Shown: positions 1 to 64,000 of the stretch, one piece after another
Layout: each line of letters begins with the position of its first letter
Position numbering within the stretch: the first letter of the stretch is position 1
Assembly (NCBI GenBank): GCA_050008715.1
Contig: JBEKMC010000005.1
Location: 2,473 to 66,472 of the forward strand
Reading direction: 5' to 3'
DNA length: 64,000 nucleotides
From: Acidimicrobiales bacterium
GTDB lineage: Bacteria; Actinomycetota; Acidimicrobiia; Acidimicrobiales; Bog-793
Made by a program: the position numbers and the translations under genes
The notes under the pieces: generated by a model
The model's database searches: none
What the model saw: only the letters and a program-made list of their open reading frames with translations
What the model was told of the DNA's origin: nothing

Positions 1-2
1 GC

Positions 3-1814
3 ACGCAGAGCACCATCGCCTCAGCCCTGGCCGGCCTCGACCTCGAGATGCCGGGGCCGCCCGTGCGTTACGGCAAGCCGCTGAGCCAGGCCGTCGCGGA
101 CGGCGCCGTACCCGAGTCGGTCATCGACGAACATGTCGCACGCATTCTCATGCTGGGGATTCGTACCGGCGCCCTCGCCGAGACGACGCACGGGCAGCGA
201 CCGGCTGCCACCTCCACCGTCGATGCGCGCCGGTCGCTCGCCCGCCAGCTCGCCTCGTCGAGCTTCGTGCTGCTGAAGAACGACGGCCCCACCCTCCCGT
301 TCATCCTCGCCCCCGGCCAGACGCTCGCCGTCATCGGCCCGAACGCCAAGACGACGGCTATACAGGGTGGAGGCAGCGCACGGGTCAACCCGGTGAGCAA
401 CCGCTCGATCTTCCAAGCCCTGTACGACCGGCTCACGCCCGCCGGCGTCAACGTCGTGCACGAGCGCGGTTGCGTCACCTGGTCGAGCACACCGCCGCTC
501 GAAGCGGACTTCCGGCTGGAGTACTTCTCGGGGAGCAGCTTCGACAGCGAGGACTTCGACGACACGGTGCGTCATGTCGACACGGCCGCGCTCGGCTGGT
601 TCACCTGGCTGGGCGACCCCGGCTTGACTGAGTCCGGCTTGCCGCCGGGATCGTGGGTCATGCGGGCGCGGGCGACGGTCCGGCCCGAGGAGGACGGCCT
701 TTGGACTTTCTGCCTCGCCCAGGTCGGCTCGGCGCGTCTGTTCGTCGACGGCCACCTGGTCGTGGACGGTGGCGGCTCTCTCGGCACGGGGAAGGGTTTC
801 TTCGGGTTCGGCTCCGAAGAGGCCTCGGGGACCGTGGAGCTCGAGCGAGGCCGCCCCTACGACATCGTCGTCGAGTACTGCCAGCCGGCGGGCTCCCCAC
901 TCGGTGGGCTCATGATCGGTGCCATCCCGCCGGTCGGCAGCGACGACGAGTTGCTCCGCCGGGCCGAGATGCTGGCGCTCAGCGCCGATGCCGTCGTGTG
1001 CGTCGTCGGTACGTCGGCTGAGTGGGAGACCGAGGGGCACGACCGCGCCTCGATGAGCCTGCCCGGCTTGCAGGATCAGCTCGTCCGCCGCCTCGCCCTC
1101 GCCAACTCGTGCACGGTCGTGCTCGTCAACGCCGGGGCGCCCGTCACGATGGACTGGGCCGACGACACCGCCGTCCTTGCCCAGATCTGGTTCGGAGGCG
1201 AGCAGGGGGGCGAAGGCGTCGCCGACGTGCTCCTCGGCGAGACCGACCCTGGCGGCCGCCTACCGATGACCATTCCGTATCGCATCGAGGACACGCCGGC
1301 GTTTCCCTTCTACCCGGGCACCGAGGGGCACGCCGCCTACGACGAAGGACTCCTCGTCGGCTACCGGCACTACGACACGCGCGAGGTCGAGCCGCGGTTC
1401 TGCTTCGGGGAGGGCCTCTCGTACACCTCGTTCGAGCTGTCAGGTCTCGAAGCCGCCGTCCTCGGCCCGTTGCAGGAGGGGCCGCTCCAGCCCGGGCTCG
1501 AAGGAGCTCCGCTCGTCGAAGTCGGCATCACACTGACGAATACCGGGAAACGGGGAGGGTCGGAGGTGGTGCAGTGCTACGTGCATGCTGCCGACCGCCG
1601 CCCTGACGAGCCCGAGCAGCAGCTGCGAGCCTTCCAGAAGCTCGCGCTCGAGCCGGGCGCAAGCGCTCGAGTCGAGTTCCGGCTCACCGAGCGCGACTTC
1701 GCCCGCTACAGCCAGCTGGGCAGCGGATTCGTGACCGAACCGGGTTCCTACGAGCTCCGAGTGGGCCGTTCCAGCCGGGACCTCCGGCGGATCGTGACGG
1801 TCGAGCTCGCCTGA
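3..1814 (+). CDS. GH3 beta-glucosidase with PA14 insertion and C-terminal Fn3-like domain (5'-truncated by window edge)
   Basis: Frame open from position 3 (..AGLDLEMPG); VLLKN, AVIGPNA, ETEGHDR, PGGRLPMT, GYRHYD, FGEGLSYTSF, EVVQCY motifs. Confidence 0.92.
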   Translation, partial: TQSTIASALAGLDLEMPGPPVRYGKPLSQAVADGAVPESVIDEHVARILMLGIRTGALAETTHGQRPAATSTVDARRSLARQLASSSFVLLKNDGPTLPFILAPGQTLAVIGPNAKTTAIQGGGSARVNPVSNRSIFQALYDRLTPAGVNVVHERGCVTWSSTPPLEADFRLEYFSGSSFDSEDFDDTVRHVDTAALGWFTWLGDPGLTESGLPPGSWVMRARATVRPEEDGLWTFCLAQVGSARLFVDGHLVVDGGGSLGTGKGFFGFGSEEASGTVELERGRPYDIVVEYCQPAGSPLGGLMIGAIPPVGSDDELLRRAEMLALSADAVVCVVGTSAEWETEGHDRASMSLPGLQDQLVRRLALANSCTVVLVNAGAPVTMDWADDTAVLAQIWFGGEQGGEGVADVLLGETDPGGRLPMTIPYRIEDTPAFPFYPGTEGHAAYDEGLLVGYRHYDTREVEPRFCFGEGLSYTSFELSGLEAAVLGPLQEGPLQPGLEGAPLVEVGITLTNTGKRGGSEVVQCYVHAADRRPDEPEQQLRAFQKLALEPGASARVEFRLTERDFARYSQLGSGFVTEPGSYELRVGRSSRDLRRIVTVELA

Positions 1815-1819
1815 TGCGA

Positions 1820-2296
1820 TCAGGGCCGCGGGGTGAGATCGAGGTCTCGGGGCGGCTCCTCCGGCACTCTCCAGACAAGAAACCCCTTGTCGAACTCCTC
1901 GTGATACCGGTTGACCGCTCGTACGACGTCGTCGTAGAAGGCCTCGAACCGCTCCCAGTCCTCCGACTCGATCGCGTGGCGCAGTGCCGCCATCTCCTCG
2001 CCGATGAAGCGCTGCGTGGCATCGAAGTACTTCGGCCGCACCACGACAGAGGTCTTCATGATCTTCACGGCTTCGGAGAGCTGGTAGCGGGCGAGCGGGC
2101 GGTTGCCCGCCTTGCCGGCGTGGTAGCACTTCCACATCCGGTCGGCGACTTCGACCATGAGGCGAGCCATGCCAGGTTGGATGGCGGCCAGCTCGTCGAG
2201 GGTGAGCTCCGCCTTCCCATTGTTGACGAGGTGGGTGTGGCTCGCCGGGCCGGCGTCGGCGTCGGCGATGCCGGGTGCGCCGGAGGTGTCGGTCAT
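1820..2296 (-). CDS. Conserved hypothetical helical protein
   Basis: 158-aa ORF with GGAG upstream of ATG; PGMARLM..WKCYHAG..N.PLA.YQL.E pattern. Confidence 0.7.
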   Translation of the reverse strand: MTDTSGAPGIADADAGPASHTHLVNNGKAELTLDELAAIQPGMARLMVEVADRMWKCYHAGKAGNRPLARYQLSEAVKIMKTSVVVRPKYFDATQRFIGEEMAALRHAIESEDWERFEAFYDDVVRAVNRYHEEFDKGFLVWRVPEEPPRDLDLTPRP

Positions 2297-2387
2297 CGAG
2301 GGATCTCCTGCCGTCGGATGTGGGTGACCGGCCGAGGCTATCGGCGCAGGCCCGCGCTACATTGCCGCGCATGAGGATGGCGCCGAG

Positions 2388-3419
2388 GTGAGAGCACTCG
2401 TGAAGGCTCGCGGCGAGCCCGGCCTGTGGTTGGAGGAGGTTCCCGATCCGGTGCCCGGGCGTGACGACGTCCTGATCCGGGTCCTGCGCACCGGCATCTG
2501 CGGTACCGACCTCCACATCTACGCCTGGGATGCCTGGGCGCAGCAGAACGTCCCCGTGCCGCTCGTCGTCGGCCACGAGTTCGTGGGCGAGATCGTCGAC
2601 CTCGGCGCCGACGTGACCGATCTCGCCGTAGGCGAGATCGTGAGCGGCGAGGGCCACATCGTGTGCGGCCGTTGCCGCAACTGCATGGCGGGCCGCCGCG
2701 TGCAGTGCTCGCGCACTGCCAGCGTCGGCGTGAGCCGGCCGGGCGCCTTCGCCGACTACATCGCCATCCCCGCCGGCAACGTGTGGCGCCACAGCGACGG
2801 GATCGACCTCGACGTCGCCGCCATCTTCGATCCCCTCGGCAACGCCGTGCACACGGCGCTGGCGTTTCCAGTGCTCGGCGAGGACGTGCTCGTGACAGGT
2901 GCCGGGCCGATCGGCATCATGGCGGCTCTCGTCGCCCGCCACGCCGCTGCCCGCTACGTCGTCGTGACCGACCCGTCCGCCTACCGCCTCGAGCTCGCCC
3001 GCTCCGTCGGAGTGACGCTGGCGATCGACCCGACGTCGACGACGCTGGATGAGGCGATGGCCGAGCTGCAGATGCGAGAAGGCTTCGACGTCGGACTCGA
3101 GATGTCGGGCAAGCCTGCGGCGCTGCGCTCGATGTTGGCGGCGATGTGCCACGGTGGCAAGGTGGCCATGCTCGGCCTGCCGAGCGAGGAGTTCAGCATC
3201 GACTGGGGCCACGTCGTGACGAACATGCTCACGCTGAAAGGCATCTACGGCCGGGAGATGTTCGAGACCTGGTACTGGATGTCCGTGTTCGTCAACGCCG
3301 GCCTCGACGTGTCGCCGGTGATCACGCATCGTTTCGGGGCCGAGCAGTTCGACGACGCCTTCCACGTCGTGAAGGCCGCCGAGTGCGGCAAGGTCGTCCT
3401 CTCGTGGGCCGACCGGTAA
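2388..3419 (+). CDS. tdh: L-threonine 3-dehydrogenase
   Basis: [22 protein letters not shown] zinc site, [17 protein letters not shown]; adjacent to kbl. Confidence 0.96.
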
Positions 3420-3429
3420 GGAGGCTCAG

Positions 3430-4617
3430 GTGTTCGACACGATCAGGGCTGGCGTGCGCTCCGAGCTGGCGGAGATCACGTCGCAAGGCCTTCACAAGAG
3501 CGAGCGGGTGATCGCCACGCCGCAGTCGGCTCACATCGCCGTCGGCGGTGAGAACGAGCTCGAGGTCGTCAACTTGTGCGCCAACAACTATCTCGGCCTT
3601 GCCGACGACCCCCGCGTGGTCGAAGCCGCCAAGGCGGCGCTCGACCGCTGGGGCTACGGCCTCGCGAGCGTGCGGTTCATCTGTGGGACTCAGACGGTGC
3701 ACAAGGAGCTGGAGAAGGCGATCTCCACCTTTCTCTCCACAGAGGACACGATCCTGTACTCGTCGTGTTTCGACGCCAACGGTGGCCTGTTCGAGACGCT
3801 GCTGTCAGAAGACGACGCCGTCATCTCCGACGAGCTCAACCATGCGTCGATCATCGACGGCATCCGCCTGTGCCGGGCGACTCGGCTGCGCTACCGCAAC
3901 CGTGACATGGCCGACCTCGAGACGCAGCTGCAGGCGGCCGCCTCGGCTCGGCGAACGCTCGTGGTGACCGACGGGGTCTTCTCGATGGACGGCTACGTGG
4001 CACCCCTCGCCGACATCTGCGAGCTGGCCGACCGCTACGGCGCCATGGTGATGGTGGACGACTCGCACGCCGTCGGCTTCGTCGGTCCCTCCGGCCGGGG
4101 CACGCCCGAGCTCCACGGCGTGCAGGACCGCGTCGACATCGTCACCGGGACGCTCGGCAAGGCGCTCGGCGGCGCCAGCGGTGGATATACGAGCGGGCGG
4201 CAGGAGATCATCGACCTGCTCCGCCAACGATCCCGTCCGTACCTCTTCTCCAACTCCCTCGCGCCGGCCATCGCGGCGGCGTCCCTCGTCGTGCTCGACC
4301 TGCTCGCGACGAGCGACGACCTGCGTGCGCGACTGGCCGAGAACACGGCGTGGTTCCGTGGGCGCATGACCGAGCTCGGCTTCGACGTGCTGCCGGGCGA
4401 CCACCCCATCGTGCCGGTCATGATCGGCGATGCCGCCCGGGCTTCCACCATGGCCGATCGCCTGCTCCAGCGCGGCATCTACGTCATCGGCTTCAGCTAC
4501 CCCGTCGTGCCGATCGGCAAGGCGCGCATCCGCACGCAAGTCTCGGCCGCCCACCGGCGGGAGGATCTCGAGCGGGCGGCGGACGCGTTCGCCGCAGTGC
4601 GCGACGAGCTCGGGTAG
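3430..4617 (+). CDS. kbl: Glycine C-acetyltransferase (2-amino-3-ketobutyrate CoA ligase)
   Basis: [41 protein letters not shown] lysine; RBS AAGGAGG. Confidence 0.96.
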
Positions 4618-4626
4618 CGCCGGCGG

Positions 4627-6327
4627 CTATGCCCGCACGAGCCGCCCCGGCCGGGCGCCGGTGGGCTCCCCGTTGTCGAAGGTGACCTCACCGGCAACGA
4701 CGGTGTAGCGGTATCCGTCGACATGCTGGACGAGCCGTCGACCGCCTGCCGGTAGGTCGTGCACCATGCGAGGCGCGTGCAGCTGCAGGCCATCGAGGTC
4801 GATCACGTTCAGGTCGGCGCGCTTCCCGACCGCGACCGTTCCGCGGTCGTTCAGCCCATAGGCCGCCGCCGTACGACCGGACTGCAGCGCGACGGCGAAC
4901 TCGAGTGGCAACCGCTCACCCCGGGAGCGGTCGCGCACCCAATGTGTGAGGAGATAGGTCGGCATGCTGGCGTCGCAGATGAGACCGCAGTGCGCCCCAC
5001 CATCCGAGAGGCCGAGAATCGTGGAGGGGTGCGTGATCATCTCTCGGATGGCCTCGTGGTCGCGGTCGACGTAGCTCGCCAGAGGCGCGAACAAGAGCGC
5101 CGTGCCGTCCGAGGCGAGCATCCAGTCGAGCACAACGGACTCAGGCGACCGGCCCTCTCGCTCCGCGACGGCCGCAGCGCTCGCCTCGGGTGGCGGCTCG
5201 TACTCGGGAGGGTCGCCGAGCGGGAACATCTGCTCCCAACGCGACATGAGGGTGACGGCAATGAGGTTGCCGGTGCTGGGTCGCTCGGCGAGGAGGCGAG
5301 CCTGCCACTCCGGCGATGTCATAGCGGCGACCCGTTCCGCCAGGGGAAGATCCGCCACGGCACGGTAGGCGGGATGCGTGATGAAGGGGTGCAGTGAAGA
5401 CTGGAACCCGAAGAGCATCCCCGTCGGCCGGCAGGCGACCTGTGGCGTGATGCGAACCCCATCGGCGGCGAGCGTCTCGGCGTCGGCGAGGGCGGCGCGA
5501 TACCCCAAGGGGTTGAACGGCGTCTGGGCGAGCCCGTAGGTGACGCGGGCCCCGGTGCGCCGGCTCAGCTCGATCATCCAGTTGCGCTCGGCTTCGAGTT
5601 CCGGCTGGTCCGTGACGACTTCGAAGACCCCGTGGCCGGTGGAACCGAGGGCCTCGCCGATGGCGAGCAGTTCGTCGGCCGGGGCCGTCGTGCCCCGGAC
5701 GAGCCCGTGCACGGAACGATGCAGGACCGTTCGCGAGGTTGTGACACCGATGGCGCCGGCTGCGAGGCCGTCTCGCACCGCCGCGGCCATCTCGGCGACC
5801 TCGTCCGCCGTGGCGTCCTCGTGCGCACGATCGCCCATCACGTAGGCGCGCACGGCGGCATGGGGCACCTGGGCGGCCACGTCCATCACGCGGGGAGTGC
5901 GATCGAGGGCGTCGAGATACTCCGGGAACGTCTCCCACTCCCAGCTGATGCCTTCGTGCAGGGCCGTGCCGGGGATGTCCTCGACTCCCTCCATGAGCTC
6001 GATGAGGAAGTCCTGGGTGCCTGGCTTCACGGGAGCAAAGCCGACGCCGCAGTTGCCCATCACCACCGTCGTCACCCCGTGCCAGCTCGAAGGCGTCATC
6101 TCGGGGTCCCACGTCGCCTGGCCGTCATAGTGGGTATGGATGTCCACCCAACCGGGAGTGACCAGCCGGCCGTCGGCATCGATCTCACGCCGGCCGGCGC
6201 CGATGCCGCCAGTGCCCGCCTCGGCGATCTCCGAGACCAGGCCGGCGTCGGCAGCGACGTCGGCGGCTCGCGCCTGCGCCCCGGTGCCGTCGACCAATGT
6301 GGCGTTGCGTATGACGAGGTCGTGCAT
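4627..6327 (-). CDS. N-acyl-D-amino-acid deacylase family amidohydrolase
   Basis: Start MHDLVIRNATLVDGTG after GGGGAG; PGWVDIHTHYD, GNCGVG, SDGGAH motifs. Confidence 0.9.
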   Translation of the reverse strand: MHDLVIRNATLVDGTGAQARAADVAADAGLVSEIAEAGTGGIGAGRREIDADGRLVTPGWVDIHTHYDGQATWDPEMTPSSWHGVTTVVMGNCGVGFAPVKPGTQDFLIELMEGVEDIPGTALHEGISWEWETFPEYLDALDRTPRVMDVAAQVPHAAVRAYVMGDRAHEDATADEVAEMAAAVRDGLAAGAIGVTTSRTVLHRSVHGLVRGTTAPADELLAIGEALGSTGHGVFEVVTDQPELEAERNWMIELSRRTGARVTYGLAQTPFNPLGYRAALADAETLAADGVRITPQVACRPTGMLFGFQSSLHPFITHPAYRAVADLPLAERVAAMTSPEWQARLLAERPSTGNLIAVTLMSRWEQMFPLGDPPEYEPPPEASAAAVAEREGRSPESVVLDWMLASDGTALLFAPLASYVDRDHEAIREMITHPSTILGLSDGGAHCGLICDASMPTYLLTHWVRDRSRGERLPLEFAVALQSGRTAAAYGLNDRGTVAVGKRADLNVIDLDGLQLHAPRMVHDLPAGGRRLVQHVDGYRYTVVAGEVTFDNGEPTGARPGRLVRA

Positions 6328-6413
6328 GCTCTCCCCCAACGTCGTCCGAGGCCCGGGTCCATCGGCACCGACAAGTTTGCCCGTTCGCGCCGGCGCCCGC
6401 GGTCGCGACCCGA

Positions 6414-7256
6414 CTACTGCGACGGCGCCGTCGTCGCGTCCGCGAGCCTGGACCGCCGCCCCTGACCGCGGCGACGGGCGACGGCCGTGCCGGCAAGCGC
6501 CGTGCCATAGCTGACGACGCCGAGCGTCCCGACGAAGAAACCCACCGGCCACTGCGACACATACGACGCCGCCACGGCCACCCAGACGGTGGCGAGGGCG
6601 ATGAGGACGGAGAGCCCCATTGCGCGGCTCGGTCGCGCCGTCAGCAAACGAGCAGACGCCGCCGGGGCGATCATCAAGCTGAACATGAGGAATGCCCCGA
6701 CCACCGGCACCGTCATCGTCGTCGCCAACGCGACGATCAAGAGAAAGCACAGCTCCATCAGCGACGAGCTGACGCCGCGGGCCTCGGCGACATCTCCGAG
6801 AACCGACGACAGGAGCAAGGGCCGGTAGCACACCGCGATTGCGGCGACGCACACCACGCCGAGTACCGCCAGCGGCACGAGCTGTCCGGCGCTCACGCCG
6901 AGCACTTCCCCGAACAGGAGCGAGTAGACCTCCGGGGCGTACTCGACGCTCATCGAGAGGAAGAGCGCACCGAGCCCGAGCAGCACGACGAGGGAGAGCG
7001 CGGTGGCCACGTCAGGCCGGCCGCGCCGGCCGAGCCAACCGATGCCGAGGGCGCCGAGGACTGCGAAGACGCCGAGACCGAGCAGCGTGTTGGCCCCGAC
7101 GAGGCTGGCGCCGGCCGCTCCGGCGAAGGCTCCTTGGGGAACGGCATGGGCGGCAAAGGCCGAGCCTCGCAGGACTGCGAAGAAGCCGACCACGCCGGCG
7201 ATGACCGCCACGAGGGAGGCTGCGATCCACGTGTCGGTCATGAAGCTCGAGAACAT
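6414..7256 (-). CDS. Metal (Zn/Mn) ABC transporter permease
   Basis: ABC-3/ZnuB-like hydrophobic protein (F.AHA, LLFGEVLGV, AEARGV). Confidence 0.9.
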   Translation of the reverse strand: MFSSFMTDTWIAASLVAVIAGVVGFFAVLRGSAFAAHAVPQGAFAGAAGASLVGANTLLGLGVFAVLGALGIGWLGRRGRPDVATALSLVVLLGLGALFLSMSVEYAPEVYSLLFGEVLGVSAGQLVPLAVLGVVCVAAIAVCYRPLLLSSVLGDVAEARGVSSSLMELCFLLIVALATTMTVPVVGAFLMFSLMIAPAASARLLTARPSRAMGLSVLIALATVWVAVAASYVSQWPVGFFVGTLGVVSYGTALAGTAVARRRGQGRRSRLADATTAPSQ

Positions 7257-7270
7257 GCTCGTCCAGTGCC

Positions 7271-8149
7271 CTAGGAGACCGGCGTCGCCGGGCGGCGGGT
7301 GCGCGTGAAACCGGAGAGCAGGTAGGCGGCGAAGATCAGGACGACCACGAAGAAACTGACCGGCCAGCCCCGTCCAGCCGGAGGCCAGCTATGGCTGTCG
7401 TAGGCGAGCACGATGCCGAGCCAGGTCGCACCGATACCGATGAGGCCGGCGGTCACCATGGCGCGGCCCGGCCGGCTGGTGAGACGAAGTGCGGTAGCCG
7501 CCGGCCCGATGAGCAGGGCCGTGCTGAGCACGGCACCGATCGTGATGGCGGCGAGGGCGACGGCGAGGGCCGTGGCGGCGAGGTAGCAGACCCCGACGAG
7601 TCGGACGGGGACACCGCGCGACGACGCCATGTCGGCGTTGAGCGAGCTCAGCAGGAGCATGCGATAGCAGGGGAGGACGATGGCGAGTACGAGCAGGCCA
7701 CACAGCGCGGCGATCACGGCCGTGCTGTGGTCGATGACGAAGATCGAGCCGAACAGGACCGTCATGGAGGCGCCCGTCGTGGTCGAGCTCGTCGTGTCCA
7801 GGTAGAGGAACAGCGCAGCGAGCCCGAGTACGCCCCCGAGCACGATGCCCGTCGCCACATCGCGGCCCCTCGCCCGCTGTACGCCGATCATCTCCATGGC
7901 GGACGTGGCCGCCAGCCCCATGACGACGAAACCCCAGATGGGATTGACCCCGAGAAGGAACGCGCCCGCGCCGCCCGTCGTGCTCACGTCCGAGAAGGCG
8001 TGGCCGGCGAACGACTGCCCGCGGATGACCGTGAAGACCCCGACCGGCCCGGACACGACCGACACGACCGCTCCGAGCACCAGTGCCACGTGCACCGCCG
8101 AGCTGTCGAAGAAGCCGGCAGCGAACAGGGGCTGGAGGAAGTGGCCCAT
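7271..8149 (-). CDS. Metal (Zn/Mn) ABC transporter permease (second paralog)
   Basis: RGQSFAGHA, LFGSIF, ASSRGV motifs; multiple TM segments. Confidence 0.9.
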   Translation of the reverse strand: MGHFLQPLFAAGFFDSSAVHVALVLGAVVSVVSGPVGVFTVIRGQSFAGHAFSDVSTTGGAGAFLLGVNPIWGFVVMGLAATSAMEMIGVQRARGRDVATGIVLGGVLGLAALFLYLDTTSSTTTGASMTVLFGSIFVIDHSTAVIAALCGLLVLAIVLPCYRMLLLSSLNADMASSRGVPVRLVGVCYLAATALAVALAAITIGAVLSTALLIGPAATALRLTSRPGRAMVTAGLIGIGATWLGIVLAYDSHSWPPAGRGWPVSFFVVVLIFAAYLLSGFTRTRRPATPVS

Positions 8150-8151
8150 GG

Positions 8152-9000
8152 TCAGTCGGGAGGCGGGAGGACGGTGATGTCGTGGGTGTCCCCGCCGGCG
8201 TCGATCCCGGCGCCCGACACGACGAGCACGCGGCCGTGCAGCCGCAGGACGTCGACGTGGTGCCCGTAGAGAGCGCTCAGCACTTCGGATCGCACGACCT
8301 CGTCGGCGGTCCCGCTGACCGCCCTTCCGTTGGCGATGTAGACGATGCGGTCCATCACGGGAAGGAGCGTGTTCACCTCGTGGGCCGAGATGAACACGGC
8401 GATGCCCTGTTCCCTCGCCACGCTGCCCAGCAAGTCGACGACCTCCTGAGCGCTTCGCAGGTCGAGGTTGGCGAGCGGTTCGTCGAGGAGTAACAGCTTG
8501 GGGCGGCTGATGATGGCATGGGCGATGAGGACGCGCTGCTGCTCCCCGCCGGAGAGCGTGCCGACCCGCGCGCGGCCGAACTCGCCGGCACCGACGGCTT
8601 GCAGCGCATCGTCCACGAGCTGCTCCCGGCGGCGGGACCGAAACGGTATCCCGAGCCGGTGCCCATCGAGGCCGAGCGCCACGACGTCTCGGGCGCGCAG
8701 CGGCAGGTCAGGGTCGAGCAGGAACTTCTGCGGCACGTAGCCGATCACCGGGTGCCGCCGGTCGTGCACCCCGCCCGCCACGACGACCGATCCGTGCTGG
8801 GTCGGCTGGAGGCCGAGCACCACGCGCAAAAGCGTGGTCTTGCCGGAGCCGTTCGGACCGATGAGGCCCGTTACCTCGCCGGCGCGCAGCGTGAAGGCGA
8901 CGTCGTGCAGCACCTCGCGCCCCGCGAAGGAGACACTGACGTCGTCGACGGCGAGGACCTCGTCGCCGGATCGCGTCGGGGGCGGAGGTGCCCCCGTCAT
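8152..9000 (-). CDS. Metal ABC transporter ATP-binding protein
   Basis: Walker A GPNGSGKT, LSGGEQQR signature, LLLLDEP Walker B. Confidence 0.95.
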   Translation of the reverse strand: MTGAPPPPTRSGDEVLAVDDVSVSFAGREVLHDVAFTLRAGEVTGLIGPNGSGKTTLLRVVLGLQPTQHGSVVVAGGVHDRRHPVIGYVPQKFLLDPDLPLRARDVVALGLDGHRLGIPFRSRRREQLVDDALQAVGAGEFGRARVGTLSGGEQQRVLIAHAIISRPKLLLLDEPLANLDLRSAQEVVDLLGSVAREQGIAVFISAHEVNTLLPVMDRIVYIANGRAVSGTADEVVRSEVLSALYGHHVDVLRLHGRVLVVSGAGIDAGGDTHDITVLPPPD

Positions 9001-9938
9001 AGCCGAGTGGTCGAAACGTTGGAGGCGAGAGCCTTGCGGAGCGCCCCGACCTCGGCCAGCATCCAGCTCTGGTAGTCGTACCCGGACGGCATCGTCTCGT
9101 AGACGGCGACGACGGGGACGCCGGCTTGTTGCGCCTGTGCGAGGAACGACTGGGTGATCGAGTCTGTGACTTGCTCGTTGTAGAGGAACACCCTCACGTG
9201 ATGCCCGTCGAGGAGGCTCTCCTCTGTCGACACGTCCTGCGGGGACGGGTCGACGCCGTTCATGATGTCGGCCTGCAACGACCAGGGGGTCCGGTTCTGT
9301 AGGCCGGCGGCTTCGAGCAGATAGTCGCCGACCGGCTCGGTCGTCGCCACCGGGGCGCCCGGGAAGTCAGCCTTCAGGGCGGCGATCGCGTGTGCCAACG
9401 GCGCCAGCGAAGCTTCGAAGGCACCGGCGCGGGCGTGAAAGAAGGCGGCATGACCTGGCTCGAGGGCTGCGAGATCAGTGGCGACTGCCTCCGCCACCGC
9501 CGGCATCGTCGCCGGCTGGTACCACAGGTGCGGGTTGGAGGTCGTCGTGCCGGACAGCCCGCTGAGGTCCTGGACGACGATGAGCTTGCGCCGCGGGTTC
9601 GGCGCCGCCGACTCGATCTTCGACATGAACGTGTCGTAGCCGAGGCCGTTCTGTACGACGAGCTCGGCTCCGCTCACCGCTTCGGCCACCTGCGGGCTTG
9701 CCTCGAAGGTGTGGGGATCGGTGTTCGGGTTGGACATGACGGCGGTGACGCTCACGTACGGACCACCGACCTGCGAGATCACGTTGGCGTACTCGTTCTC
9801 CGCGCCGACGGCGTCGATCACGCCGGCGGCGCCGGAGCTGGTCCTCGAGCAGCCTGTCGCGCTCAATGCGATCGCCACGACGGCGCCGGCGATGCGCAGC
9901 GGCCGACCGGTACGTCGGCCATGTCGTCTCCTGGGCAT
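8997..9938 (-). CDS. Metal (Zn/Mn) ABC substrate-binding lipoprotein
   Basis: Arg-rich signal and ATGC lipobox; DPHTFE, NPHLWY, TEPV motifs of TroA/ZnuA family; start at ATG 9938 is an estimate. Confidence 0.9.
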   Translation of the reverse strand: MPRRRHGRRTGRPLRIAGAVVAIALSATGCSRTSSGAAGVIDAVGAENEYANVISQVGGPYVSVTAVMSNPNTDPHTFEASPQVAEAVSGAELVVQNGLGYDTFMSKIESAAPNPRRKLIVVQDLSGLSGTTTSNPHLWYQPATMPAVAEAVATDLAALEPGHAAFFHARAGAFEASLAPLAHAIAALKADFPGAPVATTEPVGDYLLEAAGLQNRTPWSLQADIMNGVDPSPQDVSTEESLLDGHHVRVFLYNEQVTDSITQSFLAQAQQAGVPVVAVYETMPSGYDYQSWMLAEVGALRKALASNVSTTRL

Positions 9939-9958
9939 AATGAGAACGATAACCATTC
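9938..9958. promoter_or_regulatory. Putative Zur/Fur-family operator
   Basis: TAATGAGAACGATAACCATTC, an AT-rich imperfect palindrome (AATG..CATT) resembling actinobacterial Zur boxes, abutting the SBP start codon. Confidence 0.6.
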
Positions 9959-10047
9959 GCACTTGGGCGGGCAACCGCCGGACACCCGTCGACTAGTCTC
10001 ACCTCCGTGGTGCAGGGGGTCGAGACCAGCGTGACCAGCGGCTCTCG

Positions 10048-10884
10048 ATGAGCACCAGCACGGACGATCCCCAGACGTCGTCGTCGGCACGTCCGGTCGA
10101 CCGAGCGGCGGCCTTTGCTGCCGGCCCGACCAAGATCCCCCCGCGCGTCATCGTCATCGGCCTTGCCGTGATCGTCGCACTCGCCCTGCTCGGAATCCTG
10201 GGTGAGCGCTTCTTCTCGAGCGTGGGGCTCAACCCCGTGGCCCCGAAGTCCCCGCCGAAGGCATCGCCGACCACCCTGCCGGCAGGGATACCGCAACTCG
10301 ACGCCCCGCTCTCCGCTTTCATGGGGATCAAGGCGATGACACCGTTGGCGGCGCCCGGTTTCTCGCTCGTCGATCAGGCGGGCAAGGCCGTAAGCCTCGC
10401 CCGCCAACACGGCAAGGTTGTCGTGCTCACGTTCTTCGACGACAGCTGCAGCGACATCTGCCCGGTGCTGGAGGCGGAGATTGCGGCCGCCGCCACCGAC
10501 CTCGGGCGCTCGTCGGACCGGGTGGTGTTCCTCACGGTGAACACCGATCCGATGAGCCCCGTCGTGAGCGCGACATCGCCCGCGGTCAGCGATTCGGCCC
10601 TGAGCAACGTCACCAACTGGCATCTCCTCGGCGGTTCGCTCGCCGCCCTCGACCGCGTCTGGCGTGACGACGGCGTATCGGTCGCCGTCTCGCCGGCGAG
10701 CCGGATCGTTGCTCACAACGACGTGATGTACTTCATCGGCCCAGCTGGCCGCTTCGCCTACGAGGCGGTCCCGTACTCGAACGAGAGCCAGCTCGGCATC
10801 TTCAGCCTGCCGGCGGCGAACATCACGCGGTGGGGACACGGCATCGCCGAGTATGCCGAGAAGCTGCTGCGGAGTTCTCCGTGA
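10048..10884 (+). CDS. SCO1/SenC family copper chaperone, membrane anchored
   Basis: N-terminal TM; FSLVDQ, CSDIC (CxxxC) and distal His (AHND). Confidence 0.88.
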   Translation: MSTSTDDPQTSSSARPVDRAAAFAAGPTKIPPRVIVIGLAVIVALALLGILGERFFSSVGLNPVAPKSPPKASPTTLPAGIPQLDAPLSAFMGIKAMTPLAAPGFSLVDQAGKAVSLARQHGKVVVLTFFDDSCSDICPVLEAEIAAAATDLGRSSDRVVFLTVNTDPMSPVVSATSPAVSDSALSNVTNWHLLGGSLAALDRVWRDDGVSVAVSPASRIVAHNDVMYFIGPAGRFAYEAVPYSNESQLGIFSLPAANITRWGHGIAEYAEKLLRSSP

Positions 10885-11525
10885 CCGACTCCGATCCGAA
10901 CCCCGAGCTACGGGCGCCCGCGAAGCCCCCTTGGTACCGGCGGCGCGCCATTCTTTTGAGCCTCGGGGTCGCCATCGTGCTTGCCATCACGGTGATCACG
11001 GACCTGCCGACACACACCTCGATCGCCGCCCAGGTGTCGGAAGAGACGACGGTCCTCAACGAAGTCACGTCCGACGCGGCACCGTGCGTGGCCGCGGTGG
11101 GCGAGGCATTCGGCTTCTATGCCGACGTGACGAAGGGCTCCCTCACACCGTCCGAACAGGCGAGCCTGCCGGCGCTGCTCCGGGACGACCAGGCGTCGTG
11201 CTCGTTCACGAGCGAGTACGTCTACGACCTGTCAGGCATCGAAGTCCCTGGAACAGCCGCCGGCAGGGACGTGGGTGGCCTCGTGAGCACGATCACACTC
11301 TGGGTCACCTCCGATGCACTTGCCGCCATCGATGCCATCGACGAGCTGACGACCGACCCGACGAACGCGACGCAGGTGGCGGCGCTCGACAAGGCCGAAC
11401 GGCTGCTCGCCTCTGACCGGGCTTCGGTCAACGCGGAGCTTCACGCAGCCGATGGGGCGCTCGGAGGGGCCCACCTCCCCAGTCCAGGGCTGCCGGCCCT
11501 CCCGTCGCCTGCCGCCGACAGCTGA
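10881..11525 (+). CDS. Membrane-anchored helical hypothetical protein
   Basis: GTG overlapping the SCO stop (GTGA); one N-terminal TM; two Cys. Confidence 0.7.
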   Translation: MTDSDPNPELRAPAKPPWYRRRAILLSLGVAIVLAITVITDLPTHTSIAAQVSEETTVLNEVTSDAAPCVAAVGEAFGFYADVTKGSLTPSEQASLPALLRDDQASCSFTSEYVYDLSGIEVPGTAAGRDVGGLVSTITLWVTSDALAAIDAIDELTTDPTNATQVAALDKAERLLASDRASVNAELHAADGALGGAHLPSPGLPALPSPAADS

Positions 11526-11574
11526 GCCACCCGCACGGGCCGACTTCGCTCGTTGCGGGATCCGCGCTGCACGC

Positions 11575-12474
11575 TCAGCCGGCGTGCCCGCTTCCGGGCC
11601 GGGCGACGTCGCCGATCGAGATGGCGGGACCGAAGCTACGGCGCCGGTTCTCACGCACGAGGCGGTGCAGGCCCTGGTCCGGATCCTCGTCAGCCCTGAG
11701 CCAGGCCACAAGGTTCCAGAACACGACCGGCACGTACGCAGACGCCGCCGCGAACCACAGCACGAACGTCACGATCTCCTGGTCTGCGGCAAAGCTCAGG
11801 GAGCTGCCGGCGAGCGCATGGTGATAGCTCACGTACATCGAAGCGTGAGACAGGCCGACGAGGTAGGCCGTAATCCAGATGGTCCACATGGCGACGGCAG
11901 CGAGGGCGATGCGCTTCGGGCGAGCGAGCCGCGGGACGAGCGGAGGTGACTCCACCAGCTCGAGCCACAACGCCGCTCCACCCGCGATGAGACAGACGGC
12001 CTCGACGAGCACGAGCCAGGGGTGTCGTACAAGCGCGTTGACCACCGCCGGGGTTCTCGCGGCGGTGACGAGGGCCATCTCGACGAGGAGCACAGTCACG
12101 GCTCGGGCGAAGCCAAGATGGCGGTGGCGTGCTGTCGCCAGGCGGTCGATCAGCCGCGCTGAAGCAGTGGTGCCGGCAGACGGCTCGAATGACCCGGCGC
12201 CGGACCCTCCGTTGGAGAGCCGGAGGAATCGCCACGGTGCCCCGAGCACGAGGAGGGCGGGGACGACGATGGCGAGGACGGAGAACCGGAGCGCCTCGAA
12301 ATACTCATAGCGCCGCGCTTCGGTCGCAAACGGTGGCACGAGGACGACCAGCACCAGCACCGCCGCCGCGCAGGCCAGCGATGGTCGCACCCAAGGAGGA
12401 GGCACCACCGGCCGCTCTTCGGCGGCCACGCCGCTCAATGGGAGGGTCGGCGCTGGAAGAACAGCCAGATGCAC
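11575..12474 (-). CDS. ctaG: Caa3-type CtaG cytochrome oxidase assembly factor (divergent)
   Basis: PALLVLGAPW and ADQEI..VLW motifs; multi-TM; in cox operon; start uncertain. Confidence 0.7.
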   Translation of the reverse strand: MHLAVLPAPTLPLSGVAAEERPVVPPPWVRPSLACAAAVLVLVVLVPPFATEARRYEYFEALRFSVLAIVVPALLVLGAPWRFLRLSNGGSGAGSFEPSAGTTASARLIDRLATARHRHLGFARAVTVLLVEMALVTAARTPAVVNALVRHPWLVLVEAVCLIAGGAALWLELVESPPLVPRLARPKRIALAAVAMWTIWITAYLVGLSHASMYVSYHHALAGSSLSFAADQEIVTFVLWFAAASAYVPVVFWNLVAWLRADEDPDQGLHRLVRENRRRSFGPAISIGDVARPGSGHAG

Positions 12475-12551
12475 ACGGCGAAGAGCGTCCCGACGGGTAT
12501 GGCGAATGTCATCGCCTGGGCAGCGACAATCGAGCCGGTCGCGATGATCAT
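12435..12551 (-). CDS. 38-aa single-TM protein, probable small oxidase subunit
   Basis: GGAGGAG RBS then MIIATGSIVAAQAMTFAIPVGTLFAVCIWLFFQRRPSH, directly after subunit III. Confidence 0.6.
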   Translation of the reverse strand: MIIATGSIVAAQAMTFAIPVGTLFAVCIWLFFQRRPSH

Positions 12552-12589
12552 CTCCTCCACCTTTCGTCCCACGACTGCTGAGCCGCGGC

Positions 12590-13270
12590 TCAGATCACAT
12601 AAAACAGTACCCAAAACGCCAGCGACATCAAGGCCATGAATCCCCAGAAGTAGGCGCATCCTTCGAGGTTTGCCCGGAACAGCCGGGCCACCGGCTGCGT
12701 CGAGCGAGCTGGGCCGCCGTCCTGTGCAACGGCACGACGCAACCGCATCGCGCGGGCGAGCAACGTCTCCAACCAATACGTCCCGCACAGGAGCATGGCG
12801 ACGTTCAGAACGGCCCAACCGATGAAGCACGACGCGTAACCGCTCGAACCGGGGTAGAAGGGAAGATTCGTGAGCTGCCAGATCTGGAGCCCCACGGCGA
12901 CGAGCCCGCCGGCGACGGCCGTCCACCCGGCTACCTCCCAGTCCAGCGAGGGGCCTCGGCGCAGGCGGAAGATGCCGTAGGCGTTCAAGCCGGCGGCCAC
13001 GACGGCGATCACGAAGATGGCCGTGCCGGCCCCGATCGGAGCGGTGACGCCGCCCGGTCGCCATAGTTGATCGCTGTCCACCGACCGGAGGTAGAAGTAC
13101 GCGAAGGCCAGGGACGCGAAGGTGAAGACACCGATTCCGATCAGAAGTCGTCCACCGGTCCAGATCGCGCCCTCAGCCGATCGAAGCTCGTACTCGACCT
13201 CTTCGGCTGACTGTTGCAGCAGGTCGACTCGGGCATTGGGCCGACCAGCCGGCATCACATCGTCACTCAT
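12590..13270 (-). CDS. Heme-copper oxidase subunit III (short form)
   Basis: FASLAFAYFYLR, GYASCF motifs; ATGA overlap with subunit I. Confidence 0.8.
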   Translation of the reverse strand: MSDDVMPAGRPNARVDLLQQSAEEVEYELRSAEGAIWTGGRLLIGIGVFTFASLAFAYFYLRSVDSDQLWRPGGVTAPIGAGTAIFVIAVVAAGLNAYGIFRLRRGPSLDWEVAGWTAVAGGLVAVGLQIWQLTNLPFYPGSSGYASCFIGWAVLNVAMLLCGTYWLETLLARAMRLRRAVAQDGGPARSTQPVARLFRANLEGCAYFWGFMALMSLAFWVLFYVI

Positions 13271-15243
13271 GCGGGCAGTCCCCCTGGGTCAGGATCAGCG
13301 GCTCTTGCGATGGTCTCAGCCGAGGGCACGCTCGCCCCGACGGTCTCGATCGATCCGGACCCGAGGTCGGCTACAGGCGGAGCGCCAGGCTCGCTGTAGT
13401 GATACGGGTCGGCGAGGACGACCGGGATGCGGTCGAAGTTGTGGGGAGGCACGGGGGTGGCCGTCTGCCACTCGAGGCCGAGCGAGTCCCAGGGGTTCGC
13501 CGACGCCAGCTTCGGGTCGATGAAGATCGACCAGACGAAGTTGGCGATGAAGATGAGGAACGAGGCCCCGAGCAGGAAGGCGCCGACGGACGAGATGTCG
13601 TTGAGCGTCTGCAGGTTGGAGGCGTACTCGAAGACCCGGCGAGGCTGGCCGAGCAGGCCGACGAGGAAGAGCGGGAAGAACGTCACGTTGAAGAAGACGA
13701 ACATCGTCCAGAAGTGCCACTGGCCGAGCTTCTTGCTGAGCGTCTTCCCGGTCATCTTCGGCAACCAGAAGTAGAGGCCGCCGAAGAAGGCGAACACGAG
13801 GCCGCCCATGATCGTGTAATGGAAGTGCGCCATCACGAAGAAGCTCCCGTGCACGGTGACGTCGACGGGCACGTCGGAGAGGAACACGCCCGTCACACCG
13901 CCGATGAGGAAGTTGAAGTACATCCCCATGGCGAACAACATCGGCACCTCGAACCGTATCTTTGCTTTCCACAAGGTCCCCAGGCCCACGAGGAAGATGA
14001 ATCCCGTCGGTATCGAGATCAGCTCAGTCGTCAGCATGAAGAGTGGGCGCATGTCCGGGTTGATGCCGCTCTGGAACAGGTGGTGCTGCCACACGAAGAA
14101 GGACAGCAAGGCGACGCCGATCATGCCGGCGGCGGCGACGCGGTAGGCGAACAAGGGTTTGCGCGTGAACACCGGGAGGATCTCACCGACGATGCCGAAG
14201 CCCGGCAACGCCATGATGTAGACCTCCGGATGGCCGAAGAACCAGAACAGGTTCTGCCAGAGGAACGAGCTGCCACCGTGCTCGTTCACGTAGAACGCCG
14301 TCTGTACCGTCCGGTCGAGAATGCCGAGCAGGCCCGCCACGACAAGGGTCGGAGTTGCGAGCACGAGCAAGGCCGCGGTGGCGAGCACGGACCACACGAA
14401 GATCGGGATGCGTCCCCACGTCATGCCTGGCGCGCGGTAGTTGATGATCGTCGCGGCCAAGTTGAAGCCGGCGGTGATCATCCCGAGCCCGATCACCGCG
14501 AATCCGACGAGGTAGGAGTCCATCCCCAGCCCGGCCTGGGTCTGCAGCGAGGCGTAGCCGGTCCATCCGGTCGGGAACCCGCCCAAGGGGAGGGCGGAGA
14601 GGATGACGAGGTAGCCGGCGGCGAAGGTCCAGAGCGAGAAGGCCTCGACGCGGGGGAAGGCCATCTTCCGGGAGCCGATCATCAGCGGTATCAGCCAGTT
14701 GCCGAGCGGCCCGATGACGATGGACGACGCCATCATCATCATGATCGTCCCGTGCTCGCCGACCGTCGAGATGTACTGCCCCGGCCCGAAGACGTGGCTC
14801 GTGGGGCTCAACAGCTCGGTGCGGATACCCATGGCGAGGATGCCGCCCGTGAAGAAGAACAGCAGCACCACGATCGTGTACTGCAGTCCGACGACCTTGT
14901 GGTCGAGCGTCGGGCGGAAGTAACGGGTCCAGCTGTGTGACGGGAGCTGAGGCAACGGCTCACGCCCGATCAGCTTGGCTGCCGGGTAGTTGAACATGCC
15001 GGCACCGGCGAGCCACCCGACAACGCCGATCGACAGGCCGAGCACGATCGCCACGTTGTTCTGACCGTTGTCCTGCACAACTGTCTGGTTGGCGGCGATG
15101 ATGTTGCCGAAGAGATGGCCGAGGGCATAACCACCGACCGCTCCTGCGAGCGCCCACACGGCGTTCGGGCTGAAGAACCCGGCCGTCGGTCGTAGGCGCT
15201 CCTCAGGCGGCGAGTCGATGATCGCTTGCGTATCTACGCTCAT
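13267..15243 (-). CDS. ctaD: Heme-copper (cytochrome c) oxidase subunit I with N-terminal TM extension
   Basis: DHKVVG, EHGTIM, GWTGY, WFFGHPEVY, WQHH, AHFHY, GQPRR motifs. Confidence 0.96.
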   Translation of the reverse strand: MSVDTQAIIDSPPEERLRPTAGFFSPNAVWALAGAVGGYALGHLFGNIIAANQTVVQDNGQNNVAIVLGLSIGVVGWLAGAGMFNYPAAKLIGREPLPQLPSHSWTRYFRPTLDHKVVGLQYTIVVLLFFFTGGILAMGIRTELLSPTSHVFGPGQYISTVGEHGTIMMMMASSIVIGPLGNWLIPLMIGSRKMAFPRVEAFSLWTFAAGYLVILSALPLGGFPTGWTGYASLQTQAGLGMDSYLVGFAVIGLGMITAGFNLAATIINYRAPGMTWGRIPIFVWSVLATAALLVLATPTLVVAGLLGILDRTVQTAFYVNEHGGSSFLWQNLFWFFGHPEVYIMALPGFGIVGEILPVFTRKPLFAYRVAAAGMIGVALLSFFVWQHHLFQSGINPDMRPLFMLTTELISIPTGFIFLVGLGTLWKAKIRFEVPMLFAMGMYFNFLIGGVTGVFLSDVPVDVTVHGSFFVMAHFHYTIMGGLVFAFFGGLYFWLPKMTGKTLSKKLGQWHFWTMFVFFNVTFFPLFLVGLLGQPRRVFEYASNLQTLNDISSVGAFLLGASFLIFIANFVWSIFIDPKLASANPWDSLGLEWQTATPVPPHNFDRIPVVLADPYHYSEPGAPPVADLGSGSIETVGASVPSAETIARAADPDPGGLPA

Positions 15244-15279
15244 GAAGTTGTACCCAATCGTCCGGCGTGATGAGGGAAC

Positions 15280-16230
15280 TTAAGAGTTCGGCTTGGTTGC
15301 GCCGTATGTCTCGACGCTGCTGTACGGGTCCTTCGTGTCGGGGTAGAACCCACCGTCGGAACCGTTGGCGTCCGGCGTGTAGGTGTAGGCGAACGCCGGC
15401 AGCGTGGCGGTCAAGGGAGCCAACTGCGTCTCGGTCGTCTTCGCCCATTGCTCGAAGGCCGATTTGCTCACGACCTTCCCATAGTCGTACATCGCCCCGT
15501 GCCACAGCCCGCACAGCTCGTCACACCGAACGGTGAAGACGCCGAGCTGCTTGGTCGTCGTGAAGGCGACGTTGTCCGATCCCGGGTTGGCGTCGGCCTT
15601 GACACCGATCTGGTAGGCCCAGAAGTCGTGGATCACGTCGAGCGACGTCACGTGGAATTCGATCGTGGTGTCGTCGGGCAACATCAGGTTCGGCGTCTCG
15701 AAATTGCCGAACGTGGGGTACCGGTAGGTGAAACGCCACTGCTGGGCGATCACCTGCACCGGCAGGATCGTCGCCGACGACGGCGTCCAGAGAGGCGACG
15801 GCCCCTGCCCTCCGCCGGATCCGGTCGTGACCGCAAGCTCGACAGTACCGAAGACGAAGAGCGACAGGACGACGACGGTGGTGGTTGCGATCCAGATGAT
15901 CTGGACACGCAAGTTGCCTCGAGCCGCCGGCCCACCGACCGGCTCGGGCACTCCGGGCCTCGTCGAGCGCCACATGACGATCGCGTAGAGCATGTAGACC
16001 CAGACACCGATAAGGACGGGCAGGGCGATGAGCAACAGGACCGTGAAGTCGACGGAGTCCGAGGTGGCCGTGTCCGACATGCGGCCCGGCGGGACATGCG
16101 GACCGACCAGGAAGGCGAACAGCACGTCCGCCACGACGGACAACACGATCCAGATCGTGAGGATCCGCCGGAAGTGGTGTGGCTCGGCCGATCCCTCCGG
16201 GGCAGCCACGCTGTCCGCGACGGCGCTCAT
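15280..16230 (-). CDS. ctaC: Cytochrome c oxidase subunit II (CuA)
   Basis: QQWRFTYRY; DVIHDFW and CDELCGLWHGAM CuA ligands; ATG 16230 overlaps upstream stop. Confidence 0.93.
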   Translation of the reverse strand: MSAVADSVAAPEGSAEPHHFRRILTIWIVLSVVADVLFAFLVGPHVPPGRMSDTATSDSVDFTVLLLIALPVLIGVWVYMLYAIVMWRSTRPGVPEPVGGPAARGNLRVQIIWIATTTVVVLSLFVFGTVELAVTTGSGGGQGPSPLWTPSSATILPVQVIAQQWRFTYRYPTFGNFETPNLMLPDDTTIEFHVTSLDVIHDFWAYQIGVKADANPGSDNVAFTTTKQLGVFTVRCDELCGLWHGAMYDYGKVVSKSAFEQWAKTTETQLAPLTATLPAFAYTYTPDANGSDGGFYPDTKDPYSSVETYGATKPNS

Positions 16231-16907
16231 GACACCACCTTGAGGAAGCCGTCCATGTATCCGACCGACTGCATCGGGCCTCCGTTGCCGTAGAGGTACC
16301 CGAGCCCGCAGGGCACGAAGCACTGCCAGGGATACTCGCCGGGTCCGGGAGTGACGAACGAGAACGTGATGACGTTGTGGGCCAGGTTGGTGGTGCAAGG
16401 CGCCGAGTTGCAGAAGTTCGACGCACTGCCGTTGACGCCGGACAACGGGACGTTGATCCCGAGCGTCGGGATCGTGAAGGTGTGGGCGACACCGTTGCCG
16501 TTGTTGGAGTTGATCAACGAAGTCGACTTGCCGTTCAGCGACATCACACCTCCGCTGGTGCCCTGTACCAACCCCATCAGCTGGTTACGGAGCGGACTGC
16601 CCGAGTCGTACTCGTCGATCGTGACGTTGATCGTCGTGTTGGCGGGCAGGTCCCACAGCGTCGTGTGCACCCACTGGCCGCTCGCCGGATCCTTGGTCAG
16701 GTAGGAGACCCACGTCGGGTGGGCGCCGAACCCGATGGCCCCGACGGTCTGCAGCGTCATGTCGACCGGCTGGCCGGCCTGGTGACCGGAGGTGAAGTCG
16801 ATCGTGGGCGGTGACGAGCGCAGGAAGGCCGCTGCCAGAAACACGATGAGCGCGACGCCGATGCCCACGATCACGGCTGCGATCCCCAGCCTTCCCGAAC
16901 GAGACAA
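16227..16907 (-). CDS. Membrane-anchored cupredoxin-fold protein with atypical Cu ligand set
   Basis: N-terminal TM; AHTFTIP..GEYPWQCFVPCG..GPM..GYMDGFLKV C-terminal cupredoxin pattern. Confidence 0.75.
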   Translation of the reverse strand: MSRSGRLGIAAVIVGIGVALIVFLAAAFLRSSPPTIDFTSGHQAGQPVDMTLQTVGAIGFGAHPTWVSYLTKDPASGQWVHTTLWDLPANTTINVTIDEYDSGSPLRNQLMGLVQGTSGGVMSLNGKSTSLINSNNGNGVAHTFTIPTLGINVPLSGVNGSASNFCNSAPCTTNLAHNVITFSFVTPGPGEYPWQCFVPCGLGYLYGNGGPMQSVGYMDGFLKVVS

Positions 16908-17037
16908 CGCGCCCTCCCCCTCTCGCCGGGATCGCGCGGCCCGCCGTCCGGCCGACCCTCGGGAGGATCTACCGCACCGACGACCTGAGCTGCCCCCCGG
17001 TCGCTTCCAGCTCCGTCACCATGACTTCGCCGAGGTC

Positions 17038-17066
17038 ACCCTATTGGCCTTTGACCAGCCGGTCAA
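17038..17066 (-). promoter_or_regulatory. SigA-type promoter of cupredoxin-cox operon with overlapping palindrome
   Basis: Minus strand TTGACC-N17-TAGGGT; TTGACC-AGCC-GGTCAA inverted repeat at 17051-17066. Confidence 0.7.
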
Positions 17067-17103
17067 TGCTATTTACCAAATCTTGGGCTACGGCACGAGG
17101 CGA

Positions 17104-18003
17104 TCACGCCGGAGGGCGGAAGTCCTCGAGCGGCATGGCGGTCCTGCCGCGCATGATTCGCTCGGCCAAGCTCGAGATGCCCCCGTCCTCGGCAACGGCT
17201 CGCCTGATGACGACGACGAGGGCAGGCACCGCCCAGAAGTCGCCGCACACCCACAAGATGGCCGCACCGATCTGCTGGTCGGCAAACGGGGCCATCGAGA
17301 CGCCCGCGACGTGGGCGTAGACGTTGTACCAGGAGCCCGTCGCAAAGATGCTGAGCGACATGGCCAGCACGAACATGATGACGTTCGTCGAGACGATCGC
17401 GCCGATCTGCCAGGCCGTCGAGGCCTTCACCTTGAACGGGAAGGACGGGATGATCTGCAGCCAGAAGAGCACACCGGTCACGAAGAAGCTGGAGTGCATC
17501 AGCCAGATGTGCACGCTCTGGTTCCGCTCCGCCAGGTCGAAGAGTGCCGGCACGTGCCAGACGACCATGGCGATGTTGAACAGCGCGAGTGCGGTCCACC
17601 GGTTCGAGAGAGCGCGTCCGGCCGCACGCAGGAAGCGGGCGTTGCGCCCGAGGAGCAACGCTCGCCCGACACGCCGGCGTGGGCCAACGGGCAGGGCGAA
17701 CAGGAACGGCAACCACGGGGCTCCTGCGACGACGAGGATCGGGGCGAAGAAGCCGATGAGGATGTGCTCGACCATGTGCACGAAGAAGTAGTCGCTCGCG
17801 TAGTAGTCGATCGGCGACACCACGGCGACGAGCAGGACGGCGAGGCCCGCGTAGAACTCGAGTGCCCGCTTCCTCCGCTGCCGGGTCCGTCGCGGATCCG
17901 ACCGCCGCTGCAGGTGGGCCAGCCCGATCTCGTGAACGATCACGATGACTGCGACGACGACGATGAACGGGTCGAAGCTCCAATGGTCGACGACGTAGCT
18001 CAT
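17104..18003 (-). CDS. ctaG: Caa3-type CtaG cytochrome oxidase assembly factor
   Basis: SPIDYYA..FFVHMVEHIL, WHVPALFD, MHSSF, DQQIGAAILW; ATGA coupling. Confidence 0.9.
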   Translation of the reverse strand: MSYVVDHWSFDPFIVVVAVIVIVHEIGLAHLQRRSDPRRTRQRRKRALEFYAGLAVLLVAVVSPIDYYASDYFFVHMVEHILIGFFAPILVVAGAPWLPFLFALPVGPRRRVGRALLLGRNARFLRAAGRALSNRWTALALFNIAMVVWHVPALFDLAERNQSVHIWLMHSSFFVTGVLFWLQIIPSFPFKVKASTAWQIGAIVSTNVIMFVLAMSLSIFATGSWYNVYAHVAGVSMAPFADQQIGAAILWVCGDFWAVPALVVVIRRAVAEDGGISSLAERIMRGRTAMPLEDFRPPA

Positions 18004-19208
18004 GAAGACGAGCCGAAGGGAACTGGGACCCTCATCGCCTGCAGTTTGCCCCAGGCGCCGGTGGCGGCGCTCCACCGCCAGTCGATGAAGGTCGAGGCGC
18101 CCGTCACCGCCAGGGCGTCGACGACGGCACCGGCTTCGATGGACACGGTCGTCGTTCCCGGCGGCAGGCCCGCCAGCGGCCGCCACTGCCCGTGCGGCAC
18201 GACGGTCTCGAGCTCGAGCGACCCGCCGGCCCTGCGGACCACGACGAACACCTCTCCGTCACCGGTGATGCCGGAGGACACAATGCCGGCGCCGGCGAAA
18301 TCGAGCGGCGGGGAAAGCGCCCACGACGCGCCCGAACGCCAAGCAGCGACCACGTCGGTCGCTGCTCCTCGTCCGACCCCAACCAAGGCGGCGGCGCCGG
18401 AGGTGCCGTGGCCGGCGCCCCAGAGGCGGAGCACACCGGCCGGTTGAAGAGCCAGGGATCCGGTGAGTCGGGGACCAACCAGCGCCCAGCCACCGGCCGT
18501 CGCCGCGAACACGCCGACCAGGCCAGGTTTGCTGCAGTCGGCCCCGACGAGCTCGGTACCGTCGCTGGAGAAGGCCACCGAGGTCAGGGAGCTGACTTGA
18601 CATGACGAAGCCCCGCTCGAGCTCTCGAGGGCGCTTTGCGCCACCAGATCCGTCCAGCTCAGGATGCTTCCAGAACTCTCGACGACCTCGGCACCTTGCC
18701 CAGAGTGCGCCCGCAGGACGGCCGCGAGCCCCCCACGGACCGAGCTGGCAAGGGCATCCGGACCTGCGGCCAGCGCGCCCGGCACGATCCCCTGTGCCCA
18801 CGTGCCCTTCGTCGTGTTGCGTTGTGCGAGCGGCGAGTAAGTGAGCAGGTTGGTTGGCTCGATACCCGCCGTGAGCAGGTCGCCGGCGGCCGCGATCGTC
18901 AGGCCGCCGTTGAGGGCGACACCCGGAGGCGTCACGAGCGACCAACGCGTGCTCGCCAGCGGTCGGAAGAACAGCTCCCAGAACGTGTTCGCCGGCTGCC
19001 CGAGGATCCCCATCGGGAGCACCGCCCAGGTGCCCGACGACGTCACGAGCGTGCTGTTGAACGGGATGCTTGTCGCCACGACGCCGGTCCTCGGCGACGC
19101 CGGCGGCGGAGCGGCCTTCGAGCACGATGCGAGCAGGGCGACGGTGACCAGGGCGAGCATCAGCGAGGCGACGGCCGGAGGAGTCGACCGCCGGGTCCTT
19201 CGCTTCAT
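18000..19208 (-). CDS. Hypothetical lipoprotein (beta-rich)
   Basis: Basic N-terminus plus LLASC lipobox; coupled to both neighbours by 4-nt overlaps. Confidence 0.75.
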   Translation of the reverse strand: MKRRTRRSTPPAVASLMLALVTVALLASCSKAAPPPASPRTGVVATSIPFNSTLVTSSGTWAVLPMGILGQPANTFWELFFRPLASTRWSLVTPPGVALNGGLTIAAAGDLLTAGIEPTNLLTYSPLAQRNTTKGTWAQGIVPGALAAGPDALASSVRGGLAAVLRAHSGQGAEVVESSGSILSWTDLVAQSALESSSGASSCQVSSLTSVAFSSDGTELVGADCSKPGLVGVFAATAGGWALVGPRLTGSLALQPAGVLRLWGAGHGTSGAAALVGVGRGAATDVVAAWRSGASWALSPPLDFAGAGIVSSGITGDGEVFVVVRRAGGSLELETVVPHGQWRPLAGLPPGTTTVSIEAGAVVDALAVTGASTFIDWRWSAATGAWGKLQAMRVPVPFGSSS

Positions 19209-21067
19209 GAACCCATGATGCGCTTCATCTGCTCAGACAAAAGGGTGGCGAACGAAGAGCGGGAGGCGGAACCGACGCCCGTGTCGGTGCTGAGCACCTC
19301 GCGCATCTGCCCGGACGCATCGATGATGTAGGCGATGTCGCTGTGGGCGACCATGGCGCCGGCTCCCGGCACCGCCACCTGGACCGCATAGTCGTCCCAG
19401 ATGCGGCTCAGGGCGGCGGTCGTCCCGGTCAGGTACAGCCAATTGCTGAGGTGCTCGAGGCCCTCCTGCCGGTCGAAGGCCACCGTGAAGGCCGTGGCCC
19501 GGTAGATCGGGTTGGCGACGACCGCGACGAAGACCGTGCGGCTGGCGGCCGAGCCCAGCATCGAGTCCGCCTCCTTGAACTCCTGCGCGATCAGCGGGCA
19601 GTCCGACGTGCACACGGGATCGAGGAAGGTCAGTGCGACGGTCCTGCCACGGAGGCCGGCGAGCGAGACCGCCTGCCCGCTCTGGTCGACGAGCTGGAAA
19701 CCTGGCGCCGGCAAGTCGACCACGTTCGGGTTGCCGTCGACGGCGAGGGCGAGAATTGGATCGGCGTTCGGGTTGGCGGAGGCAGCCGCCATCGGAGCCG
19801 CCCCGAGCACGAGCAGTGCCAGCGCCCCGACCGACGCCGCCACCCGAAGTACATAGGAGGGCCGGACGCCGGCGGGCACTCGTATCCGATCGCGCCAGCT
19901 CGCGCGAGCGACCGGCTCCGTGGAGAGAACCACCTCCGGCTCGGCCACGGCCGGCGCCGTCACCGCGACCGGTACCCGCACGAGCGCGACGTACCCACTG
20001 ACGAGAACGAGCATCATCGGCAGCATGCTGTTGGGGTCGGTCCCCACACCACCGAGGAACCCGAGATCCTCGACCAGCACCCAATCCGCCAGCCCGAGGA
20101 TCACTGCAGCGATGACCGCAAATCGAGCCAGGTCCGGTCGACCCGTGGAGAGGACGAGGCCCATGGACGCCAACACGGCGACCACGAAGAGGTTGACCGC
20201 CCAGCCGTGAGCCGCGTCGAGCGAGCCGAACGACCCGAGCACGGAGGACATCGTGTGCGGCTGTGAGGTGAGCGCCATCTGGCGGACCATCCCGAGCAGC
20301 GCGCCCGAATGCCCGTTACCGGCCGCCCCGCGCCAGAAACCACGATCCGGCCATGCCTGAAGGACCGCCATCCCGGCGAAGAAGACCCCGAAGGCTCGCA
20401 GCAGCCGGCGACCAAGGGCGGGCGACGCCCAGGCTCGTTCGGGCAGTGCCAGCAGTGCCCCCGCCAAGCAATAGAAGAGTGCAGCACCCGGTGCCCCGAA
20501 CAGCCAGGACAGCCCGGGCGCAAAGATGCCCCCGAAGGCTTCCCCGAAGACCCACACCACGAGCCCCCAGCCGAGCGAGGCCGCTCCGGCGAAGCGCGTC
20601 CAGCGACCGCGCGGGGCGACGAGCAGCAGGACGCCGAGGGCGATCTGGATCCACACGGTAGAGACGGCTGCCTCGACGGGGTGGTTCGTCCAGGTGGTCA
20701 CGCCGAAGTTCACAAGATGCTGCACCCAGGACGGCGACGTGGCAGACGCCGGCTGGAGGACGCTCGAAGGCAGCCCGAGGGGCATGTCAGGCTGGATCTG
20801 TAGGACACCGTCCACGATCCAGAGCACGGCGAAGCCGATCCGCAAGACCCGCCGTGCAAGCGGTTCGGGATCGCTGGGCGGCACGTCCACCGGCTCGGCG
20901 TCGCCGTCGAGCAGGCGCCGGATTTGCGTCATCCGCACGACGCTCGATCCGAGGAGGAACACGCTGAGAACCACGCCGACGACAAGGAGTTGGTGCATCA
21001 GCAAGGAGTGGAAGGCCGCGATCACGACGGGATTGTTCGCCTGAAGGTGGCGCCCCATCCCTGTCAC
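19205..21067 (-). CDS. Multi-TM membrane domain fused to C-terminal SCO domain
   Basis: About 9 TM segments then FQLVDQ, CTSDC (CxxxC), AHSD. Confidence 0.85.
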   Translation of the reverse strand: MTGMGRHLQANNPVVIAAFHSLLMHQLLVVGVVLSVFLLGSSVVRMTQIRRLLDGDAEPVDVPPSDPEPLARRVLRIGFAVLWIVDGVLQIQPDMPLGLPSSVLQPASATSPSWVQHLVNFGVTTWTNHPVEAAVSTVWIQIALGVLLLVAPRGRWTRFAGAASLGWGLVVWVFGEAFGGIFAPGLSWLFGAPGAALFYCLAGALLALPERAWASPALGRRLLRAFGVFFAGMAVLQAWPDRGFWRGAAGNGHSGALLGMVRQMALTSQPHTMSSVLGSFGSLDAAHGWAVNLFVVAVLASMGLVLSTGRPDLARFAVIAAVILGLADWVLVEDLGFLGGVGTDPNSMLPMMLVLVSGYVALVRVPVAVTAPAVAEPEVVLSTEPVARASWRDRIRVPAGVRPSYVLRVAASVGALALLVLGAAPMAAASANPNADPILALAVDGNPNVVDLPAPGFQLVDQSGQAVSLAGLRGRTVALTFLDPVCTSDCPLIAQEFKEADSMLGSAASRTVFVAVVANPIYRATAFTVAFDRQEGLEHLSNWLYLTGTTAALSRIWDDYAVQVAVPGAGAMVAHSDIAYIIDASGQMREVLSTDTGVGSASRSSFATLLSEQMKRIMGS

Positions 21068-21424
21068 GTGATCCTCGCCTCCTTTTCACTGCCTGCTGGT
21101 CAGTGTCGCAGCGCCGGCGGCGATCATCGCACAAGAAATTGTTCGCAATCACGCACCACCCGAAGCGTCCCGGGGCCTCATGGTCCAGGTCGGAAGCGCC
21201 GATACATTCTGTATGAGATGCAACGTTCGCGCCCTGCGCACCTCCACGCGCCAGCGGCGCATCGACGTCACGCCTCGAGAGCGCACCGACGTCGCCCGAC
21301 CGGGGCGCGGGTCGACACCGCCTGTCCAGCTGAGATGAACGGACTGACTCGGCCGGGACGCGACCTCTGGGCTCGGCCGTTCGGCGACGCCGTCGCGGAC
21401 GCCGCACGCATCGTTCGATCGAGG

Positions 21425-23083
21425 GTGAACAAGGCGGTGCGAACGCTCGGAGGGGCCGAGGGCGTGCGCCGACACGTGCCCTGGTTGCTCGCCCCCGTCC
21501 TCGCTGCGTCACTGGCCGGTGTCGCGTTGACCAGCGGGAGCACAGCTACGGCGAGCGGGGCGGGTTTGCTCGACGGTGGCGCCCTCTCGGCGATGTCGGC
21601 CGGCGCTCGTGCGGGGCAAGCTCCTGCGGTCTTGCCGTATCGACCGCTGCCGGCAGGCCGCTCCGCCACCCTTGGGAAAGTCCCCTTCGCCGCCACTCCT
21701 CCACCGCACCGCAAGCGGGGAGAGAAGATCCCGGCAGGCGCCACGGACGGTGTGCCCGCCGTTGCGATCGCTGCGTACGAGCACGCTCAGGCCGTTCTCT
21801 CCTTGACAGATCCGAGCTGCCACCTCGAATGGGAAGACGTCGCCGGCATCGGTCGGGTCGAGTCGGACAACGGGCAGACGTGGGGCGCTTCGGCACGGAT
21901 CACGAGCAGCGGGACGCTCTTCCCGCCCATCTTCGGGATTCCCCTCAACGGGCTCAACGGCACGCCCGCGATGCGCGCGCCCGGCGGTGGCTGGGTACGC
22001 GCCGAGGGCCCGATGCAGTTCCTGCCGGCCACGTGGGCGGAGTACGCCCAGGACGGGAACGGCGACGGCCAGCGCAACCCCCAGAACTTCTACGACGCCG
22101 CCCTGACCACGGGCGTGTTCCTGTGCGCCAACGGTGGCAACCTCAGCACACGCGCCGGCCTCGGCGCAGCCATCCTCGCCTACAACCACTCCTCTGCCTA
22201 TCAATCCCTCGTCGAGTCCTGGATCTCGTTCTACTCGCACGTCGGAGTCCAAGCCCTCCGGGTCGCGGGCAGCGGGCTGCTGCCGACAGGATCACCGACG
22301 ACGCACCGTGCGCAGCCCACACCGACAGCGGCCGCCGAGGTCGCCGAGGCAGCGTCGGCCTCGCAAGCCACGGGTTCCTATTCGTTCACTCTGCGCGTCC
22401 TGGCGGGCTCGTCGGAGGTCACGACGGGAAGCGGTGCGGTCGACACCCACAACGGAAGCGGCTGGCTCCAGTTCCGAATTCCTACCTCGGGCACGCTTCA
22501 ACTTCGACTCGTCGACGGGCAGACGTACCTCTCGCTCCCTACCGCCCTTGCCGCCGAAGTCGGTGCCACGAGTCCGTGGATCGTCGCGACGCCGGCGGTG
22601 CTCGCCCTGCTCCCTTCGTCGCTCGCCCGGGGCTTGGAGGTGGCGTCGGCGGACCTGAGCTGGCTCGCGGGCCAGCTGACGGGAGCCTTCGACCTGCGCG
22701 TGATCGGGCACGGCCGCAGCGACGGCGCAGCTTCGACGGAGTACGCCGGACGCACCAACCTGGCGGTGGCAGCCAGCCGTCTGACCGATTCCTCAGCTGA
22801 TCTCGGACGCGTGGCCACGTTGGTGAGATCGTGGCGCCTCGGAGTCGAGACCTGGGTGAGCCTGCACCGGATCCGGGCAGCGGTGATCTCGCTAGGCCCT
22901 GTCTTCTCCGGGCTCGGACCGATCAGCCTGCACGTCGCCTTCGGCGGCTACGGGCAACGCGTGAACGTGGTGGCCCCCTCGACGACCACGACGACGACCA
23001 CGACCACGACCACGACGACCACGACCTCGACCTCCACCACGACGACGACCACGATCCCGCCGTCGCCCTCCCTGGCGCCGTGA
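21425..23083 (+). CDS. Lytic transglycosylase (SLT-type) with C-terminal LppX/LolA-like domain and Thr-rich tail
   Basis: GRVES catalytic Glu, GPMQFLPATW, DGNGDG, AYNHS; start uncertain (21335-21476). Confidence 0.8.
   Translation: MNKAVRTLGGAEGVRRHVPWLLAPVLAASLAGVALTSGSTATASGAGLLDGGALSAMSAGARAGQAPAVLPYRPLPAGRSATLGKVPFAATPPPHRKRGEKIPAGATDGVPAVAIAAYEHAQAVLSLTDPSCHLEWEDVAGIGRVESDNGQTWGASARITSSGTLFPPIFGIPLNGLNGTPAMRAPGGGWVRAEGPMQFLPATWAEYAQDGNGDGQRNPQNFYDAALTTGVFLCANGGNLSTRAGLGAAILAYNHSSAYQSLVESWISFYSHVGVQALRVAGSGLLPTGSPTTHRAQPTPTAAAEVAEAASASQATGSYSFTLRVLAGSSEVTTGSGAVDTHNGSGWLQFRIPTSGTLQLRLVDGQTYLSLPTALAAEVGATSPWIVATPAVLALLPSSLARGLEVASADLSWLAGQLTGAFDLRVIGHGRSDGAASTEYAGRTNLAVAASRLTDSSADLGRVATLVRSWRLGVETWVSLHRIRAAVISLGPVFSGLGPISLHVAFGGYGQRVNVVAPSTTTTTTTTTTTTTTTSTSTTTTTTIPPSPSLAP
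22982..23053 (+). repeat. ACG/ACC low-complexity tract encoding poly-Thr
   Basis: Visible (ACG/ACC)n run. Confidence 0.9.
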
Positions 23084-23172
23084 GCGACGAGGTCCTCGAG
23101 AGCGTCCCGCTCGGGATGCGGTGGGCGACGGTCGACCCGTGTCTGTTCTGCGTCCACCACCTCGACCGGTAT
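23080..23172 (+). pseudogene. N-terminal remnant of a pirin-family gene
   Basis: GTG overlapping upstream stop; VSDEVLESVPLGMRWATVDPCLFCVHHLDRY resembles the pirin N-terminus (PLG..W.T.DPFLFCVHH.D.Y), then similarity ends. Confidence 0.6.
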
Positions 23173-23254
23173 GGCACGCGATGTTCCGCCACCTCGATCA
23201 TTGCGCCTATTGCTATGGTATTACTAGCTACAGAACCCCGACGACGGGATCGGC

Positions 23255-24226
23255 ATGTCACTTCCAGACTTCTTTGTCATCGGGGCGCCAAAGGCGGGCA
23301 CGACGGCGCTGCACGTGGCCTTGTCCGAGCATCCTTCCGTCTTCATGTCGCCGGTGAAAGAGCCGAAATTCTTCCTCTGCGACGGCCCACCTCCGCGCAA
23401 CGGTGGGCCAGGGGACGCGCACAGCTATCGAGAGTGGATCTGGCGGCAGGCTGACTACGAGGCCCTCTTCGATGCGGCGCCGGCAGGCACGATCCGCGGC
23501 GAGAGCACACCGTTCTACCTCTCAGATCTCTCGTCCCACGACCAGATTCACCGGCTCGTGCCGAACGCTCGCCTGATCGCGCTCCTGCGCGACCCCGTCG
23601 ATCGGGCTTACTCGAACTGGGCTCATCTGTGGGCCGACGGCCTGGAACCGATCAGCGACTTCGTGCAGGCATGCGCGGCCGAACCCGAGCGCCTGGCAGC
23701 CGGATGGGCGCCCTTCTGGCGTTATCGCTCGACAGGTCTCTACGGACAGCAGATCACGCACTTGCTCAGTGTGTTCCCGCGGGAACAAGTGCTCCTGCTG
23801 CGTTACAAGTACCTCGTCGACGAGCCGAGGGCTGCGTTGGACGACGTCTGTGGTTTCCTCGGGATCGAGCAGGGTGTTCTCGTCGACATACCGCCCCACA
23901 ACGTCGGAACCTACGTTCCGCCCACCGTGTACGACCGCTCCTTGAGAAGAATCTTCCGCGTGGGCGCGGCCCTCGGATCCAACTTCCCGCCAGAGGTCTG
24001 GCGTCGGGCCAGCCTGCCACTGCTGTGGCTCATCCAGCGGCGTCCCGAACACAGGCCGGAACTGTCAGAGGAAGCCCGGGCGGCGCTGACCGAGTACTTC
24101 GCCGACGACGTCGCCGTGGTCGAGCAGCTGACGGGCTGGGATCTCGGCGAATGGCTCAGTCACCGCCAGGGCAGCACGTACTCGGTTCGTAAGTCATGGG
24201 CTCCGTCACGGCGGGTGGCTTCGTAG
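23255..24226 (+). CDS. PAPS-dependent sulfotransferase
   Basis: [10 protein letters not shown] 5'-[26 protein letters not shown] 3'-PB. Confidence 0.92.
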
Positions 24227-25083
24227 TAGAGACGCCTTCCCCCAGCGGGAAGATCGACGAACGACAGGTACCGGAGCGAGCCGCTCCCATGCGGCGAGAC
24301 GCCGACAGGGCCGCCCGGCACTGCCGTGAGACGGCCTGGCGAGCTCCCGATTGCGATACCAGTCAGCTCCTCGGCATTGTCGCTGGCGGTAGCCCGTCCG
24401 TCGTAGTAGGCGACCGTCCGCTCGTCGTCGATCTCGACGGCGGTCACACGAGCGCCGCGCTCGTCCCACTCGCCCAGCGTGCCCGCGAGGGCGACGCCGT
24501 GAACGTCCCAATCGAGACCGTCCCTGCTCGTGGCATACGCAGTGGCCATCCGATCGGCATCGGAGTCGCGCTCGAGGGGATGACGGCACAGCCACATCTG
24601 CCAGCCTGACTCCGACGCGAGGACGACGGGATCCTTCACGCCAAAGTCCCGGTCTCCCGGCAGCACGGTCCTGGCGCCGCGCGCATCGAAACCCGCCGGC
24701 TCCTCCGCGTCGATGGCCACCACCTTCCAGTGCTTGGTGCCGGGAGTAGCACAGCTCACGTAGATCCTCCAGCCGCCGTCCGGAATCCGCACGAGTGCCG
24801 GTCGCTCCAACGACTCGGCCGCGAACGAGGAGCACTCGAGCGTGACCACCGTCGTGAAGTCGACTCCGTCGTCGGAACGGGCCACGACGTTGGCGTAGCC
24901 GCGACCTTCTCCGACCGGCCGCCGTAAGCGGTAGGCAAGATAAATGGCGCCGTCGTCTCCGAGGGCGGCACTCGGACCGCCGGCCCAGAACCCGGGCCCA
25001 GGCCCGGGCGACTCGACGACGACGGCGGATTCCGCGTACGCCGGCAACCGGAGTTCGCTACCGTCGAGCGAGCGCAACATCAC
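24160..25083 (-). CDS. Five-bladed beta-propeller glycoside hydrolase-like protein
   Basis: [33 protein letters not shown] blade motifs. Confidence 0.7.
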
Positions 25084-25234
25084 GCCACATTATCGGCTAC
25101 ATGCGTCGATTAACTGCTGATTGAGGTGAGGGCGAGGCCCGAGCCAGGCTGGCGGGATTTGCCCTACTCCGGACTCAACTAATGTTCAGCCCATCGCTGG
25201 CGCGGGGGCGCCTCCCGAGGGGAATAGGAGCGCC

Positions 25235-27541
25235 GTGATGACGAATAGCAAGCTCGGAGTCTGCGTGGCCGCATGCGCACTCATAGCGACGATGCTGCTT
25301 GCGGTTGCGGCGCCGGCGGCGCTGGCCGGTGGCGGCTGGGTGACGCAAGTGGACTACCCGCCCGCCTTCACGACGATCTGGGCGATCTCCTGCCCGAGCG
25401 CGACACACTGCGTGCTCGTCGGCGACGAAGCCGACCTAGTGGCTGCGGTCGCGATCGGGAGTGGAAGCTCGTGGACACGGGGCACCCTTCCGGCAGGCGT
25501 GAGCCAGTTGTTCGCGGTGTCGTGCCCCTCGGTGAAGGTGTGCGTCGCCGGTGGCAACACCTTCAGTCGTGAGACCGGCAGCAGCCCCGTCATCATCTAC
25601 AGCGCCAACGGGGGCGCCACCTGGGCCATCGCCGCCGTCCCCGCCGGCCTCGGCGGGCAGTCGACGGTGTCGTGCTCGTCAGCCTCCGATTGCCTAGCCG
25701 GCGGCGGCGGCACGACCCTGTATGTGACTTCGGACGGCGGCAAGAAGTGGAGCGCGCAGGCCGGGCCGGCCGGCGCGACCCAGGTGTTCCAGCTGTCATG
25801 TCCGGCCGGCAGCTCCACCTGCGTGGGAGTAGGCGCCAACGGGACCGAGCAGCCGCAGATCCTCGTGTACTCGAACAAGAAGTGGAAAGCCACGCTCTAT
25901 CCCGCGGCCGAGGCCGCCCTGAAGAGCGTGGACTGCACGTCGTCGAGTGATTGCGTCATCGTTGGCGGCTCGTCGCCGGCGCTCATCCTCACGACGACGA
26001 ACGGTGGCACGACGTGGAAGCCGGACAAGGTCCCGAGCGGGATCTCGCAGCTGTCCGGGGTGTCGTGCGTGTCGGCGAGCGCCTGCGTGGGCGTGGGTCA
26101 AGGCATCGGGGTGGCCGGCGCCGTGACCGGCAGCATTTCGACCGGCACGTTCGTTGCTGCGGTGCCGCCGGCGGGATATGGGGATCTGACCGGGGTTTCG
26201 TGTGTGAGCGGATCGGCTGCCTGCACCTCCCTCGGCGTCGTCGGCACGTCGGTGGCACCCGCCGTGGCAACCTCGACGGACTCCGGCGCGAAGTGGACCG
26301 CTGAGTCCCTACCGCCGGCACCCTTCCCGTTGTCGTCGGTCTCCTGTGGAGCAGCCGCTCACTGCGTCGCCGTCGGCACCGGCCCGACCGGCGGAGTCGT
26401 CGAGTCGACAAGCAACGGTGGTGCCCTCTGGACGACACACGTGATCACGGCCATCACCTCTCTCTCGTCGGTCACGTGCTCGTCGGCCACCGACTGTGAG
26501 GCCGTCGGTACCGGCAAGTTCGGCGGCCAGTTCCTCGTCACGACGAACGGCGGCTCCACCTGGACGATGAGCATCTTGACGGGTCCGACGACCATGGATC
26601 AGCCGCTCGTCATCTCCTGCCCGACGACGTCCCATTGCGTCGTTCTCGGAGCCATCACCCCGGCTGTGCCGCCGGATCTGACGACGTTCTCCACGATCGA
26701 CGGCGGCAAGAACTGGACCGGCACGGGCACATCCCTCGTCGACGACGCCTTGAACGGCCTCTCCTGCTCGTCGGTGTCCGACTGTGTCATGGTCGGCAAC
26801 GGCGGCACCGAGGGCGGCGCCTACATCCTGCGGACCACGACGTTCGGTACCAACTGGACGAGCGAGCCGGTGCCCACGAGCCCGACGCTCTTCATGAGCC
26901 TGGCGAGCGTGTCGTGTGCCTCGACGAGCGATTGCGTGGTCGTCGGCGCTGCCCAGCAGAATGACGTCCTGACGACGTCCAACGGCGGTACGAGCTGGAA
27001 AGAGAAGCCGTACTCCCCGTCGGTCAACGACAGTCTGTACGACGTCTCGTGCCGCTCGACAGCGGACTGCGTGATGGTCGGCATCGACAACCTCGGTCTC
27101 GAACCGGGTGCTATCGAGACGAGCACGAACGGTGGCGCCAGCTGGGTGACTGCGGCTGCCCCGAGCACGAGCTTCAAGCTCCTCAGCGTCGCCTGCTGGT
27201 CGGCGACCGCATGCGTGGCGGTCGGGGAAGACTCGACGCAGCACGGTTCGATCATCATCTCGTCCGTCGCTCCCGTGCCGCCGCTGAAGATCACGACGGC
27301 CTCTCTGGCATCGGGCACGGTCGGCAAGGCGTACAAGGCGACGATGAAGGCGTCCGGTGGGACGGCGCCCTATACGTGGAAGGTCAGCGTCGGCAAGCCG
27401 CCCTCCGGTCTAGCGCTCTCAGCTGCCGGCGTCTGGAGCGGCAAGCCCAAGAAGGCCGGCAAGTACTCGTTCACTCTGCAAGTGACCGACAAGACCGGCA
27501 AGAAGCTGGCAAAGGCGTTCACGATCGTCATCGCCAAGTAG
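25235..27541 (+). CDS. Secreted Cys-repeat/BNR beta-propeller protein with C-terminal Ig-like domain
   Basis: Signal peptide; 14 xSC..xCxxxG repeats interleaved with Asp-boxes (TxNGGxTW); GGTAPYTW Ig domain. Confidence 0.85.
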   Translation: MMTNSKLGVCVAACALIATMLLAVAAPAALAGGGWVTQVDYPPAFTTIWAISCPSATHCVLVGDEADLVAAVAIGSGSSWTRGTLPAGVSQLFAVSCPSVKVCVAGGNTFSRETGSSPVIIYSANGGATWAIAAVPAGLGGQSTVSCSSASDCLAGGGGTTLYVTSDGGKKWSAQAGPAGATQVFQLSCPAGSSTCVGVGANGTEQPQILVYSNKKWKATLYPAAEAALKSVDCTSSSDCVIVGGSSPALILTTTNGGTTWKPDKVPSGISQLSGVSCVSASACVGVGQGIGVAGAVTGSISTGTFVAAVPPAGYGDLTGVSCVSGSAACTSLGVVGTSVAPAVATSTDSGAKWTAESLPPAPFPLSSVSCGAAAHCVAVGTGPTGGVVESTSNGGALWTTHVITAITSLSSVTCSSATDCEAVGTGKFGGQFLVTTNGGSTWTMSILTGPTTMDQPLVISCPTTSHCVVLGAITPAVPPDLTTFSTIDGGKNWTGTGTSLVDDALNGLSCSSVSDCVMVGNGGTEGGAYILRTTTFGTNWTSEPVPTSPTLFMSLASVSCASTSDCVVVGAAQQNDVLTTSNGGTSWKEKPYSPSVNDSLYDVSCRSTADCVMVGIDNLGLEPGAIETSTNGGASWVTAAAPSTSFKLLSVACWSATACVAVGEDSTQHGSIIISSVAPVPPLKITTASLASGTVGKAYKATMKASGGTAPYTWKVSVGKPPSGLALSAAGVWSGKPKKAGKYSFTLQVTDKTGKKLAKAFTIVIAK

Positions 27542-27582
27542 CTCCAGGCCGTGGGGCGTCTCGCTGCTCAAGTTGGCCGGTG

Positions 27583-29127
27583 CTACGACTTCACGACGAG
27601 CGTTCCGTGAGCGGCGTAGTAGTCGGGCGCCGACACTGTGATTCCGCGCTTGCCGGGGGCGAAGCCGGCGGGGAACTTCAGCGTCACGGTGCCCAAGGCG
27701 CCGGTCTTCCCCTTCACCCCGCCGACTGAGACGATCGCGCCGGGGACGGGGTCTCCGGCGTCGGTCACCGTGAACGTCACGAGATTGGCCTTCGTGTTGG
27801 TGATACCGAGCGTCGAGGCGTGAAACGAGAGCTCTGCCATTGTTCGCATGGCGTACTCGGCAAACCTCCCCAGGGTGTTCGTGCACATCATGGCCACGTC
27901 CACCCGAGCGAAGGACCCGCTCGTGAGCGCAAGCCACCCGGGGCTTTCACAGGGCTCCTTGTAGGCCACCACGGGGCCGAAGCGCGTGTCCGCCTTGTTC
28001 GTTCGTGTCGTGTACATCTCATACGGGTATACCGAGCTCGCCCAAGCAACCCACAATCGGCCGTCGGGGCCCGCCGAGATAGCGTAATTCTCTGCGTGAG
28101 CGGAGTCCGGAACTTTGAAGGCTTTGGCGGCGCCCACCCGCCACATCCGTAGCGAGCAGACCGGCGTGTTCGTGCAGTAGAGGATCCACACACCGCCGTG
28201 GGTGTTCGTGTTCGTCACCGGCAGCTGTGAGAACACACCGATGTTGGGGGTGACTGAGGTCTCGCCCGTGCCCGGCACCTTCTGCGTAGGACTGTTCGCC
28301 GTCACGTCCTTCACGTACAAACCGGCGGCGCTCTCGTCCGGGGAGGCCGTGAGACCCCAGACGACGTAGACGTGACCGTTCCCGGACAAGTCGCTCACCT
28401 CAGAGGTCTTGGCGACGTTCGAGTATTGCGTGGCGGCAGGGACGCGGCCGTCGAGCCCGGCAGCGGGGAACGACGACGACGGCCCGATTCGGTATTGGAC
28501 ACCGTGATCGATCGGCTTCGTGTTCCAGCCTCCGCCGGGCCAAGCGGCTGAGATCACACCGCCGGGGGTATCCGTGGCGGCCACGGCGGGAATATTGCAG
28601 TTGGCGGACAGCGACCACGGCTGCAGCTTCCATCCGCTGGAGGTGAGCAGGTCGCCGATGATGCAGCCGTCATTGTACGGCTTGAGGGTGCCGCCGCCCT
28701 CGAAGACGATGAGTGGCTCCGAACCGTCGGAGATGACCGGCGGTTCAGACAGCAGCGACCCCCAATCCGAGGCGCTGAGGGCTTCTGACGGCGTTCCGAC
28801 GATCCCTTTCGCCGAGAACCCGACCGTCTCGTAGGTGAAATTGTTCTTGATGCGCCGCTGCCAGACGATGAGGGCGTTGTCCGTCGAGCTGACCCACATG
28901 GATGGCGTCGACTGCCCGGTGACAAGGTTCGCGCCCTCCGCGAGGAGCGTCCATCTTCCGGGAGCAGCGGCCAGTAGCTGGCGGTGAGCTGCACCGGCAG
29001 CCAGCCCATGTCCGGAAGCGCCGGCCGGGCCGGCGGTACCCGCGAGGCCCCCCACCGTCGCCGCCGTCGCCAGGGCGCACGCAAGAACAACGCTTCGGGC
29101 GCCTCTCCGCAGACTCTGCTTCTTCAT
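27583..29127 (-). CDS. Secreted hypothetical protein (propeller-like plus C-terminal Ig-like)
   Basis: AAAGGA RBS; MKKQSLRRG signal peptide; VTDAGDPVPGA C-terminal module. Confidence 0.75.
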   Translation of the reverse strand: MKKQSLRRGARSVVLACALATAATVGGLAGTAGPAGASGHGLAAGAAHRQLLAAAPGRWTLLAEGANLVTGQSTPSMWVSSTDNALIVWQRRIKNNFTYETVGFSAKGIVGTPSEALSASDWGSLLSEPPVISDGSEPLIVFEGGGTLKPYNDGCIIGDLLTSSGWKLQPWSLSANCNIPAVAATDTPGGVISAAWPGGGWNTKPIDHGVQYRIGPSSSFPAAGLDGRVPAATQYSNVAKTSEVSDLSGNGHVYVVWGLTASPDESAAGLYVKDVTANSPTQKVPGTGETSVTPNIGVFSQLPVTNTNTHGGVWILYCTNTPVCSLRMWRVGAAKAFKVPDSAHAENYAISAGPDGRLWVAWASSVYPYEMYTTRTNKADTRFGPVVAYKEPCESPGWLALTSGSFARVDVAMMCTNTLGRFAEYAMRTMAELSFHASTLGITNTKANLVTFTVTDAGDPVPGAIVSVGGVKGKTGALGTVTLKFPAGFAPGKRGITVSAPDYYAAHGTLVVKS

Positions 29128-29176
29128 GTCAGGTCCTTTCTCCACTGTCTCTGTGTTCGTCCGCTTGAGGCACCGC

Positions 29177-29488
29177 TCACGAAATCGGCCAGGGCGAATG
29201 GTCCGCTTCGAGGATCCGCTCGAACGGGATGGCAGCTCGTTCCGCCGCTCGGCGCACGGCCGCCTGCGAGCCGGCAAATCGGCACAGGACCACCTCGTCC
29301 TCTCGCATGAGCAGCGAGCCGAGGTAGCAGACGTCCTCGCCGGCTGCAGACAACTGGGCGGCGACCAGCACGACGCGCTCGTCGAGGACTCCGAGGTCGC
29401 GATCGCGCACTCCGGGCCAGAAACACTCCGCCACGTACTCGCTCGTCTTCGGATCGGCCACACGGGGACGGTACGGGCGCGAGCCCAT
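29177..29488 (-). CDS. Small DUF4242-like protein
   Basis: YVAECFWP..YLGSLL..DEVVLCRF..V..AAERA.IPFERI pattern. Confidence 0.65.
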   Translation of the reverse strand: MGSRPYRPRVADPKTSEYVAECFWPGVRDRDLGVLDERVVLVAAQLSAAGEDVCYLGSLLMREDEVVLCRFAGSQAAVRRAAERAAIPFERILEADHSPWPIS

Positions 29489-29568
29489 CGATTCATAGAG
29501 GGAAACCCCCCTCCAATGACACGAGGATCCTCCCGGACGCGATCGCCGGCGGGCACAAATGGCACGAT

Positions 29569-32337
29569 GTGGGAGTGCCGCTGGAGCTGTCAGGCCGAGA
29601 GCGCGAGCTCACCGCCGTCGACGCCTTCCTCGAACGATCGAAGACGCGCCTGTCGGTGCTGACGTTGACGGGACCCCCGGGGATCGGGAAGACCGTCGTC
29701 TGGCGGGAGGCGTTGCGGCGTGCCGGGCTTTGCCACTACCTCGTCCTCTCTGCCCGGCCGAGTGAGGCGGAGCGGCGCCTCTCATTCGCTGGCCTCAGTG
29801 ATCTCCTGCGGCTGATGGACCCTGAAGCGTTTGGTTCGCTCGTGCCCGTTCAGCACCACGCCATCGACGTCGCCCTCATGCGCGCCGAGGCCGACGCCCA
29901 CGTCTTCCAACAAGGTGCGATCCCGGCCGCCGTGCTCTCCCTGCTCGAGTCGGCCGCCGCCGCCCGGCCCGTGATCGTCGGCGTCGACGACGCGCAATGG
30001 CTCGACCACGAGACGGCTGGGTGTCTGTCCTTCGTCCTGCGGCGTCTCGATCGACTGCCCGTTGGCGTGGTCGTCACCGTTCGACGCGAGGAGGAGCGAC
30101 CGGCCACCTTCGAGTCCGCCATCGCCGGCGACGAGCGACAGGAGCTCGTCCTCGGCCCGCTGAGCGTCGCCAGCCTTCACGAGATCCTGAAACGGCAGCT
30201 CGGGCAGGTGCTTCCTCGGCCCGTACTGGTCCGGATTGCCAACTCCTCCGGCGGCAACCCTTTCTACGCCTTGGAGATCGGGCGCGAGCTGGCGCGAGTC
30301 GGCGTCCCGCGCCTGGGCGAGCCCCTGCCGGTGCCGGCAGAGCTGCAGACGCTCGTACGCTCCCGGATGCGCCGCCTGCCGAGCCGGACGAGGGAGGCGT
30401 TGCTCGTCGCCGCCTGCTTGTCGCAACCGACAACCCTCAGCGTCGACGCCGACGCCCTCGGTCCAGCCGAGGAAGCGGGCATCACCCGGATCGAGGCCGA
30501 GGGCCGAGTTCGCTTCAGCCACCCGCTCCTCGCAGCCGCCGTGCGCGACTCCGCCTCACCGTCGCGGCGGCGAGCCGTGCACCGTTTGCTCGCCAATCTG
30601 GACCCTGACCCCGAGGAGCGAGCTCGTCACGCCGCTTTCGCGGCGGCTGCTCCGGACGAGTCCGTCGCCTCGGCACTGGACGCCGCCGCCGAACACGCCA
30701 CCTCCCGCGGGGCGACGTCTGCGGCCATAGAACTGTCCCGCCGGGCGATCGAGCAGACACCCGACGGGTTCGACAACGCCCGCGTGCGACGGGTGCTCTC
30801 GTTCGCCCAGCACAGCGTCTTCGGTGGTGGAGACGTCTCGGACGCGAAGGCGGCCCTCGAGCGCAGCTTGTCAACGCTTGACGACGAGCTGCGGGCGGAG
30901 CTGCGGCTGTGGCTGGCCATAGTCGCCCGAGGCGAAGGCCGTCCCCAAGCCGGTTACCCGCAGCTGCTCAGGGCACTCGAGGAAGCTCAGGACCCGAGGC
31001 TGACCGCCCGCATCCATCTCCAGGCTATGTGGATGTCGGAGTGGGACCCGATCCGCGGTCTCAGCCACTGCGAAGCCATGCTGGAACTGCTCGATCCAGC
31101 GACCGATCCCGGCCTCTACGCCGGCGGCATCCTCATGCAGGCGTACTTCCGCCTGCTCAGCGGCCAGGGCGCCGACGACGACGCCGTACAGCGCGGGCGG
31201 GCGATAGAGGATGCTGAGGTCGATCCGCGCGAACGGAGCCCGGTGCCGATCATCTGGCCGCTTCTCAAGGACGATCTCGCCTCCGCCGTGACGGTGCACA
31301 CGAAGCATCTGGAATGGGCTCACGACATTGGGGACCAGGCGCTGGAGATGTCCATGGCCTGGTACCTCGGGTACCTGGAGATGTGGAGGGGTCGGGCGAG
31401 CAGAGCGGAGGAGTGGGCGAGCCATCTGGAGCGGCTCGTCGAGCAATGCGACCCGAGCTTCTCCTGGGGAGACAACCTCCTCCCCACCCTCAGGGGCATG
31501 CTGGAAGCGCGTGCCGGCCGGTTCGACTCGGCCAGGGAGGCGGCGGAGGCGGCGCTCGCTCACTGCGCTCGCATCGGCCGAGCGGAGGAGATCCCTGCGC
31601 GAGAGGTGCTCGGCTTCGTGGCCCTGTCCAACGGTGACTTCACGGGAGTTGTCCGAGAGCTCGGCCCGGCCGACGAGGCGCTGCAGGACCTCGGTCAGCG
31701 CGAGCCGGCGCAGACGCGCTTTCACCCAGACCTGATCGAGGCGCTCATCACGCTCGGCGAGCTGAACCGCGCCGGGGAAGTGCTCGAGCGCTTGGAGGAG
31801 CGCGGGCGTAACTTCCCGCGACCCTGGGTTCTCGCCACCGGGGCTCGCTGCCGAGCGCTGCTGTCCGCAGCCGAGGGTGACCTCGACGGGGCGATCGCCT
31901 CGACGCTCCGGGCGATCCGCTTCCACGAGGACCTCGAGATGCCCTTCGAGCGTGCGCGCACGCTGCTTGTCCACGGACAGTTGCTGCGACGGCGCAAGGA
32001 GCGGCGGCGAGCGCGTACCGTCCTCGAGGAGGCGCAGTCGCTCTTCGAGCAGCTCGGCGCTCCCTTGTGGGCCGGCCGTGCTGTCGAGGAGCTGCAAAGA
32101 ATTCCCGTCCGGCGCTCACCGGCCGAGCTGACGGTGACCGAGGACGCCGTTGCCCGCCTCGCCGCCACGGGCTTGACGAACCGCCAGATCGCCGATCGTG
32201 CCTTCCTCAGCCCGAAGACCGTCGAGGGCAATCTCGCCAGGATCTACATGAAGCTCGGCATTCGCTCTCGCGCCGAGTTGGGACGCGCCATTGCCGAACG
32301 GGAAGCCCGTTCCCGGATCCCGGCGGGGGAGCCCTGA
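29569..32337 (+). CDS. Large ATP-binding LuxR-family (LAL/MalT-like) regulator
   Basis: GPPGIGKT Walker A, VDDAQWLD, GGNPFYA, C-terminal LuxR HTH (GLTNRQIA..LSPKTVE). Confidence 0.93.
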   Translation: MGVPLELSGRERELTAVDAFLERSKTRLSVLTLTGPPGIGKTVVWREALRRAGLCHYLVLSARPSEAERRLSFAGLSDLLRLMDPEAFGSLVPVQHHAIDVALMRAEADAHVFQQGAIPAAVLSLLESAAAARPVIVGVDDAQWLDHETAGCLSFVLRRLDRLPVGVVVTVRREEERPATFESAIAGDERQELVLGPLSVASLHEILKRQLGQVLPRPVLVRIANSSGGNPFYALEIGRELARVGVPRLGEPLPVPAELQTLVRSRMRRLPSRTREALLVAACLSQPTTLSVDADALGPAEEAGITRIEAEGRVRFSHPLLAAAVRDSASPSRRRAVHRLLANLDPDPEERARHAAFAAAAPDESVASALDAAAEHATSRGATSAAIELSRRAIEQTPDGFDNARVRRVLSFAQHSVFGGGDVSDAKAALERSLSTLDDELRAELRLWLAIVARGEGRPQAGYPQLLRALEEAQDPRLTARIHLQAMWMSEWDPIRGLSHCEAMLELLDPATDPGLYAGGILMQAYFRLLSGQGADDDAVQRGRAIEDAEVDPRERSPVPIIWPLLKDDLASAVTVHTKHLEWAHDIGDQALEMSMAWYLGYLEMWRGRASRAEEWASHLERLVEQCDPSFSWGDNLLPTLRGMLEARAGRFDSAREAAEAALAHCARIGRAEEIPAREVLGFVALSNGDFTGVVRELGPADEALQDLGQREPAQTRFHPDLIEALITLGELNRAGEVLERLEERGRNFPRPWVLATGARCRALLSAAEGDLDGAIASTLRAIRFHEDLEMPFERARTLLVHGQLLRRRKERRRARTVLEEAQSLFEQLGAPLWAGRAVEELQRIPVRRSPAELTVTEDAVARLAATGLTNRQIADRAFLSPKTVEGNLARIYMKLGIRSRAELGRAIAEREARSRIPAGEP

Positions 32338-32343
32338 TGGCGC

Positions 32344-33015
32344 TTACGCCGGCGACTCCTCGAATTCCACCCGCATCACGACACGCCGCGGACTGGGGTG
32401 GCTGACTTCGGTGAATCCTGCCTCGGCGAACACCTGGCGGCTTCCGACGTGCAGCTCACCCCAGGTGATCTCCTGGCCGGGAACGGTGATCATCGGATAG
32501 GCCTCCAGCGCCCGTGCGCCCCGGTCGCGGGCGTACTCGACCGTGGCGGCGGCAAGCGCGTAGGTGAGCCCACGCTTGCGGTAGCCCTTGCGGGTCACGA
32601 AGCACGTGACGGCCCAGATGCCCTCGTCCGACTTGTCCTCGTGGCGGTCAGCCCACACCGTTCGCATTCGCACGAGGCGGAGGTAGCCGAAGCGTGGCTC
32701 GACGGCCACCCATCCGACCGGCTCTTTGCCGAGGTAGGCCACGAGCCCTGTCGTCTGAGCGGCTCGAGCGTTGCCACAGTTCGTCTGCTCGCGCAGGCGG
32801 TCTTGCCGTTCCTGGCCGCTCAAAGAGGCCCAGTGGCAGTCCCGCGTCTTGAAGCGCTGGCAGTAGCACATGCCCGGATAGTCCGCCGTGCCGAAGATCG
32901 CCTGGAGATCCTCCCAGGACGCCTTGTTGGCTGGCCGGACCTTCACCTGGGTCGGGAGGATGGGGCCGCCGGATCGGGCCTGCGACCCGGCGAGCTTCGG
33001 ACCTGCCGGACTCAT
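32344..33015 (-). CDS. GNAT family N-acetyltransferase
   Basis: CYCQ, PVGWVAVEPR, TCFVTRKGYRKRG, LEAYP. Confidence 0.88.
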   Translation of the reverse strand: MSPAGPKLAGSQARSGGPILPTQVKVRPANKASWEDLQAIFGTADYPGMCYCQRFKTRDCHWASLSGQERQDRLREQTNCGNARAAQTTGLVAYLGKEPVGWVAVEPRFGYLRLVRMRTVWADRHEDKSDEGIWAVTCFVTRKGYRKRGLTYALAAATVEYARDRGARALEAYPMITVPGQEITWGELHVGSRQVFAEAGFTEVSHPSPRRVVMRVEFEESPA

Positions 33016-33098
33016 TCGGGGTCCTCTCCGACGAGGCCGTCAATCGACTCCCGGATGAGATCCGCGTGACCGATATGGCGTATCAGATCGCTGTCCAT
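33012..33098 (-). pseudogene. Internally deleted DinB/DUF664 gene
   Basis: MDSDLIRHIGHADLIRESIDGLVGEDPE matches the DinB C-terminal RHxGHADxxRExIDG motif. Confidence 0.7.
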
Positions 33099-33120
33099 GA
33101 ACGCGATGGTAATCTCTATC

Positions 33121-33139
33121 CCGGACGAAAGGCTTCCGG
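33121..33139. promoter_or_regulatory. Putative WYL regulator operator
   Basis: CCGGA-N9-TCCGG palindrome between divergent starts. Confidence 0.45.
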
Positions 33140-33140
33140 A

Positions 33141-34109
33141 ATGCGCACGGCCGCACATGACATGAGTCCCACGGCCAGGGCATTGCTCGCGCTGGAAGCA
33201 ATCCAGAACGCTCCTGGCATCACAGCACAGCGCTTGGGTGACCGCCTCGGGGTGACTGAGCGTGCCGCTCGTCGCTACGTGGCGATCCTTCGCGAGGCGG
33301 GACTGTCGATCGACTCCGTCAGCGGACCCTACGGCGGCTACCGAGTGGGACGCGGTGTCCTCATCCCGCCACTCATGCTCACTGCTGCGGAGGCGATGGG
33401 ACTTGTGATGGCCGTACTGGAGGGCCATCGCGGCGCCGCCGACCCAGTCGACGTGGTCGGTGGGGCGCTTGCCAAGATCGTGAGGGTACTGCCGGAAAGG
33501 ATCGCCGGCGGGGTGCGATCTTTCCGTGAGATCTCCGCGCTCGGCACCACACGGCAACCACCGGTCAGCCCGGAGCTGACCACGAGCCTGATCGAGGCGT
33601 GCGCTTCGGGACGGCGGCTACGGCTCCTCTATCGAGTGGGCGGGACGGCCGAACGGACGATGGACGTCGACCCGTGGTCCGTCGTACTGCGACACAGCCG
33701 GTGGTACCTCCTGGGCTGGTCTCACACCCGACAAGGACAGCGCGTGCTGCGAGTCGACCGCATCGTCACGAGCGAGGCCTTGGCCGACACCTTCGTCCCG
33801 CCGCCGGATCTGGACCCCATGCGCACACTGGAGGACCATCTGTCCCAAGGCTGGACCTATCCGGTCGACGTCCTCGTCGACGCCACTCTCGAGGAGACGG
33901 CGCGCTGGGTGCCGAGGAGCCTCGGCCACTTGGAGTCGGATGACGACGAGCGGACTCGCCTTCGGGCGACGACGGACGAACCGGAGTGGTATGCCCGCCA
34001 GCTCGCCGCCATCGCTGCGCCGTTTCGAATCCTCGGCTCACCCGAGCTGCAGCGCGCCGCTGCCGACCTCGGCGCGTGCCTCCTGCAGGCCGCCGGAGGA
34101 TCGTCCTGA
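33141..34109 (+). CDS. HTH-WYL transcriptional regulator (YafY-like)
   Basis: wHTH, GPYGGYR, RWYLLGW, RVDRI; start 33141 or 33162. Confidence 0.92.
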   Translation: MRTAAHDMSPTARALLALEAIQNAPGITAQRLGDRLGVTERAARRYVAILREAGLSIDSVSGPYGGYRVGRGVLIPPLMLTAAEAMGLVMAVLEGHRGAADPVDVVGGALAKIVRVLPERIAGGVRSFREISALGTTRQPPVSPELTTSLIEACASGRRLRLLYRVGGTAERTMDVDPWSVVLRHSRWYLLGWSHTRQGQRVLRVDRIVTSEALADTFVPPPDLDPMRTLEDHLSQGWTYPVDVLVDATLEETARWVPRSLGHLESDDDERTRLRATTDEPEWYARQLAAIAAPFRILGSPELQRAAADLGACLLQAAGGSS

Positions 34110-34138
34110 CAGGACCTTCGAGACGATCTCGACGAGAG

Positions 34139-36094
34139 TCATGCTCGGTTGTGCTGGGCCGTCACGTTCCAACCCGGCGCCGGCGAATACCGGCACGTGA
34201 CACCCGTCACGAGGCTTGCCTGGAGGTGGTGGCCAAGCGCGGGCTCGACGGCCTCAATCGCAGTCACTGCACGGATCAGCGCCTTCCGGACAGCAGTTCG
34301 CGCGCGCTCGTCGTCATTCGGAAACGCTCGAGTCCGTCCGCCCAGTCCGACAAGAGATCGGAGTGCGGCCGTCAGCGCTGCCAACTCCTGTTGGTAGCGA
34401 TCGGCGACGGCGGGCGCGAGGTCGTCTCGCCGAATCATCGTGCTGAGCTCCCGGGCACGTTCCCGGTAGTCGGCGAGGGCTCGCTCGTCTACGACGGCGT
34501 CCGGGCGGCTGGCCCGCGAGCGGGCACCGGACACAAGACTCAACACGTCGACGTCTTGACCGGGACGAGCGATCAGGTCGAGGAGATAGGCGAAGCCCAC
34601 GCGATCGGGCAGCAACGTCGCCCGGCCATCGACTGCGAGCCGAAAGCCGCCGAGGCACGACTGGAGGGACGCTTCCCGCGAGCGCCCGGCCGCCCGGCGC
34701 GAAAGGCTGTCGGCGGTGATCCAATGAGGGAAAGCAGGAAGCACCATGCCGATTCGTTGGGCCCGATCTTCGGCGCGCTGCGCCAGTTGTTCGGCTCGAG
34801 CCTGATCTCCGTGTCCTCCGTCGACGAGCAGGACGGAGGCGAGGGTGTGCTCGGTGAGCAAAGCCATCGGACGGTTCCCGAGACGACGATCGGCACGAAT
34901 CGCCGCGTCCAGGTGGTGCACGGCGGCGTCAATCCGGCCCGTCGTAGCTGCGCAGAGACCAAGGGAGCGTTCGGCCGAGCCGAAGCACACCACGGCCAGG
35001 GAAGGCATGACCGGGAGATGGGCATATGGCGCCAGGAGCTCAGCCGTACTCGCGGCCGCCTGGGCGTCGCCGAGGAGGTATGCGGTCTCGGCGACGAGAA
35101 ACTGCGTGGTCAGCCAACTACTCGAGTCGGGCAGCCTTTCGAGGCCGAGCCCACTGAGCCGAGCCAAGGCCTCCTCCGCTGAATCGAAGTCAGCGACCGT
35201 TGCGGAAAGAAGGGCATCTGCAGCTACGTACACGTGGTCGTTGAAGCCGAGGCGAGGAGAAGTCGAGATCGTCCGGACCAGTTCGATGACCTCTTCGGCT
35301 CGACCCTGCCACCATCGCAAGGCGGCCAGCATGGCGCCGAAGTAGGCGGGGGCATCGGGATCACCGGCTGTCGTGCCCCGCTCGAGCGCGCTCATTGCGG
35401 CGGCTTCCGCCTTCTCGAAGCGTCCGGCCCTGGCCGAGACCATCGCCCCGAGAACGTCCGCGACGAAGCGGAGCGCTTCGCAGGCCCCGGCCGTTGAGCG
35501 TTCCCGCAGTTCCTCGAGGGACTGGCCGGCACGGGGATCACCGAGCAGGTAGAGGTCGACGGTCCGCCAGCAGAGACCCATCAACGGGAGGAGGGCGTCG
35601 CCCGACCTGGCGCCCAGGCGCACGATCTCGTCGGCCAGGCCGAGGCGGGTTTCGGCGTACCGAGGACCGAGCTGCACGTTGTGGAGCAACGAGAGCGCCT
35701 CGCCGATCGCTGCCTCGTCGTCGAACGTGCGGACGACGCCGACTGCGGCCATTACGTCCTCGACCGGTGCTCCCTCATAGACGCCTTCCGCCGCTTGACG
35801 CACAGACAGGCGTGCCTCTTCCAGCGAGCCGACGGGAGCAAGCCTGCGCGCCCGCTGCCAGAGCGCATCGACGGCCGCTCGGGCGACAACATCGCGCTGC
35901 TCGTGGACCCAGATTCCGCCTACGCCCAAGGCTGCCGTGACAAATGCTGAGGAATCCCCGGCCACGTCGGCGGCTTTGGCGGACGCCATGAAGCCTTCCC
36001 GAGCGTCTGCCAGGCTCCCGCGGCGGCGGCAACTCTCTGCCGCTTCGAGAAGCGGCGTGATCCTCATCCCGTCGTCGCCCATGCTGACAGCCAT
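34139..36094 (-). CDS. TPR-like regulator resembling the C-terminal half of AAA/STAND regulators
   Basis: Helical repeats; terminal ERARTAVRKAL..LGHHL..TGVTCRY motif; no Walker A. Confidence 0.7.
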   Translation of the reverse strand: MAVSMGDDGMRITPLLEAAESCRRRGSLADAREGFMASAKAADVAGDSSAFVTAALGVGGIWVHEQRDVVARAAVDALWQRARRLAPVGSLEEARLSVRQAAEGVYEGAPVEDVMAAVGVVRTFDDEAAIGEALSLLHNVQLGPRYAETRLGLADEIVRLGARSGDALLPLMGLCWRTVDLYLLGDPRAGQSLEELRERSTAGACEALRFVADVLGAMVSARAGRFEKAEAAAMSALERGTTAGDPDAPAYFGAMLAALRWWQGRAEEVIELVRTISTSPRLGFNDHVYVAADALLSATVADFDSAEEALARLSGLGLERLPDSSSWLTTQFLVAETAYLLGDAQAAASTAELLAPYAHLPVMPSLAVVCFGSAERSLGLCAATTGRIDAAVHHLDAAIRADRRLGNRPMALLTEHTLASVLLVDGGHGDQARAEQLAQRAEDRAQRIGMVLPAFPHWITADSLSRRAAGRSREASLQSCLGGFRLAVDGRATLLPDRVGFAYLLDLIARPGQDVDVLSLVSGARSRASRPDAVVDERALADYRERARELSTMIRRDDLAPAVADRYQQELAALTAALRSLVGLGGRTRAFPNDDERARTAVRKALIRAVTAIEAVEPALGHHLQASLVTGVTCRYSPAPGWNVTAQHNRA

Positions 36095-36271
36095 ACCCGG
36101 AGCTTAGGGACCGTGCCATCACATGGCACACAGACGTCACGCGGTAAGTCGCCATGCTGGGAGCACCCAAGCGGCCGTCCAGAACTCGAAGGCCGGGACC
36201 GGACGTGGCCTTCGTGTGATGAGCAACGGTTGCCCACCGACGTGGCGGAGCGGCGGAGCGGACCGGACTGC

Positions 36272-37414
36272 TCAGCTCTTGTGCGGGCAGATGAGGTACT
36301 TCTCGCCGGTCGCCTGAAGGACGTAGACCGAAAAGGCGTCCGGTTGCAGTGCCTCTGAGAGCGAGACCTCCCTCGTGTACGAGCTCGCGAACGTGGTGTG
36401 GAGCTCCGCTGCCACCCGCGCTCGCAGGCTGCGGAACGCCTCGGGCCCGATGCTCTGGAGGAACGGGGTGAGGAGCCATCCGCCTACGCCCCACGCCATG
36501 CCGAAATTCCGGTTGAGCAGCGTGGCCGACCGATCCAGGCCACCGTAGATGTACACCTGCTTGTGGGTGGTCGAGCCGTACCTCGAATACTGCCCGTCCG
36601 TTCGGCTCAGGGCGGACTCCATGCACGTCAGTATCCGTCCGGCCAGCTCACCCCCGCCGACGGCATCGAAGGCCAAGGTGGCCGACGTCTCCGCAAGCGC
36701 ATCGGTGAGCTCCGCCATGAACGACGGAGAGGTCGAGTTGCACACCTTCGGTGCGCCGATCTCCCGCAGGATCTCTTCCTGCTCGGGTTTGCGGACGATG
36801 TTGACGAGCGGCACCTGCTCCTCGAGGCACAGCTTGACGAGCATCTGGCCCAGGTTGGAGGCGGCGGCCGTGTGAACGAGGGCGCGATGGCCCTCCCGGC
36901 GCATCGTCCCGACCATGCCGAGGGCCGTCAGCGGGTTGACGAACGAAGAGGCGCCGACGCTCGCTGCCGTGCCGTCCGGTAACACGAGGCACACCGACGC
37001 GTCGACGCAGCGGTACTGGGCGAACATGGAGCCCCCGGCGAGAGAAACCGTCTTCCCCACGAGCGCCTGAGCCTCCGGCGCGGGCCCGGCGTCGACGATC
37101 GTGCCCGCCCCCTCGTTGCCCACAGGGAGCGACGCCCCGATGCGGCCACCGAGGGCCCGCAGTGCCGGCGGAGGAATGGTGGCGGTGACCACCGGGCTGT
37201 CCGGCGGGCCGGAGACCGTCGCTGTGGACATGTCCGCTCCCGCCAACAGGAGGCCGAGATCCGATGGATTGATCGGGGAAGCCTCCACTCGGATGAGCAC
37301 CTCGTTCTCCTTCGGTTCCGGAACCGGGACTTCTCGCAAGGACAGTTCGAGCGTCCCGTCCTCGCGCACCAAAGAACGCAGTTCCTTCGCCGTTTCCGGC
37401 CGGGATGTGGTCAT
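36272..37414 (-). CDS. MDR superfamily NAD(P)H oxidoreductase
   Basis: ASPINPSD, GNEGAG, FVNPLTA, HTAAASNLG. Confidence 0.9.
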   Translation of the reverse strand: MTTSRPETAKELRSLVREDGTLELSLREVPVPEPKENEVLIRVEASPINPSDLGLLLAGADMSTATVSGPPDSPVVTATIPPPALRALGGRIGASLPVGNEGAGTIVDAGPAPEAQALVGKTVSLAGGSMFAQYRCVDASVCLVLPDGTAASVGASSFVNPLTALGMVGTMRREGHRALVHTAAASNLGQMLVKLCLEEQVPLVNIVRKPEQEEILREIGAPKVCNSTSPSFMAELTDALAETSATLAFDAVGGGELAGRILTCMESALSRTDGQYSRYGSTTHKQVYIYGGLDRSATLLNRNFGMAWGVGGWLLTPFLQSIGPEAFRSLRARVAAELHTTFASSYTREVSLSEALQPDAFSVYVLQATGEKYLICPHKS

Positions 37415-37528
37415 GATCGTCTTCGTCCCTCTTCAGCATTCGGGGAGCAGGAGCAGCGTCAGGCTAGGGCAGGTCGGCGGCTCTCCCTCGTGCGATGATC
37501 GTTCCAAGCTGCGACAAGGAGGAAGTAG

Positions 37529-38197
37529 ATGGATCGTGACATCGTCGAGCAGGTCGTCGAGGTCGCCAGGCGGGTCGTCCACAGCGGGGCGATCTCGGTC
37601 AACGCGCACGGCAATGTCAGTCTGCGCGCGGCAGGCGAGGACGAGATCTACTTCACCGGCGGACCGTCGCTTCGCGACCACCCGGCGGAGGCAGTGGTCC
37701 GGATCGGCCTGGACGGCGTGCTCCGCGAGGGCGTGTTGCCTCCGATTCAAGGCGCCGTCGTCGCGATGCATACGGCCATGTATGCCGAGCAGTCTGATGT
37801 CGGCTGTGTGATCCACACTCATTCGCCGTTCGCCACCGCCTACGCAGTGGCGCACCGGCCCATCGGCTGCTGGGTCGAGGCATTGGCGATGTTCGGGCTG
37901 CCCGACGGCGTGCCGGTGGCCACGTACGCCCCTCGAGGATCGGACCAGGCGGTCGCGAACATCCGCGCCGCGGTCGTCCCAGGCGTACCCGCCGTCTTGC
38001 TGGCCAACCACGGCGTGTTGGTGTTCCACCGCACTCCGGAGCTCGCCGTCATGGTGGGTGGCGTCGTCGAGGAGGCCGCCCAGGCGGGCATCAACGCGGT
38101 CGCTCTTGGAGGCGCCGTGGAGATACCCGCCGATATGAAGGCGGCTGCCCTTCAGCGCGCCATGGTCTTCGAACATCGGGGGACGGCCTCGGCTTGA
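37529..38197 (+). CDS. Class II aldolase/adducin family protein
   Basis: GNVS, HTHS, LLANHG metal-binding motifs. Confidence 0.9.
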   Translation: MDRDIVEQVVEVARRVVHSGAISVNAHGNVSLRAAGEDEIYFTGGPSLRDHPAEAVVRIGLDGVLREGVLPPIQGAVVAMHTAMYAEQSDVGCVIHTHSPFATAYAVAHRPIGCWVEALAMFGLPDGVPVATYAPRGSDQAVANIRAAVVPGVPAVLLANHGVLVFHRTPELAVMVGGVVEEAAQAGINAVALGGAVEIPADMKAAALQRAMVFEHRGTASA

Positions 38198-38277
38198 CAA
38201 GCATCGCTCGGCGGAGCTCAGCGGTGTCGTGGACCTGGGCGACAACCATCCGCCGCGGTCGCACGGTTCGTACCCCT

Positions 38278-39459
38278 TCAGGCGCGGTGACCCCGGGCCG
38301 GCTCGAGGAGCGGGGCGAGCGAACGCACTTGCACGGTGTCGCTCGCGTTGCCGAGGAACGGGAGGCCCCAGTTCATCTCGATCGTCTGCAGCAGGGAGTA
38401 GTGGTTGGTCGGTGCTGAATCAGTGCGTCCCCTCGCGCCGTTCCTCGCCACGACGATCATCGGCACATGACCGCCACCGTAGAGGGTGCCGCCGGCTAGG
38501 TCGCCGCCGCCGCCAGTAGCCGGGTTCGGTGCCGTCGTAGGCAGCACCGGCGAGTCGCAACAACCGCTGTCGTCCGTCGGTCCATAGGGCGACGCGTCCT
38601 CATAGCCACCTTCGTCCCACATGACGAAGATGGCCGAGTTGCCCGTCCAGGCCGGCGACTTCATGATCGCCGTCACCCAGGTGTTCAGGAACGAGTCGCC
38701 ATCCTGGTAGAGCGTCGCCTGTGCAGGATCCGTCGGTGAGTTCGGGTAGGGGCATGCTGGAGCGCCGCCGTGCATGTCGCTACAGATGTTGGGCGTGATC
38801 CACGAGAACTGCGACACGTTGCCGTCTTTGAGGTCGGCGCTCAACTGGGTGAGCGGGACGACCTTGTCCGCCCGCTTCGGGTTGTCGAAGACGTCCGGGT
38901 ACTGCATGAAGGGGTTGTGCTTCCGGACGTACAGCGCAGTTCCCGTGTCGTTGTTGGTGCAGTCAGGGTCGTTGGTGCAGTCCCCGTAGTTACCGGCGTA
39001 GCCGACCGTCGGCATCGACTCCATGTAACCCTTCCAGCTGACGCCTGCACGGTCGAGCTGGTCCACGAGGTTCAGGTGGTTGAAGTACCCCTCGTCTGCT
39101 TGAGCCTCGTCGTCGGCGTTGGAACCCCACGTGCTTCCGCTCGTCACCGCGACGTAGTTGGGAAGGCTCGTGTGGGTCACCCCGTAGTAATTGGTCTCGA
39201 GACCGTAGGTCGTAGCCAATCCTTGGATGAAGGTCGTGTTCGGGTTGGCGGAGCTGAGCAGGTCCGAATACGACGTGTTCTCCATCATGATCACAAACAC
39301 GTGGTTCATGTGGGGGAACGGACTATGGCCGTGGCCGTGGTGTGCGGGCGCGCTGGCGCTCGGGCCGGAGGCGATAGCCGGCACGCTGAGCCCAGCGCCC
39401 AGTCCCAGGAGGACCGATGCGCCGGCAACCAGTGCGGCGCTGTGAAGGCGAATACGCAT
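38278..39459 (-). CDS. Secreted phosphoesterase (acid phosphatase/PLC family)
   Basis: HVFVIMMEN, THTSLPNY, YVRKHNPF, DMHG, WDEG, NHYSLL; GAGGAG RBS. Confidence 0.9.
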   Translation of the reverse strand: MRIRLHSAALVAGASVLLGLGAGLSVPAIASGPSASAPAHHGHGHSPFPHMNHVFVIMMENTSYSDLLSSANPNTTFIQGLATTYGLETNYYGVTHTSLPNYVAVTSGSTWGSNADDEAQADEGYFNHLNLVDQLDRAGVSWKGYMESMPTVGYAGNYGDCTNDPDCTNNDTGTALYVRKHNPFMQYPDVFDNPKRADKVVPLTQLSADLKDGNVSQFSWITPNICSDMHGGAPACPYPNSPTDPAQATLYQDGDSFLNTWVTAIMKSPAWTGNSAIFVMWDEGGYEDASPYGPTDDSGCCDSPVLPTTAPNPATGGGGDLAGGTLYGGGHVPMIVVARNGARGRTDSAPTNHYSLLQTIEMNWGLPFLGNASDTVQVRSLAPLLEPARGHRA

Positions 39460-39658
39460 GGATGCTCCTCTCGCTGAACAGGGCACGGCGCGAGCGGGAG
39501 CCCAACCGTCGGCAACGGCCCGCGTTCGCTTGTCTACCGCGGGACTTGGACGGATGCAATGGCCAAGTTGAAGAGGCGCGCACCACCATGTCGGTAGCCG
39601 TGGTGCCCGCGGTGATGATCGAGACGGGGCTGAATCGGCACGACCTCGGTGGCCTGAC

Positions 39659-40237
39659 CTACGGGATGCGGCGCCCCGAGTACGCCGCCAGCTTGTCCAC
39701 GGCCCGTGCGTCGGATCCACACTCGACGACGGCGGCGAACGGGATCTCACCGCCCCGTGGCTCCGCCGGGAGCATCTGGAGAGTGAAGTCGTGAATAGCT
39801 GCGGCAAGATCGTCGTCGAGCAACGCTTCCTGGCCGGTTGCCGTAGCGATGTCCCACGTGTGCAATACCGACTCCAGCGTGTAGATCTGAACAACAGCGG
39901 CGCCGGGTAACGTCGCCCACGGAAGCGTGATCATCCGCCCGAGCAGGTCATCGTCCGCGACGGCGGCAAGTGCCCTCTCCCTCGCCGCTTCGAACGCCGC
40001 CGCGAAACCCCCCTCCGGCTCCTCACTCGTCTCCGGTATCTCCGGCGTCTCCTGTTCCGAGAGAGCCAGGCCGACCCTGTCCACTGCGCCGGTCAAATGG
40101 TTGATGACTGCGGCGACGTTGTATTCAACGCAAGGAGTCGCGTCGGCAAGCTGGCCCGGCTTGACGCCGGCAATCACCGCCGCAGCCTGGGCAAGGGAGC
40201 GGGCCAAGTTCTGACGGGGGTCGGGCGCATCGGTCAT
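39659..40237 (-). CDS. TIGR03086-type DinB/MDMPI metal-binding protein
   Basis: TPCVEYNV..NHL, VLHTWDIA, AYSGR. Confidence 0.88.
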   Translation of the reverse strand: MTDAPDPRQNLARSLAQAAAVIAGVKPGQLADATPCVEYNVAAVINHLTGAVDRVGLALSEQETPEIPETSEEPEGGFAAAFEAARERALAAVADDDLLGRMITLPWATLPGAAVVQIYTLESVLHTWDIATATGQEALLDDDLAAAIHDFTLQMLPAEPRGGEIPFAAVVECGSDARAVDKLAAYSGRRIP

Positions 40238-40296
40238 TTGCGTTGCCTCACTTTCGAAGTGGGTTCGACGACGCCGTCACCATAAGACATATAAGT

Positions 40297-40328
40297 GGAC
40301 ACCTAATGTCCTATTTCCCCCGTATCCT
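40297..40328. promoter_or_regulatory. Putative WYL operator and leaderless -10 box
   Basis: GGACA-N5-TGTCC at 40297-40311; TATCCT at 40323-40328, 6 nt before ATG 40335. Confidence 0.55.
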
Positions 40329-40334
40329 GAAAAG

Positions 40335-41330
40335 ATGCGAGCCGAGCGACTCGTCGCCATCGTCCTACTCCTTCAGACACATCGTCAGCTCAGTGCCGGC
40401 GACCTCGCCGCGCGCCTCGAAGTGTCCGAGCGCACGATTCGGCGTGACCTCGATTCGCTCTGCTACGCCGGCTTGCCGCTCTACAGCCAGCGCGGGCGGG
40501 GTGGGGGTTGGGCGCTCCTCGACGGCCACAAGATCAACCTTTCCGGCATGACGGCATCTGAGGCACAGGCTCTGTTGCTCGTCGCCGGGCCCCAGGCGCT
40601 GGCGGACCTAGGGGTTGAGGAGGGCGTCCGCTCGGCGCTGCGCAAACTCCTTGCAGCCTTGCCTGAGCCCACGAGAGAGCGGGCGCTGCTGGCCCAGGCA
40701 GCGGTCCATGTCGATCCGGCCAAGTGGGGCCGGCAATCTGAGCCGGCACCACTGCTCGCCAAGCTGCGAGATGCCGTCGTCAACGGCCTGGAGATCGAGA
40801 TGACCTACACAAAGCCGGCGGCGCACCCGACGAAGCGACTCCTGGACCCCTATGGCCTGGTCGCCAAGAACGGCGTTTGGTACCTCGTGGCCGGCGGGCA
40901 GTCCGGGGTAAGGACCTTCCGGGTGTCCAGAGTGAGCGACGTGGAGGCGACGGGCCGCAAGGCGGAAAAGCCGGAGGGTTTCGATTTGGAAGCCACCTGG
41001 GAAGCCGTGACACGGCGGATGACCGAGCGGATGCCGGCGCTCGAAGTTGACTTCACCGTTCATCCCGACGCAGCGAGGTGGGTAGAAACGTCGATGGCCT
41101 GGCTGATCAGTGTCGAGAAGTTGGACGCCGCCGGCGACACGGTCCGCTACAGGGCAGCCTTCCCGAGCGCTGCAGCGGCTGCTGCCGAGCTCGCTCGCTT
41201 CGGCGACCAGGTGACGATCGTGTCGCCGACCGAGGTGAAGATCGAGCTCGCCCGCCTGGGGCGTGCTCTCCTGGCCGCCAACGACTCAGGTGGCGTGACA
41301 CTTACCGGCGGATATCCCTTAACTGTATAA
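40335..41330 (+). CDS. HTH-WYL transcriptional regulator (YafY-like); last codons supplied by the IS
   Basis: MRAERL..VSERTIRRD, GRGGGW, VWYLVA, FRVSRV. Confidence 0.93.
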   Translation: MRAERLVAIVLLLQTHRQLSAGDLAARLEVSERTIRRDLDSLCYAGLPLYSQRGRGGGWALLDGHKINLSGMTASEAQALLLVAGPQALADLGVEEGVRSALRKLLAALPEPTRERALLAQAAVHVDPAKWGRQSEPAPLLAKLRDAVVNGLEIEMTYTKPAAHPTKRLLDPYGLVAKNGVWYLVAGGQSGVRTFRVSRVSDVEATGRKAEKPEGFDLEATWEAVTRRMTERMPALEVDFTVHPDAARWVETSMAWLISVEKLDAAGDTVRYRAAFPSAAAAAAELARFGDQVTIVSPTEVKIELARLGRALLAANDSGGVTLTGGYPLTV

Positions 41331-41360
41331 GTGCAGGTAATAGGGTTCCCTTGGAGGGAG

Positions 41361-41522
41361 ATGGAACAGGAACCGACCACGAACGGCCACACGCAGGAGA
41401 CGCAGCCCAAGAAGGGCAAGCCTGCCCGCATCCCGGTACCGAAGCGGAAGGACGTCTTCCGTGACTTCTCCAAGGTGGCGAAGCCAAGGAAGCGACCCTC
41501 ACGGGACGAACCCGGCAAGTAA
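41361..41522 (+). CDS. Small basic IS passenger ORF (53 aa)
   Basis: GGAGGGAG RBS; IPVPKRKDVFRDFSKVAK. Confidence 0.55.
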   Translation: MEQEPTTNGHTQETQPKKGKPARIPVPKRKDVFRDFSKVAKPRKRPSRDEPGK

Positions 41523-41536
41523 GGGCAGCCGTTCGT

Positions 41537-41707
41537 TCACAGAAGGTCGATGGACAGGTGGGTGTCGGCAGCCTCTTTCGCTTCTCGCTCCGTTCGATAC
41601 CGCCGCCCACCGAACGAAGCAGCACCGCAAATGCAGCGCCACTCCCATAACGACCGACGCCACGGTCTGCGCCTCTCCACGATCTCGATGGCGTGGGATT
41701 CGCTCAT
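41537..41707 (-). CDS. Small putative zinc-binding IS passenger ORF (56 aa)
   Basis: ATGA overlap with transposase stop; H..WRCICG..H pattern. Confidence 0.5.
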   Translation of the reverse strand: MSESHAIEIVERRRPWRRSLWEWRCICGAASFGGRRYRTEREAKEAADTHLSIDLL

Positions 41708-42707
41708 CTGCTCATCAGGGCGGCGCGGCAGATCAAGTCCTGGAACAACTGCTTGCGGTTGTTGCCCCTGCCACCAGGGCCGCGGCGGTTGTACCGCCAC
41801 GCGTACTCGTTCAGATACCCCTGGAGCCAGTTCTCGGAGACGTGGAAGTGAGTACCCGAGATGCCTCGCTTCACCAGCGACCAGAAGCCGTCGATGGTCT
41901 GCGTGTGGGTATCCCCGCTCGCGTAGACGGCCGCCGAGTACTGAATCTTCTGGTGGCACCAGCCCTCTTTCTCCAGGTGGTCGTAGATGCGAGCGTCGTC
42001 CGTGTAGAGCTTCGTCCCTGGCTCAATGTCCACCAGGATGTACTTCTGGCCGGCGAGCAGCATCTGGCGAGGCACGACGTAGGCCCTGACACTTCCGCCA
42101 CGCTCGACCATGCCGAAGACGGGCACCTTGTGGGCCTTGGACCACTTCTGCGCGGCGACCTTGCGAAGGGCAGCATTCGCCCACGCGGCACGGTCCGACT
42201 GCCGTGGCTTGCGGCCTACGTACATCTCGTCCATCTCGACTTCGCCGCGAAGCTGCCCTCGTCGTCGTCCTGAGTCATCAGTTGGTTGCGAATGAGCGTG
42301 AACATGCGCCACGCCGTCTTGTAGGTCACGCCCAGCTCGCGCTCCAGTTGCTTGGCAGAGATGCCGCACCGAGTGCTGGTCATGAGGTACATCGCGTAGA
42401 ACCAGAGCTGGAGCGACGTGGACGACTTGTGAAAGATCGTTCCGGCTGTCGGGTGGACGTGGTGCCCACACTGAGTGCAGGTCCACGACTGGCGCTGCTG
42501 CTTCGTCTCGTACCGCTTGAAATCGGTAAGGCACTCACACTTCTCGCATTGCGCCTCAGTACCGGCGTCGCTGGTCGCGTAGCGAGTGCGCCACAGCCAG
42601 ACGAGGCAAGCCTCTTCATCAGGAAAGTCACGGTTGAACTCCACCAGCGAATACGAAGATTCGGAGGCGACAGACACCGTGGGCGACTTGCGATTGCCGG
42701 GCGCCAT
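41704..42707 (-). pseudogene. IS1595 transposase split by a frameshift near 42255
   Basis: Zn ribbon and HTH (CEKC..CTQC, TAGTIFH, YKTAW) in one frame; VEMDEMY, YTDD, HTQTIDGFWSLVKR in another. Confidence 0.88.
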
Positions 42708-42757
42708 GAGAACATTATGACACGCTGCACTTATACAGTCAAGGGATATCCGCCCAC

Positions 42758-44167
42758 TTACCTGACGATCGCCCGCTGCACACGATCGGCAAGAGCTGCC
42801 GGTGTCGGACCGACAGCCACCGTGGGAGGCAGCCGCGGAACCCAGCTTGCTATTCCCAGTATCAGTAGCAGCGCCAGGCCAATGCGGCGGTGGAGTGCCA
42901 GTCGCCCGCCCGCCGACGCGCGTGCCCCCTGCCGGAGTCCGTCAACCAAGAGCGGAACCGCCATGGCGACTGCTAAAGATACATAGAGCCCGAATCGCAA
43001 CGGTACAAACTCACCACCGAGCGGCATGTGTGTCAGAGCTGCCTCCGGGAGAGGAAACCGATGTCCCCCGATCAGTAACTGCGGACCTAGAGCTAGCACG
43101 GCGGCGGCGGCTGCGACGGCGCACCAAGCAGCCGCAACAGTGGAGCAGCGGGTTCGCCAGAGTCCCCATATCAAGAGAATAAGGATTGGTATTCCGACGT
43201 AGAGGCCCTCCTCGACCACCCCGAGACCCTCGACTGTCTTGAGGCCGACAAATCTCGAAGAGTTCGGCGACACGAAGTTCAGAAGAGTGCCCGCGTGCGT
43301 GGCAGGATCGATCGTTTGACGGATGATGCGGCCAGGCAGCCTGAGCATGCCCCACAGAAGGAAGCCAACATACGGGAGGACGGTGGCAATCCCGATAACA
43401 GTCGTCTGCGTTGCTCGCTTCCACCAACTTCTCCAAGTGGTGCGATGGTAGAGCCCACAACACACGGCGAGCACACCGGTCATGAGGGCGAGACTCCCGA
43501 ACATCTCGGTTGAGATCAGAAGAACCCCGAGCCAACACGCACCCAACGCCAGCCCAGCTCGAGCGACGTTCCATCGCCGTCTGCCCCAAGCCTCATGTAG
43601 GGCGATGGCCGATAGGGGCAGAGTCGGAAATACCGCAAGTGACGGGTGCGCCAAGCTTTGTCCGTAGACGTACGGCGAAGCCAAGAGCAGGAGGCCACCG
43701 AATATCCCGAGAGCCCGACTCTTGACCCAGTGGCACACGGATAGGTACCCCGCCCACGCCGTAGCCGCCATGCCGAGCGTCATGACGACGTTGTAATCGA
43801 GCGCCGGGCCTCCGAGAAGAAGAAAGGGCCACCCAAAGAGGCCGAGGAGAGGCGACAAGGGATTCCAGGCGATGTCCGACCCGGTCGGGAACGAAAGAAC
43901 CCGGCTATAGAGAGGATCGATATGGTGGGTCAGAGCATGCGGTGTCCACGCCAGCAGCCACATCGCGCTGACGTTGTCACCCGTAGTGAGCCCGCCAAGA
44001 CCAGCGATCACGGATGTTGGATGTGTCCACACCCGGTACTGAAAGAGACCGCTGACGACGATGTAGCCAGCCAATATCAGGACACTTGACTTCCAGGATC
44101 GAGTGACTCCATCCCCAGGATTGCCACCCGCTTCAGGCGAGGTATCCGGATCCAAAGGTCGACTCAA
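42758..44167 (-). CDS. Multi-TM GT-C-like glycosyltransferase / membrane protein
   Basis: GD..MWLLAW, YNVV, SPY, STE, EEGLYVG, VPLRF; visibly lower GC. Confidence 0.65.
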   Translation of the reverse strand: MSRPLDPDTSPEAGGNPGDGVTRSWKSSVLILAGYIVVSGLFQYRVWTHPTSVIAGLGGLTTGDNVSAMWLLAWTPHALTHHIDPLYSRVLSFPTGSDIAWNPLSPLLGLFGWPFLLLGGPALDYNVVMTLGMAATAWAGYLSVCHWVKSRALGIFGGLLLLASPYVYGQSLAHPSLAVFPTLPLSAIALHEAWGRRRWNVARAGLALGACWLGVLLISTEMFGSLALMTGVLAVCCGLYHRTTWRSWWKRATQTTVIGIATVLPYVGFLLWGMLRLPGRIIRQTIDPATHAGTLLNFVSPNSSRFVGLKTVEGLGVVEEGLYVGIPILILLIWGLWRTRCSTVAAAWCAVAAAAAVLALGPQLLIGGHRFPLPEAALTHMPLGGEFVPLRFGLYVSLAVAMAVPLLVDGLRQGARASAGGRLALHRRIGLALLLILGIASWVPRLPPTVAVGPTPAALADRVQRAIVR

Positions 44168-44196
44168 TTCGCGTCACCTCCGAGCTCCGTGACGAG

Positions 44197-45093
44197 TCAG
44201 CTGGACCTGAGCGCCGGCAAGTCTTCCGACACGAAGGCGAGTAGCTCGTCGATTGAGCGTTCGGGTCCACCGACCGGCGGCCAGCCGGTCGCGATGCACT
44301 CGTCAAAGCCGAGCTCGGACATCCGTGTCACCAGCTCAGCCAGCTCTTGCCTGTTGGTTGGCTCCATGCCGGCAACGAAGTCGAAGACGATCGACTTTCC
44401 CACCTCGCCACTCCGGCCGTGCAGGGCGCAGCGCTCCTCGAACTGCTCGATCAGACGGCCAAGGGCCCCGTCGAGATCGTCAGCGGTTTCCACGCCGGGT
44501 GGGTAGTAGAGGTTCCACTGATCGCCGAGCCGCGCGGCCAGGTCGATCAAGCGGGGCCCCTGACCGCCGATGATGATCGGAGGTCGAGGGACTTGCACGC
44601 ACGGAGTCGACAGAAGCACCGACTCTGGCGATTGGCGGCCTGGTGTCATCGGTACTGCCGCCAACGGCAGGGGCTCGCCGTCGAGGAGCTTGATCAGGGA
44701 GTCGAGGCCCTCCTCGAGACGGTCGGCGAGCGCCGGGCCCCGCTCGAATACCGAGCTCGCTGAACGACATACGGACGCGCCTCCCATACCGAGACCAAGG
44801 TTGAGCCGTCCGTTGCTGATCCCGTCGAGCGTCGTGGTGAGGCGCGCCATTCGTAGCGGCGAGTGCAGTACGAAGTTGGAGACGAGCGGCCCGATCCGAC
44901 ATCGGCTCGTTGTCACCGCCATGGCAGCGAGCAGGGTCCAGCCGTCGAACCAGAGGGAGTTGACGTCGAACGGGTTTGCGAGGTGGTCGGCGACCCAAAC
45001 CGAATCCGCGCCCGCTTCGTCGAATCGCCGGGCCCAATCGAGCACCTCAGCCGGTGAGTGATCTTGGGCGAGCAGGACGCCGAACGAGGTCAT
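44197..45093 (-). CDS. LLM-class flavin-dependent oxidoreductase
   Basis: SVWVADH, DGWTLLAAMA, SNGRLNLGLG, PPIIIGG. Confidence 0.9.
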   Translation of the reverse strand: MTSFGVLLAQDHSPAEVLDWARRFDEAGADSVWVADHLANPFDVNSLWFDGWTLLAAMAVTTSRCRIGPLVSNFVLHSPLRMARLTTTLDGISNGRLNLGLGMGGASVCRSASSVFERGPALADRLEEGLDSLIKLLDGEPLPLAAVPMTPGRQSPESVLLSTPCVQVPRPPIIIGGQGPRLIDLAARLGDQWNLYYPPGVETADDLDGALGRLIEQFEERCALHGRSGEVGKSIVFDFVAGMEPTNRQELAELVTRMSELGFDECIATGWPPVGGPERSIDELLAFVSEDLPALRSS

Positions 45094-45257
45094 CGCCGGA
45101 TGCTAAGCGCAGGACGGCCGGACGGGGACACCGGGCAGTTCGTCGCGGCGGCCGGGACGAGGAGACTGGACGCGAACGCCTCGTTGTTCGGGGGTCTGTT
45201 CGAGGAGCATGGTGAGCGCTCTTCCGCCCCACGCCCTCAGCTGGTTGAATCGGGCTC

Positions 45258-45659
45258 ATGAGTCCACAGGTGAACCTCGATTCTGTACGTACCTTTCTCG
45301 AAAGGCCGAGCCGCGCAGTACTCGCAACTCTCGGACCGACTGGTGGGCCCCACCTGGTGGTGGTCGACTACCTCGTCGTCGACGATGCCGTCTTGCTCAA
45401 CGGGCGACTCGACCGGCGTTGGGTGGCCAACCTCCGCCGAGACCCTCGTGCCACGGCGTTAGTCCACGATCTTCACGTCGTGCAGCATTGGGTGAGCATC
45501 GGCGGGTCGGTCGAGCTCGTGCGCGAAGGCGACGACGCCTCCGTCGAGGACGCCAAGACGCTGGCGCGGCGCTACGGGGACGATCCCGAGCTGTTCAACG
45601 GACAACACCGGGTCACGTGGCGCCTTGTCCCTGAGCGAGTCTTCGAAAGGACCATCTGA
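45258..45659 (+). CDS. PPOX-class (putative F420-dependent) oxidoreductase
   Basis: AVLATL..G.PH, NLRRDPRA. Confidence 0.85.
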   Translation: MSPQVNLDSVRTFLERPSRAVLATLGPTGGPHLVVVDYLVVDDAVLLNGRLDRRWVANLRRDPRATALVHDLHVVQHWVSIGGSVELVREGDDASVEDAKTLARRYGDDPELFNGQHRVTWRLVPERVFERTI

Positions 45660-46302
45660 GGGCTGGCAAGGCGGCGCTGGACGATCTGTGACTCAGAAAC
45701 GCGCCGACATTGACAGGGAGGGTCGGCGCACGATGGGCGCTCGCCGGTCGTCCTGTGTCGGCATCGACATGGGGAGCTGCGGGATCACTCGACGCGAGCC
45801 TCTGCTTCCATCGCTCTTCCTTCTGGCCGGGACGCCGCGGAAGTTTCTGCACGAGCGACTCAGGCAGGCCGCTCATCGTGTCGAGCTCCGCCTCCACGGC
45901 GGCGATCGAGTCGAAGGTCGTCATCCGCTCGGTCCGTGCCCTCAGCTCTCCGCTGGTCTGGGGACCGCGCAACAAGAGGACGGCCACGAGGGCGAGTACC
46001 CGCTCGTCGAGGCCTTGCTGCTCGTCGAGGACGTGGCGATATCTGGTCACCGACCGGCCATGGGAGGGGTGCACGAAGTGAACCAGCCCGGCGGCCTTCA
46101 GTGACGTCACGGCCTGCTCGACGAGGTGCTCGTCGTAAGCGACCACCGGGTCGCGATTGGAGGACTGGTTGCACGCCGAGACCAAGGCGTTCAGCGTGAG
46201 GGGGTACTGCTGCGGCATAGTCAGCTGCTTCTCGATGAGGCAGCCGATCACCCGTCCCTCCGTGAGACTCAGGCGCACGCGCAGAGCATACGGCTGGCTC
46301 AC
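45613..46302 (-). CDS. YceH/DUF480 family protein
   Basis: E.RVIGCLIEK..PQQYPLTLNAL..ACNQSSNRDPV, LLLRGPQT.GEL; C-terminus looks aberrant. Confidence 0.88.
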   Translation of the reverse strand: MSQPYALRVRLSLTEGRVIGCLIEKQLTMPQQYPLTLNALVSACNQSSNRDPVVAYDEHLVEQAVTSLKAAGLVHFVHPSHGRSVTRYRHVLDEQQGLDERVLALVAVLLLRGPQTSGELRARTERMTTFDSIAAVEAELDTMSGLPESLVQKLPRRPGQKEERWKQRLASSDPAAPHVDADTGRPASAHRAPTLPVNVGAFLSHRSSSAALPALRWSFRRLAQGQGAT

Positions 46303-46452
46303 AAGTGACGGCAGTCCGGCGATTGGTCACTGAGGCCGACACCCGAACGTCGTGGCGAGCGTTGACGTCGCCGAGTTCCAGCACCCGACTGTTAACATTG
46401 AAACTTGCCATGGGCTTCCCCATGGTCGTCGGTTGTTCGACTGAAATCGACG

Positions 46453-46477
46453 GCGTTGCTCCGGACCCCGGCCGCGC
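46453..46477 (+). repeat. Dispersed hairpin motif, copy 1
   Basis: GCGTTGCTCCGGACCCCGGCCGCGC. Confidence 0.75.
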
Positions 46478-46579
46478 TTCAGCGTGAGACACCGGAGGTT
46501 CGAAGATGAGCACGCTTGTCGTGATGGTCGCGGCGCTCGTACTGATCGGCCTGGCGATGTCGCTTCGCATCGGGCAGCA

Positions 46580-47305
46580 GTGATCGGTAGGCGGCGTGAA
46601 CGGATTCTGAGTCGGCTCGTCGGCATCGGGGCTCCCGCCCTCGAGACGAACCGGCTCTGCGAGGTCTGCGCCGAAGTGACGAACACGAGCGGGGCAGGGA
46701 TCATGCTCATGTCCGGTGACTTGCCACGTGGATCGTTGTGCACGACCGACGCGGTAAGCGCTCTCATCGAGCAGCTGCAGTATGACCTCGGGGAGGGTCC
46801 GTGCGTGGACGCCTACAAAGAGGACCGACCCGTGCTCGAACCTGACCTCGCTCGTCCGAGCACGATCAGGTGGCTCGCTTTCGCCCCGCCTGCAGTCCAG
46901 GCAGGTGTCCTCGCCGTCTTCGGCTTCCCGCTGCAGGTGGGAGCAGTCCGCCTCGGGGCACTCAACCTGTACCGCAACAGTCCGGGGCCGCTCAGTGACG
47001 AGCAGCATGCCGACGCCCTCGTCCTATCAGACGTCGCCGCTCAGACGATCCTCGTGCTTCAGGCAAACGCCCCGCCGGGCAAGGTGGCAGCCGAGCTCGA
47101 GGAGGGCGCCGATTTTCAGTACGTGGTGCACCAGGCCTCCGGCATGGTGGCCGCCCAGCTCGAGGTCAGTGTCGCACAAGCGCTCATCCGGCTGAGGGCC
47201 TACGCCTTCGGCAACGACCGTCGCCTCGCTGAGGTGGCCGACGACGTGGTGGGCCGCACGCTCCGCTTCGACGCGGCAAGCGGCGCGAAGGATCCCTCCC
47301 CGTGA
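46580..47305 (+). CDS. GAF-ANTAR domain protein
   Basis: GEGPCVDA, GALNLY, VHQASGMV..A...LRAYA; start estimated. Confidence 0.9.
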   Translation: MIGRRRERILSRLVGIGAPALETNRLCEVCAEVTNTSGAGIMLMSGDLPRGSLCTTDAVSALIEQLQYDLGEGPCVDAYKEDRPVLEPDLARPSTIRWLAFAPPAVQAGVLAVFGFPLQVGAVRLGALNLYRNSPGPLSDEQHADALVLSDVAAQTILVLQANAPPGKVAAELEEGADFQYVVHQASGMVAAQLEVSVAQALIRLRAYAFGNDRRLAEVADDVVGRTLRFDAASGAKDPSP

Positions 47306-47428
47306 GAGGCCACCGCAGGAAGCGGCGCCAGCGGTTTCTACGCCCTGTCCGTTCTACACTGGCACTTCCGGTCGGGCTTCTAGGGCAAGGCCAGGAAGAT
47401 GGCTCAGGCCGACCGAAGTGGAGATCCG

Positions 47429-48169
47429 ATGCCCAGAGAAGCGCTGCTCGCGAGGACGCTCGTCGAACTGGCCGACACCCTCGTGGCGGACTTCGACGTG
47501 GTCGAGCTGCTGACACGGCTTGCCGATCGCTGCGTCGAAGTGCTCGACGTCGGAGCGGCCGGACTCATGTTGGCGGCGCCTGACGGCGACCTGCGAGTGA
47601 TGGCCTCCTCGTCGGAGGCCATGCGCCTCTTGGAGCTATTCGAGCTTCAGTCTCGAGAAGGTCCCTGCCTCGACTGCTATCTCACCGGTCAACCGGTAGT
47701 GAACCAGAACCTCGCCATCGTCAACGGCCGCTGGCCCCGATTCGCCCCCGAAGCGCTCGCCGCCGGCTTCCGTTCCGTCCACGCTCTGCCGATGCGACTC
47801 CGCGGGTCCGTCATCGGAGCCCTCAACTTGTTCCATGTCGAACCCGGTGAGATGCGACCAGATGATGTCGAGGCGGCGCAGGCTCTCGCCGACGTCGCCA
47901 CCATCGCCATCCTTCAACACCGGGCTACTCTCGAAGCTCAGGTCCTCAACGAGCAGCTCCACCATGCCCTCAACAGTCGCATCGTCATCGAGCAAGCCAA
48001 GGGAATGGTCGCTGAGCGCGAAAACCTCGACATGGAGCAGGCGTTCTTCACGTTGCGCAACCACGCCCGCAACCACAACCTTCGCCTCGTCGAGGTCGCG
48101 GGCGCCGTGATCGCCGGCTCGCTGCCGGTGTCAGCGCTCGATCACCCCCGTCGGGCGAAGCCGTCGTAA
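47429..48169 (+). CDS. GAF-ANTAR domain protein
   Basis: ELADTLV.DFD, EGPCLDC, LNSRIVIEQAKG. Confidence 0.93.
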   Translation: MPREALLARTLVELADTLVADFDVVELLTRLADRCVEVLDVGAAGLMLAAPDGDLRVMASSSEAMRLLELFELQSREGPCLDCYLTGQPVVNQNLAIVNGRWPRFAPEALAAGFRSVHALPMRLRGSVIGALNLFHVEPGEMRPDDVEAAQALADVATIAILQHRATLEAQVLNEQLHHALNSRIVIEQAKGMVAERENLDMEQAFFTLRNHARNHNLRLVEVAGAVIAGSLPVSALDHPRRAKPS

Positions 48170-48665
48170 CACTGCCGGCGAGACGCGCGGGTCCGTTCCA
48201 GCTTGAGCGGAGCCGTGTCGCAAGACCATAACCACCAGCTCTGGCACTTGCCTCACCTCGGTATACGTCTTATCGAATGATCTGGCGTTGGCCAACCACG
48301 TCGGAATCGCCTTCTTAGATTCGGATTTGGCGTTGCCCGACTGGCCACAGCGATCGCGGGCGATGCCCTCCACGATCTGCCTACTCCCGGTTGCGGGAGC
48401 GCCGACATCGGTGACGGCGACGAGAGCAACCGGCGGGCGAGAGGTGGCGTGGCCTCTTGCGGCGCCGCTCGTGGTGACCACGGCAGCCACGATTGCGCCA
48501 ACGAGGAGGACGATCACCAGGAAGACCGGTCTCAATGACGGTCCAGGGAGTGCACTATCGGCTGCCGGCATGATCAGGGTGATCTGTTCCAAGCAGCCCG
48601 GCCCATCGAGGATCGGGGGGATGGCAGTTGCGCTCACGCGATGCTCCGTTGGTGCTGCGCTGGAG

Positions 48666-48686
48666 TCACCAAGGTCTGGAGCAACG
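48666..48686 (-). repeat. Dispersed hairpin motif, copy 2 (inverted)
   Basis: Minus strand CGTTGCTCCAGACCTTGGTGA. Confidence 0.75.
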
Positions 48687-48826
48687 TGATCGACACGGCA
48701 GCTGCTGCTGCCGTGAATCTCAGATTACGTCACTGCTCGGGGCGCTGACAATTGCGTTGCAGGTACACTCGGGCTCAGAGCCGAAAATGCTTGGCGGCCT
48801 CGCCAGCAAGATCGCCTCGGGCTTTT

Positions 48827-48853
48827 GAGCGTTGCTCCGGACCTCGGTAGCGC
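48827..48853 (+). repeat. Dispersed hairpin motif, copy 3
   Basis: GAGCGTTGCTCCGGACCTCGGTAGCGC, identical to 60159-60185. Confidence 0.9.
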
Positions 48854-49020
48854 ACCCAAGGGTGTACTCCGAATCGAGGTTCGTTGATAAGCCAGGATCA
48901 GCACGAGACCTTTGCGGCGGGTGTCAACCTGCCACGGCTGTGCCCGCTCGCCGCGCAGATGCTGCTGATCGGACCATCTTCACAGCTCGAGGCCAACTCG
49001 ACATCAGTTCTCGGCCGACC

Positions 49021-50631
49021 TTGGCTCTAGCAGGCGCGACCGGATTCGAGCAGGTCCGCGCGAAGTCGTCGCCGTCGCCTCCGCGGCACGCCCACAGGTG
49101 GGCCGCGCTGATGGTGATGTGCTCGTCCGTTGTCATCGTCAATCTGGACAACACCATTCTCAACGTCGCCCTCCCCACGCTCGTACGGACGCTGCATGCC
49201 ACCTCGAGCCAGCTGCAGTGGATCGTCGACTCGTACGCCATGGTGTTCGCGGGTCTCGTCCTCGTCGGCGGAAGCCTTGCTGACCGCCTCGGGCGCAAGC
49301 GATTCTTCCTCATCGGCCTGACCATCTTCGCCGGTGGATCGGTGGGCGCGGCGTTGTCGGGATCAGTGGATCTGCTCATCGCATGTCGGGCTCTCATGGG
49401 TGTCGGTGCGGCGTTGACGATGCCGGCGACGCTGGCGATCATCAACGACATCTTTCGGGATCCGGCCGAGCGGGCTCGAGCTATCGGCGCCTGGGCAGGG
49501 TCCGCCGGACTCGGTCTCGCCATCGGCCCGATCGCCGGCGGCCTGTTGCTCGCCAAGTTCTGGTGGGGCTCGGTGTTTCTCGTCAATGTCCCGATCGTGA
49601 TTGCTGCACTCGTTGGGGCCTCCGTGCTGGTGCCGGACTCGAAGAACCCGGCGGCGGCGCGGCCGGATCCGGGCGGGGCGCTCTTGTCGATCACCGGCCT
49701 GGGTCTGCTCCTGTGGGCGATCATCGAAGCTCCGGCGCTGGGCTGGACCTCGGGCACTGTCATTGCGGTCGGAGCGGGCAGCATCGCTGTGCTCGGCGGC
49801 TTCGTCGCGTGGGAGGCGCGCAGCCGCCACCCGATGCTGAAGCTTCGCTTCTTTCGCGATCGTCGCTTCTCCTTCGCCGCGGCCGGGGAGTCTCTCGGGA
49901 TCTTCGGACTGATGGGAACTCTGTTCGTACAGACTCAGTTTCTCCAATTCGACCTCGGCTTCTCGCCTCTGCAAGCAGGGATCCGTATCCTCCCGACTGC
50001 GATCACCCTCGTCGTCAGTGCCGCCCTGTCGCCAATCGTCGCCCGACTCATCGGGGTCAAGTTGACGGTCGCCGGCGGACTGGCTGCGATCGCCGGCGGT
50101 CTCTGGCAGGTCGCGACTGTGTCAGCGCCCAGCACGACCTACGGCCAGATCGTCCCGGGTCTGCTGCTGATCGGCCTGGGAGCCGGGCTCTTGATGCCGA
50201 CGGCGACGAACTCCGTCGTCGGATCGGTCCCCCGGGGCGACGCTGGGGTCGGATCGGCCACCAACGTCGTAGCGATCCAGGTCGGCGGGGCGCTCGGTGT
50301 CGCCGTTGTCGGAAGCGTGTTGTCAACCCGCTACCGCGACCACATGACCGCAGCGCTAGTCGGTCAACATGTGCCCAAGGCCGTCACCGACACCATCATC
50401 GGCTCCCTGGGCGGAGCCCTTGTCGTGGCCAGCAGAGTGGGCGGCACTACCGCCGCCTTGCTGGCACACGCTGCCCGTGTTGCGTTCATGGCCGGAACGA
50501 AGACGTCGCTCGCCGTTGGCGCCGCCGTCGCTCTCGGGGGAGCCGTGGTCGTGCTCGCCCGGCTGCCATCGGGAACCCTTGCGGCGAAGAACGCCTCGGC
50601 GCCGCCAATGGAAGAGGAATTCGACCAATGA
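49021..50631 (+). CDS. DHA2 (EmrB/QacA) MFS transporter
   Basis: LDNTILNVALP, LQWIVDSY, LADRLGRKR, WWGSVFLVNVP; start uncertain. Confidence 0.92.
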   Translation: MALAGATGFEQVRAKSSPSPPRHAHRWAALMVMCSSVVIVNLDNTILNVALPTLVRTLHATSSQLQWIVDSYAMVFAGLVLVGGSLADRLGRKRFFLIGLTIFAGGSVGAALSGSVDLLIACRALMGVGAALTMPATLAIINDIFRDPAERARAIGAWAGSAGLGLAIGPIAGGLLLAKFWWGSVFLVNVPIVIAALVGASVLVPDSKNPAAARPDPGGALLSITGLGLLLWAIIEAPALGWTSGTVIAVGAGSIAVLGGFVAWEARSRHPMLKLRFFRDRRFSFAAAGESLGIFGLMGTLFVQTQFLQFDLGFSPLQAGIRILPTAITLVVSAALSPIVARLIGVKLTVAGGLAAIAGGLWQVATVSAPSTTYGQIVPGLLLIGLGAGLLMPTATNSVVGSVPRGDAGVGSATNVVAIQVGGALGVAVVGSVLSTRYRDHMTAALVGQHVPKAVTDTIIGSLGGALVVASRVGGTTAALLAHAARVAFMAGTKTSLAVGAAVALGGAVVVLARLPSGTLAAKNASAPPMEEEFDQ

Positions 50632-50701
50632 CGAGTCACGGAGTCCAACACAGCGGCCATCGTGTCCGTGCATACGAGGTCTGCAAGACAAGGAGGTCGA
50701 C

Positions 50702-51076
50702 ATGACCGAGGGTGACAGCGGAGCAAGATGGAATGTGGCCGAGTGGCGCGGCAAGATGCTCGTCGATCGCAACGGCGAGAAGATCGGCAAACTCCAAGAC
50801 GTCTATGTCGATGTCGAGACCGACGAGCCGCAGTTCGCCACCGTCAAGGAAGGCCTCATCGGCCGCCACCTGACATTCGTGCCACTGGGAGGGATTCAGA
50901 TCGGTCCGGATGACCTGCGGGTCAGCGTCACCAGGGAGCAGGTCCGGTCTGCGCCCGACATCGAGCTGCACGGTGAGGAGCTCTCGCAGGCGGACGAATC
51001 GGCCCTGTACCACCACTTCGAGCAGAACTACACCGCGATTGACACCGAGAGCGGGCGGCGCCTCGCCCGCCGCTGA
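50702..51076 (+). CDS. PRC-barrel domain protein
   Basis: AAGGAGG RBS; VDRNGEKIGK..DVYVD, FVPL. Confidence 0.88.
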   Translation: MTEGDSGARWNVAEWRGKMLVDRNGEKIGKLQDVYVDVETDEPQFATVKEGLIGRHLTFVPLGGIQIGPDDLRVSVTREQVRSAPDIELHGEELSQADESALYHHFEQNYTAIDTESGRRLARR

Positions 51077-51541
51077 AACTCGTCGGGACGGCCGACCGTA
51101 GGTGGCGTCCTGCCCGAACCAGGCGTCTCTTAGATCAATCCGCCAAGCGCCACGCCTGAGACCGCACGCGAGAAGAGCTAGGTGTAGGGTCATCGCGTCT
51201 CAGCTGGCGCGAGTCCTCTCCGAGTATGGGGGGAGATCGGCGGTTCCCATGGAACCGGACATCGCAGGGCAGGATCGTGTCGCGGCGGTCAGCGCGGCGC
51301 TGCGAACCACCACACTGCCCCGACGGTGGTGCGCTCCGTGGCGGTCGTCCGCTCCCGTACACCCGAGGGGACCGCCGAGATCGCAGTCGATTCCGGCGCC
51401 AACCACGTGAGGGTGATCTCGAAGGTGGACCTGGTAGCCGACACCCGCCTGCTCCCGTATGGCAGCAAACGCCGTGCCTCGCTACCAAGCCCGGTACCGA
51501 CGCTCTCGAAGACTAGGACTACGTGAACCGAGGAGAACAGC

Positions 51542-52282
51542 ATGGATGAGCATCGGGTGGCATTGGTGACCGGCGGGACGCGAGGGATCGGCGCGGCCAT
51601 TATCGGAGCGCTGGCCGCCGACGACATCCACGTAGCTGCCGGATACAGCAGGAACCGGGCGGCGGCTGACGACATGGCCGCCACACTGGCGGCAACAGGT
51701 CGTGCCGTCTCTTTGCACCAGGGCAACGTCGGAGTGCCGGAGGACTGCGAGCGGGTCGTCGACGAAGTCCTCGAACAACACGGCCATATCGACTATCTGG
51801 TCAACAACGCCGGTATCACTGTCGACAAGACCATGCGCAACATGAGCGTGGACGACTGGCACGCGGTGCTGCGTGTCAACCTTTCCGGTGCCTTCTACAT
51901 GTCCAAGGCCATCCTGGAGCACATGATCGGTCGCGGTTTCGGTCGCATCGTCAACATCAGTTCCATCATCGGTGAAACCGGCAGCGTCGGTCAGGCCAAC
52001 TACGCCGCCTCCAAATCCGGTCTGTTCGGGCTCACCAAGAGCCTGGCCCTCGAAACGGCCCGCAAGGGCATCACCGTGAACTGCGTCGCCCCCGGCTTCA
52101 TCGACACGGAGATGGTTGCAGCCGTCCCCAAAGAGGTCCTGGACCGGGTCGTCGCCACCATCCCCATGCGCCGGCTGGGCCACCCTGACGAGATCGCCCA
52201 CGCCGTGCGGTTCCTGCTCCAAGACGGCGCCGGTTACATAACCGGCAGCGTGCTCTCCGTCAACGGCGGCATGGAAATGTGA
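51542..52282 (+). CDS. phaB: Acetoacetyl-CoA reductase (PhaB/FabG-type SDR)
   Basis: TGGTRGIG, NNAGIT.D, GQANYAASK, PGFIDTEMV; PHA gene context. Confidence 0.8.
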   Translation: MDEHRVALVTGGTRGIGAAIIGALAADDIHVAAGYSRNRAAADDMAATLAATGRAVSLHQGNVGVPEDCERVVDEVLEQHGHIDYLVNNAGITVDKTMRNMSVDDWHAVLRVNLSGAFYMSKAILEHMIGRGFGRIVNISSIIGETGSVGQANYAASKSGLFGLTKSLALETARKGITVNCVAPGFIDTEMVAAVPKEVLDRVVATIPMRRLGHPDEIAHAVRFLLQDGAGYITGSVLSVNGGMEM

Positions 52283-52379
52283 GCCGACCCAGCGAGCGTC
52301 TCGGCGAGACCTGGCCGGGACACGGCGGCTTGCGTATCGCTGACATCAGGCATTCGAGTCGCAAACAAAGGACGCGCAC

Positions 52380-54329
52380 GTGCAGCCATTCATCGTTAAC
52401 CGTCATGACCGAATCGTGTTTCCCTCGAACTTCATCCCAGAGCTGGACTTGTCTGTCATGCACAGCCTCGAACAACTCGACAGCGTGATCAGGCGCGACT
52501 TCGAAGTGAAGGCTCCTACGGGCACAGACATCCTCAACCGGGTCGAGGACGGTGCCTACGCCAGTCGATATGAGCTGATGCGCGACGTCGCATTGAACCT
52601 CTTCTGGACCACTCGCTTTACGATGACTTTGTACGAGAAGCGTCCCACCCGCTGGTCTGACGTGCCACGCTCCCGCAGTGACGTATTCCTGCCGATCCTG
52701 ACCCCATGGGAAGACGGTGACCGCAAGGTTGCCGCTGTGCAGAGTGCCTACGAGGCTTTGCCGCCGACGTGGGACCGCGAGGTCGAGGACCGTATATTCG
52801 GGATCCTCTTCGACGTCTTCGGGCACCGCAAGCACCATGCCACCGATCTACCGACGATCCCACCCACGGTCGCAGAGACCCTTTCCGATCCCACCAACCT
52901 CACGCTACGGCTGCCCAGCTACGACGCCGACTACCCGGTCTTCGCTTTCACCGACATCGCCGACTGCAACGAGGACGTCGCTGAGCTCGAGGCCCTGAAC
53001 CGCTGGGCCATGGTGCTGCACAACCAGTACCCGTGGAGCCGCGCCGAGACTGAGCTCATCGAAGTCGGCCAGTTGAGCGACAACGACTTCGTCGTGCTCT
53101 TCCACCCACGCGACCAAGAGGTCCGACACTTTCTTCGACGCCTCGGCGCAGGCGAGGCACCGAAGTTCGCCTCGGCGGCCAAAGAGGCCACCCGGCCAGT
53201 CAGGCCCTACCCACCCGTGAACGTGCGGACGCACTTCTCGGTGATGCCCCGAATCGAGGCGCTGGCCGTGGTCCACGGAGATCGGGTCTGCACCAATGAG
53301 GACCTGATCCGCAACGCGGCCTACAACTGGTCACCCATGGCGGCAGACGAGATCCGCGAGAAGACCGGTATCGAGCAACGCCGCTACACCTCGCACGGCC
53401 TCGAGGAGATCGCGCTGCAGGCGGCGCAAGGCGCGTTGGCGCACGCTGGGCGTGGACCCGGTGAGATCGGGGGGGTGCTCGTCTGCACGTGCACGAGCAC
53501 TCGCATGATTCCCTCGATAGCCACCTGGGTCTCTGGTCAACTGGGCATCTTCCAGACCCACGCGTCCTGCGACATCGTGGCGGCGTGTGCGGGGCTGCCG
53601 TACGGCTTGTCCGACGCTACGCGGATCCTCCAGGAGGTGCAGCGTCCCGTGCTTGTCCTGTGCGTTGAGAAATTCTCGGACAAGATCGGAAACGTCAGGC
53701 CCTCCCGCATGATCTTCGGTGATGGCGCCTCGGCCATCGTGCTTGGCGTTGCCCCGCCGGGTGAGCCGCCCGACATCGAGTACCTGCAGACGTACGCCAG
53801 CGGCCCGGCGAGCGAGGTGAACTCGATCATTTGGCCGAATCCCGCCTTCGACAACAACATCACGGTGTACGGACCGGAGGTCAAGGCGCTGGCCGGCCGC
53901 TACCTGGAACAGATGATCGACGAGCTGAAGGTGCTGCCCGATCCAGACGGAGTGAAGGCTTCGCTCCTCGAAAGCATCGACCTCATCGTGCCCCACCAGG
54001 CGAACAAGACGATGGTCAGCCAGCTTGCCACGCAGGCGGGCCTCTCCTCGGACAGCCTCTACTTCAACATCGAACAGGTCGGCAACGCCTCCTCGGCGAG
54101 CATCCCGCTGGCCATCCACGACGCCGTGCGCGACGGCGTCATCTCAGAGCCGGTGCGCATCTTCACTCCAGGCTTCGGGGCTGGTGCCGTGGCGGGATAC
54201 GTCGTGATGCGCATCGATCCGGCCGTCGTGGCAATCGCCCCTGGCTCGCCGACGACCGAGGGCGCTGCGTCTTTCGGCAGCACGCGTGCCGAGTCCTCGT
54301 CAGAAGACGTGCGGCTGGCGTTCGGGTAG
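52380..54329 (+). CDS. FabH/KAS III-like condensing enzyme with ~290-aa N-terminal extension
   Basis: Cys-His-Asn triad: AACAG, PHQAN, GNASSAS; FGDGA, GFGAG. Confidence 0.85.
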   Translation: MQPFIVNRHDRIVFPSNFIPELDLSVMHSLEQLDSVIRRDFEVKAPTGTDILNRVEDGAYASRYELMRDVALNLFWTTRFTMTLYEKRPTRWSDVPRSRSDVFLPILTPWEDGDRKVAAVQSAYEALPPTWDREVEDRIFGILFDVFGHRKHHATDLPTIPPTVAETLSDPTNLTLRLPSYDADYPVFAFTDIADCNEDVAELEALNRWAMVLHNQYPWSRAETELIEVGQLSDNDFVVLFHPRDQEVRHFLRRLGAGEAPKFASAAKEATRPVRPYPPVNVRTHFSVMPRIEALAVVHGDRVCTNEDLIRNAAYNWSPMAADEIREKTGIEQRRYTSHGLEEIALQAAQGALAHAGRGPGEIGGVLVCTCTSTRMIPSIATWVSGQLGIFQTHASCDIVAACAGLPYGLSDATRILQEVQRPVLVLCVEKFSDKIGNVRPSRMIFGDGASAIVLGVAPPGEPPDIEYLQTYASGPASEVNSIIWPNPAFDNNITVYGPEVKALAGRYLEQMIDELKVLPDPDGVKASLLESIDLIVPHQANKTMVSQLATQAGLSSDSLYFNIEQVGNASSASIPLAIHDAVRDGVISEPVRIFTPGFGAGAVAGYVVMRIDPAVVAIAPGSPTTEGAASFGSTRAESSSEDVRLAFG

Positions 54330-54353
54330 GCGAGGCGGCCGGGGACGTCGTCG

Positions 54354-55268
54354 TTAGGAAGTCTCCGAGAGTGCCTTGGCGATGATCGTGGTCTCTTCGT
54401 CGAGCGACGACGGCTCGTGCAGTCGATCGACGTCCACTTGGTCGATGAGCGAGAAATTGGCACGAATGGCTTCGGGAGTGTTCTCGGCGAGCACGACGCC
54501 GTGCGTCTCCGCCACGAGGATCCTGGCGATCCGGCCGCCGGCCACGGAGTAGACGTGACCACTGACGGCGCATTCCTCGTGAGCGAGGTAGGCGACGAGA
54601 GGGCTCACGGACTCGGGCGAGACCTTGGCAGCCAGGTCACCCAAGATGTCCTCGGTCATTCGGGTGGAGGCGATCGGAGCGATGGCGTTGACGTTGATCC
54701 CGTGGCCGGCACCCTCGAGGGCGAGGACGCGGGTTAACCCGGCCAGGCCGGACTTGGCCGCGCCATAGTTGGCCTGACCGAAGTTGCCGAACAGGCCGGA
54801 GGCGGAGGTGGTGTTGACGATGCGGCCATACCCTTGCCGGCGCATCAGGCAGAAGGCCGGCTGACTGACGTAGAAGGCTCCCTTGAGGTGGACGTCGATC
54901 ACCGTGTCGATCATCGTGTCGTCCATCTTGTGGAAGGCCTTGTCCCGCAGGATGCCTGCGTTGTTGATCACGATGTCGACTCGCCCGAAAGCGTCCAGCG
55001 CGGCCTGCACGATGGCATGCCCACCTGTTGCGGTAGCCACGCTGTCGTGGTTCGGCGCCGCTGTTCCACCAAATGCGGCGATCTCGTCGACGACTCGATC
55101 TGCAGCCGACATCGAAGAACCGCTACCGTCGAGTGCGCCGCCCAGGTCGTTCACCAAGATGCGGGCTCCACGACGAGCGAGCTCGAGCGCGTGGGAACGC
55201 CCGAGACCGCCGCCGGCTCCGGTGATGATGGCTACACGTCCGTCAAAGCGCAGATCGGTCATGGTCAT
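54354..55268 (-). CDS. MFE-2-like (3R)-hydroxyacyl-CoA dehydrogenase SDR
   Basis: TGAGGGLG, VNDLG, NNAGILRD, GNFGQANYGAAK. Confidence 0.88.
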   Translation of the reverse strand: MTMTDLRFDGRVAIITGAGGGLGRSHALELARRGARILVNDLGGALDGSGSSMSAADRVVDEIAAFGGTAAPNHDSVATATGGHAIVQAALDAFGRVDIVINNAGILRDKAFHKMDDTMIDTVIDVHLKGAFYVSQPAFCLMRRQGYGRIVNTTSASGLFGNFGQANYGAAKSGLAGLTRVLALEGAGHGINVNAIAPIASTRMTEDILGDLAAKVSPESVSPLVAYLAHEECAVSGHVYSVAGGRIARILVAETHGVVLAENTPEAIRANFSLIDQVDVDRLHEPSSLDEETTIIAKALSETS

Positions 55269-55391
55269 GTCCTTCGTCGTCGAGGTTGGCGGCTCCGGCG
55301 GGCTGCAGGCCGAACCGACATAGTTGTTGGCGTGTGCCCGCGCGCACAAACTCGGTCGGCAGTGCACCCGACCGACGAGCTCCGGAGAACG

Positions 55392-56216
55392 TCATGGCCG
55401 CTGGCCGATCATGTCTTCTGTCGGCAGCGCATCCTGGCCGACAGCCGCGTGACTCCAGCGCTCAGCCGCGTGCTTGCCGGACACGACGGCTACCGGTCCG
55501 AGGAAGTCCTCGACGGCACGCGCCAACAGCCTCGCCGGTTCGGGACGCTGTAGGTTGTGGCCCCCGGCCAGCATGACGAACGAGGCGTTGGGGATCCTTC
55601 GTGCCAAGAGGCGGCTGTTGGCGGGAGGAACGAGGCGGTCGTGGGCCCCGCACACGACGAGTGTGCGGGCTGTGATGGCCCCCAGGAACGGGATGCTCGA
55701 CCAGCTCGCGAACGCCAACGACTGCGACAACAGGCTCCAGGCATCGGGGCGCCGCCAGGCGTTGCCGTCATCGGGCATCTCGAGATCACGCAGCAGGACG
55801 CCCCTGCTGCCGGGCGTGGCCCCTATCCCGCACGAGGTGGCGACGAGGACCAACCGGCGCAGCCTGTTCGGGGCGTCGCAAGCGAGCTGCTGAGCAACGG
55901 CACCCCCGTGGGAGAACCCGAGAACGTCTGCGTCATCAAAGCCAGCGGCGTCGAGCACCGCCACCGCCAGCTCAGCCAGCCCGGCTATCGATACGGGAAG
56001 AACCGGCGTGGCGCTGGCACCGACGCCCGGTGCGTCGAAGCTGACGACGGTTCGCCCGGTCAGCTGCCGAGAGAACGGCTCCCAGCTCTCGAGCGGACGA
56101 GACATCCCGTTGATCAGCAGCAGCGGATCGCCTTCGCCCCGGATCCGCACGGCGATCTGAAGCCCATGAACGCTCAACAGCATCGAGTCGACGTCGCTCG
56201 ATCGAGACCGGCTCAT
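55392..56216 (-). CDS. phaZ: Alpha/beta hydrolase, probable PHA depolymerase
   Basis: LLLING, FDAPGVG, GFSHGG nucleophile elbow; ATGA-coupled to phaC. Confidence 0.75.
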   Translation of the reverse strand: MSRSRSSDVDSMLLSVHGLQIAVRIRGEGDPLLLINGMSRPLESWEPFSRQLTGRTVVSFDAPGVGASATPVLPVSIAGLAELAVAVLDAAGFDDADVLGFSHGGAVAQQLACDAPNRLRRLVLVATSCGIGATPGSRGVLLRDLEMPDDGNAWRRPDAWSLLSQSLAFASWSSIPFLGAITARTLVVCGAHDRLVPPANSRLLARRIPNASFVMLAGGHNLQRPEPARLLARAVEDFLGPVAVVSGKHAAERWSHAAVGQDALPTEDMIGQRP

Positions 56217-57934
56217 GACTGGGCGCGTACGTAGCTCCCGGGCGCCGGCTCGATGGGCGGATGCTCCTTGCTGCCGAGCTCTCGCGGAGCCGCCACCTTG
56301 GGCCCACCCTGCCTGCCGATCCACTCGGTCCAGTCCTCCCACCACGTGCCATCTCGCAGCTGGGCCGATGCCTTCCACTCCTGCGGATCGGCCGGGTGGG
56401 CGTCGTTCGTCCAGTGCTTCGCTTTCGGGCTGGGTGGGTTGACGATTCCGGCGATGTGGCCGGACGTGCTGAGCACGAACCTGTTGTGACCGCCGAGCAG
56501 CTGCGTGGTCTTATAGCCAGAGACCCAAGGGACGATGTGGTCGTCGACCGCCGACAGGACGTAGGTGTCGACCTCGACCTTGCCGGGGTCGAGCTTCAGA
56601 CCGCCGACTACGAACTCTCCCCGGGCGAACTCATTGTGGAGGTAACACGACCGCAGGTACTCCGAGTGCATCTTGGCCGGCATCCGTGTGCTGTCCTTGT
56701 TCCACACGAGCAGGTCGAAAGCCGGCGGCTTCTTGCCGAGCAGCCAGTTGTTCTCGACGTACTGGAACACCAGGTCGTTGGCACGTAGCGCGTCGAAGGT
56801 GTGTGCCATCTTGTCGGAATCGAGAAAGCCTTGCTTGGCCATCTGCTTCTCGAGACCGGCGATGGTGGCCTCATCAGTGAAGACGCCGAGTTTGCCGGGA
56901 ACGGTGAAGTCGGTGTGCGTGTTCAGGAACGTGGCTGACTTGATCGAGCGATCGCCGATCGCTGCTTCGTAGGCCAGGCCGATCGCGGTGAGCGTCCCAC
57001 CGAGACAGACGGACAGAGTGTTGACCTCCGGTGCGCCGGTGATCTCGCGGACGACCCGGACGGCGTCCAAGGGCCCCTGCCGCAGGTAGTCCTCGAAACC
57101 CAGGTCACGCATCGTCGCATCCGGATTGCGGTAGCTGATGGCGAAGCAGGTGTGACCGTGCTGGACTGCCCACTCGATCAGGCTCTTCCCGGGCGCAAGA
57201 TCCATGATGTAGTACTTGTTGATCCACGGCGGGCAGAAGAGCAGCGGCACGGCGTGCACTCGCTTGACCTGCGGCTCGTACTGGATCAGCTCGATCAGGT
57301 CGCTCCGGTAGACGACGGCCCCGGGGGTAGCGGCCATGTTGACGCCGACCTCGAAACCGGAGGCGTCGACTTGCGACGGCCAACCGCCGTTGTGACGAAG
57401 GTCGTCCAACATGTTCTTCGCACCCCGGACCACGCTCTTGCCACCGGTGTCGAAGGCCTGCCGGATCGCAGCCGGGTTGCCGGGCAGGGTGTTGGAGGGC
57501 GCCAAGGCATCGAGGATGAACTTCGCCGCGAACCGTGCCTTGGTGTCCTGTTCGGGCTCCAGCCCGGCCGCGTCCAGCAGTTCGTTGACCAGCTGACAGC
57601 CCAGCAGGTATTGCTGTGCCATCAGGAAGTACAGGGGGTTGTGGGCGAAGGCGGGGTCGGCGAAGCGTTTGTCGCCAGGCGAGGGAGAGATGGGACCGGC
57701 CTGCTCGCCGCCCACAGCTCCAACCGCTGTTGCGCCGAGTGCTGCAGCCAGGCCGATCGTCAGCCGGGCGTTGGCGGCGAGAGCACCGGCCGGGTTTCTG
57801 ATCAGCGCGGCACCGGCGGCGGCGAGTGACCGCAAGAACGAGACCGGGTCGGCGGCCATCATCGGATCTTCCGACACGCCGAGCCGGTCGAGAATTGACG
57901 GCTCTTCTGACTCGGGACTCTGGGCTGGATTCAT
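56213..57934 (-). CDS. phaC: PHA synthase (class I/II type)
   Basis: DKRFADP, PPWINKYYIMDL, SVCLGG catalytic Cys, DDHIVPW, SGHIAG, WWEDW. Confidence 0.95.
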   Translation of the reverse strand: MNPAQSPESEEPSILDRLGVSEDPMMAADPVSFLRSLAAAGAALIRNPAGALAANARLTIGLAAALGATAVGAVGGEQAGPISPSPGDKRFADPAFAHNPLYFLMAQQYLLGCQLVNELLDAAGLEPEQDTKARFAAKFILDALAPSNTLPGNPAAIRQAFDTGGKSVVRGAKNMLDDLRHNGGWPSQVDASGFEVGVNMAATPGAVVYRSDLIELIQYEPQVKRVHAVPLLFCPPWINKYYIMDLAPGKSLIEWAVQHGHTCFAISYRNPDATMRDLGFEDYLRQGPLDAVRVVREITGAPEVNTLSVCLGGTLTAIGLAYEAAIGDRSIKSATFLNTHTDFTVPGKLGVFTDEATIAGLEKQMAKQGFLDSDKMAHTFDALRANDLVFQYVENNWLLGKKPPAFDLLVWNKDSTRMPAKMHSEYLRSCYLHNEFARGEFVVGGLKLDPGKVEVDTYVLSAVDDHIVPWVSGYKTTQLLGGHNRFVLSTSGHIAGIVNPPSPKAKHWTNDAHPADPQEWKASAQLRDGTWWEDWTEWIGRQGGPKVAAPRELGSKEHPPIEPAPGSYVRAQS

Positions 57935-57993
57935 GGTGTCCTTCCTCGGCGGTCTGTGAGCGAGGCAAGTCAATGCCCCACCAGCGGGTGGGT

Positions 57994-58356
57994 TCAGGAT
58001 TCTTGGTTGGCCTCGACATAGCTCCGGTAGACAGCGAGCAGCGCACGCCCTTGGGCCTCGGTGAGGCGTCGGTCGGCACGAATCGCCCGCTCGGTCGCCT
58101 CCTCATCCGGATTCTCGGCGTCACTGATCAGTCCGGCTTGCTGCAACAATGTCTCTGCGGACACGTTCAACGCGTCGGCGATCGACTTGAGCACTCGGAC
58201 GGACGGCTCGTGCAGCCCGCGTTCGAGTTGGCTCAAATAGGGGTTGGAGACTTCCGTCAGCGCCGACAGCTGGCGCAGCGACAGATTGGCCATCTGCCGC
58301 TGCACCCGAATGAACTCTCCCAGCATGCGCCGGGGATCGTTCTCTTTAGCTGTCAT
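57994..58356 (-). CDS. XRE-family HTH regulator (Rv0474-like)
   Basis: LGEFIR.QR..LSLRQL..VSNPYLSQLERG..PS. Confidence 0.9.
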   Translation of the reverse strand: MTAKENDPRRMLGEFIRVQRQMANLSLRQLSALTEVSNPYLSQLERGLHEPSVRVLKSIADALNVSAETLLQQAGLISDAENPDEEATERAIRADRRLTEAQGRALLAVYRSYVEANQES

Positions 58357-58396
58357 GAGCGCTTACGCCTGACTTGTGGCCGAACCCGGGCGTAGC

Positions 58397-58705
58397 TCAG
58401 GCCGACTTCGCGGCTACCAGTACCTTCGCGAGCTGCAAGGCGTAGTCGCGCTGCGAGTTCAGCAGGTCGGCGGCGACGTCGAACGTGAACTTGGTTGCGG
58501 CTTCCATGCCGGGAATGGCGGAGATGCCGGGAATGGCGGGCAGATCGGGGACGGGAAGAACCGAAACGGCCTTGACCCAGGTCTGAATGGCGTCGACCGA
58601 CATCTTCTGACCCTGCTGGACGGTGGACACCAACTGCTCGCGGATCTTCTCGGCGAAATCGGGCATCTCGGTCGTGGGTGTGGTCTTCGTGGTCGCTGTA
58701 ACCAT
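58397..58705 (-). CDS. Small amphipathic helical protein, probable phasin
   Basis: AAGGAG RBS; 102 aa; first gene of the phaC operon. Confidence 0.6.
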   Translation of the reverse strand: MVTATTKTTPTTEMPDFAEKIREQLVSTVQQGQKMSVDAIQTWVKAVSVLPVPDLPAIPGISAIPGMEAATKFTFDVAADLLNSQRDYALQLAKVLVAAKSA

Positions 58706-58757
58706 GGTGACTCCTTAGAGGTCTTCGAAAGTGCTCGGGGTTCCCGGCACAGTGCAC

Positions 58758-58789
58758 AGCATACACACCAGGTGCTTGATATGTCAAGC
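58758..58789 (-). promoter_or_regulatory. SigA promoter of phasin-XRE-phaC-phaZ operon with overlapping operator
   Basis: Minus strand TTGACA-N18-TATGCT; GCTTGA-TATG-TCAAGC palindrome at 58774-58789. Confidence 0.75.
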
Positions 58790-58857
58790 GACGGGTGGAG
58801 AAGAGCAAACCGGTCGGCGGTGAATCGATTCCTGCGACACTCGGCTGAACGACGGTG

Positions 58858-59445
58858 CTAGACGATGATCCCGGTCAGCACCAGATCGACGATGTACTCG
58901 AGGACTTCGTCATTCAAGGGCTCCTTCGTCAGCAGGAATCGTAGGTACAGCGGTCCGACCAACGTCTCTATCGTCAGGAAGCGGTCTACGCCAGAACGCA
59001 GCTCCCGGCGATGCTCAGCTCGATCGAGGATGGCAGATGCACGCGTGAAGCGCTCGTTCCAGTACTTGTCACGCCCCGCGTCGGAGTTCGGGAGATCGAT
59101 TCTCAACGCCATGCGCACCATATTCTCCCCGAGCGGAGTGCCGAGGAACCCTGCGATGGCACGGAGCAAGGCGAGCAGGTCCTCGCGCAGGGATCCCGTG
59201 TCGGGAGTCGGGATCTCCAGCTGTGCAACGCTGAGCAGCGCGTCGATCGCGAGGTCGGCCTTGGTCCCCCAGCGCCGGTAGATGGACGACTCGTGCACTT
59301 CGGCACGTTCGGCAACCTCTTTGATCGAGAGCGTGTCGAATCCGCTTTCGGAAAGGACGTCGATCGTGGCCCCGAGCACCGATGTCCGCACCCGGGCGCT
59401 CCTACCCCCGGTCCGGCGAACCCGTGGAGGATCGTCGTCGACCAT
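58858..59445 (-). CDS. TetR family regulator
   Basis: GGRSARVR, VAERAEVHESSIYRRW, PDTGSLREDL. Confidence 0.92.
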   Translation of the reverse strand: MVDDDPPRVRRTGGRSARVRTSVLGATIDVLSESGFDTLSIKEVAERAEVHESSIYRRWGTKADLAIDALLSVAQLEIPTPDTGSLREDLLALLRAIAGFLGTPLGENMVRMALRIDLPNSDAGRDKYWNERFTRASAILDRAEHRRELRSGVDRFLTIETLVGPLYLRFLLTKEPLNDEVLEYIVDLVLTGIIV

Positions 59446-59493
59446 ACCGGAAGTTATACCGAGACTCCCTCGTACGGGGTCGGCTGGGTATGC

Positions 59494-59515
59494 TAAGGCG
59501 AACCCACTCGCGTTA
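59494..59515. promoter_or_regulatory. Putative TetR operator
   Basis: TAAGGCGA-N6-TCGCGTTA (7/8 palindromic) upstream of tetR. Confidence 0.55.
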
Positions 59516-59615
59516 ACAGGACGGTGAGGAAGGCCAGGCGGTCGCGACGTCACGGCGTCTCCTCGGATCTCAGGAGGACAACTTTGATGCTCCTATTCCC
59601 ATCGACCTCGGCGCG

Positions 59616-60002
59616 ATGGCATGGGCTGTCTTCGTCTGCCAGATCTTTATGACCGTCGAGTGGAGACGGCAGTTTGCCTTCGTCGGGCTGATCGGTGGGC
59701 GCTGGACGCTGATGTTGCTGGCCGAGTTGGCAGCTGGCGGTCGTCGCTATCAGGATCTTCACGACGGCTTGGATGGCATCTCGCACAAGGTGCTCACCGA
59801 TACGCTGCGGCGCGCTGAGCGCGACGGTCTCATCATGAGGCATCTCGACTCCGGACGGACGGACACTGCAAACGTCTATGAGCTCACCGATCTCGGCCGA
59901 TCGCTCGAAGAACCTCTCGCCGCGCTCGGGCGGTGGGTTGAGGTCAACTGGAACCAGGTCGAAGCAGCTCAGAGCAGTTGGGCCGACCGAGCTCAGAGCT
60001 GA
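59616..60002 (+). CDS. HxlR family winged-helix regulator
   Basis: IGGRW, GISHKVLTDTLR..ERDGL, YELT.LG; start uncertain. Confidence 0.85.
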   Translation: MAWAVFVCQIFMTVEWRRQFAFVGLIGGRWTLMLLAELAAGGRRYQDLHDGLDGISHKVLTDTLRRAERDGLIMRHLDSGRTDTANVYELTDLGRSLEEPLAALGRWVEVNWNQVEAAQSSWADRAQS

Positions 60003-60158
60003 TCGAAGGCCGGCTGACGCTGGAACTGCTGACAGGCACTTCCAGGTGCCTCAGCTTTCGTTGAAGTGCGATTTGACCTGGTGTTAAAGTTCGCTCTGAC
60101 ACGACGGGTAGTCCCGTAGCTGTGTTGGATTCTGCCTGAACCACCTGGCAGCCTCCGG

Positions 60159-60185
60159 GAGCGTTGCTCCGGACCTCGGTAGCGC
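60159..60185 (+). repeat. Dispersed hairpin motif, copy identical to 48827-48853
   Basis: 27/27 identity. Confidence 0.9.
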
Positions 60186-60288
60186 TGGCTTGGCAGATCG
60201 ATCCACGAGACGCCTGGTTCGCACAGGACGACCGCCCCACGGTCTATCGCCCGCACGGGCTCGGCGCCTCCTCAGCTACGGGAACGCC

Positions 60289-60480
60289 ATGACATCGACC
60301 GTCTCGATCACACGAGCATCGTCCGCTTGGGCGATCTTCAACGACCAGTCCTTCTCCTTCGAAACGCTCCGTGCCCTTGGCTACGCCCCATACGGTGGCG
60401 CCGACATCGGCGAAGTCACGAGCACGGCGAGCCGGATTCCCGACGGTGACAAGACCGCCTGGTACTCCGAGTGGCGGGCG
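60289..60480 (+). pseudogene. N-terminal remnant of an alpha/beta hydrolase
   Basis: F.FETLRALG..YGGADIGEV..RI.DGD..W..EW, then abrupt loss of similarity. Confidence 0.7.
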
Positions 60481-60554
60481 CGCAACGCCAGGTGTGGCAT
60501 CGCGGTTCAGGTCATGAGCGAAGGTACTTGGAAACCAACGGCAGGAACGATGCC

Positions 60555-62165
60555 ATGACGGCGATTCTCGACAACCCGCCCGCACCCGTTGCTGCGTCCG
60601 CCGAGCGAAAGTGGTGGGCGCTCGGTGCCCTCGCGCTGGCCGGGTTGGCGGTCGGTGTGGATGGCACCGTCCTGAGCGTGGCCCTGCCCACGCTCTCCAG
60701 GGCGTTGCATGCGTCGGAGTCCGATCTCCAGTGGTTCTCGTCGGGCTATTTCCTCGTGCTGGCCGCGGCGATGCTGCCTGCCGGCCTTCTCGGCGACCGT
60801 TTCGGTCGCAAGAAGGTCCTCCTCATCTCCCTGGCGCTCTTCGGGGCCGGATCCGCTGGATGTGCCTATTCGACGTCGGTGGGGGAGTTCATGGCTGCCC
60901 GGGTGCTCGTTGGGCTAGGCGGCGCCGGGCTCATCGTCATGGCCTTTTCAGTTCTCACGGTGCTGTTCAGCAAGGGGGAGCGGCCGATGGCCGTGGGGGT
61001 CCTGTCGGGGGCGAGCTTCGTGGCCTTCCCGATCGGCCCCATCCTCGGTGGGTGGCTGCTGACGAACTACTGGTGGGGCTGGGTGTTCGTGATCAATATT
61101 CCGGTCGTCCTCGTGGGCTTGGTTGCTGTCGTCGCCGCGGTGCCGGAATCCCGCGCCTCGAAACACCCGGGCTTGGACCTCGTCGGAGTGCTGTCCTCGG
61201 CCGCCGGGCTGGTCATCTTGACCTATGGCCTCATCAAAGCGGGCCAGGAGGGCTGGGGCAATGTCCACGCGCTCGCCATGATGATCTGTGGAGTTGCGTT
61301 GTTGGTGGGTTTCTTCGCCTGGGAGCGCCGGCTGACCCACCGGCCCGGCGGTCAGCCACTGATCGATTTGACGCTCTTCTCCTCGGCTTCATTCACCTGG
61401 GGGGTCATCCTCGCCGTGCTCCCGCTCCTCGCCATGCTCGGGATCCTGTTCACCATGCCGCAGTACTTCCAGGGCGTGCTCGGCACCAACGCCATGGGCT
61501 CGGGCGTGAGACTGCTGCCCCTCGTCGCCGGACTTATTGTCGGAGCGCTACCGGCGGCCAGGGTCGTGCGCCTGGTAGGTGCCAAAGTGGCCGTCGCCGC
61601 CGGGTTCGCCCTGCTGGCGGTCGGGCTCTTCCTCGGCTCCACCATGAGTGTCGGTTCGAGCGGCGTCTTTGTTGCGCTGTGGATGGGGGTCGCCGGACTG
61701 GGGACCGGCATCGCCATGGCCACGGCCATGTCCGCCGCCCTGGTCGAGCTGTCGGAGGAGAAGAGTGGCGTGGGCGCAGCGGTCATGCAGGCGGTCAACA
61801 AGACCGGAGGCCCGCTCGGCATCGCCATCCTCGGCAGTGTCCTCAGCGCCGGCTACCTGGCCCGCCTCGACTTGGCGGGGCTCCCGGCGGCCGCTGTGGC
61901 CGCTGTTCGCCAAAGCGTCTTCGGCGGCGTGGCAGTCGCCCGAAAGCTCCACTCGCCATCGCTACTTACCTCGGTGCAGCGAGCCTTCGTGCACGGGATG
62001 GACATGGCACTCCTCGTCTCAGCCGGGATAGCCCTCACCGGTGTTGTCCTCACCGTGCTCTTCCTGCCTCAGACGAATGCCTCGAGGCAGCCGCTCAACG
62101 CTGGAGTGGACACCCAGGGCCGAGGAGTCGACGACCGGCCGATGACCACAGACCGGGTTGCGTGA
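60555..62165 (+). CDS. DHA2 (EmrB/QacA) MFS transporter
   Basis: VDGTVLSVALP, LGDRFGRKK, WWGWVFVINIP. Confidence 0.92.
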   Translation: MTAILDNPPAPVAASAERKWWALGALALAGLAVGVDGTVLSVALPTLSRALHASESDLQWFSSGYFLVLAAAMLPAGLLGDRFGRKKVLLISLALFGAGSAGCAYSTSVGEFMAARVLVGLGGAGLIVMAFSVLTVLFSKGERPMAVGVLSGASFVAFPIGPILGGWLLTNYWWGWVFVINIPVVLVGLVAVVAAVPESRASKHPGLDLVGVLSSAAGLVILTYGLIKAGQEGWGNVHALAMMICGVALLVGFFAWERRLTHRPGGQPLIDLTLFSSASFTWGVILAVLPLLAMLGILFTMPQYFQGVLGTNAMGSGVRLLPLVAGLIVGALPAARVVRLVGAKVAVAAGFALLAVGLFLGSTMSVGSSGVFVALWMGVAGLGTGIAMATAMSAALVELSEEKSGVGAAVMQAVNKTGGPLGIAILGSVLSAGYLARLDLAGLPAAAVAAVRQSVFGGVAVARKLHSPSLLTSVQRAFVHGMDMALLVSAGIALTGVVLTVLFLPQTNASRQPLNAGVDTQGRGVDDRPMTTDRVA

Positions 62166-62394
62166 GTGCGTCGTGGGCGTAGACCCGGGCGACGTTTTCC
62201 TTGGCTCTCCGGAGTGGGGGGCACGCGCTGCTCGCGCCTTGGAGCAGAACGCACCGGTCACATCGTTGTGGCGGACGCCGCTGATCACATTCCCCGACCA
62301 TGCACCGTTCCGATGGGCTCTCCGTTTCCCTGCGCGGTGTGCTCCGGTCGTTGAACGCCGCGCCGATGACAACGATTTCTGAGGAGTGAAGCAG

Positions 62395-64000
62395 ATGACG
62401 AAGATGACAGAAAGAGCGCAGACGGGGCAGCCGCGCAGCCGGCGGGACGCGACGGCGGGAGGGGGGCCTCCGGTCAACGGTGATCACTTCGCTGGCGACA
62501 TGCGCGGCTCGATCGAACGGGCATTCCTCCGGGCCGGCGGTTTGGGCAGAGAGGCGGTGCGCCGCCGTCCGATCATCGGGATCTGTTCGAGTTGGAGCGA
62601 GCTGAATCCTTGCAACATGGGACTTCGTGACCTGGCCGAGTCGGTGAAGAGCGGAGTCACCGCGGCAGGGGGAACCGCGGTCGTGTTCCCGACCATCTCG
62701 TTGGCCGAGAACTTCATCGTGCCCACCACGATGCTGTTGCGGAACCTGATGGCGATGGACGTCGAGGAGATGATCCGGTGCAGCCCCATCGACGGTGTGG
62801 TCCTGCTGTCCGGTTGCGACAAGACGGTGCCGGCGCAGTTGATGGGTGCGGCCAGCGCCGGCAAACCGGCCATCATGCTGACAGCAGGTCCTCGCAGCTG
62901 CGGTCAGTTCCAGGGACGCGCTGTCGTCACCTCGGACGTCTGGACGCTCGGGCCCGATCGCATCATGGGCCGCATCGACGACGACGAGTGGGACGAGCTC
63001 GAAGCCGTCTTCGCCCCAACGGTCGGGGTCTGCAATGTCATGGGTACCGCCACCACCATGGCGGTTGCCACCGAGGTCCTCGGCATGGCGTTGCCGGGCT
63101 CAGCCGTTGTGCCGGCCGTCGAATCCCGCCGGAGCGACCTGGCCGAGCGCACCGGCGTCCGTGCGGTGGAGTTGGCCCGTGCCGGCATTCGCCCCGAGTC
63201 GGTGATGACGCAGAGCGCCTTCGACAACGCCCTGTGCGTGTTGGCGGCCACAGGTGGTTCGACCAACGAGTTGATCCACCTCGAGGCGATCGCCGGTCGG
63301 CTCGGCATATCCCTCGGACTCGATCGGTTTGCCGGCATCGGCGAGATGACCCCCCAGGTGCTCGGCGTCCGCCCATCTGGCGCCTTCTCGCTCGAGGATT
63401 TCGACCATGCCGGCGGTGTCCCTGCTCTGTTGGCCGTGCTGGAGCCTCTGCTGGACCGAGCCTCGGTCCTGGGCGATGGCAGGACGGTGGCTGAGGTCTC
63501 TGCCGCCGTGCGCTCCGCCAAGCCACGACCCAATCCCTGCCTCCGCTCCCTCGAGGATCCCTTCCAGCCCGAAAGTGGACTCGTCGTGCTGCGCGGCTCC
63601 CTTGCTCCGAGAGGTGCAGTCTTCAAGCGGTCGGCTGCACCACGTGCCTTGTGGACCCACCGCGGTCCGGCTGTCGTCTTCGACTACCACACGGCACAGA
63701 CGCGGGCTCAAGACCCCGACCTCCACGCCTCGCCCGACAGCGTCATCGTGTTGCGCCACGCCGGACCCGTCGGGGCACCCGGCATGCCGGAGGTCGATTT
63801 CGTCCCCATCCCAGCGGTACTTCGCAAAGCGGGCATCGCGGAGCTCGTATGCGTCACCGACGGACGAATGAGCGGAACCGAGGGAGGCGCCACCGCATTG
63901 CACGTCACCCCCGAGGCGGCCGTCGGCGGTCCGATCGGACTCGTCCGTGACGGCGATGAGATCGTGCTCGACGCCACGACCGGCAGACTGGATCTGCTGG
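62395..64000 (+). CDS. IlvD/Edd family dihydroxy-acid (sugar-acid) dehydratase, runs off the window
   Basis: GAGGAG RBS; my translation gives PIIGICSSWSELNPCN, GCDKT, CNVMGTA, GGSTN, TDGRMSGT, HVTPEAA; absent from the ORF track because there is no stop. Confidence 0.92.
   Translation, partial: MTKMTERAQTGQPRSRRDATAGGGPPVNGDHFAGDMRGSIERAFLRAGGLGREAVRRRPIIGICSSWSELNPCNMGLRDLAESVKSGVTAAGGTAVVFPTISLAENFIVPTTMLLRNLMAMDVEEMIRCSPIDGVVLLSGCDKTVPAQLMGAASAGKPAIMLTAGPRSCGQFQGRAVVTSDVWTLGPDRIMGRIDDDEWDELEAVFAPTVGVCNVMGTATTMAVATEVLGMALPGSAVVPAVESRRSDLAERTGVRAVELARAGIRPESVMTQSAFDNALCVLAATGGSTNELIHLEAIAGRLGISLGLDRFAGIGEMTPQVLGVRPSGAFSLEDFDHAGGVPALLAVLEPLLDRASVLGDGRTVAEVSAAVRSAKPRPNPCLRSLEDPFQPESGLVVLRGSLAPRGAVFKRSAAPRALWTHRGPAVVFDYHTAQTRAQDPDLHASPDSVIVLRHAGPVGAPGMPEVDFVPIPAVLRKAGIAELVCVTDGRMSGTEGGATALHVTPEAAVGGPIGLVRDGDEIVLDATTGRLDLL

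Follow-up and report, generated by a model that had tools for sequence, protein, structure and literature searches.

A gene cluster at positions 10048-21067 of the window, by which we mean the whole 64,000-nucleotide stretch from an Acidimicrobiales bacterium (GCA_050008715.1, JBEKMC010000005.1:2473-66472) that was analysed, encodes a cytochrome oxidase surrounded by copper-related proteins, and it raises the question of what kind of oxidase this is and what would deliver its electrons. The original prediction, made from the sequence, had read the cluster as a module resembling those used by acidophiles for Fe(II) oxidation.

Gene content and conservation of the locus

The predicted arrangement was borne out gene by gene, as every listed gene was confirmed in place. 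The operon lies on the minus strand and begins with a membrane-anchored cupredoxin-fold protein of a family without a name (16227-16907), followed by subunit II (15280-16230; PF00116, COX2, 54.7 bits), subunit I of a divergent A-family haem-copper oxidase (13267-15243; COX1, 432 bits against a cut-off of 34.8), a remote subunit III homologue (12590-13270), a 38-aa single-helix protein (12435-12551) and CtaG2, a divergent CtaG-type (Caa3_CtaG) oxidase assembly factor (11575-12474; PF09678, 61.3 bits, cut-off 27.7). Upstream on the same strand are a second Caa3_CtaG assembly factor, CtaG1 (17104-18003; PF09678, 155.4 bits, cut-off 27.7), a 402-aa predicted lipoprotein whose LLASC lipobox was read from the translation (18000-19208) and a 620-aa fusion of a polytopic membrane domain with a Sco/SenC domain (19205-21067; PF02630, 38.9 bits over residues 456-588). 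The plus strand carries a copper chaperone of the Sco/SenC type, anchored in the membrane at its N terminus (10048-10884; PF02630, 44.3 bits, cut-off 22.8) and, adjoining it, an anchored helical protein (10830-11525). Two starts of the earlier description are corrected here, since subunit II most likely begins at 16230 (longest ORF 15280-16398) and CtaG1 at 18003 (longest ORF 17104-18186); the start of CtaG2 is uncertain, its longest ORF overlapping the 38-aa gene.

Several genes are joined by ATGA overlaps, namely the stop of the cupredoxin-like gene with the start of subunit II, the stop of subunit I with the ATG of subunit III, the stop of the lipoprotein gene with the ATG of CtaG1, and the lipoprotein gene with its own upstream gene. 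The TTG start of the cupredoxin-like gene is preceded by GGGGGAGGG, and the intergenic region upstream of it (16908-17103, read on the minus strand) is a possible promoter or operator region. It contains the palindrome TTGACCGGCTGGTCAA at 17051-17066, which was found again in 2 of 79 upstream regions, and RNA-library contigs from three runs end at 16977, 17008 and 17015, a weak hint of a 5' end.

We searched 80 related loci by tblastn and found the cupredoxin-like gene and subunit II in all of them, subunit I in 79, and subunit III and CtaG2 in 74 each, while among the flanking genes the Sco gene, CtaG1 and the membrane-Sco fusion were each present in 75. The helical protein was found beside the Sco gene in 72 loci, and 36 loci have the lipoprotein. 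The core order is found in 74-80 of these 80 Acidimicrobiales loci and also in three genomes of other actinobacterial classes, an arrangement that is far beyond chance. The cupredoxin-like gene stands directly 5' of subunit II in 80/80 loci, and this adjacency recurs in the other-class genomes and in a divergent family (L108-L111, L131). CtaG1 lies upstream of the operon in most of its loci, the Sco gene is mostly convergent to the operon, and the lipoprotein gene, where found, is always beside the membrane-Sco fusion. Furthermore, contigs from four metatranscriptome libraries of peat and permafrost (95-99% alike) span the 38-aa gene through the cupredoxin-like gene and bridge the latter to subunit II, these being assembled contigs from RNA libraries that possibly also hold DNA, in runs that were found with the same stretch. 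The carriers of the module are hundreds of uncultured Acidimicrobiales from soil, peat and permafrost, together with Solirubrobacteraceae, none of those identified being cultured; it was detected in 16 of 300 Acidimicrobiia genomes and was not found in most of the families sampled. According to habitat labels, most metagenomes containing the 10048-21067 stretch itself come from peat and permafrost.

Regarding the accessory proteins, both Sco proteins have the thioredoxin-like Sco domain, complete with CxxxC and a distal histidine; the Sco protein shows a CSDIC motif with a His further downstream and the fusion CTSDC, and their translations also contain AHND and AHSD. The polytopic part of the fusion (about residues 1-440) matched no family even at E 5, and the lipoprotein matched none in Pfam or NCBIfam. 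The helical protein, also without a match in these two databases, is predicted to consist of a TM helix and a helical bundle (AF2 pLDDT 86.7); a DLP motif, two Cys, W158, D162 and D196 are invariant in a 26-sequence alignment, and no PDB fold matched at E <= 0.001.

A second oxidase with altered proton-channel residues

COX1 and COX2 are each encoded twice in the genome. The other pair is linked to ctaE-qcrCAB on contig C90, which holds the only qcrB-type cytochrome b of the genome, an adjoining qcrA-type Rieske protein, the only class-I cytochrome c, and ctaC-ctaD-ctaE. The search for a separate bcc-aa3 locus was thus successful, and the cluster described here is a second oxidase distinct from it. 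The cupredoxin-linked COX1 also occurs alongside one to three higher-scoring COX1 copies in 5/5 other carrier genomes. The lack of CxxCH cytochromes and qcr genes noted at first extends to its whole contig, on which neither a CxxCH ORF nor a qcr gene was found. However, while the cluster itself is free of cytochrome c, as had been proposed, this does not necessarily hold for the electron path, because the dihaem QcrC could still be an upstream donor to the second oxidase.

Subunit I, which has an N-terminal extension of ~100 residues, is 43% identical to its housekeeping paralogue CtaD and does not group with it: in a 24-sequence COX1 tree, 14 cupredoxin-linked subunits I make up one side of a branch (SH-aLRT 100, stem 1.62), and the housekeeping copy clusters with those of two other Acidimicrobiia. 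Mycobacterial CtaD chains score 422 bits with subunit I and 689 bits with the housekeeping copy. Subunit I also stays below the NCBIfam cut-offs (TIGR02891, 564 against 670.75; NF050116, 479 against 880), as does subunit II (86.8 against 250 in the actinobacterial aa3 set NF050116, NF050117 and NF050119), and the housekeeping copies, for comparison, reach 768 against 880 for NF050116, 678 against 670.75 for TIGR02891, 227.7 against 250 and 189.6 against 190.

The residues of this divergent enzyme show an intact active site. The six histidines that bind haem a, haem a3 and CuB are all kept, with H164, H338, H387 and H388 present in 75/75 aligned subunit I sequences and H465, H473 and H475 in 73/75, and so is GHPEVY (75/75), which is of the A1 type, with the D-channel Glu and the cross-linked Tyr. 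In subunit II the CuA ligands H201, C236, E238, C240, H244 and M247 are invariant in 22/22 sequences, which gives a complete CuA site; the protein also has the entry residue Trp165 and a conserved 46-residue C-terminal tail that is missing from the housekeeping CtaC, and no haem c motif CxxCH was found in its translation. Subunit III gave no Pfam, NCBIfam or PDB-profile match, but its profile aligns with that of the housekeeping CtaE (hhalign probability 90.7%, E 1.3e-6, 161 columns). As for the 38-aa ORF, 70/74 loci encode a similar peptide, with the motif Q.LT.AIPLGT...LWGFFQRR, immediately after subunit III; the ATG of the ORF is preceded by the Shine-Dalgarno-like AAGGTGGAGGAG and RNA-library contigs cover it, features by which we judge it to be a real gene. 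Judging from its position, its product is a candidate for a small, subunit IV-like component of the oxidase.

The proton channels present a different picture. Their residues were located through the R. sphaeroides positions D132, N139, K362 and D412, which we take to be correctly assigned to subunit I by motif, with only the offsets checked. The position of the K-channel Lys (PTGxK, helix VIII) is occupied by Ile, Leu or Val in 75/75 sequences (Ile in the present one), the other-class loci and L131 agree with this, and a conserved run of Glu, Ser and Thr is found on the same helix. The Mg-site Asp is replaced by Gly. At the D-channel entrance PDMAFPRxN has become GSRKMAFPRVE, the Asp position being Arg or Lys in 75/75 sequences and the Asn position Glu in 75/75 (Lys and Glu here), although the divergent cupredoxin-linked variant L131 keeps both D and N. 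It has been reported for R. sphaeroides that N139D uncouples the oxidase and that the double mutant D132N/N139D regains pumping (PMC7196763). By analogy, the relocated D-channel acid would be compatible with proton pumping.

The cupredoxin-fold partner and its possible roles

The first gene of the operon encodes a protein with no Pfam or NCBIfam match, for which the structure model and Foldseek predict a cupredoxin fold with an N-terminal helix anchor. It has 4777 homologues, named 'hypothetical' (622 representatives at the 50% level), and among these H142, C196-x3-C200, M212, M218 and D101 are conserved; in this family, whose members diverge to 29% identity, C196, M212 and M218 never vary and H142 and C200 hardly do. 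The candidate copper loop reads C196-FVP-C200-GLGYLYGNGGP-M212 with no conserved His after the Cys, and the model is at its least confident there (pLDDT <50 at 199-217). This putative ligand set, which lacks the second His of blue-copper and CuA sites, appears to match no characterised site, and we infer that the protein binds copper via His142, Cys196, Cys200 and Met212/218. No sequence relation to any solved cupredoxin was detectable. Look-alikes in the Atlas include cupredoxin clusters of Thermoplasmatota and Nitrososphaerota, which is a lead only. One canonical cupredoxin, unlinked to the cluster, is encoded on contig C68.

Because its gene is 5' of subunit II in all 80 loci, overlaps it by ATGA and is conserved to the same degree (59-83% identity to orthologues, compared with 54-83% for subunit II), we take this partner to belong to the enzyme, and the proposal of an oxidase tied to a copper-protein-like partner has held. 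A model of the complex points to where it may act. The cupredoxin and the oxidase scored 0.64 (runs of 0.63, 0.64 and 0.67), compared with 0.39 for the best control, in which subunit I was replaced, and 0.00 for two controls with unrelated partners; the mark for such scores is reached by 58/80 solved complexes and 2/110 mismatched pairs, a calibration set that differs from our model, which was built from our own alignments and with three chains, and the score may be inflated by likeness to solved oxidases (cupredoxin on cupredoxin, or cytochrome c on CuA). The runs share at least 52% of their contacts, with a partner pLDDT of at least 74. On the cupredoxin side the modelled interface is made by the most conserved loop of the family (104-113) and the Cys/Met loop (190-215), and on subunit II by the surroundings of Trp165 (161-168), the CuA loop (241-249) and the C-terminal tail that is specific to the clade (270-289). 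The model thus supports a placement of the cupredoxin loop on the CuA electron-entry face.

A transient copper chaperone would also dock on the CuA loop and agree with this model. It is conceivable, if rather unlikely, that the protein is such a chaperone or maturation factor for CuA (or CuB) and not a stable electron-carrying subunit, handing Cu(I) from its Cys-x3-Cys, His and Met to subunit II. These residues are typical of Cu(I) handling, Sco chaperones likewise use Cys-x3-Cys and His, the cluster has four other copper-assembly genes, and a role of a cupredoxin in CoxB maturation is raised in the AcoP structure paper (PMC10804444). However, the conservation of the protein matches that of the catalytic subunits and far exceeds that of CtaG2 (30-67%) or Sco (32-64%), translation of its gene is coupled to that of subunit II, CuA already has two Sco proteins to serve it, and the inclusion of the clade-specific tail in the predicted interface suggests a permanent partner.

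We give still less weight to a non-redox role, in which a structural or protective subunit would stabilise the enzyme on its extracytoplasmic side, for instance where peat water is acidic. The absence of the canonical second His and the predominance of the stretch in peat and permafrost metagenomes would fit it. Such a role has been proposed for AcoP, which is reported to keep its oxidase active at acid pH (PMC10804444). On the other hand, the invariance of C196, M212 and M218 down to 29% identity argues for a metal site and not for packing, and the carriers include Solirubrobacteraceae and many general soil MAGs.

The least probable reading, to which we assign very little credence, is the one proposed at first, in which an oxidase independent of cytochrome c would receive electrons from Fe(II) or a different inorganic donor by way of a copper protein, like acoP-coxBACD of the rus operon. 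The architecture is AcoP-like, with an N-terminal anchor and a cupredoxin domain encoded directly 5' of subunit II, rusticyanin is the top Foldseek match (E 2.2e-5, target TM 0.45), and iron cycling is active in peat and permafrost. Nevertheless, the protein is missing the His-Cys-His-Met site and shows no sequence relation to AcoP or rusticyanin, and AcoP is absent among the 50 Foldseek matches listed. No Cyc2, Cyc1 or rusticyanin-like partner was found among the CxxCH ORFs of the contig and the cytochrome c families of the genome; in this 93% complete genome, cytochrome c families match nothing but the two QcrC domains, and of the 15 further ORFs that have one CxxCH and are 150 aa or longer, 7 fall into non-cytochrome families and 8 have no family. 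Moreover, the rest of the window has ordinary heterotroph gene content, and the module is missing from most Acidimicrobiia families sampled and yet present in Solirubrobacteraceae. Its spread over hundreds of uncultured soil, peat and permafrost lineages makes it common outside acidophilic iron oxidisers, as far as habitat labels allow. Because the carriers are widespread in soil, the ligand set is not AcoP-like and iron-oxidation partners are missing, the Fe(II) idea is left with no support.

We therefore consider it somewhat more probable than its opposite that the locus specifies an alternative oxidase, a distinct member of the A family of haem-copper enzymes with a copper entry subunit of its own, which some soil and peat Actinomycetota have besides the housekeeping bcc-aa3 and use in general aerobic respiration. 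Subunits I and II, the remote subunit III and the 38-aa subunit would form the core enzyme. The cupredoxin-fold protein, presumably made from the oxidase operon by translation coupled to that of subunit II, would sit on the CuA/Trp165 face and pass electrons into CuA, a role that may be likened to that of the fused cytochrome c domain of caa3, or of sulfocyanin and AcoP elsewhere. Electrons would run from CuA to haem a, to haem a3-CuB and to O2, the most economical candidate for the upstream donor being the dihaem QcrC of the single bcc complex. The copper centres would be loaded by the two Sco and two CtaG proteins, and proton uptake is expected to be unlike that of textbook aa3, with no K-channel Lys and, in the present subclade, with the D-channel carboxylate at the Asn139 position. 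A more specific proposal, which we hold as possible but distinctly more tentative, is that a His, a pair of Cys spaced four residues apart and Met, perhaps with Asp101 as well, form a hitherto undescribed copper centre that is CuA-like minus one His, and that the protein is the obligate entry subunit of a new 'copper-copper-aa3' subfamily with rewired proton paths in Gram-positive soil bacteria.

Comparison with known oxidases

The actinobacterial aa3 oxidase CtaCDEF of Mycobacterium and Corynebacterium provides the best-scoring solved relatives, and like the present enzyme it is of the A family and has GHPEVY, a subunit II that contains CuA but lacks a fused cytochrome c, and a short subunit III of the five-helix type. 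The cluster described here differs in having no qcrCAB linkage and an extra gene for a cupredoxin-fold subunit, and its oxidase forms its own clade, is without the K-channel Lys and the Mg-site Asp and has an altered D-channel entrance.

In the rus operon of Acidithiobacillus, acoP is found directly before coxBACD. The AcoP-CoxBACD system of A. ferrooxidans likewise ties an anchored single-domain cupredoxin to an aa3-type oxidase, as AcoP has an N-terminal anchor, interacts with the oxidase and presents a classical green type-1 centre (His/Cys/His166/Met171) with a CX6H loop (PMC10804444). In contrast, the protein studied here has Cys-x3-Cys, no loop His and no detectable sequence similarity to AcoP, it is not accompanied by Cyc2, Cyc1 or rusticyanin, and its carriers are Gram-positive soil lineages.

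The caa3-type oxidases of Thermus and Bacillus also have a dedicated electron-entry module on the CuA face, in the same position as that modelled for the cupredoxin; in them, however, it is a haem c domain fused to subunit II, whereas here it would be a copper-protein fold on a separate polypeptide with its own anchor. Replacement of cytochrome c by cupredoxins is found in archaeal oxidases, such as SoxM with sulfocyanin, and with halocyanin- or plastocyanin-like proteins in Haloarchaea and Nitrososphaerota. Those copper proteins have type-1 His/Cys/His/Met sites, whereas the present family is bacterial and without the second His.

Finally, the engineered R. sphaeroides oxidase D132N/N139D likewise has its carboxylate moved off the D-channel entrance and onto the N139 position, and it is reported to pump (PMC7196763). 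The change found here is natural and combined with the loss of the K-channel Lys. If the more specific proposal is true, the K path without its Lys and the inward D-channel carboxylate would make this oxidase a natural counterpart of the engineered enzyme.

The cluster and the second oxidase of the genome

The genome is 93% complete and holds exactly two COX1 and exactly two COX2 matches. One COX1/COX2 pair belongs to the cluster (window 10048-21067), and the other lies on contig C90, where ctaE and the genes of a dihaem cytochrome c with two CxxCH motifs, a QcrA-type Rieske protein and a cytochrome b accompany it in the arrangement typical of actinobacterial bcc-aa3. The original prediction that the cluster encodes a second oxidase is therefore supported, as is the existence of the separate bcc-aa3 locus that it had proposed to look for. 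In the whole genome, cytochrome c families matched only the two domains of QcrC on C90, and no CxxCH-bearing ORF was found on the window's contig, in agreement with the earlier observation that no such cytochrome is encoded near the cluster. Fifteen other ORFs of at least 150 aa have a single CxxCH; seven fall in non-cytochrome families and eight in no family. The genome also encodes one canonical cupredoxin (G000:C68:25170-25472; PF13473 44 bits, PF00127 25 bits), unlinked to either oxidase.

ORFs were chosen by codon-position GC and family matches, the GC of the window being about 0.62-0.71. The oxidase operon, on the minus strand, starts with the gene of a 226-aa cupredoxin-like protein (16227-16907), followed by those of subunit II (15280-16230; Pfam COX2), subunit I (13267-15243; Pfam COX1, 432 bits), a subunit III-like protein (12590-13270), a 38-aa protein (12435-12551) and a weak CtaG (CtaG2, 11575-12474; Pfam), with ATGA stop/start overlaps at the cupredoxin/subunit II and subunit I/subunit III junctions. 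An intergenic region of 196 bp, read from the sequence, separates the operon from a minus-strand set that ATGA overlaps join into one translationally coupled unit: a 620-aa fusion of a membrane domain to a Pfam Sco domain (19205-21067), a 402-aa lipoprotein (18000-19208) and CtaG1 (17104-18003; Pfam). Two plus-strand genes, coding for a Sco protein (10048-10884; Pfam) and an anchored helical protein (10830-11525), converge on the oxidase operon. Neither Pfam nor NCBIfam matched the cupredoxin-like protein, subunit III, the 38-aa protein, the lipoprotein, the helical protein or the membrane domain of the fusion, and a relaxed Pfam scan (E up to 5) of the same six returned only noise. Subunit III was recognised solely by profile comparison with the housekeeping CtaE of the genome (probability 90.7%, E 1.3e-6), and its profile had no match among PDB sequences at E <= 1. 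The helical protein has a confident AF2 model, yet Foldseek gave no match at E <= 0.001, the rows listed being generic four-helix bundles.

Distribution of the module and its presence in RNA libraries

Database searches returned 4777 relatives of the cupredoxin-like protein at E <= 1e-3; among the 120 listed, identity is 64-100% and every named one is a 'hypothetical protein' of an Acidimicrobiales MAG. Among the species-representative genomes scanned, 344 encode a relative, and the best 80 of these are all MAGs from peat, bog, palsa, permafrost and soil projects, labelled nearly always as Acidimicrobiales, Acidimicrobiaceae or Actinomycetota. When the proteins of the window were searched by tblastn in the loci of these best 80 carriers, the cupredoxin and subunit II were present in 80/80, subunit I in 79, CtaG1, Sco and the membrane-Sco fusion in 75 each, subunit III and CtaG2 in 74 each, the helical protein in 72 and the lipoprotein in 36. 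A first search detected the 38-aa gene in 5/80 loci, and a sensitive one in 70 of 74, immediately behind subunit III.

Several other features of the neighbourhood were recorded. A ZnuA gene, an ABC-ATPase and two ABC-3 permeases (6414-9974, minus strand) directly adjoin the Sco gene; this ZnuABC-type transporter was rejected as a member of the module, ZnuA being adjacent in 1/80 loci, and its position is probably accidental. The intergenic region before the oxidase operon contains the perfect palindrome TTGACCGGCTGGTCAA (17051-17066), and among 79 upstream regions only those of the two closest relatives have a similar site (TTGAC-n-GTCAA), so that no conserved operator is claimed. Two HTH-WYL-WCX regulators (33066-34109 and 40335-41330, +) and an IS1595-family transposase (41704-42534, -) are located in mid-window.

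Within an even sample of the class, the cupredoxin-like protein occurs in 16 of 300 genomes, concentrated in a few families (12/13, 2/2, 1/1 and 1/3), and it was not detected in other families of the sample (0/26, 0/35 and 0/65). A phylum sample gave 6 carriers in 400 genomes, other classes among them. The cupredoxin-subunit II-subunit I-subunit III order appears again in one more Acidimicrobiia genome and in three genomes of other classes (G436, G343 and G471), in which CtaG and Sco come after subunit III. With a profile of the other-class proteins, 4695 proteins were retrieved at E <= 1e-20, and those with names come from Solirubrobacteraceae MAGs; counted at 50% identity, the family comprises 622 representatives, of which 67 reach E <= 1e-30, and the distant members sampled are again unnamed, one coming from a Streptosporangiaceae MAG. 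The module is present but unannotated in hundreds of species, and thousands of its metagenome proteins are all named 'hypothetical'. Among uncultured bacteria of soil and peat, Acidimicrobiales and Solirubrobacteraceae belong to the commonest, and their mode of respiration affects carbon turnover there. As leads only, the ESM Atlas contains look-alikes from Dormibacterota (0.95), Chloroflexota (0.95) and Thermoplasmatota (0.92). Extra tandem partial matches to the family, in runs of three or four, lie away from the oxidase locus at G159:C15:11626-13862 and G143:C95:3110-6663.

Sequences nearly identical to 12435-16907 were found in 20 listed runs from 17 studies, labelled as peat, permafrost, soil or unspecified metagenome; at least half of the sampled words were present in six of these runs, and the 20 include six RNA libraries. 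In four metatranscriptome runs, contigs 95-99% alike cover the 38-aa, subunit III, subunit I, subunit II and cupredoxin genes, and single contigs span the cupredoxin-subunit II junction (15120-16904, 15478-17015 and 15486-16636). As these are contigs from RNA libraries, transcription is likely. In three runs the contigs stop at 16977, 17008 and 17015, which weakly hints at a 5' end some 100 nt upstream of the start codon. Coverage was lacking over most of 17063-21200 and 9900-12160; since the runs were selected with 12435-16907 and consist of contigs, this gap is uninformative on whether the flanking genes are expressed.

Subunit I lineage and proton-path residues

The window's subunit I shares 43% identity with the housekeeping CtaD. 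Against solved structures it scores 422 bits with mycobacterial CtaD, 394 with Bacillus aa3-600 and 371 with Thermus caa3, the housekeeping copy scoring 689, 497 and 494, respectively. The best NCBIfam model for the window's protein is the generic TIGR02891 (564, cut-off 670.75), ahead of the actinobacterial NF050116 (479, cut-off 880), whereas the housekeeping copy shows the reverse (NF050116 768, TIGR02891 678). In a maximum likelihood tree of 24 COX1 sequences (the window genome's two, all copies of five carrier genomes and eight loci), the 14 cupredoxin-linked copies fall on one side of a branch with SH-aLRT 100 and a stem of 1.62, and the housekeeping copy clusters with those of two other Acidimicrobiia. 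The tree shows the cupredoxin-linked copies as separate from housekeeping CtaD, so that subunit I does not group as the original prediction had named as refuting it; built from sequences without named outgroups, the tree addresses this separation and is silent on the place of the clade among A-family enzymes. In 5/5 further carrier genomes the cupredoxin-linked COX1 is extra, beside one to three better-scoring copies, and every class-sample genome with a match at least 54% identical to the subunit I of the window also encodes the cupredoxin protein (G298, G159, G211, G047, G289 and G092), three unpublished genomes entering only as rows without close match. Subunit I has a conserved N-terminal extension (residues 1-105) that resembles a pair of additional hydrophobic helices and contains an invariant His43, set in G-x3-G-H-x2-G.

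We aligned 75 cupredoxin-linked subunits I, the window's included, against the housekeeping copy. The linked sequences retain the histidines of the haems and CuB, as well as GHPEVY and the PRR motif. Housekeeping PTGVK reads PTGF-I/L/V, without Lys in 75/75; VHD before the HFH ligands is VHG in 73/75; GAPDMAFPRLN becomes G-S/A-R-R/K-MAFPRxE, with Arg or Lys at the Asp position and Glu at the Asn position in 75/75; and the Y and A upstream of PTG give way to TTELIS (Glu407, Ser410) in 75/75. By motif, the changed positions presumably correspond to K362, D412, D132 and N139 of the R. sphaeroides enzyme, a numbering consistent with the offsets to chain 1m56_A. The module alters residues held essential for proton uptake in textbook models.

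The other-class loci have R-R...E (Q in one), lack the Lys and keep HG and STE. A divergent module of small-genome Acidimicrobiia (1.3-2.2 Mb), seen at L131 (G155:C25:182000-200000), consists of membrane-Sco, CtaG, cupredoxin, subunit II and a subunit I only 43% identical to the window's, in which the ordinary D...N is retained, the Lys is still absent and HG is present. Three loci from other Acidimicrobiia families (L128, L129 and L130, in G038, G018 and G110) encode A2-type oxidases (YSHPAVY) that lack the K-channel lysine and carry a Glu located nine residues upstream (..TEAIS.PTG[LI][IV]F). The search for a cupredoxin gene beside them found none. These unlinked oxidases, together with the D...N of L131, imply that the Lys-less path is wider than the module and the Asp/Asn swap narrower. 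The open-access paper found on Lys-less or variant HCO families does not treat this clade, and its main text makes no mention of Actinobacteria or Acidimicrobiia.

N139D (N131D, yeast N99D) is reported to abolish pumping with turnover kept or raised, and D132N/N139D to restore pumping (PMC7196763). Because the double mutant pumps, an oxidase with a natural Asp/Asn swap would not necessarily be a non-pumping enzyme. The natural Asp-to-Lys/Arg and Asn-to-Glu pair could provide an evolutionary test for pumping models that now rest on engineered mutants.

The cupredoxin-like partner and the electron donor

The cupredoxin-like protein has a positively charged start followed by an N-terminal helix, so its domain should face outward, like CuA. 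Its AF2 model is a beta-sandwich (pLDDT 76), for which Foldseek matched only cupredoxins, namely rusticyanin (E 2.2e-5, target TM 0.45), ba3 and bo3 subunit II and copper nitrite reductase, at fold level with 10-16% identity. H42, H63, H142, C166, C171, C196, C200, M212 and M218 are invariant among close relatives. Over the family as a whole, whose members fall to 29% identity, invariance is limited to D101, G116, C196, P199, M212, M218 and G220, with H142 and C200 nearly invariant.

Three chains were predicted together (subunit I 108-578, subunit II 20-316 and the cupredoxin protein 1-226 as the scored partner, with 22-row alignments each). The docking score was 0.64 (runs 0.63, 0.64 and 0.67) versus 0.39 for the best control and 0.00 for two unrelated partners; it exceeds the tool's mark, which 58/80 solved complexes and 2/110 mismatched pairs reach, although the tool warns that its calibration differs for own alignments and a three-chain design. 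At least 52% of contacts are shared between runs, and the partner pLDDT is at least 74. Confident contacts involve, on the cupredoxin side, the most conserved loop of the family (S104-Q109 and neighbours) and the Cys/Met loop (190-215), and, on the subunit II side, 161-168 (Q163, Q164, W165), the CuA loop 241-249 and a tail (270-289) that is invariant within the clade and missing from housekeeping CtaC. In CuA domains, the Trp at the QQW position is the residue through which electrons enter. The model supports a placement of the cupredoxin-like protein where the electron donor sits. Of the original prediction, the part that holds is a second oxidase with a copper-protein partner, and the case for it is now stronger and more general than first proposed. 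If the partner is the electron-entry subunit, this would be a Gram-positive bacterial case of a cupredoxin in the usual place of cytochrome c. The main texts of the open-access literature contained no paper linking Acidimicrobiia or Solirubrobacter with cytochrome c oxidase and a cupredoxin.

The original prediction had also suggested Fe(II) as a possible donor, as in acidophile modules. Only the architecture and the fold-level rusticyanin match point to iron; no recognisable iron-oxidation partner was found, the carriers are broad soil lineages, and the rest of the window is ordinary (dehydrogenases, an aminotransferase, MFS transporters, PhaC, regulators and a transposase). We therefore consider it very improbable that the oxidase serves Fe(II) oxidation. 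For metagenome annotation, the case is a caution against taking a cupredoxin gene beside cox genes as a sign of this metabolism.

The module adds to an A-family oxidase a putative copper protein with a candidate copper site. Its loop reads C-FVP-C-GLGYLYGNGGP-M, with no His after Cys, and differs both from type-1 sites (Cys-xn-His-xn-Met) and from CuA (Cys-x3-Cys-x3-His-x2-Met). Among PDB sequences, the profile came closest to a 'Cupredoxin 1' chain (E 0.065) and to auracyanin A (E 0.12), neither match being significant, and these same weak alignments put H142 and C196 on ligand positions of both proteins. AcoP is reported to have an N-terminal anchor and a classical His/Cys/His166/Met171 site with CX6H, and to bind the oxidase (PMC10804444); the cupredoxin-like protein is thus like AcoP in architecture but different from it in site and sequence family.

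Follow-up and report, generated by a model that had tools for sequence, protein, structure and literature searches.

The control that charges in the D-channel exert over the coupling of O2 reduction to proton pumping has been debated for decades, almost entirely from point mutations made in three or four model enzymes. The K-channel Lys is essential in model enzymes, and B- and C-family oxidases use one channel.

As summarized in the review PMC7196763, the mutants N131D/N139D are uncoupled at 100-300% activity and D132N retains 4% activity, and in the R. sphaeroides double mutant D132N/N139D, full pumping is reported to be restored. The canonical actinobacterial oxidase, represented by CtaD of M. 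smegmatis (6ADQ/6HWH), is fed electrons by the bcc complex within a supercomplex (PMC11189923). A more distant point of reference is the cNOR of P. aeruginosa, where a conserved Glu of helix VIII, NorB Glu280, sits in a hydrophilic pocket under the active site, and this pocket coincides in part with the end of the K-pathway (PMC3431322).

The systems closest to the one described here come from the survey of COX1 by Degli Esposti et al. (2020 preprint, bioRxiv 10.1101/2020.03.01.968255; 2021, PMC8239418), who catalogued a "2TM Chloroflexi & Actinobacteria" subclade. In Supplementary Tables S1 and S7 of PMC8239418, this subclade is characterized by the absence of the K-channel Lys, two extra TMs and adjoining caa3_CtaG genes, with Acidimicrobium ferrooxidans, Acidithrix ferrooxidans and Acidimicrobiaceae USS-CCA1 among the listed members, and the preprint describes the D-channel residues of K-less COX as "essentially conserved". 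A second relevant system covered there is the aa3 oxidase CoxBACD of the rus operon of acidophiles that oxidize iron (Acidithiobacillus, Acidiferrobacter), which belongs to another subclade and for which the preprint gives a conserved D-channel, and where a cupredoxin, rusticyanin, is the electron carrier.

Subunit I of a second family A oxygen reductase

The locus analyzed here lies in a window of 64,000 nucleotides from an Acidimicrobiales bacterium (assembly GCA_050008715.1, contig JBEKMC010000005.1); all coordinates below are those of the window and refer to the minus strand unless marked as plus. The gene at 13267..15243 encodes CoxI, the subunit I of a second family A heme-copper oxygen reductase, a protein of 658 aa with 14 predicted TM helices that matches the Pfam family COX1 (PF00115) with an E-value of 3.3e-129 and whose best PDB sequence match in the HMMER alignment is M. 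smegmatis CtaD (6adq_F, E 3.6e-125). The AF2 model of CoxI (pLDDT 83.3) aligns with R. sphaeroides subunit I over 495 residues (VIA-align Z 49.2, rmsd 1.8 A) and shares the fold of the M. smegmatis enzyme (Z 49.1, rmsd 2.1 A, 513 residues) as well as its metal ligands. A canonical D/K oxidase is present in this genome as well, with its own CtaD on contig C90.

The active site is that of an oxygen reductase. CoxI has the twelve-helix core and the six His ligands of subunit I of the heme-copper superfamily (H164, H338, H387, H388, H473 and H475), which are invariant (121/121) in an alignment that consists of the CoxI query and its best 120 homologues. Helix VI contains the motif GHPEVY (residues 337-342), with the cross-link Tyr, Y342, in 121/121 sequences and the family A type A1 Glu (E278 Pd/E286 Rs), here E340, again in 121/121, and the NOR motifs quoted in PMC3084760 are absent from the CoxI sequence. 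The HPEVY segment (14218..14232), which comprises the CuB ligand His338, Glu340 and Tyr342, is invariant also in all 79 CoxI ORFs that were read from 80 related genome loci. The original prediction was correct in that the E286 equivalent and all His ligands are retained. At H465-G466 (13846..13851), the Asp of the Mg/Mn site is replaced by Gly in all 121 sequences, with the His retained; this Gly co-occurs with the helix VIII Glu discussed below, E407, in most of the representatives that bear the latter. Against the NCBIfam equivalog TIGR02891 (CtaD_CoxA), CoxI scores 564.2 bits, under the cut-off of 670.75 bits.

The two additional N-terminal TM segments noticed at the outset are borne out by the model, in which residues 28-49 and 63-80 (15004..15162) form helices with pLDDT block means of about 69-96, whereas the structural alignments with most of the listed solved aa3/cytochrome c oxidase chains begin only at model residues 102-108, and the canonical CtaD has no such extension. 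Within the clade, G, W, N62, Y86 and K90 of the extension are conserved, and a similar extension of 89-128 residues is found in the related 2TM representatives. The homologues of CoxI, which fall into more than 120 clusters, are 74-98% identical to it and have intact frames, which suggests that the gene is under purifying selection. The enzyme whose catalytic subunit is CoxI is thus a second and well-conserved O2-reducing respiratory oxidase found in actinobacteria of peat and soil.

Substitutions in the D- and K-channels

Two alignment routes lead to the same equivalences in the proton channels. CoxI aligns with 6adq_F without a gap at the D-channel or K-channel sites, such that K193, E200, I416 and T413 correspond to D115, N122, K340 and T337 of M. 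smegmatis CtaD, and E340/Y342 correspond to E266/Y268 (residue numbers as used in PMC11189923); D115, N122 and K340 are thus present in the canonical enzyme and replaced in CoxI. The second route, via the Paracoccus-like CtaD P0186 with numbering tied to PDB 1ar1_A, yields D124→K, N131→E, K354→I and S291→G, with all six His, Y280, E278 and R473/R474 retained. In R. sphaeroides numbering, D132 becomes K193, N139 becomes E200 and K362 becomes I416. The substitutions originally read by manual alignment, including D132→K, N139→E, K362→I and an extra Glu in helix VIII, accordingly survive proper alignment, and the canonical Asp and Lys are not found at their positions. The respective motifs are GSRKMAFPRVEA (residues 190-201), TTELISIPTG (405-414) and PTGFIF (412-417), the last followed by L, and the codons are those at 14665-14667 (K193), 14644-14646 (E200), 14224-14226 (E340), 14023-14025 (E407) and 13996-13998 (I416); the range 13990-14680 that was initially singled out covers CoxI residues about 188-418.

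The entry of the D-channel (R192, K193 and E200; 14644..14670) is strongly conserved in its altered form. At position 193, the Asp132 equivalent, the 121 aligned sequences have R (108) or K (13), and at position 200, the Asn139 equivalent, all 121 have E. The ORFs from the loci tell the same story, with a base at position 193 in 78 of the 79 (R in 77, K in 1) and E200 in 79/79; in the one remaining locus, position 193 is occupied by Q. The combination of K/R with E is present also in all nine orthologues, at 57-83% identity, that turned up when 150 other genomes of the order were sampled. The interior of the channel, as defined in Table 2 of PMC3084760 (Pd numbering: D124, N131, N113, N199, Y35, S134, S193), is mostly retained: Y35, S134, N199 and E278 do not vary, and at N113, 120 sequences have N and one has Q. 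The canonical family A D-channel signature is nevertheless absent, with D124→R/K, N131→E and, in 121/121 sequences, S193→M. The Pro-to-Arg change that precedes the Asp (GAPD to GSRK) is no special feature, GARD being common in ordinary family A sequences.

The K-channel, too, lacks its canonical signature. In helix VIII (T405, T406, E407, S410, T413 and I416; 13996..14031), the Lys362 position carries I (71), L (47) or V (3) in the 121 sequences (K354→I/L/V), S291 is replaced by M, A or G, and the subunit II Glu is replaced by Q, whereas T351 and Y280 (Pd numbering) are invariant (121/121). The additional Glu, E407, is found in 121/121 aligned sequences and 79/79 locus ORFs, and S410 and T405 are conserved in the clade, unlike in canonical CtaD. 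Among 140 family A representatives that cover helix VIII, E or D occurs at the E407 position in 32 of the 69 that lack the Lys, compared to 0 of the 71 that have it. By simple helix geometry, E407 is offset by half a turn from the face that carries Lys362 in the canonical enzymes.

Relationship to known subclades and a second origin of the Arg-Glu pair

CoxI belongs to the 2TM subclade, which is deep-branching. It groups with related 2TM sequences in trees with support of 98-99 and, compared with the tables of PMC8239418, shares the extra TMs, HPEVY, K354→I/L, S291→A/M/G, the retained T351, S357→V, E78→Q in COX2, the linkage to caa3_CtaG and the affiliation with Acidimicrobiia. The loss of the K-channel, the extra TMs and the CtaG linkage are, accordingly, already in print for this subclade. 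The difference lies in the D124→R/K and N131→E pair and in the helix VIII Glu, which those tables do not mention. In the openly accessible article texts that we searched, no naturally occurring oxidase with Arg/Lys for Asp132 or Glu for Asn139 is described; the D-channel change appears to be undescribed, in contrast to the known loss of the K-channel.

The rus-operon oxidase resembles CoxI in the Lys-less K-channel, the substituted entry Glu of COX2, the extra N-terminal TMs and the linkage to CtaG, but differs from it in its subclade and, as stated in the preprint, its conserved D-channel. The likeness between E407 and Glu280 of cNOR, both conserved Glu residues of helix VIII, is one of description rather than of residue-level alignment, and cNOR differs in being without the cross-link Tyr and in taking its protons from the periplasm.

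The basic residue and the Glu occur together also outside the clade of CoxI. Two sequences, P0267/P0272 (GTKRLAFPKLES), carry an Arg + Glu pair inside an archaeal-type COX1+3 clade, in which 113 of the 117 other listed hits have D and N at these positions. The trees require two changes for the R/K + E pair, and the AU test rejects a single clade for all R/K + E rows (p 0.0003, dlnL 163), as computed for 25 rows under LG+G4, with no mixture model and with the group chosen after a tree was seen. Judging from these trees, the pair appears to have arisen a second time, in an archaeal-type lineage.

Conserved gene cluster and partner proteins

CoxI is encoded within a conserved ten-gene cluster. 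Its neighbors there include CoxII, which holds the CuA site, a divergent subunit III-like protein, a cupredoxin-like protein with a membrane anchor, and the copper-assembly factors, of which two are CtaG and two are SCO proteins. CoxII (15280..16230; the ORF is open to 16398, and the start at 16230 is assumed) matches Pfam COX2, has the complete set of CuA ligands (CDELCGLWHGAM) and no cytochrome c domain, and scores 115.9 bits against TIGR02866, below the cut-off. The CuA residues characteristic of families A and B, namely, H201, C236, E238, C240, H244 and M247, are invariant in 29 sequences (32 of 65 ORF calls passed the filter for this set and 28 were used), and the Glu in TM2 of canonical CtaC, at the entry of the K-channel, has given way to Q in 37 of the 42 sequences compared from the clade. 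The subunit III-like protein, of 226 aa and five helices (12590..13270; 79/80 loci), has no direct Pfam match; its homology to COX3 emerges from an hhalign comparison with the CtaE of the same genome (probability 90.6%, E 1.3e-6, 165 columns).

Next to CoxII lies the gene for a membrane-anchored cupredoxin-like protein of no described family, which we denote cup226 (16227..16907; 78/80 loci). It has no Pfam or NCBIfam match, even at lenient E-values, and its invariant residues are H142, C166, C171, C196, C200, M212 and M218, with no second His. The top Foldseek matches of its model (pLDDT 69.8) are rusticyanin (E 5.1e-4) and oxidase subunit II, and are weak (TM 0.3-0.6); a complex model of cup226 with CoxII scored 0.61, compared with 0.00 for the best control. 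We regard cup226 as a candidate electron donor or extra oxidase subunit. The best structural match of the model is the very electron carrier of the rus-operon oxidase, but cup226 differs from rusticyanin in being anchored in the membrane and in its set of ligands (H, C, C, M, M), and 29 further ORFs of the window included neither iron-oxidation nor cytochrome genes.

The remaining members include two caa3_CtaG-type assembly factors (PF09678), copy a at 11575..12474 (E 1.2e-16; 78/80 loci) and copy b at 17104..18186 (E 2e-45; 79/80 loci), a 620-aa membrane protein with a C-terminal SCO1/SenC domain (19205..21067; PF02630, E 1e-9; 60/80 loci), and a divergently transcribed SCO1/SenC protein (10048..10884, plus strand; PF02630, E 2.1e-11; 73/80 loci). 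Neither a 402-aa exported protein (18000..19208; 40/80 loci at 50% coverage or more) nor a divergently transcribed 231-aa protein (10830..11525, plus strand; 76/80 loci) has a Pfam or NCBIfam match, lenient E-values included.

RNA libraries of four studies contain contigs, 95-99% alike, that match parts of 12438-17008, where the genes for the subunit III-like protein, CoxI, CoxII and cup226 lie, so that expression is likely; examples are a contig of 1807 nt at 15120-16904 and one of 1081 nt at 12751-13831. Almost no such contigs fell on the flanks (about 10000-12200 and 17050-21100), a scarcity from which we draw no conclusion. Carry-over of DNA into these libraries is possible, and the source is close relatives, of another strain. 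The habitat labels of the sequencing runs and the MAG titles, namely, peat, permafrost, bog and palsa, are compatible with acidic soils and come with no pH values.

A probable relocated proton entry and the alternatives

We consider it rather probable that CoxI is the subunit I of an auxiliary family A oxidase in which the entry acid of the D-channel has been relocated to E200 and pumping has been retained. The oxygen chemistry of such an enzyme would be ordinary because CoxI retains the six His ligands and the cross-linked Tyr, along with the E286 equivalent and the Arg pair. The D-channel would still work through its invariant interior residues, but would be entered differently: with the surface Asp replaced by Arg/Lys and a Glu in the Asn139 position, one to two helical turns deeper, E200 would be the relocated proton-entry carboxylate, probably paired with the neighboring base R/K193, in an arrangement that may be the natural counterpart of the engineered D132N/N139D enzyme. 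The canonical K-channel is missing from CoxI and from the subclade at large (Lys→Ile/Leu/Val, Ser291→Ala/Met/Gly, subunit II Glu→Gln), and the invariant polar stripe of helix VIII, T413, S410, E407 and T405/406, is a candidate for the end of a replacement path, with E407 possibly carrying protons.

We favor a relocated entry acid over an uncoupled enzyme because the double mutant D132N/N139D is reported, in PMC7196763, to regain full pumping. In the mutant, as in CoxI, position 132 no longer carries the entry carboxylate and position 139 holds an acid. The precedent is only partial because the charge at the entry differs and the new acid is Glu rather than Asp: position 132 is Asn in the mutant and a base in CoxI, so that a neutral residue plus an acid stands against a base plus an acid. 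Furthermore, the mutant is engineered, whereas the CoxI variant is natural and conserved, and is missing the K-channel Lys as well.

The original prediction spoke of rewired proton channels and of altered or uncoupled pumping suited to a large pH gradient. As a description of the sequence, with the K-channel Lys, Ser291 and the subunit II Glu gone, the entry Asp turned into a base and a Glu at the Asn139 position, "rewired" is fair; "uncoupled" does not follow from the substitutions. It is conceivable, but in our estimate unlikely, that the Glu at the Asn139 position acts as in N139D/N131D, with fast O2 reduction but no pumping; an oxidase of this kind, non-pumping or coupled only weakly, would be of use where a large pH gradient already exists. 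Pumping is lost in N131D/N139D/N99D at that same 100-300% activity (PMC7196763), the runs and MAGs from which the organism and its relatives derive bear the labels peat, bog, palsa or permafrost, and a specialized, low-coupling role can be envisaged for a second oxidase beside a canonical one. However, Asp132 is lost as well in CoxI, which makes the double mutant, reported to pump fully, the closer comparison. The link to a large pH gradient is further weakened by the canonical D/K oxidase that the genome keeps and by records that carry no pH data, as well as by the 2TM paralogues of the D/N type that live in the same order and by K-less COX1 in organisms not known as acidophiles, which the preprint (bioRxiv 10.1101/2020.03.01.968255) points out.

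Still less probable, in our assessment, is that a salt bridge between R/K193 and E200 closes the mouth of the D-channel, so that all protons, substrate and pumped, take one other path, for example, one that ends at T413-S410-E407. The invariance of E407 and the restriction of E/D at this position to Lys-less enzymes, along with the polar changes at S410 and T405, would fit such a path, as would the pocket of the helix VIII Glu at the end of the K-pathway in cNOR (PMC3431322). Yet, the association of E407 with the lack of Lys tracks two clades and may reflect phylogeny, no alternative entrance is visible, given the hydrophobic residues in the lower K-channel and the Gln in place of the subunit II entry Glu, and the conservation of N113, N199, S134, Y35 and E278 would be unexpected in a dead channel. 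That CoxI is not an oxygen reductase at all but an NO reductase-like or otherwise repurposed heme-copper enzyme, or a decaying paralogue, seems very improbable: the sub-threshold score against the CtaD equivalog, the lost Asp of the Mg/Mn site and the odd partner proteins might hint at it, but CoxI retains the cross-link Tyr and three CuB His and lacks the NOR motifs given in PMC3084760, and the high identity across more than 120 clusters, the conserved cluster of ten genes and the RNA-library contigs over these genes all speak against decay or repurposing.

Implications

Compared with the relocation of the entry acid in CoxI itself, we put forward more tentatively, as a possibility rather than an expectation, that the clade represents a natural, conserved "charge-relocated" D-channel, with a base at Asp132 and a Glu at Asn139, that evolved at least twice independently and is found here in an enzyme without a K-channel. 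If this is the case, a family A oxidase would take up all its protons and pump via a single re-entered channel, or via that channel plus a new helix VIII path, and the R/K-E pair would be an intrinsic gate by which the pKa of the E286 equivalent is set. The clade would then amount to a natural experiment, in which an entry acid at the very position where mutation uncouples the model enzymes has been kept by selection in at least two lineages, and it would bear on the question of whether a full pump depends on the two-channel layout of the textbooks. Moreover, the cluster points to an undescribed membrane-anchored copper protein as the partner of CoxII, and so may bear on how electrons are fed to oxygen in the Acidimicrobiales, which are abundant in peat and soil.

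A second oxidase with altered channel residues

The protein studied here (CoxI), a heme-copper oxidase subunit I of 658 residues encoded on the minus strand at 13267..15243, matches the Pfam family COX1 (E 3.3e-129), and its closest solved relative is CtaD of M. smegmatis (6adq_F; E 3.6e-125). The AlphaFold2 model of CoxI (mean pLDDT 83.3) superposes on subunit I of R. sphaeroides with Z 49.2 and an rmsd of 1.8 A over 495 residues. In the HMMER alignment with M. smegmatis CtaD, which is free of gaps at the D-channel and K-channel sites, K193, E200 and I416 of CoxI fall on D115, N122 and K340, T413 falls on T337, and E340/Y342 on E266/Y268, all of these being D- or K-channel residues of that enzyme according to PMC11189923. 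A second route, via a Paracoccus-like CtaD (P0186) with numbering tied to PDB 1ar1_A and with the channel residues as defined in Table 2 of PMC3084760, agrees, yielding the changes D124->K, N131->E, S193->M, K354->I and S291->G in Paracoccus numbering, along with retention of Y35, N113, S134, N199, E278, Y280, T351, the six His and R473/R474. The original prediction, given in R. sphaeroides numbering (D132->K, N139->E, K362->I, with E286 and the His ligands kept), is thus upheld at each of these sites, and all the motif strings it quoted are found in the translation. The two extra N-terminal transmembrane (TM) segments that it proposed correspond to model helices at residues 28-49 and 63-80, and the alignments to most of the listed solved aa3/cytochrome c oxidase chains start only at model residues 102-108. 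One detail calls for correction: a change from Pro to Arg just ahead of the Asp is no special feature, 'GARD' being common in ordinary enzymes. The same genome encodes, on another contig, a canonical CtaD (GAPDMAFPRLNA, GHPEVY, PTGVKFF) and, therefore, the CoxI gene encodes a second oxidase.

Much of this architecture is already known. CoxI belongs to the Lys-less '2TM Chloroflexi & Actinobacteria' subclade of Degli Esposti et al. (2021), for which Supplementary Table S1 of PMC8239418 gives Chloroflexi, Acidimicrobia, other Actinobacteria and Ca. Dormibacter as members, and two extra N-terminal TMs, HPEVY, caa3_CtaG and the absence of a canonical K-channel ('KC, hybrid or modified') as features; because these are catalogued in the tables of that paper, neither the loss of the K-channel nor the two TMs nor the linkage to CtaG is new. 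The table of Fig. S7 in PMC8239418 further lists, for Acidimicrobium ferrooxidans and Acidithrix ferrooxidans, S291->M/A, K354->L/I, retained T351, S357->V and E78->Q in COX2. The pattern is alike in CoxI and its close homologues (291 G/M/A, 354 I/L/V, 351 T, 357 V), and 37 of 42 CoxII proteins of this clade likewise carry Q in place of the TM2 Glu. According to the 2020 preprint (bioRxiv 10.1101/2020.03.01.968255), the same signatures also occur in organisms without reported acidophily. For the replacement of Asp132 by Arg/Lys together with Asn139 by Glu, we found no description among the papers searched, and none among them for the Glu in helix VIII.

Conservation and a second origin of the base-plus-Glu pair

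In the clade alignment of 121 sequences, comprising the query and its 120 best homologues (74-98% identical; those with names come from Acidimicrobiales MAGs), the base at position 193 is Arg 108 times and Lys 13 times, no sequence lacks E200, and position 416 holds Ile (71), Leu (47) or Val (3). Inside the D-channel, N113 is N in 120 of the 121, and the remaining interior residues are invariant. The 79 CoxI ORFs recovered from 80 related genome loci all have E200, E407 and GHPEVY, with R at position 193 in 77 of them and K and Q in one each. Among 150 other genomes sampled from across the order, with the unpublished G065, G143 and G042 counted solely as genomes without such a match, full-length orthologues with 57-83% identity were detected in 9, and all 9 combine K or R with the Glu; the two genomes searched from the window's own family have a canonical-type match only. 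The order also contains seven more distant paralogues of the 2TM type (40-45% identity) with D and N at the D-channel entry. Six of these lack the Lys and have the helix VIII Glu; the seventh (L099) has the Lys and lacks the Glu. HPAVY, a motif without the E286 equivalent, is found in five of the seven, among them L099. The loci L093, L094, L096 and L097 (genomes G091, G040 and G024) combine the Lys-less 2TM type, both D and N, HPAVY and the helix VIII Glu; L093 and L094 each have one in-frame stop within the matched stretch.

The combination of a base in place of Asp132 with Glu in place of Asn139 arose a second time, independently. Two 818-aa COX1+3 fusion proteins from outside the window, P0267 and P0272, read 'GTKRLAFPKLES', that is, Arg and Glu at these positions. 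They are nested within a COX1+3 fusion clade the named members of which are archaeal MAGs, and in which 113 of 117 sequences (P0267 and the other 116 matches listed) have D and N. The two groups with the pair fall in different well-supported clades in both the FastTree (108 rows) and the IQ-TREE (40 rows) phylogenies, so that two changes are needed. An AU test of 25 rows under LG+G4, with the group named after the tree had been seen, rejected a single clade (p 0.0003, dlnL 163).

Helix VIII and the K-channel side

The extra helix VIII Glu of the original prediction, E407 (14023-14025), proved to be present in 121 of 121 clade members. Among 140 family-A representatives covering helix VIII, none of the 71 with the K-channel Lys has an acid at this position, and 32 of the 69 without the Lys have Glu. 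In the trees, these Glu bearers belong mainly to two clades, so that shared ancestry may account for the association. T405, E407 and S410 are conserved polar changes within the clade; these three residues line up with T406 and T413 as a stripe along helix VIII. A possible parallel to E407 comes from cNOR, for which PMC3431322 describes a helix VIII Glu whose pocket overlaps with the end of the K-pathway. The Mg/Mn-site Asp (D404) is replaced by Gly in all 121 clade members (G466, 13846-13848), and most of the representatives with the helix VIII Glu also have this Gly. Two other residues are signatures of the clade: E163 (14755-14757), which immediately precedes the heme a His, and Q386 (14086-14088), which immediately precedes the CuB His pair. 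Among the D/N-type paralogues in this order, Q386 is missing and a hydrophobic residue stands in place of E163; one of the 9 orthologues with the base-plus-Glu pair has Ile at 163.

Gene cluster, partner subunits and expression

By tblastn against the 80 related loci, CoxI is kept in 80, the caa3_CtaG-type assembly factors in 78 (copy a) and 79 (copy b), CoxII in 77, and the 226-aa CoxIII-like protein downstream of CoxI (12590-13270, minus strand) in 79. The membrane-anchored cupredoxin-like protein cup226, directly upstream of coxII (16227-16907, minus strand), is kept in 78, a SCO-fusion protein in 60 and a 402-aa protein (18000-19208, minus strand) in 40; the divergently transcribed genes encode a 231-aa protein (10830-11525, plus strand; 76 loci) and a SCO protein (73 loci). 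Searches of Pfam and NCBIfam assigned no family to the 402-aa and 231-aa proteins. The ZnuABC-type metal ABC transporter that abuts the cluster (6414-9974, minus strand) is outside the conserved block, with ZnuA found beside the oxidase in 0/80 and ZnuC in 2/80 loci. CoxII keeps every CuA ligand and has no cytochrome c domain. The CoxIII-like protein is a remote homologue of subunit III (hhalign 90.6%, E 1.3e-6) with an invariant acidic N-terminal patch, E23, E24 and E28, accompanied by R30; this patch could gather protons like an antenna close to the altered mouth of the D-channel.

Cup226 consists of one TM helix and a beta domain, is cupredoxin-like but of no described family, and has the invariant residues H142, C166, C171, C196, C200, M212 and M218; its model (pLDDT 69.8) bears a weak resemblance to rusticyanin and to subunit II of oxidases (E about 5e-4). 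Complex prediction supports a putative binding of cup226 to CoxII, with a score of 0.61 against 0.00 for the best control. Of 157 solved complexes, 116 attain the mark of this pair, as do 2 of 215 mismatched pairs, counts that hold only roughly here given that our own alignments were used. The runs share at least 36% of contacts, with partner pLDDT of at least 86, and in the modelled interface the cup226 loop with C196, C200 and M212 lies against residues 241-249 of CoxII, next to the CuA ligands.

The sequencing runs in which the CoxI gene occurs bear the labels peat, permafrost or soil metagenome, and their records carry no pH values. RNA-library contigs that are 95-99% alike, from four libraries of four studies, cover parts of 12438-17008 (for example, a contig of 1807 nt at 15120-16904 and one of 1081 nt at 12751-13831), which is compatible with expression in close relatives and also with DNA carry-over.

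A proposed relocated carboxylate at the D-channel entry

The original prediction took the rewired channels to imply altered or uncoupled pumping that would suit a large pH gradient. This interpretation holds in part, the fit to a pH gradient being conjectural. The sequence changes stand; uncoupling as the default expectation does not, given the mutants discussed in the review PMC7196763 and the conserved channel interior. As summarized there, N131D in Paracoccus, N139D in Rhodobacter and N99D in yeast abolish pumping at 100-300% activity, and D132N leaves 4% activity, but the D132N/N139D double mutant 'restored full proton pumping capability'. Like this mutant, the natural variant lacks an acid at 132 and has gained one at 139. 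Judged by its conserved interior, the D-channel is still under selection. On the strength of that conservation and of the likeness to the double mutant, E200 can be read as the putative relocated entry carboxylate of the D-channel, probably paired with the base at position 193. Taken together, the rebuilt D-channel entry with its invariant pair of a base and Glu is a variant that we did not find in print; it has arisen twice in nature and mirrors a double mutant made in the laboratory.

Follow-up and report, generated by a model that had tools for sequence, protein, structure and literature searches.

A PHA gene cluster at positions 51542-58705 of the 64-kb stretch of DNA analyzed here (the window), which derives from a peat-soil actinobacterium of the Acidimicrobiales, encodes a 649-aa protein that is a real, conserved two-domain fusion and, judged from its sequence, represents a family of two-domain KAS III enzymes that is so far undescribed. 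We favor, with some reserve, the reading that this fusion is a malonyl-CoA-dependent acetoacetyl-CoA (3-ketoacyl-CoA) synthase that supplies PhaB and PhaC. Such a role would suggest a natural route to bioplastic precursors, driven by ATP and fed by malonyl-CoA, of a kind so far built only by engineers. The genes and domains are as follows.

51542..52282, + strand: PhaB-like NADPH-type SDR (acetoacetyl-CoA reductase-like), 246 aa; TIGR01829, NF009464
52380-54329, + strand: gene of the 649-aa fusion protein, directly after the phaB-like gene
52380..53249, + strand: N-terminal domain of the fusion (residues 1-290), without family or known fold
53250..54215, + strand: KAS III (FabH-like) condensing domain (residues ~291-612); PF08545, PF08541
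54216..54329, + strand: disordered C-terminal tail of the fusion (by pLDDT), with conserved end motif
54354..55367, - strand: second SDR, PRK07791-type; likely start ATG 55268, ~304 aa; adh_short E 7e-42
55392..56378, - strand: alpha/beta hydrolase, possible PHA depolymerase; likely start ATG 56216; Abhydrolase_1 E 3.2e-23
56213..57973, - strand: PhaC, class-I-like PHA synthase; likely start ATG 57934; PhaC_N E 2.6e-58
57994..58356, - strand: XRE-family HTH regulator, 120 aa; HTH_3 E 2.3e-13; GC3 0.76
58397..58705, - strand: small phasin-like protein, 102 aa; GC3 0.83
58858..59553, - strand: TetR-family regulator (TetR_N, TetR_C_11), next to the cluster and only possibly part of it

The original prediction had named phaB, phaC and XRE genes, and all three are present. 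The PhaB-like SDR scored 294 bits with NF009464 (cut-off 269) and 301 bits with the acetoacetyl-CoA reductase model TIGR01829 (cut-off 302.1), and PhaC, the genome's sole PhaC_N match, scored 597.5 bits with the class I model TIGR01838 (cut-off 622.65). For comparison, 80 related loci were assembled (53 actinobacterial, 23 from Rokubacteria/Methylomirabilota, 3 gammaproteobacterial and 1 acidobacterial). An XRE copy 70-83% identical to that of the window immediately precedes phaC in 19 of them, XRE homologues of any kind being found in 25, and tblastn for the TetR regulator gave no match passing the filter in the 80 loci. Three other predicted names need correction. An SDR is indeed present, with the ribosome-binding site GAAGGA ahead of its likely start, and its gene and the KAS gene converge in 19 of the 53 actinobacterial loci. 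The proposed R-specific type of this SDR is plausible, its best model being NF005861 (PRK07791-type) at 268 bits, below the cut-off of 373. The supposed phaZ, whose start overlaps the phaC stop as ATGA and which is found in 18 of the 53 actinobacterial loci, is a generic alpha/beta hydrolase and possibly a PHA depolymerase; with 116 bits against the 250.6-bit cut-off of the depolymerase model TIGR02240, the name is not established. The 102-aa protein is kept in 13 of the 80 loci at 56-78% identity and matched no family in a Pfam search, so that the name 'phasin' is a guess based on its size and its place in the cluster. Within the stretch, the word depth of RNA-library contigs peaks at its gene; this depth is no measure of expression.

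The fusion gene starts with GTG, 8 nt downstream of AAAGGA, and the resulting start M-x-P-F-V-V-N-R-H-G-R is common to all 16 relatives compared, which are part of a family 59-97% identical to the protein. The best 120 of 4072 matches are 623-691 aa long and align over 96-100% of the query at 80-97% identity, and GC3 is similar in both parts of the gene (0.80 for residues 1-290, 0.84 for the remainder). The N-terminal domain had no Pfam match at E <= 10 and no PDB match by sequence search. Its AF2 model (pLDDT 81.3, pTM 0.76) resembled no recognizable fold among 48,161 chains (Foldseek best E 2.9; VIA best Z 4.5). Searching 1.84 billion sequences gave 381 cluster representatives at E <= 1e-3 and, among 12 that were inspected, the domain was found only ahead of KAS III domains: 7 had KAS III behind it and the other 5 were cut off or frameshifted. 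One may guess that it acts in assembly or regulation. Residues 621-649 of the tail are modeled at pLDDT < 50, residues 641-648 forming a terminal helix, and the tail ends in the conserved motif S-E-D-V-x-L-A-F-G, which is kept in members from Actinomycetota and Gammaproteobacteria and missing from the 618-aa forms of Rokubacteria.

In the fusion, the KAS III Pfam domains are confined to residues 398-612. The intact catalytic triad foreseen for the protein after phaB was borne out, since all 23 aligned members have Cys403, His539 and Asn569, and the C-terminal domain is thus predicted to be a decarboxylating Claisen condensing enzyme. The ACP-docking segments of the genome's own FabH read E-V-F-R and H-Q-A-N-Q-R, those of the fusion family E-V-K-A and H-Q-A-N-K-T; among the 23 members the docking Phe position is occupied by Lys (15), Arg (5) or Gln (3) and the docking Arg position by Thr (19), Pro (2), Ala (1) or Val (1). 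The corresponding segments are E-V-R-R and H-Q-A-N-G-V in three NphT7 orthologues, defined by context in that their genes immediately follow the one for HMG-CoA synthase. The aligned fusion proteins all retain the CoA-contacting Arg (EcR151), as R440, and the position of the pocket-gating EcPhe87 holds Ile, Met or Leu, as in Vibrio FabH2, so that the primer may exceed acetyl in length.

Linkage of the homologues to pha genes, a check set by the original prediction, was found in the actinobacterial loci, where phaC occurs in 30 of 53, phaB in 35 and either one in 40. No linkage to pha or carboxylase genes was detected in the 23 Rokubacteria/Methylomirabilota, 3 gammaproteobacterial and 1 acidobacterial loci, which suggests that the core job of the family is not PHA-specific. 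In a converse approach, 60 PhaC loci were fetched from 401 evenly sampled Actinomycetes genomes, and the fusion lay within about 9 kb of phaC in 11 of them. Six of these 11 show a second and independent cluster type, the compact order phaC (41-45% identity), KAS (56-57%), phaB (64-67%), whose phaC has no match in locus L167. An 881-aa relative (P0132) combines the N-terminal domain, KAS III and an SDR part that is 46% identical to the PhaB of the window, and this Rosetta-stone fusion counts in favor of the reading given above.

In 29 of the 53 actinobacterial loci, a single-chain carboxylase of about 1840-1870 aa with BC-BCCP-ACC_central-CT architecture is encoded on the strand of the fusion gene. 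In most it lies upstream of the fusion gene, and 10-70 nt separate the two wherever neither ORF is disrupted; it lies downstream in L018, L019, L024 and L029 (gaps of 47-519 nt), in L032, and in L020, there about 4.3 kb away past the pha genes. The carboxylase gene is absent from the 64-kb window, and a 50%-identical paralogue is present on another contig of this genome. Together with the PhaB fusion and the replaced docking residues, this linkage in both gene orders lends new support to the malonyl-CoA part of the route that had been proposed.

According to the reading that we favor, Cys403 would take up a short acyl-CoA primer, most likely acetyl-CoA, which would be condensed with malonyl-CoA rather than malonyl-ACP to give acetoacetyl-CoA, or 3-ketovaleryl-CoA from propionyl-CoA, together with CO2 and CoA. 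The PhaB-like reductase, possibly also the second SDR, would reduce the product to (R)-3-hydroxyacyl-CoA and PhaC would polymerize it, while the 102-aa protein might coat granules, the XRE protein regulate and the hydrolase serve mobilization. In many relatives, malonyl-CoA would come from the adjoining single-chain, eukaryote-like acetyl-CoA carboxylase, and we propose that ATP hydrolysis and decarboxylation would thereby drive polymer synthesis.

It seems improbable that the fusion is a specialized FabH, which would convert an acyl-CoA primer and malonyl-ACP to 3-ketoacyl-ACP for fatty-acid synthesis, or for PHA only indirectly via ACP-bound intermediates, the neighboring carboxylase being simply the first enzyme of fatty-acid synthesis. 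FabH enzymes account for all the best matches by sequence and by structure (TMt 0.85-0.89 and 24-31% identity for the KAS part; best PDB match the medium-chain Vibrio FabH2), and the loss of EcR36 and EcR249 is no proof of CoA use because a KAS III of Acinetobacter that genuinely uses ACP conserves neither of them (PMC8036411). The carboxylase is single-copy in 5 of 5 carrier genomes searched and, in three carriers compared, adjoins the fusion gene in one and lies elsewhere in two, as for a housekeeping enzyme; it may be the general malonyl-CoA source and not a pathway enzyme. The carboxylases next to the fusion gene also share their BC-BCCP-central-CT architecture with SACE_4237 of Saccharopolyspora erythraea, which carboxylates acetyl- and propionyl-CoA and is described as essential for fatty-acid synthesis (PMC6491548); in the accessible text of that paper the terms 'ketoacyl', 'polyhydroxy', 'genomic context' and 'neighbo' do not occur. 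However, the fusion stays under the cut-offs of both FabH models (NF006829, 174 bits against 249; TIGR00747, 143 against 292), and a canonical FabH, distinct from the fusion (31% identical to it in this genome) and placed among housekeeping FabHs in the tree, is encoded both here and in other carriers. Moreover, no ACP, FabD or FabF gene is found among 60 neighbors of the 11 scanned loci, the docking Phe is replaced in every aligned member, and the phaC/phaB linkage and the PhaB-like fusion partner point toward PHA. Enzymes of the KAS III fold include non-condensing acyltransferases, and over-expressed FabH reportedly transfers (R)-3-hydroxyacyl groups between ACP and CoA in engineered E. coli; the N-terminal domain, too, could alter the chemistry. 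That the KAS III domain acts mainly as such a transacylase and does not condense is nevertheless very hard to credit, given the invariant decarboxylative triad and a strong link to a malonyl-CoA-forming carboxylase that would have no role.

More serious, though still unlikely, is that an unlinked thiolase supplies acetoacetyl-CoA as in classical PHB synthesis and that the fusion, only loosely co-located with storage-carbon genes, uses malonyl-CoA for something else, such as longer 3-ketoacyl-CoAs or a primer from which lipids, wax esters or a small polyketide would be built. As predicted, no thiolase was detected in the window by tblastn (E <= 1e-3) with the genome's best thiolase (L001) as the only query, nor in any of the 80 loci at the same threshold. 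The genome nevertheless encodes six full-length thiolases elsewhere, all passing TIGR01930 (the best with 498 bits against the 526-bit cut-off of the acetyl-CoA C-acetyltransferase model), and strong Thiolase_N matches (E <= 1e-40) number 3-7 per genome in five other carriers, so that a thiolase could supply acetoacetyl-CoA. A thiolase lies near phaC in just 2 of the 60 Actinomycetes PhaC loci and neither thiolase nor fusion in 48; being rare near phaC in this class anyway, a missing thiolase is weak evidence, and the claim of thiolase independence is not established. The 27 non-actinobacterial loci without pha linkage, a WS/DGAT gene near the fusion at L061, three loci of the same cluster type without the fusion within reach (L146, L151, L156) and the residues at the EcPhe87 position fit such a separate role as well. 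Against it, two different PhaC lineages each adjoin the fusion gene and phaB, the fusion is the commonest candidate near phaC for forming a C4 keto-thioester (11 of 60, versus 2 of 60 for thiolase), and a PhaB-like reductase forms part of one relative. The original observation is thus confirmed with corrections and its interpretation partly supported, the idea having withstood two of the three refuting checks set for it, those on pha linkage of the homologues and on thiolase genes in the 80 loci.

Like the acetoacetyl-CoA synthase NphT7 (EC 2.3.1.194), which in Streptomyces sp. CL190 is described as condensing acetyl-CoA and malonyl-CoA without thiolysis activity (PMC5509993), the fusion is a KAS III homologue with a Cys-His-Asn triad, has both FabH docking residues, Phe and Arg, replaced and is encoded in a thiolase-free cluster for a pathway that depends on acetoacetyl-CoA. 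By identity, however, it is no closer to context-defined NphT7 orthologues (26-29.5%) than to the genome's own FabH (28%) and is not a close relative of NphT7; the fusion clade (SH-aLRT 100) is placed as sister to the NphT7-context clade with weak support (SH-aLRT 81; stem length 2.0). NphT7 orthologues are single-domain proteins of about 325 aa from mevalonate clusters, whereas the fusion family, of putative activity, has the additional 290-aa domain and lies beside pha and carboxylase genes. With E. coli FabH and Vibrio cholerae FabH2 the fusion shares the fold, the triad and the CoA-contacting Arg; it differs in staying under NCBIfam cut-offs, in its separate long-stem clade, in the replaced docking residues and in the added domain. 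As in classical phaCAB clusters, PhaB-like and PhaC-like genes stand together with regulator, phasin-like and hydrolase genes; unlike there, no PhaA is found in the window or the 80 loci, and the KAS III fusion, often with acetyl-CoA carboxylase, appears to take the place of the first enzyme. The same chemistry as proposed here, malonyl-CoA-driven acetoacetyl-CoA formation followed by PhaB and PhaC, operates in NphT7-PhaB-PhaC routes (e.g. PMC3899235, PMC11539682), which in the portions of the literature searched are engineered only. Whereas those routes are man-made, that of the fusion would be natural and would employ another enzyme family with a linked carboxylase.

The PHA cluster of the window lies on contig C161, whose host genome (3.9 Mb, 215 contigs) is 93% complete; the GC content of the window is 0.62-0.71. 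DNA near-identical to the stretch is present in peat and soil metagenome runs, and the closest public relatives of the 649-aa fusion protein encoded in the cluster come from Acidimicrobiales MAGs. ORF listing, GC3 and family scans set the gene order as follows:

51542-52282, + strand: PhaB-like SDR
52380-54329, + strand: 649-aa fusion protein
54354-55367, - strand: second SDR (likely ATG at 55268)
55392-56378, - strand: alpha/beta hydrolase (likely ATG at 56216, overlapping the phaC stop as ATGA)
56213-57973, - strand: PhaC (likely ATG at 57934)
57994-58356, - strand: XRE regulator
58397-58705, - strand: 102-aa protein of no family
58858-59553, - strand: TetR gene

The original prediction had named phaB, phaC, phaZ, phasin-like and XRE genes and an R-specific-type SDR, with no thiolase in the window, and the presence of the named genes was confirmed by the ORFs, GC3 and family scans; a tblastn search with the best thiolase of the genome gave no match in the 64 kb. 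Two of the names were kept in part. The gene called phaZ encodes an alpha/beta hydrolase, but its scores fall far under the depolymerase cut-offs (TIGR02240, 116.3 bits versus 250.6; NF050089, 47.3 versus 300), and the product may be a depolymerase of a type not yet modelled; the proposed R-specific-type SDR is an SDR, but its match is only PRK07791-like. PhaC matches PhaC_N with an E value of 2.6e-58 and reaches 597.5 bits with the class I subfamily model, just under the cut-off of 622.65. The PhaB-like SDR passes NF009464, narrowly misses TIGR01829 (301 bits versus 302.1) and stays below the PhaB equivalog NF042966 (206 versus 436). At 56213-56216 the hydrolase start codon overlaps the phaC stop codon (ATGA), which suggests from the sequence that synthase and hydrolase are translationally coupled. 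A 151-aa reading frame at 58353-58808 (-) was rejected as a gene, its GC3 being 0.48 and its translation Arg-rich; the true genes there are the XRE gene and the 102-aa ORF, and since the frame is wrong, its matches in related loci are wrong-frame matches to the same DNA.

A scan for promoters and terminators gave counts no higher than in shuffled sequence. In four metatranscriptome libraries (sequencing runs X12, X16, X17 and X18; two labeled permafrost metagenome and two only 'metagenome'), contigs covered parts of all the cluster genes, the fusion gene among them (window 51400-58800). The highest word depths in these contigs fell on the 102-aa and XRE genes, depth being a measure that cannot rank genes, and the contigs give at most a hint of cluster transcription, with DNA carry-over possible in such libraries. 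Elsewhere in the window, a pair of neighbouring genes at 46484-48169, upstream of an MFS transporter gene, encodes GAF-ANTAR proteins of 273 and 256 aa, which resemble RNA-binding antiterminator-type regulators.

The 649-aa protein is a real fusion. Its gene has a GTG start preceded by AAAGGA, and GC3 is 0.80 over residues 1-290 and 0.84 over the rest. The start M-x-P-F-V-V-N-R-H-G-R is common to sixteen relatives from four phyla, and the best 120 of 4072 matches have lengths of 623-691 aa, identities of 80-97% and query coverages of 96-100%. ACP_syn_III (PF08545, E 4.1e-9) and ACP_syn_III_C (PF08541, E 4.7e-20) were both detected past their cut-offs, and these KAS III domains, like every PDB sequence match, are confined to residues ~291-614. 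The predicted full-length model is of good confidence, with a pLDDT of 85.5 and a pTM of 0.85, and its KAS half superposes on FabH from E. coli, Yersinia and Aquifex with TMt values of 0.85-0.89. As the original prediction had it, the FabH Cys-His-Asn triad is intact: Cys403, His539 and Asn569 align with it and are invariant in 23/23 members.

Residues 1-290, the N-domain, match no Pfam family at E <= 10. Against the PDB the best E values were 2.1 by sequence profile and 2.9 by Foldseek, the ESM Atlas gave no usable match, and VIA-align against 48,161 chains gave a best Z of 4.5, with generic helical matches only. Modeled alone, the domain reaches a pLDDT of 81.3 and a pTM of 0.76, so that what is at hand is a confident predicted model with no convincing structural relative. 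Searched alone against 1.84 billion cluster representatives, it gave 381 matches at E <= 1e-3, and the 12 that were inspected included no stand-alone form: seven have KAS III domains behind the N-domain and five are truncated or frameshifted. Among candidates for stand-alone proteins, P0130 and P0133 both end inside the protein and P0200, P0253 and P0191 are frameshifted; a search for shorter forms returned mostly apparent cut-off pieces of the fusion family on contigs of 1-3 kb. In 300 other evenly drawn genomes of the phylum the N-domain was found in none.

The C-terminal tail comprises residues 613-649 (window 54216-54329). Its last 29 residues are disordered and close in a short helix with a conserved ..S-(E/D)-D-V-x-x-A-F-G motif, which is kept in actinobacterial and gammaproteobacterial members (for example at loci L057, of the culturable carrier Geodermatophilus ruber DSM 45317, L085 and L170), some of the second cluster type described below among them, and is missing from the 618-aa Rokubacteria forms. 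It resembles a short docking motif. P0132 (881 aa), a match from the N-domain search, joins N-domain and KAS III to a PhaB-like SDR 46% identical to the PhaB of the window. A search for longer fusions gave only five matches. P0394 (1204 aa), a single record among them, joins the central and CT parts of the single-chain carboxylase described below to the initial 26% of the fusion protein and may be a true fusion or an artefact of assembly or read-through. P0393, one of the five, is unexplained; three of the five were set aside as unrelated E1-dehydrogenase fusions.

A search for relatives confirmed 139, of which 80 loci with identities of 59-88% were kept: by record title 53 from Actinomycetota, 23 from Rokubacteria/Methylomirabilota (two of them titled 'uncultured bacterium' and placed by similarity), three from Gammaproteobacteria and one from Acidobacteriota. 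Linkage of the homologues to pha genes, on which the original prediction depended, was borne out by the neighbourhoods in Actinomycetota. Within the flanks of the 53 actinobacterial loci, phaC was found in 30, phaB in 35 and one or the other in 40, and a tblastn search of all 80 loci at E <= 1e-3 detected no thiolase. A second SDR occurs in 19/53 and an alpha/beta hydrolase in 18/53; of the 80 loci, 25 have the XRE gene and 13 the 102-aa gene. Where Rokubacteria and Gammaproteobacteria loci were scanned, unrelated genes flank the fusion gene, among them genes for methionine-synthase-like, amidase and amidohydrolase proteins. A search of three Rokubacteria carriers gave a short partial PhaC_N match in two and none in the third, and one gammaproteobacterial carrier encodes a class I PhaC at another place in its genome. 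At L061, an actinobacterial locus with no pha genes, a wax-ester synthase/diacylglycerol acyltransferase gene (12273-13913, -) lies ~2.3 kb from the fusion gene.

A eukaryote-like, single-chain acetyl-CoA carboxylase of the SACE_4237 type accompanies the fusion gene in 29/53 actinobacterial loci, together with a pha gene in 20, and 49/53 have the carboxylase, phaC or phaB. It is 1836-1866 aa long (L019, L022, L024, L014) and combines BC, BCCP, ACC_central and carboxyltransferase in one chain. SACE_4237, the characterized enzyme with this architecture, carboxylates acetyl-CoA and propionyl-CoA (PMC6491548). The carboxylase and fusion genes share a strand. In most loci the carboxylase gene lies upstream, and 10-70 nt separate the two where neither ORF is interrupted; it is downstream in L018, L019, L024, L029 and L032 (gaps of 47-519 nt in the four measured), and in L020 it lies ~4.3 kb downstream, past the pha genes. 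At L014, the closest relative (88% identical), a gene of the acetyl-CoA hydrolase/transferase family (645-2234, -) and then the carboxylase gene stand between phaB and the fusion gene, whereas in the window phaB is directly followed by the fusion gene and there is no carboxylase gene. Genes similar to this hydrolase/transferase were found in 5 loci by ORF clustering. The only single-chain carboxylase of the window's own genome is a 1892-aa paralogue on another contig (C186, locus L093, 772-6447), 50% identical to that of L014 and flanked by genes for a PKS-dehydratase-like protein and a 4'-phosphopantetheinyl transferase. Each of five carrier genomes has exactly one ACC_central protein, whose gene adjoins that of the fusion in G306 and is at another place in G308 and G310, and the carboxylase may be the general malonyl-CoA source of the cell.

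PhaC_N was present in 53/401 evenly drawn Actinomycetes genomes, a tally that counts four unpublished genomes left out afterwards; the others gave 60 PhaC loci. The fusion gene lies within ~9 kb of PhaC in 11 of these (9 intact, one frameshifted, one at a contig end), a thiolase lies near PhaC in two, one of them also with the fusion gene, and 48 have neither. Six of the 11 (L139, L147, L150, L162, L167 and L170) represent a second, compact cluster type, in which phaC (41-45% identical to that of the window; no match past the filter in L167) stands beside the fusion gene (56-57%) and phaB (64-67%), with no carboxylase, XRE or phasin-like gene. The divergent phaC of this type indicates that two PhaC lineages occur beside the fusion enzyme and a PhaB. 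In three loci of the window's own cluster type (L146, L151 and L156) the fusion gene was not within reach.

On balance it is somewhat probable that the fusion enzyme is a putative 3-ketoacyl-CoA synthase dependent on malonyl-CoA, in the simplest case an acetoacetyl-CoA synthase, and that Actinomycetota recruited it, in many cases along with the carboxylase, to supply PhaB and PhaC. That a thiolase feeds the PHA cluster and the fusion enzyme makes something else is unlikely; the missing phaA says little by itself, because thiolases seldom cluster with phaC in Actinomycetes. The own genome has six thiolases past TIGR01930, none of them in the window. All six stay below the cut-off of the PhaA equivalog (at best 360 bits versus 740), and one scores 498 bits versus the 526 required by an acetyl-CoA C-acetyltransferase model; strong Thiolase_N matches (E <= 1e-40) number 3-7 in each of five other carriers.

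A specialized FabH using malonyl-ACP is quite unlikely. The fusion protein remains under the FabH model cut-offs (NF006829, 174.2 bits versus 249; TIGR00747, 143.1 versus 292.1), and a single ordinary FabH, 31% identical to it, is encoded at another place in the genome. In a 36-row tree from a quick search, the 14 fusion rows form a clade with an SH-aLRT of 100, and the FabHs of this genome and of other carriers fall in a clade apart. The docking sites read E-V-F-R and H-Q-A-N-Q-R in the genome's own FabH and E-V-K-A and H-Q-A-N-K-T in the fusion family. At the docking Phe and Arg positions, which we take to be F213 and R249 by E. coli FabH numbering, the 23 members have K/R/Q in 15/5/3 and T/P/A/V in 19/2/1/1, respectively, the column of K502 in the protein P0001 aligning with the Phe. 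R440, the counterpart of the CoA-contacting Arg (EcR151), is invariant, and the position of the pocket-gating EcF87 is Ile, Met or Leu. An ACP-KAS III binding study describes roles for R36, R249, F213 and K256, places F213 and R249 at the ACP interface and reports a genuine ACP-using KAS III of Acinetobacter that has neither R36 nor R249 (PMC8036411). Because such an enzyme exists, the replacements are suggestive only in pointing away from FabH-type ACP use. A non-condensing transacylase is very improbable, and the remaining probability is reserved for readings beyond these four.

If the favored reading of a malonyl-CoA-dependent synthase is extended, soil and peat Actinomycetota might have a dedicated, natural, ATP-driven PHA route, with this and not a thiolase as the main entry to storage polyester. 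The carboxylase would supply malonyl-CoA, the two-domain KAS III with its new-fold 290-aa domain would irreversibly form acetoacetyl-CoA for PhaB and PhaC, and N-domain and C-terminal tail would dock to carboxylase, reductase or granule in a channeled 'PHA-some'. This whole scheme is possible, and we put it forward tentatively. In PHB synthesis the step catalysed by thiolase is thermodynamically unfavorable, and engineers have circumvented it by importing the malonyl-CoA-using NphT7; if the scheme is true, nature solved the problem in the same way. A 'missing phaA' in genome readings is usually filled silently by any thiolase, and the PHA potential of peat and soil Actinomycetota genomes would then be read differently. 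The production of bioplastics and C4 chemicals would also gain a new enzyme family, in which partner docking might already be built in, and the N-domain, confidently modeled and with no detectable structural relative, is a target for structure determination. In the literature covered, mostly outside subscription journals, the only PHA routes of this kind that came up were engineered NphT7-PHB pathways; no natural one based on KAS III or independent of thiolase was found, and no description of the fusion family. Both the chemistry and the polymer pathway are already known; the enzyme family, its N-terminal domain and the linkage to the single-chain carboxylase are new.

According to a review, NphT7 condenses acetyl-CoA and malonyl-CoA without thiolysis, and in mevalonate clusters KAS III homologues occupy the downstream end (PMC5509993). 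In the comparison NphT7 was represented by orthologues, defined by context as KAS III genes directly 3' of HMG-CoA synthase. A prokaryotic HMG-CoA synthase past the cut-off was found three times among the 401 evenly drawn Actinomycetes genomes, each time with a ~325-aa KAS III gene directly downstream. These three proteins are 26-29.5% identical to the KAS domain of the fusion, no closer than the genome's own FabH (28%), and in them docking Phe and Arg are likewise replaced (E-V-R-R, H-Q-A-N-G-V). In the 36-row tree the fusion clade, on a stem of 2.0, is sister to a clade of the three orthologues and one Streptomyces paralogue with an SH-aLRT of only 81. The fusion enzyme may thus work like NphT7, with membership in that family no more than a possibility. 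With FabH the fusion shares the fold and catalytic triad of its KAS domain, and it differs in model scores, docking Phe and Arg, tree position and the added N-domain. The NphT7 type is a single-domain protein of ~325 aa encoded in a mevalonate cluster, whereas the fusion protein has 649 aa, carries an N-domain and is encoded beside pha genes.
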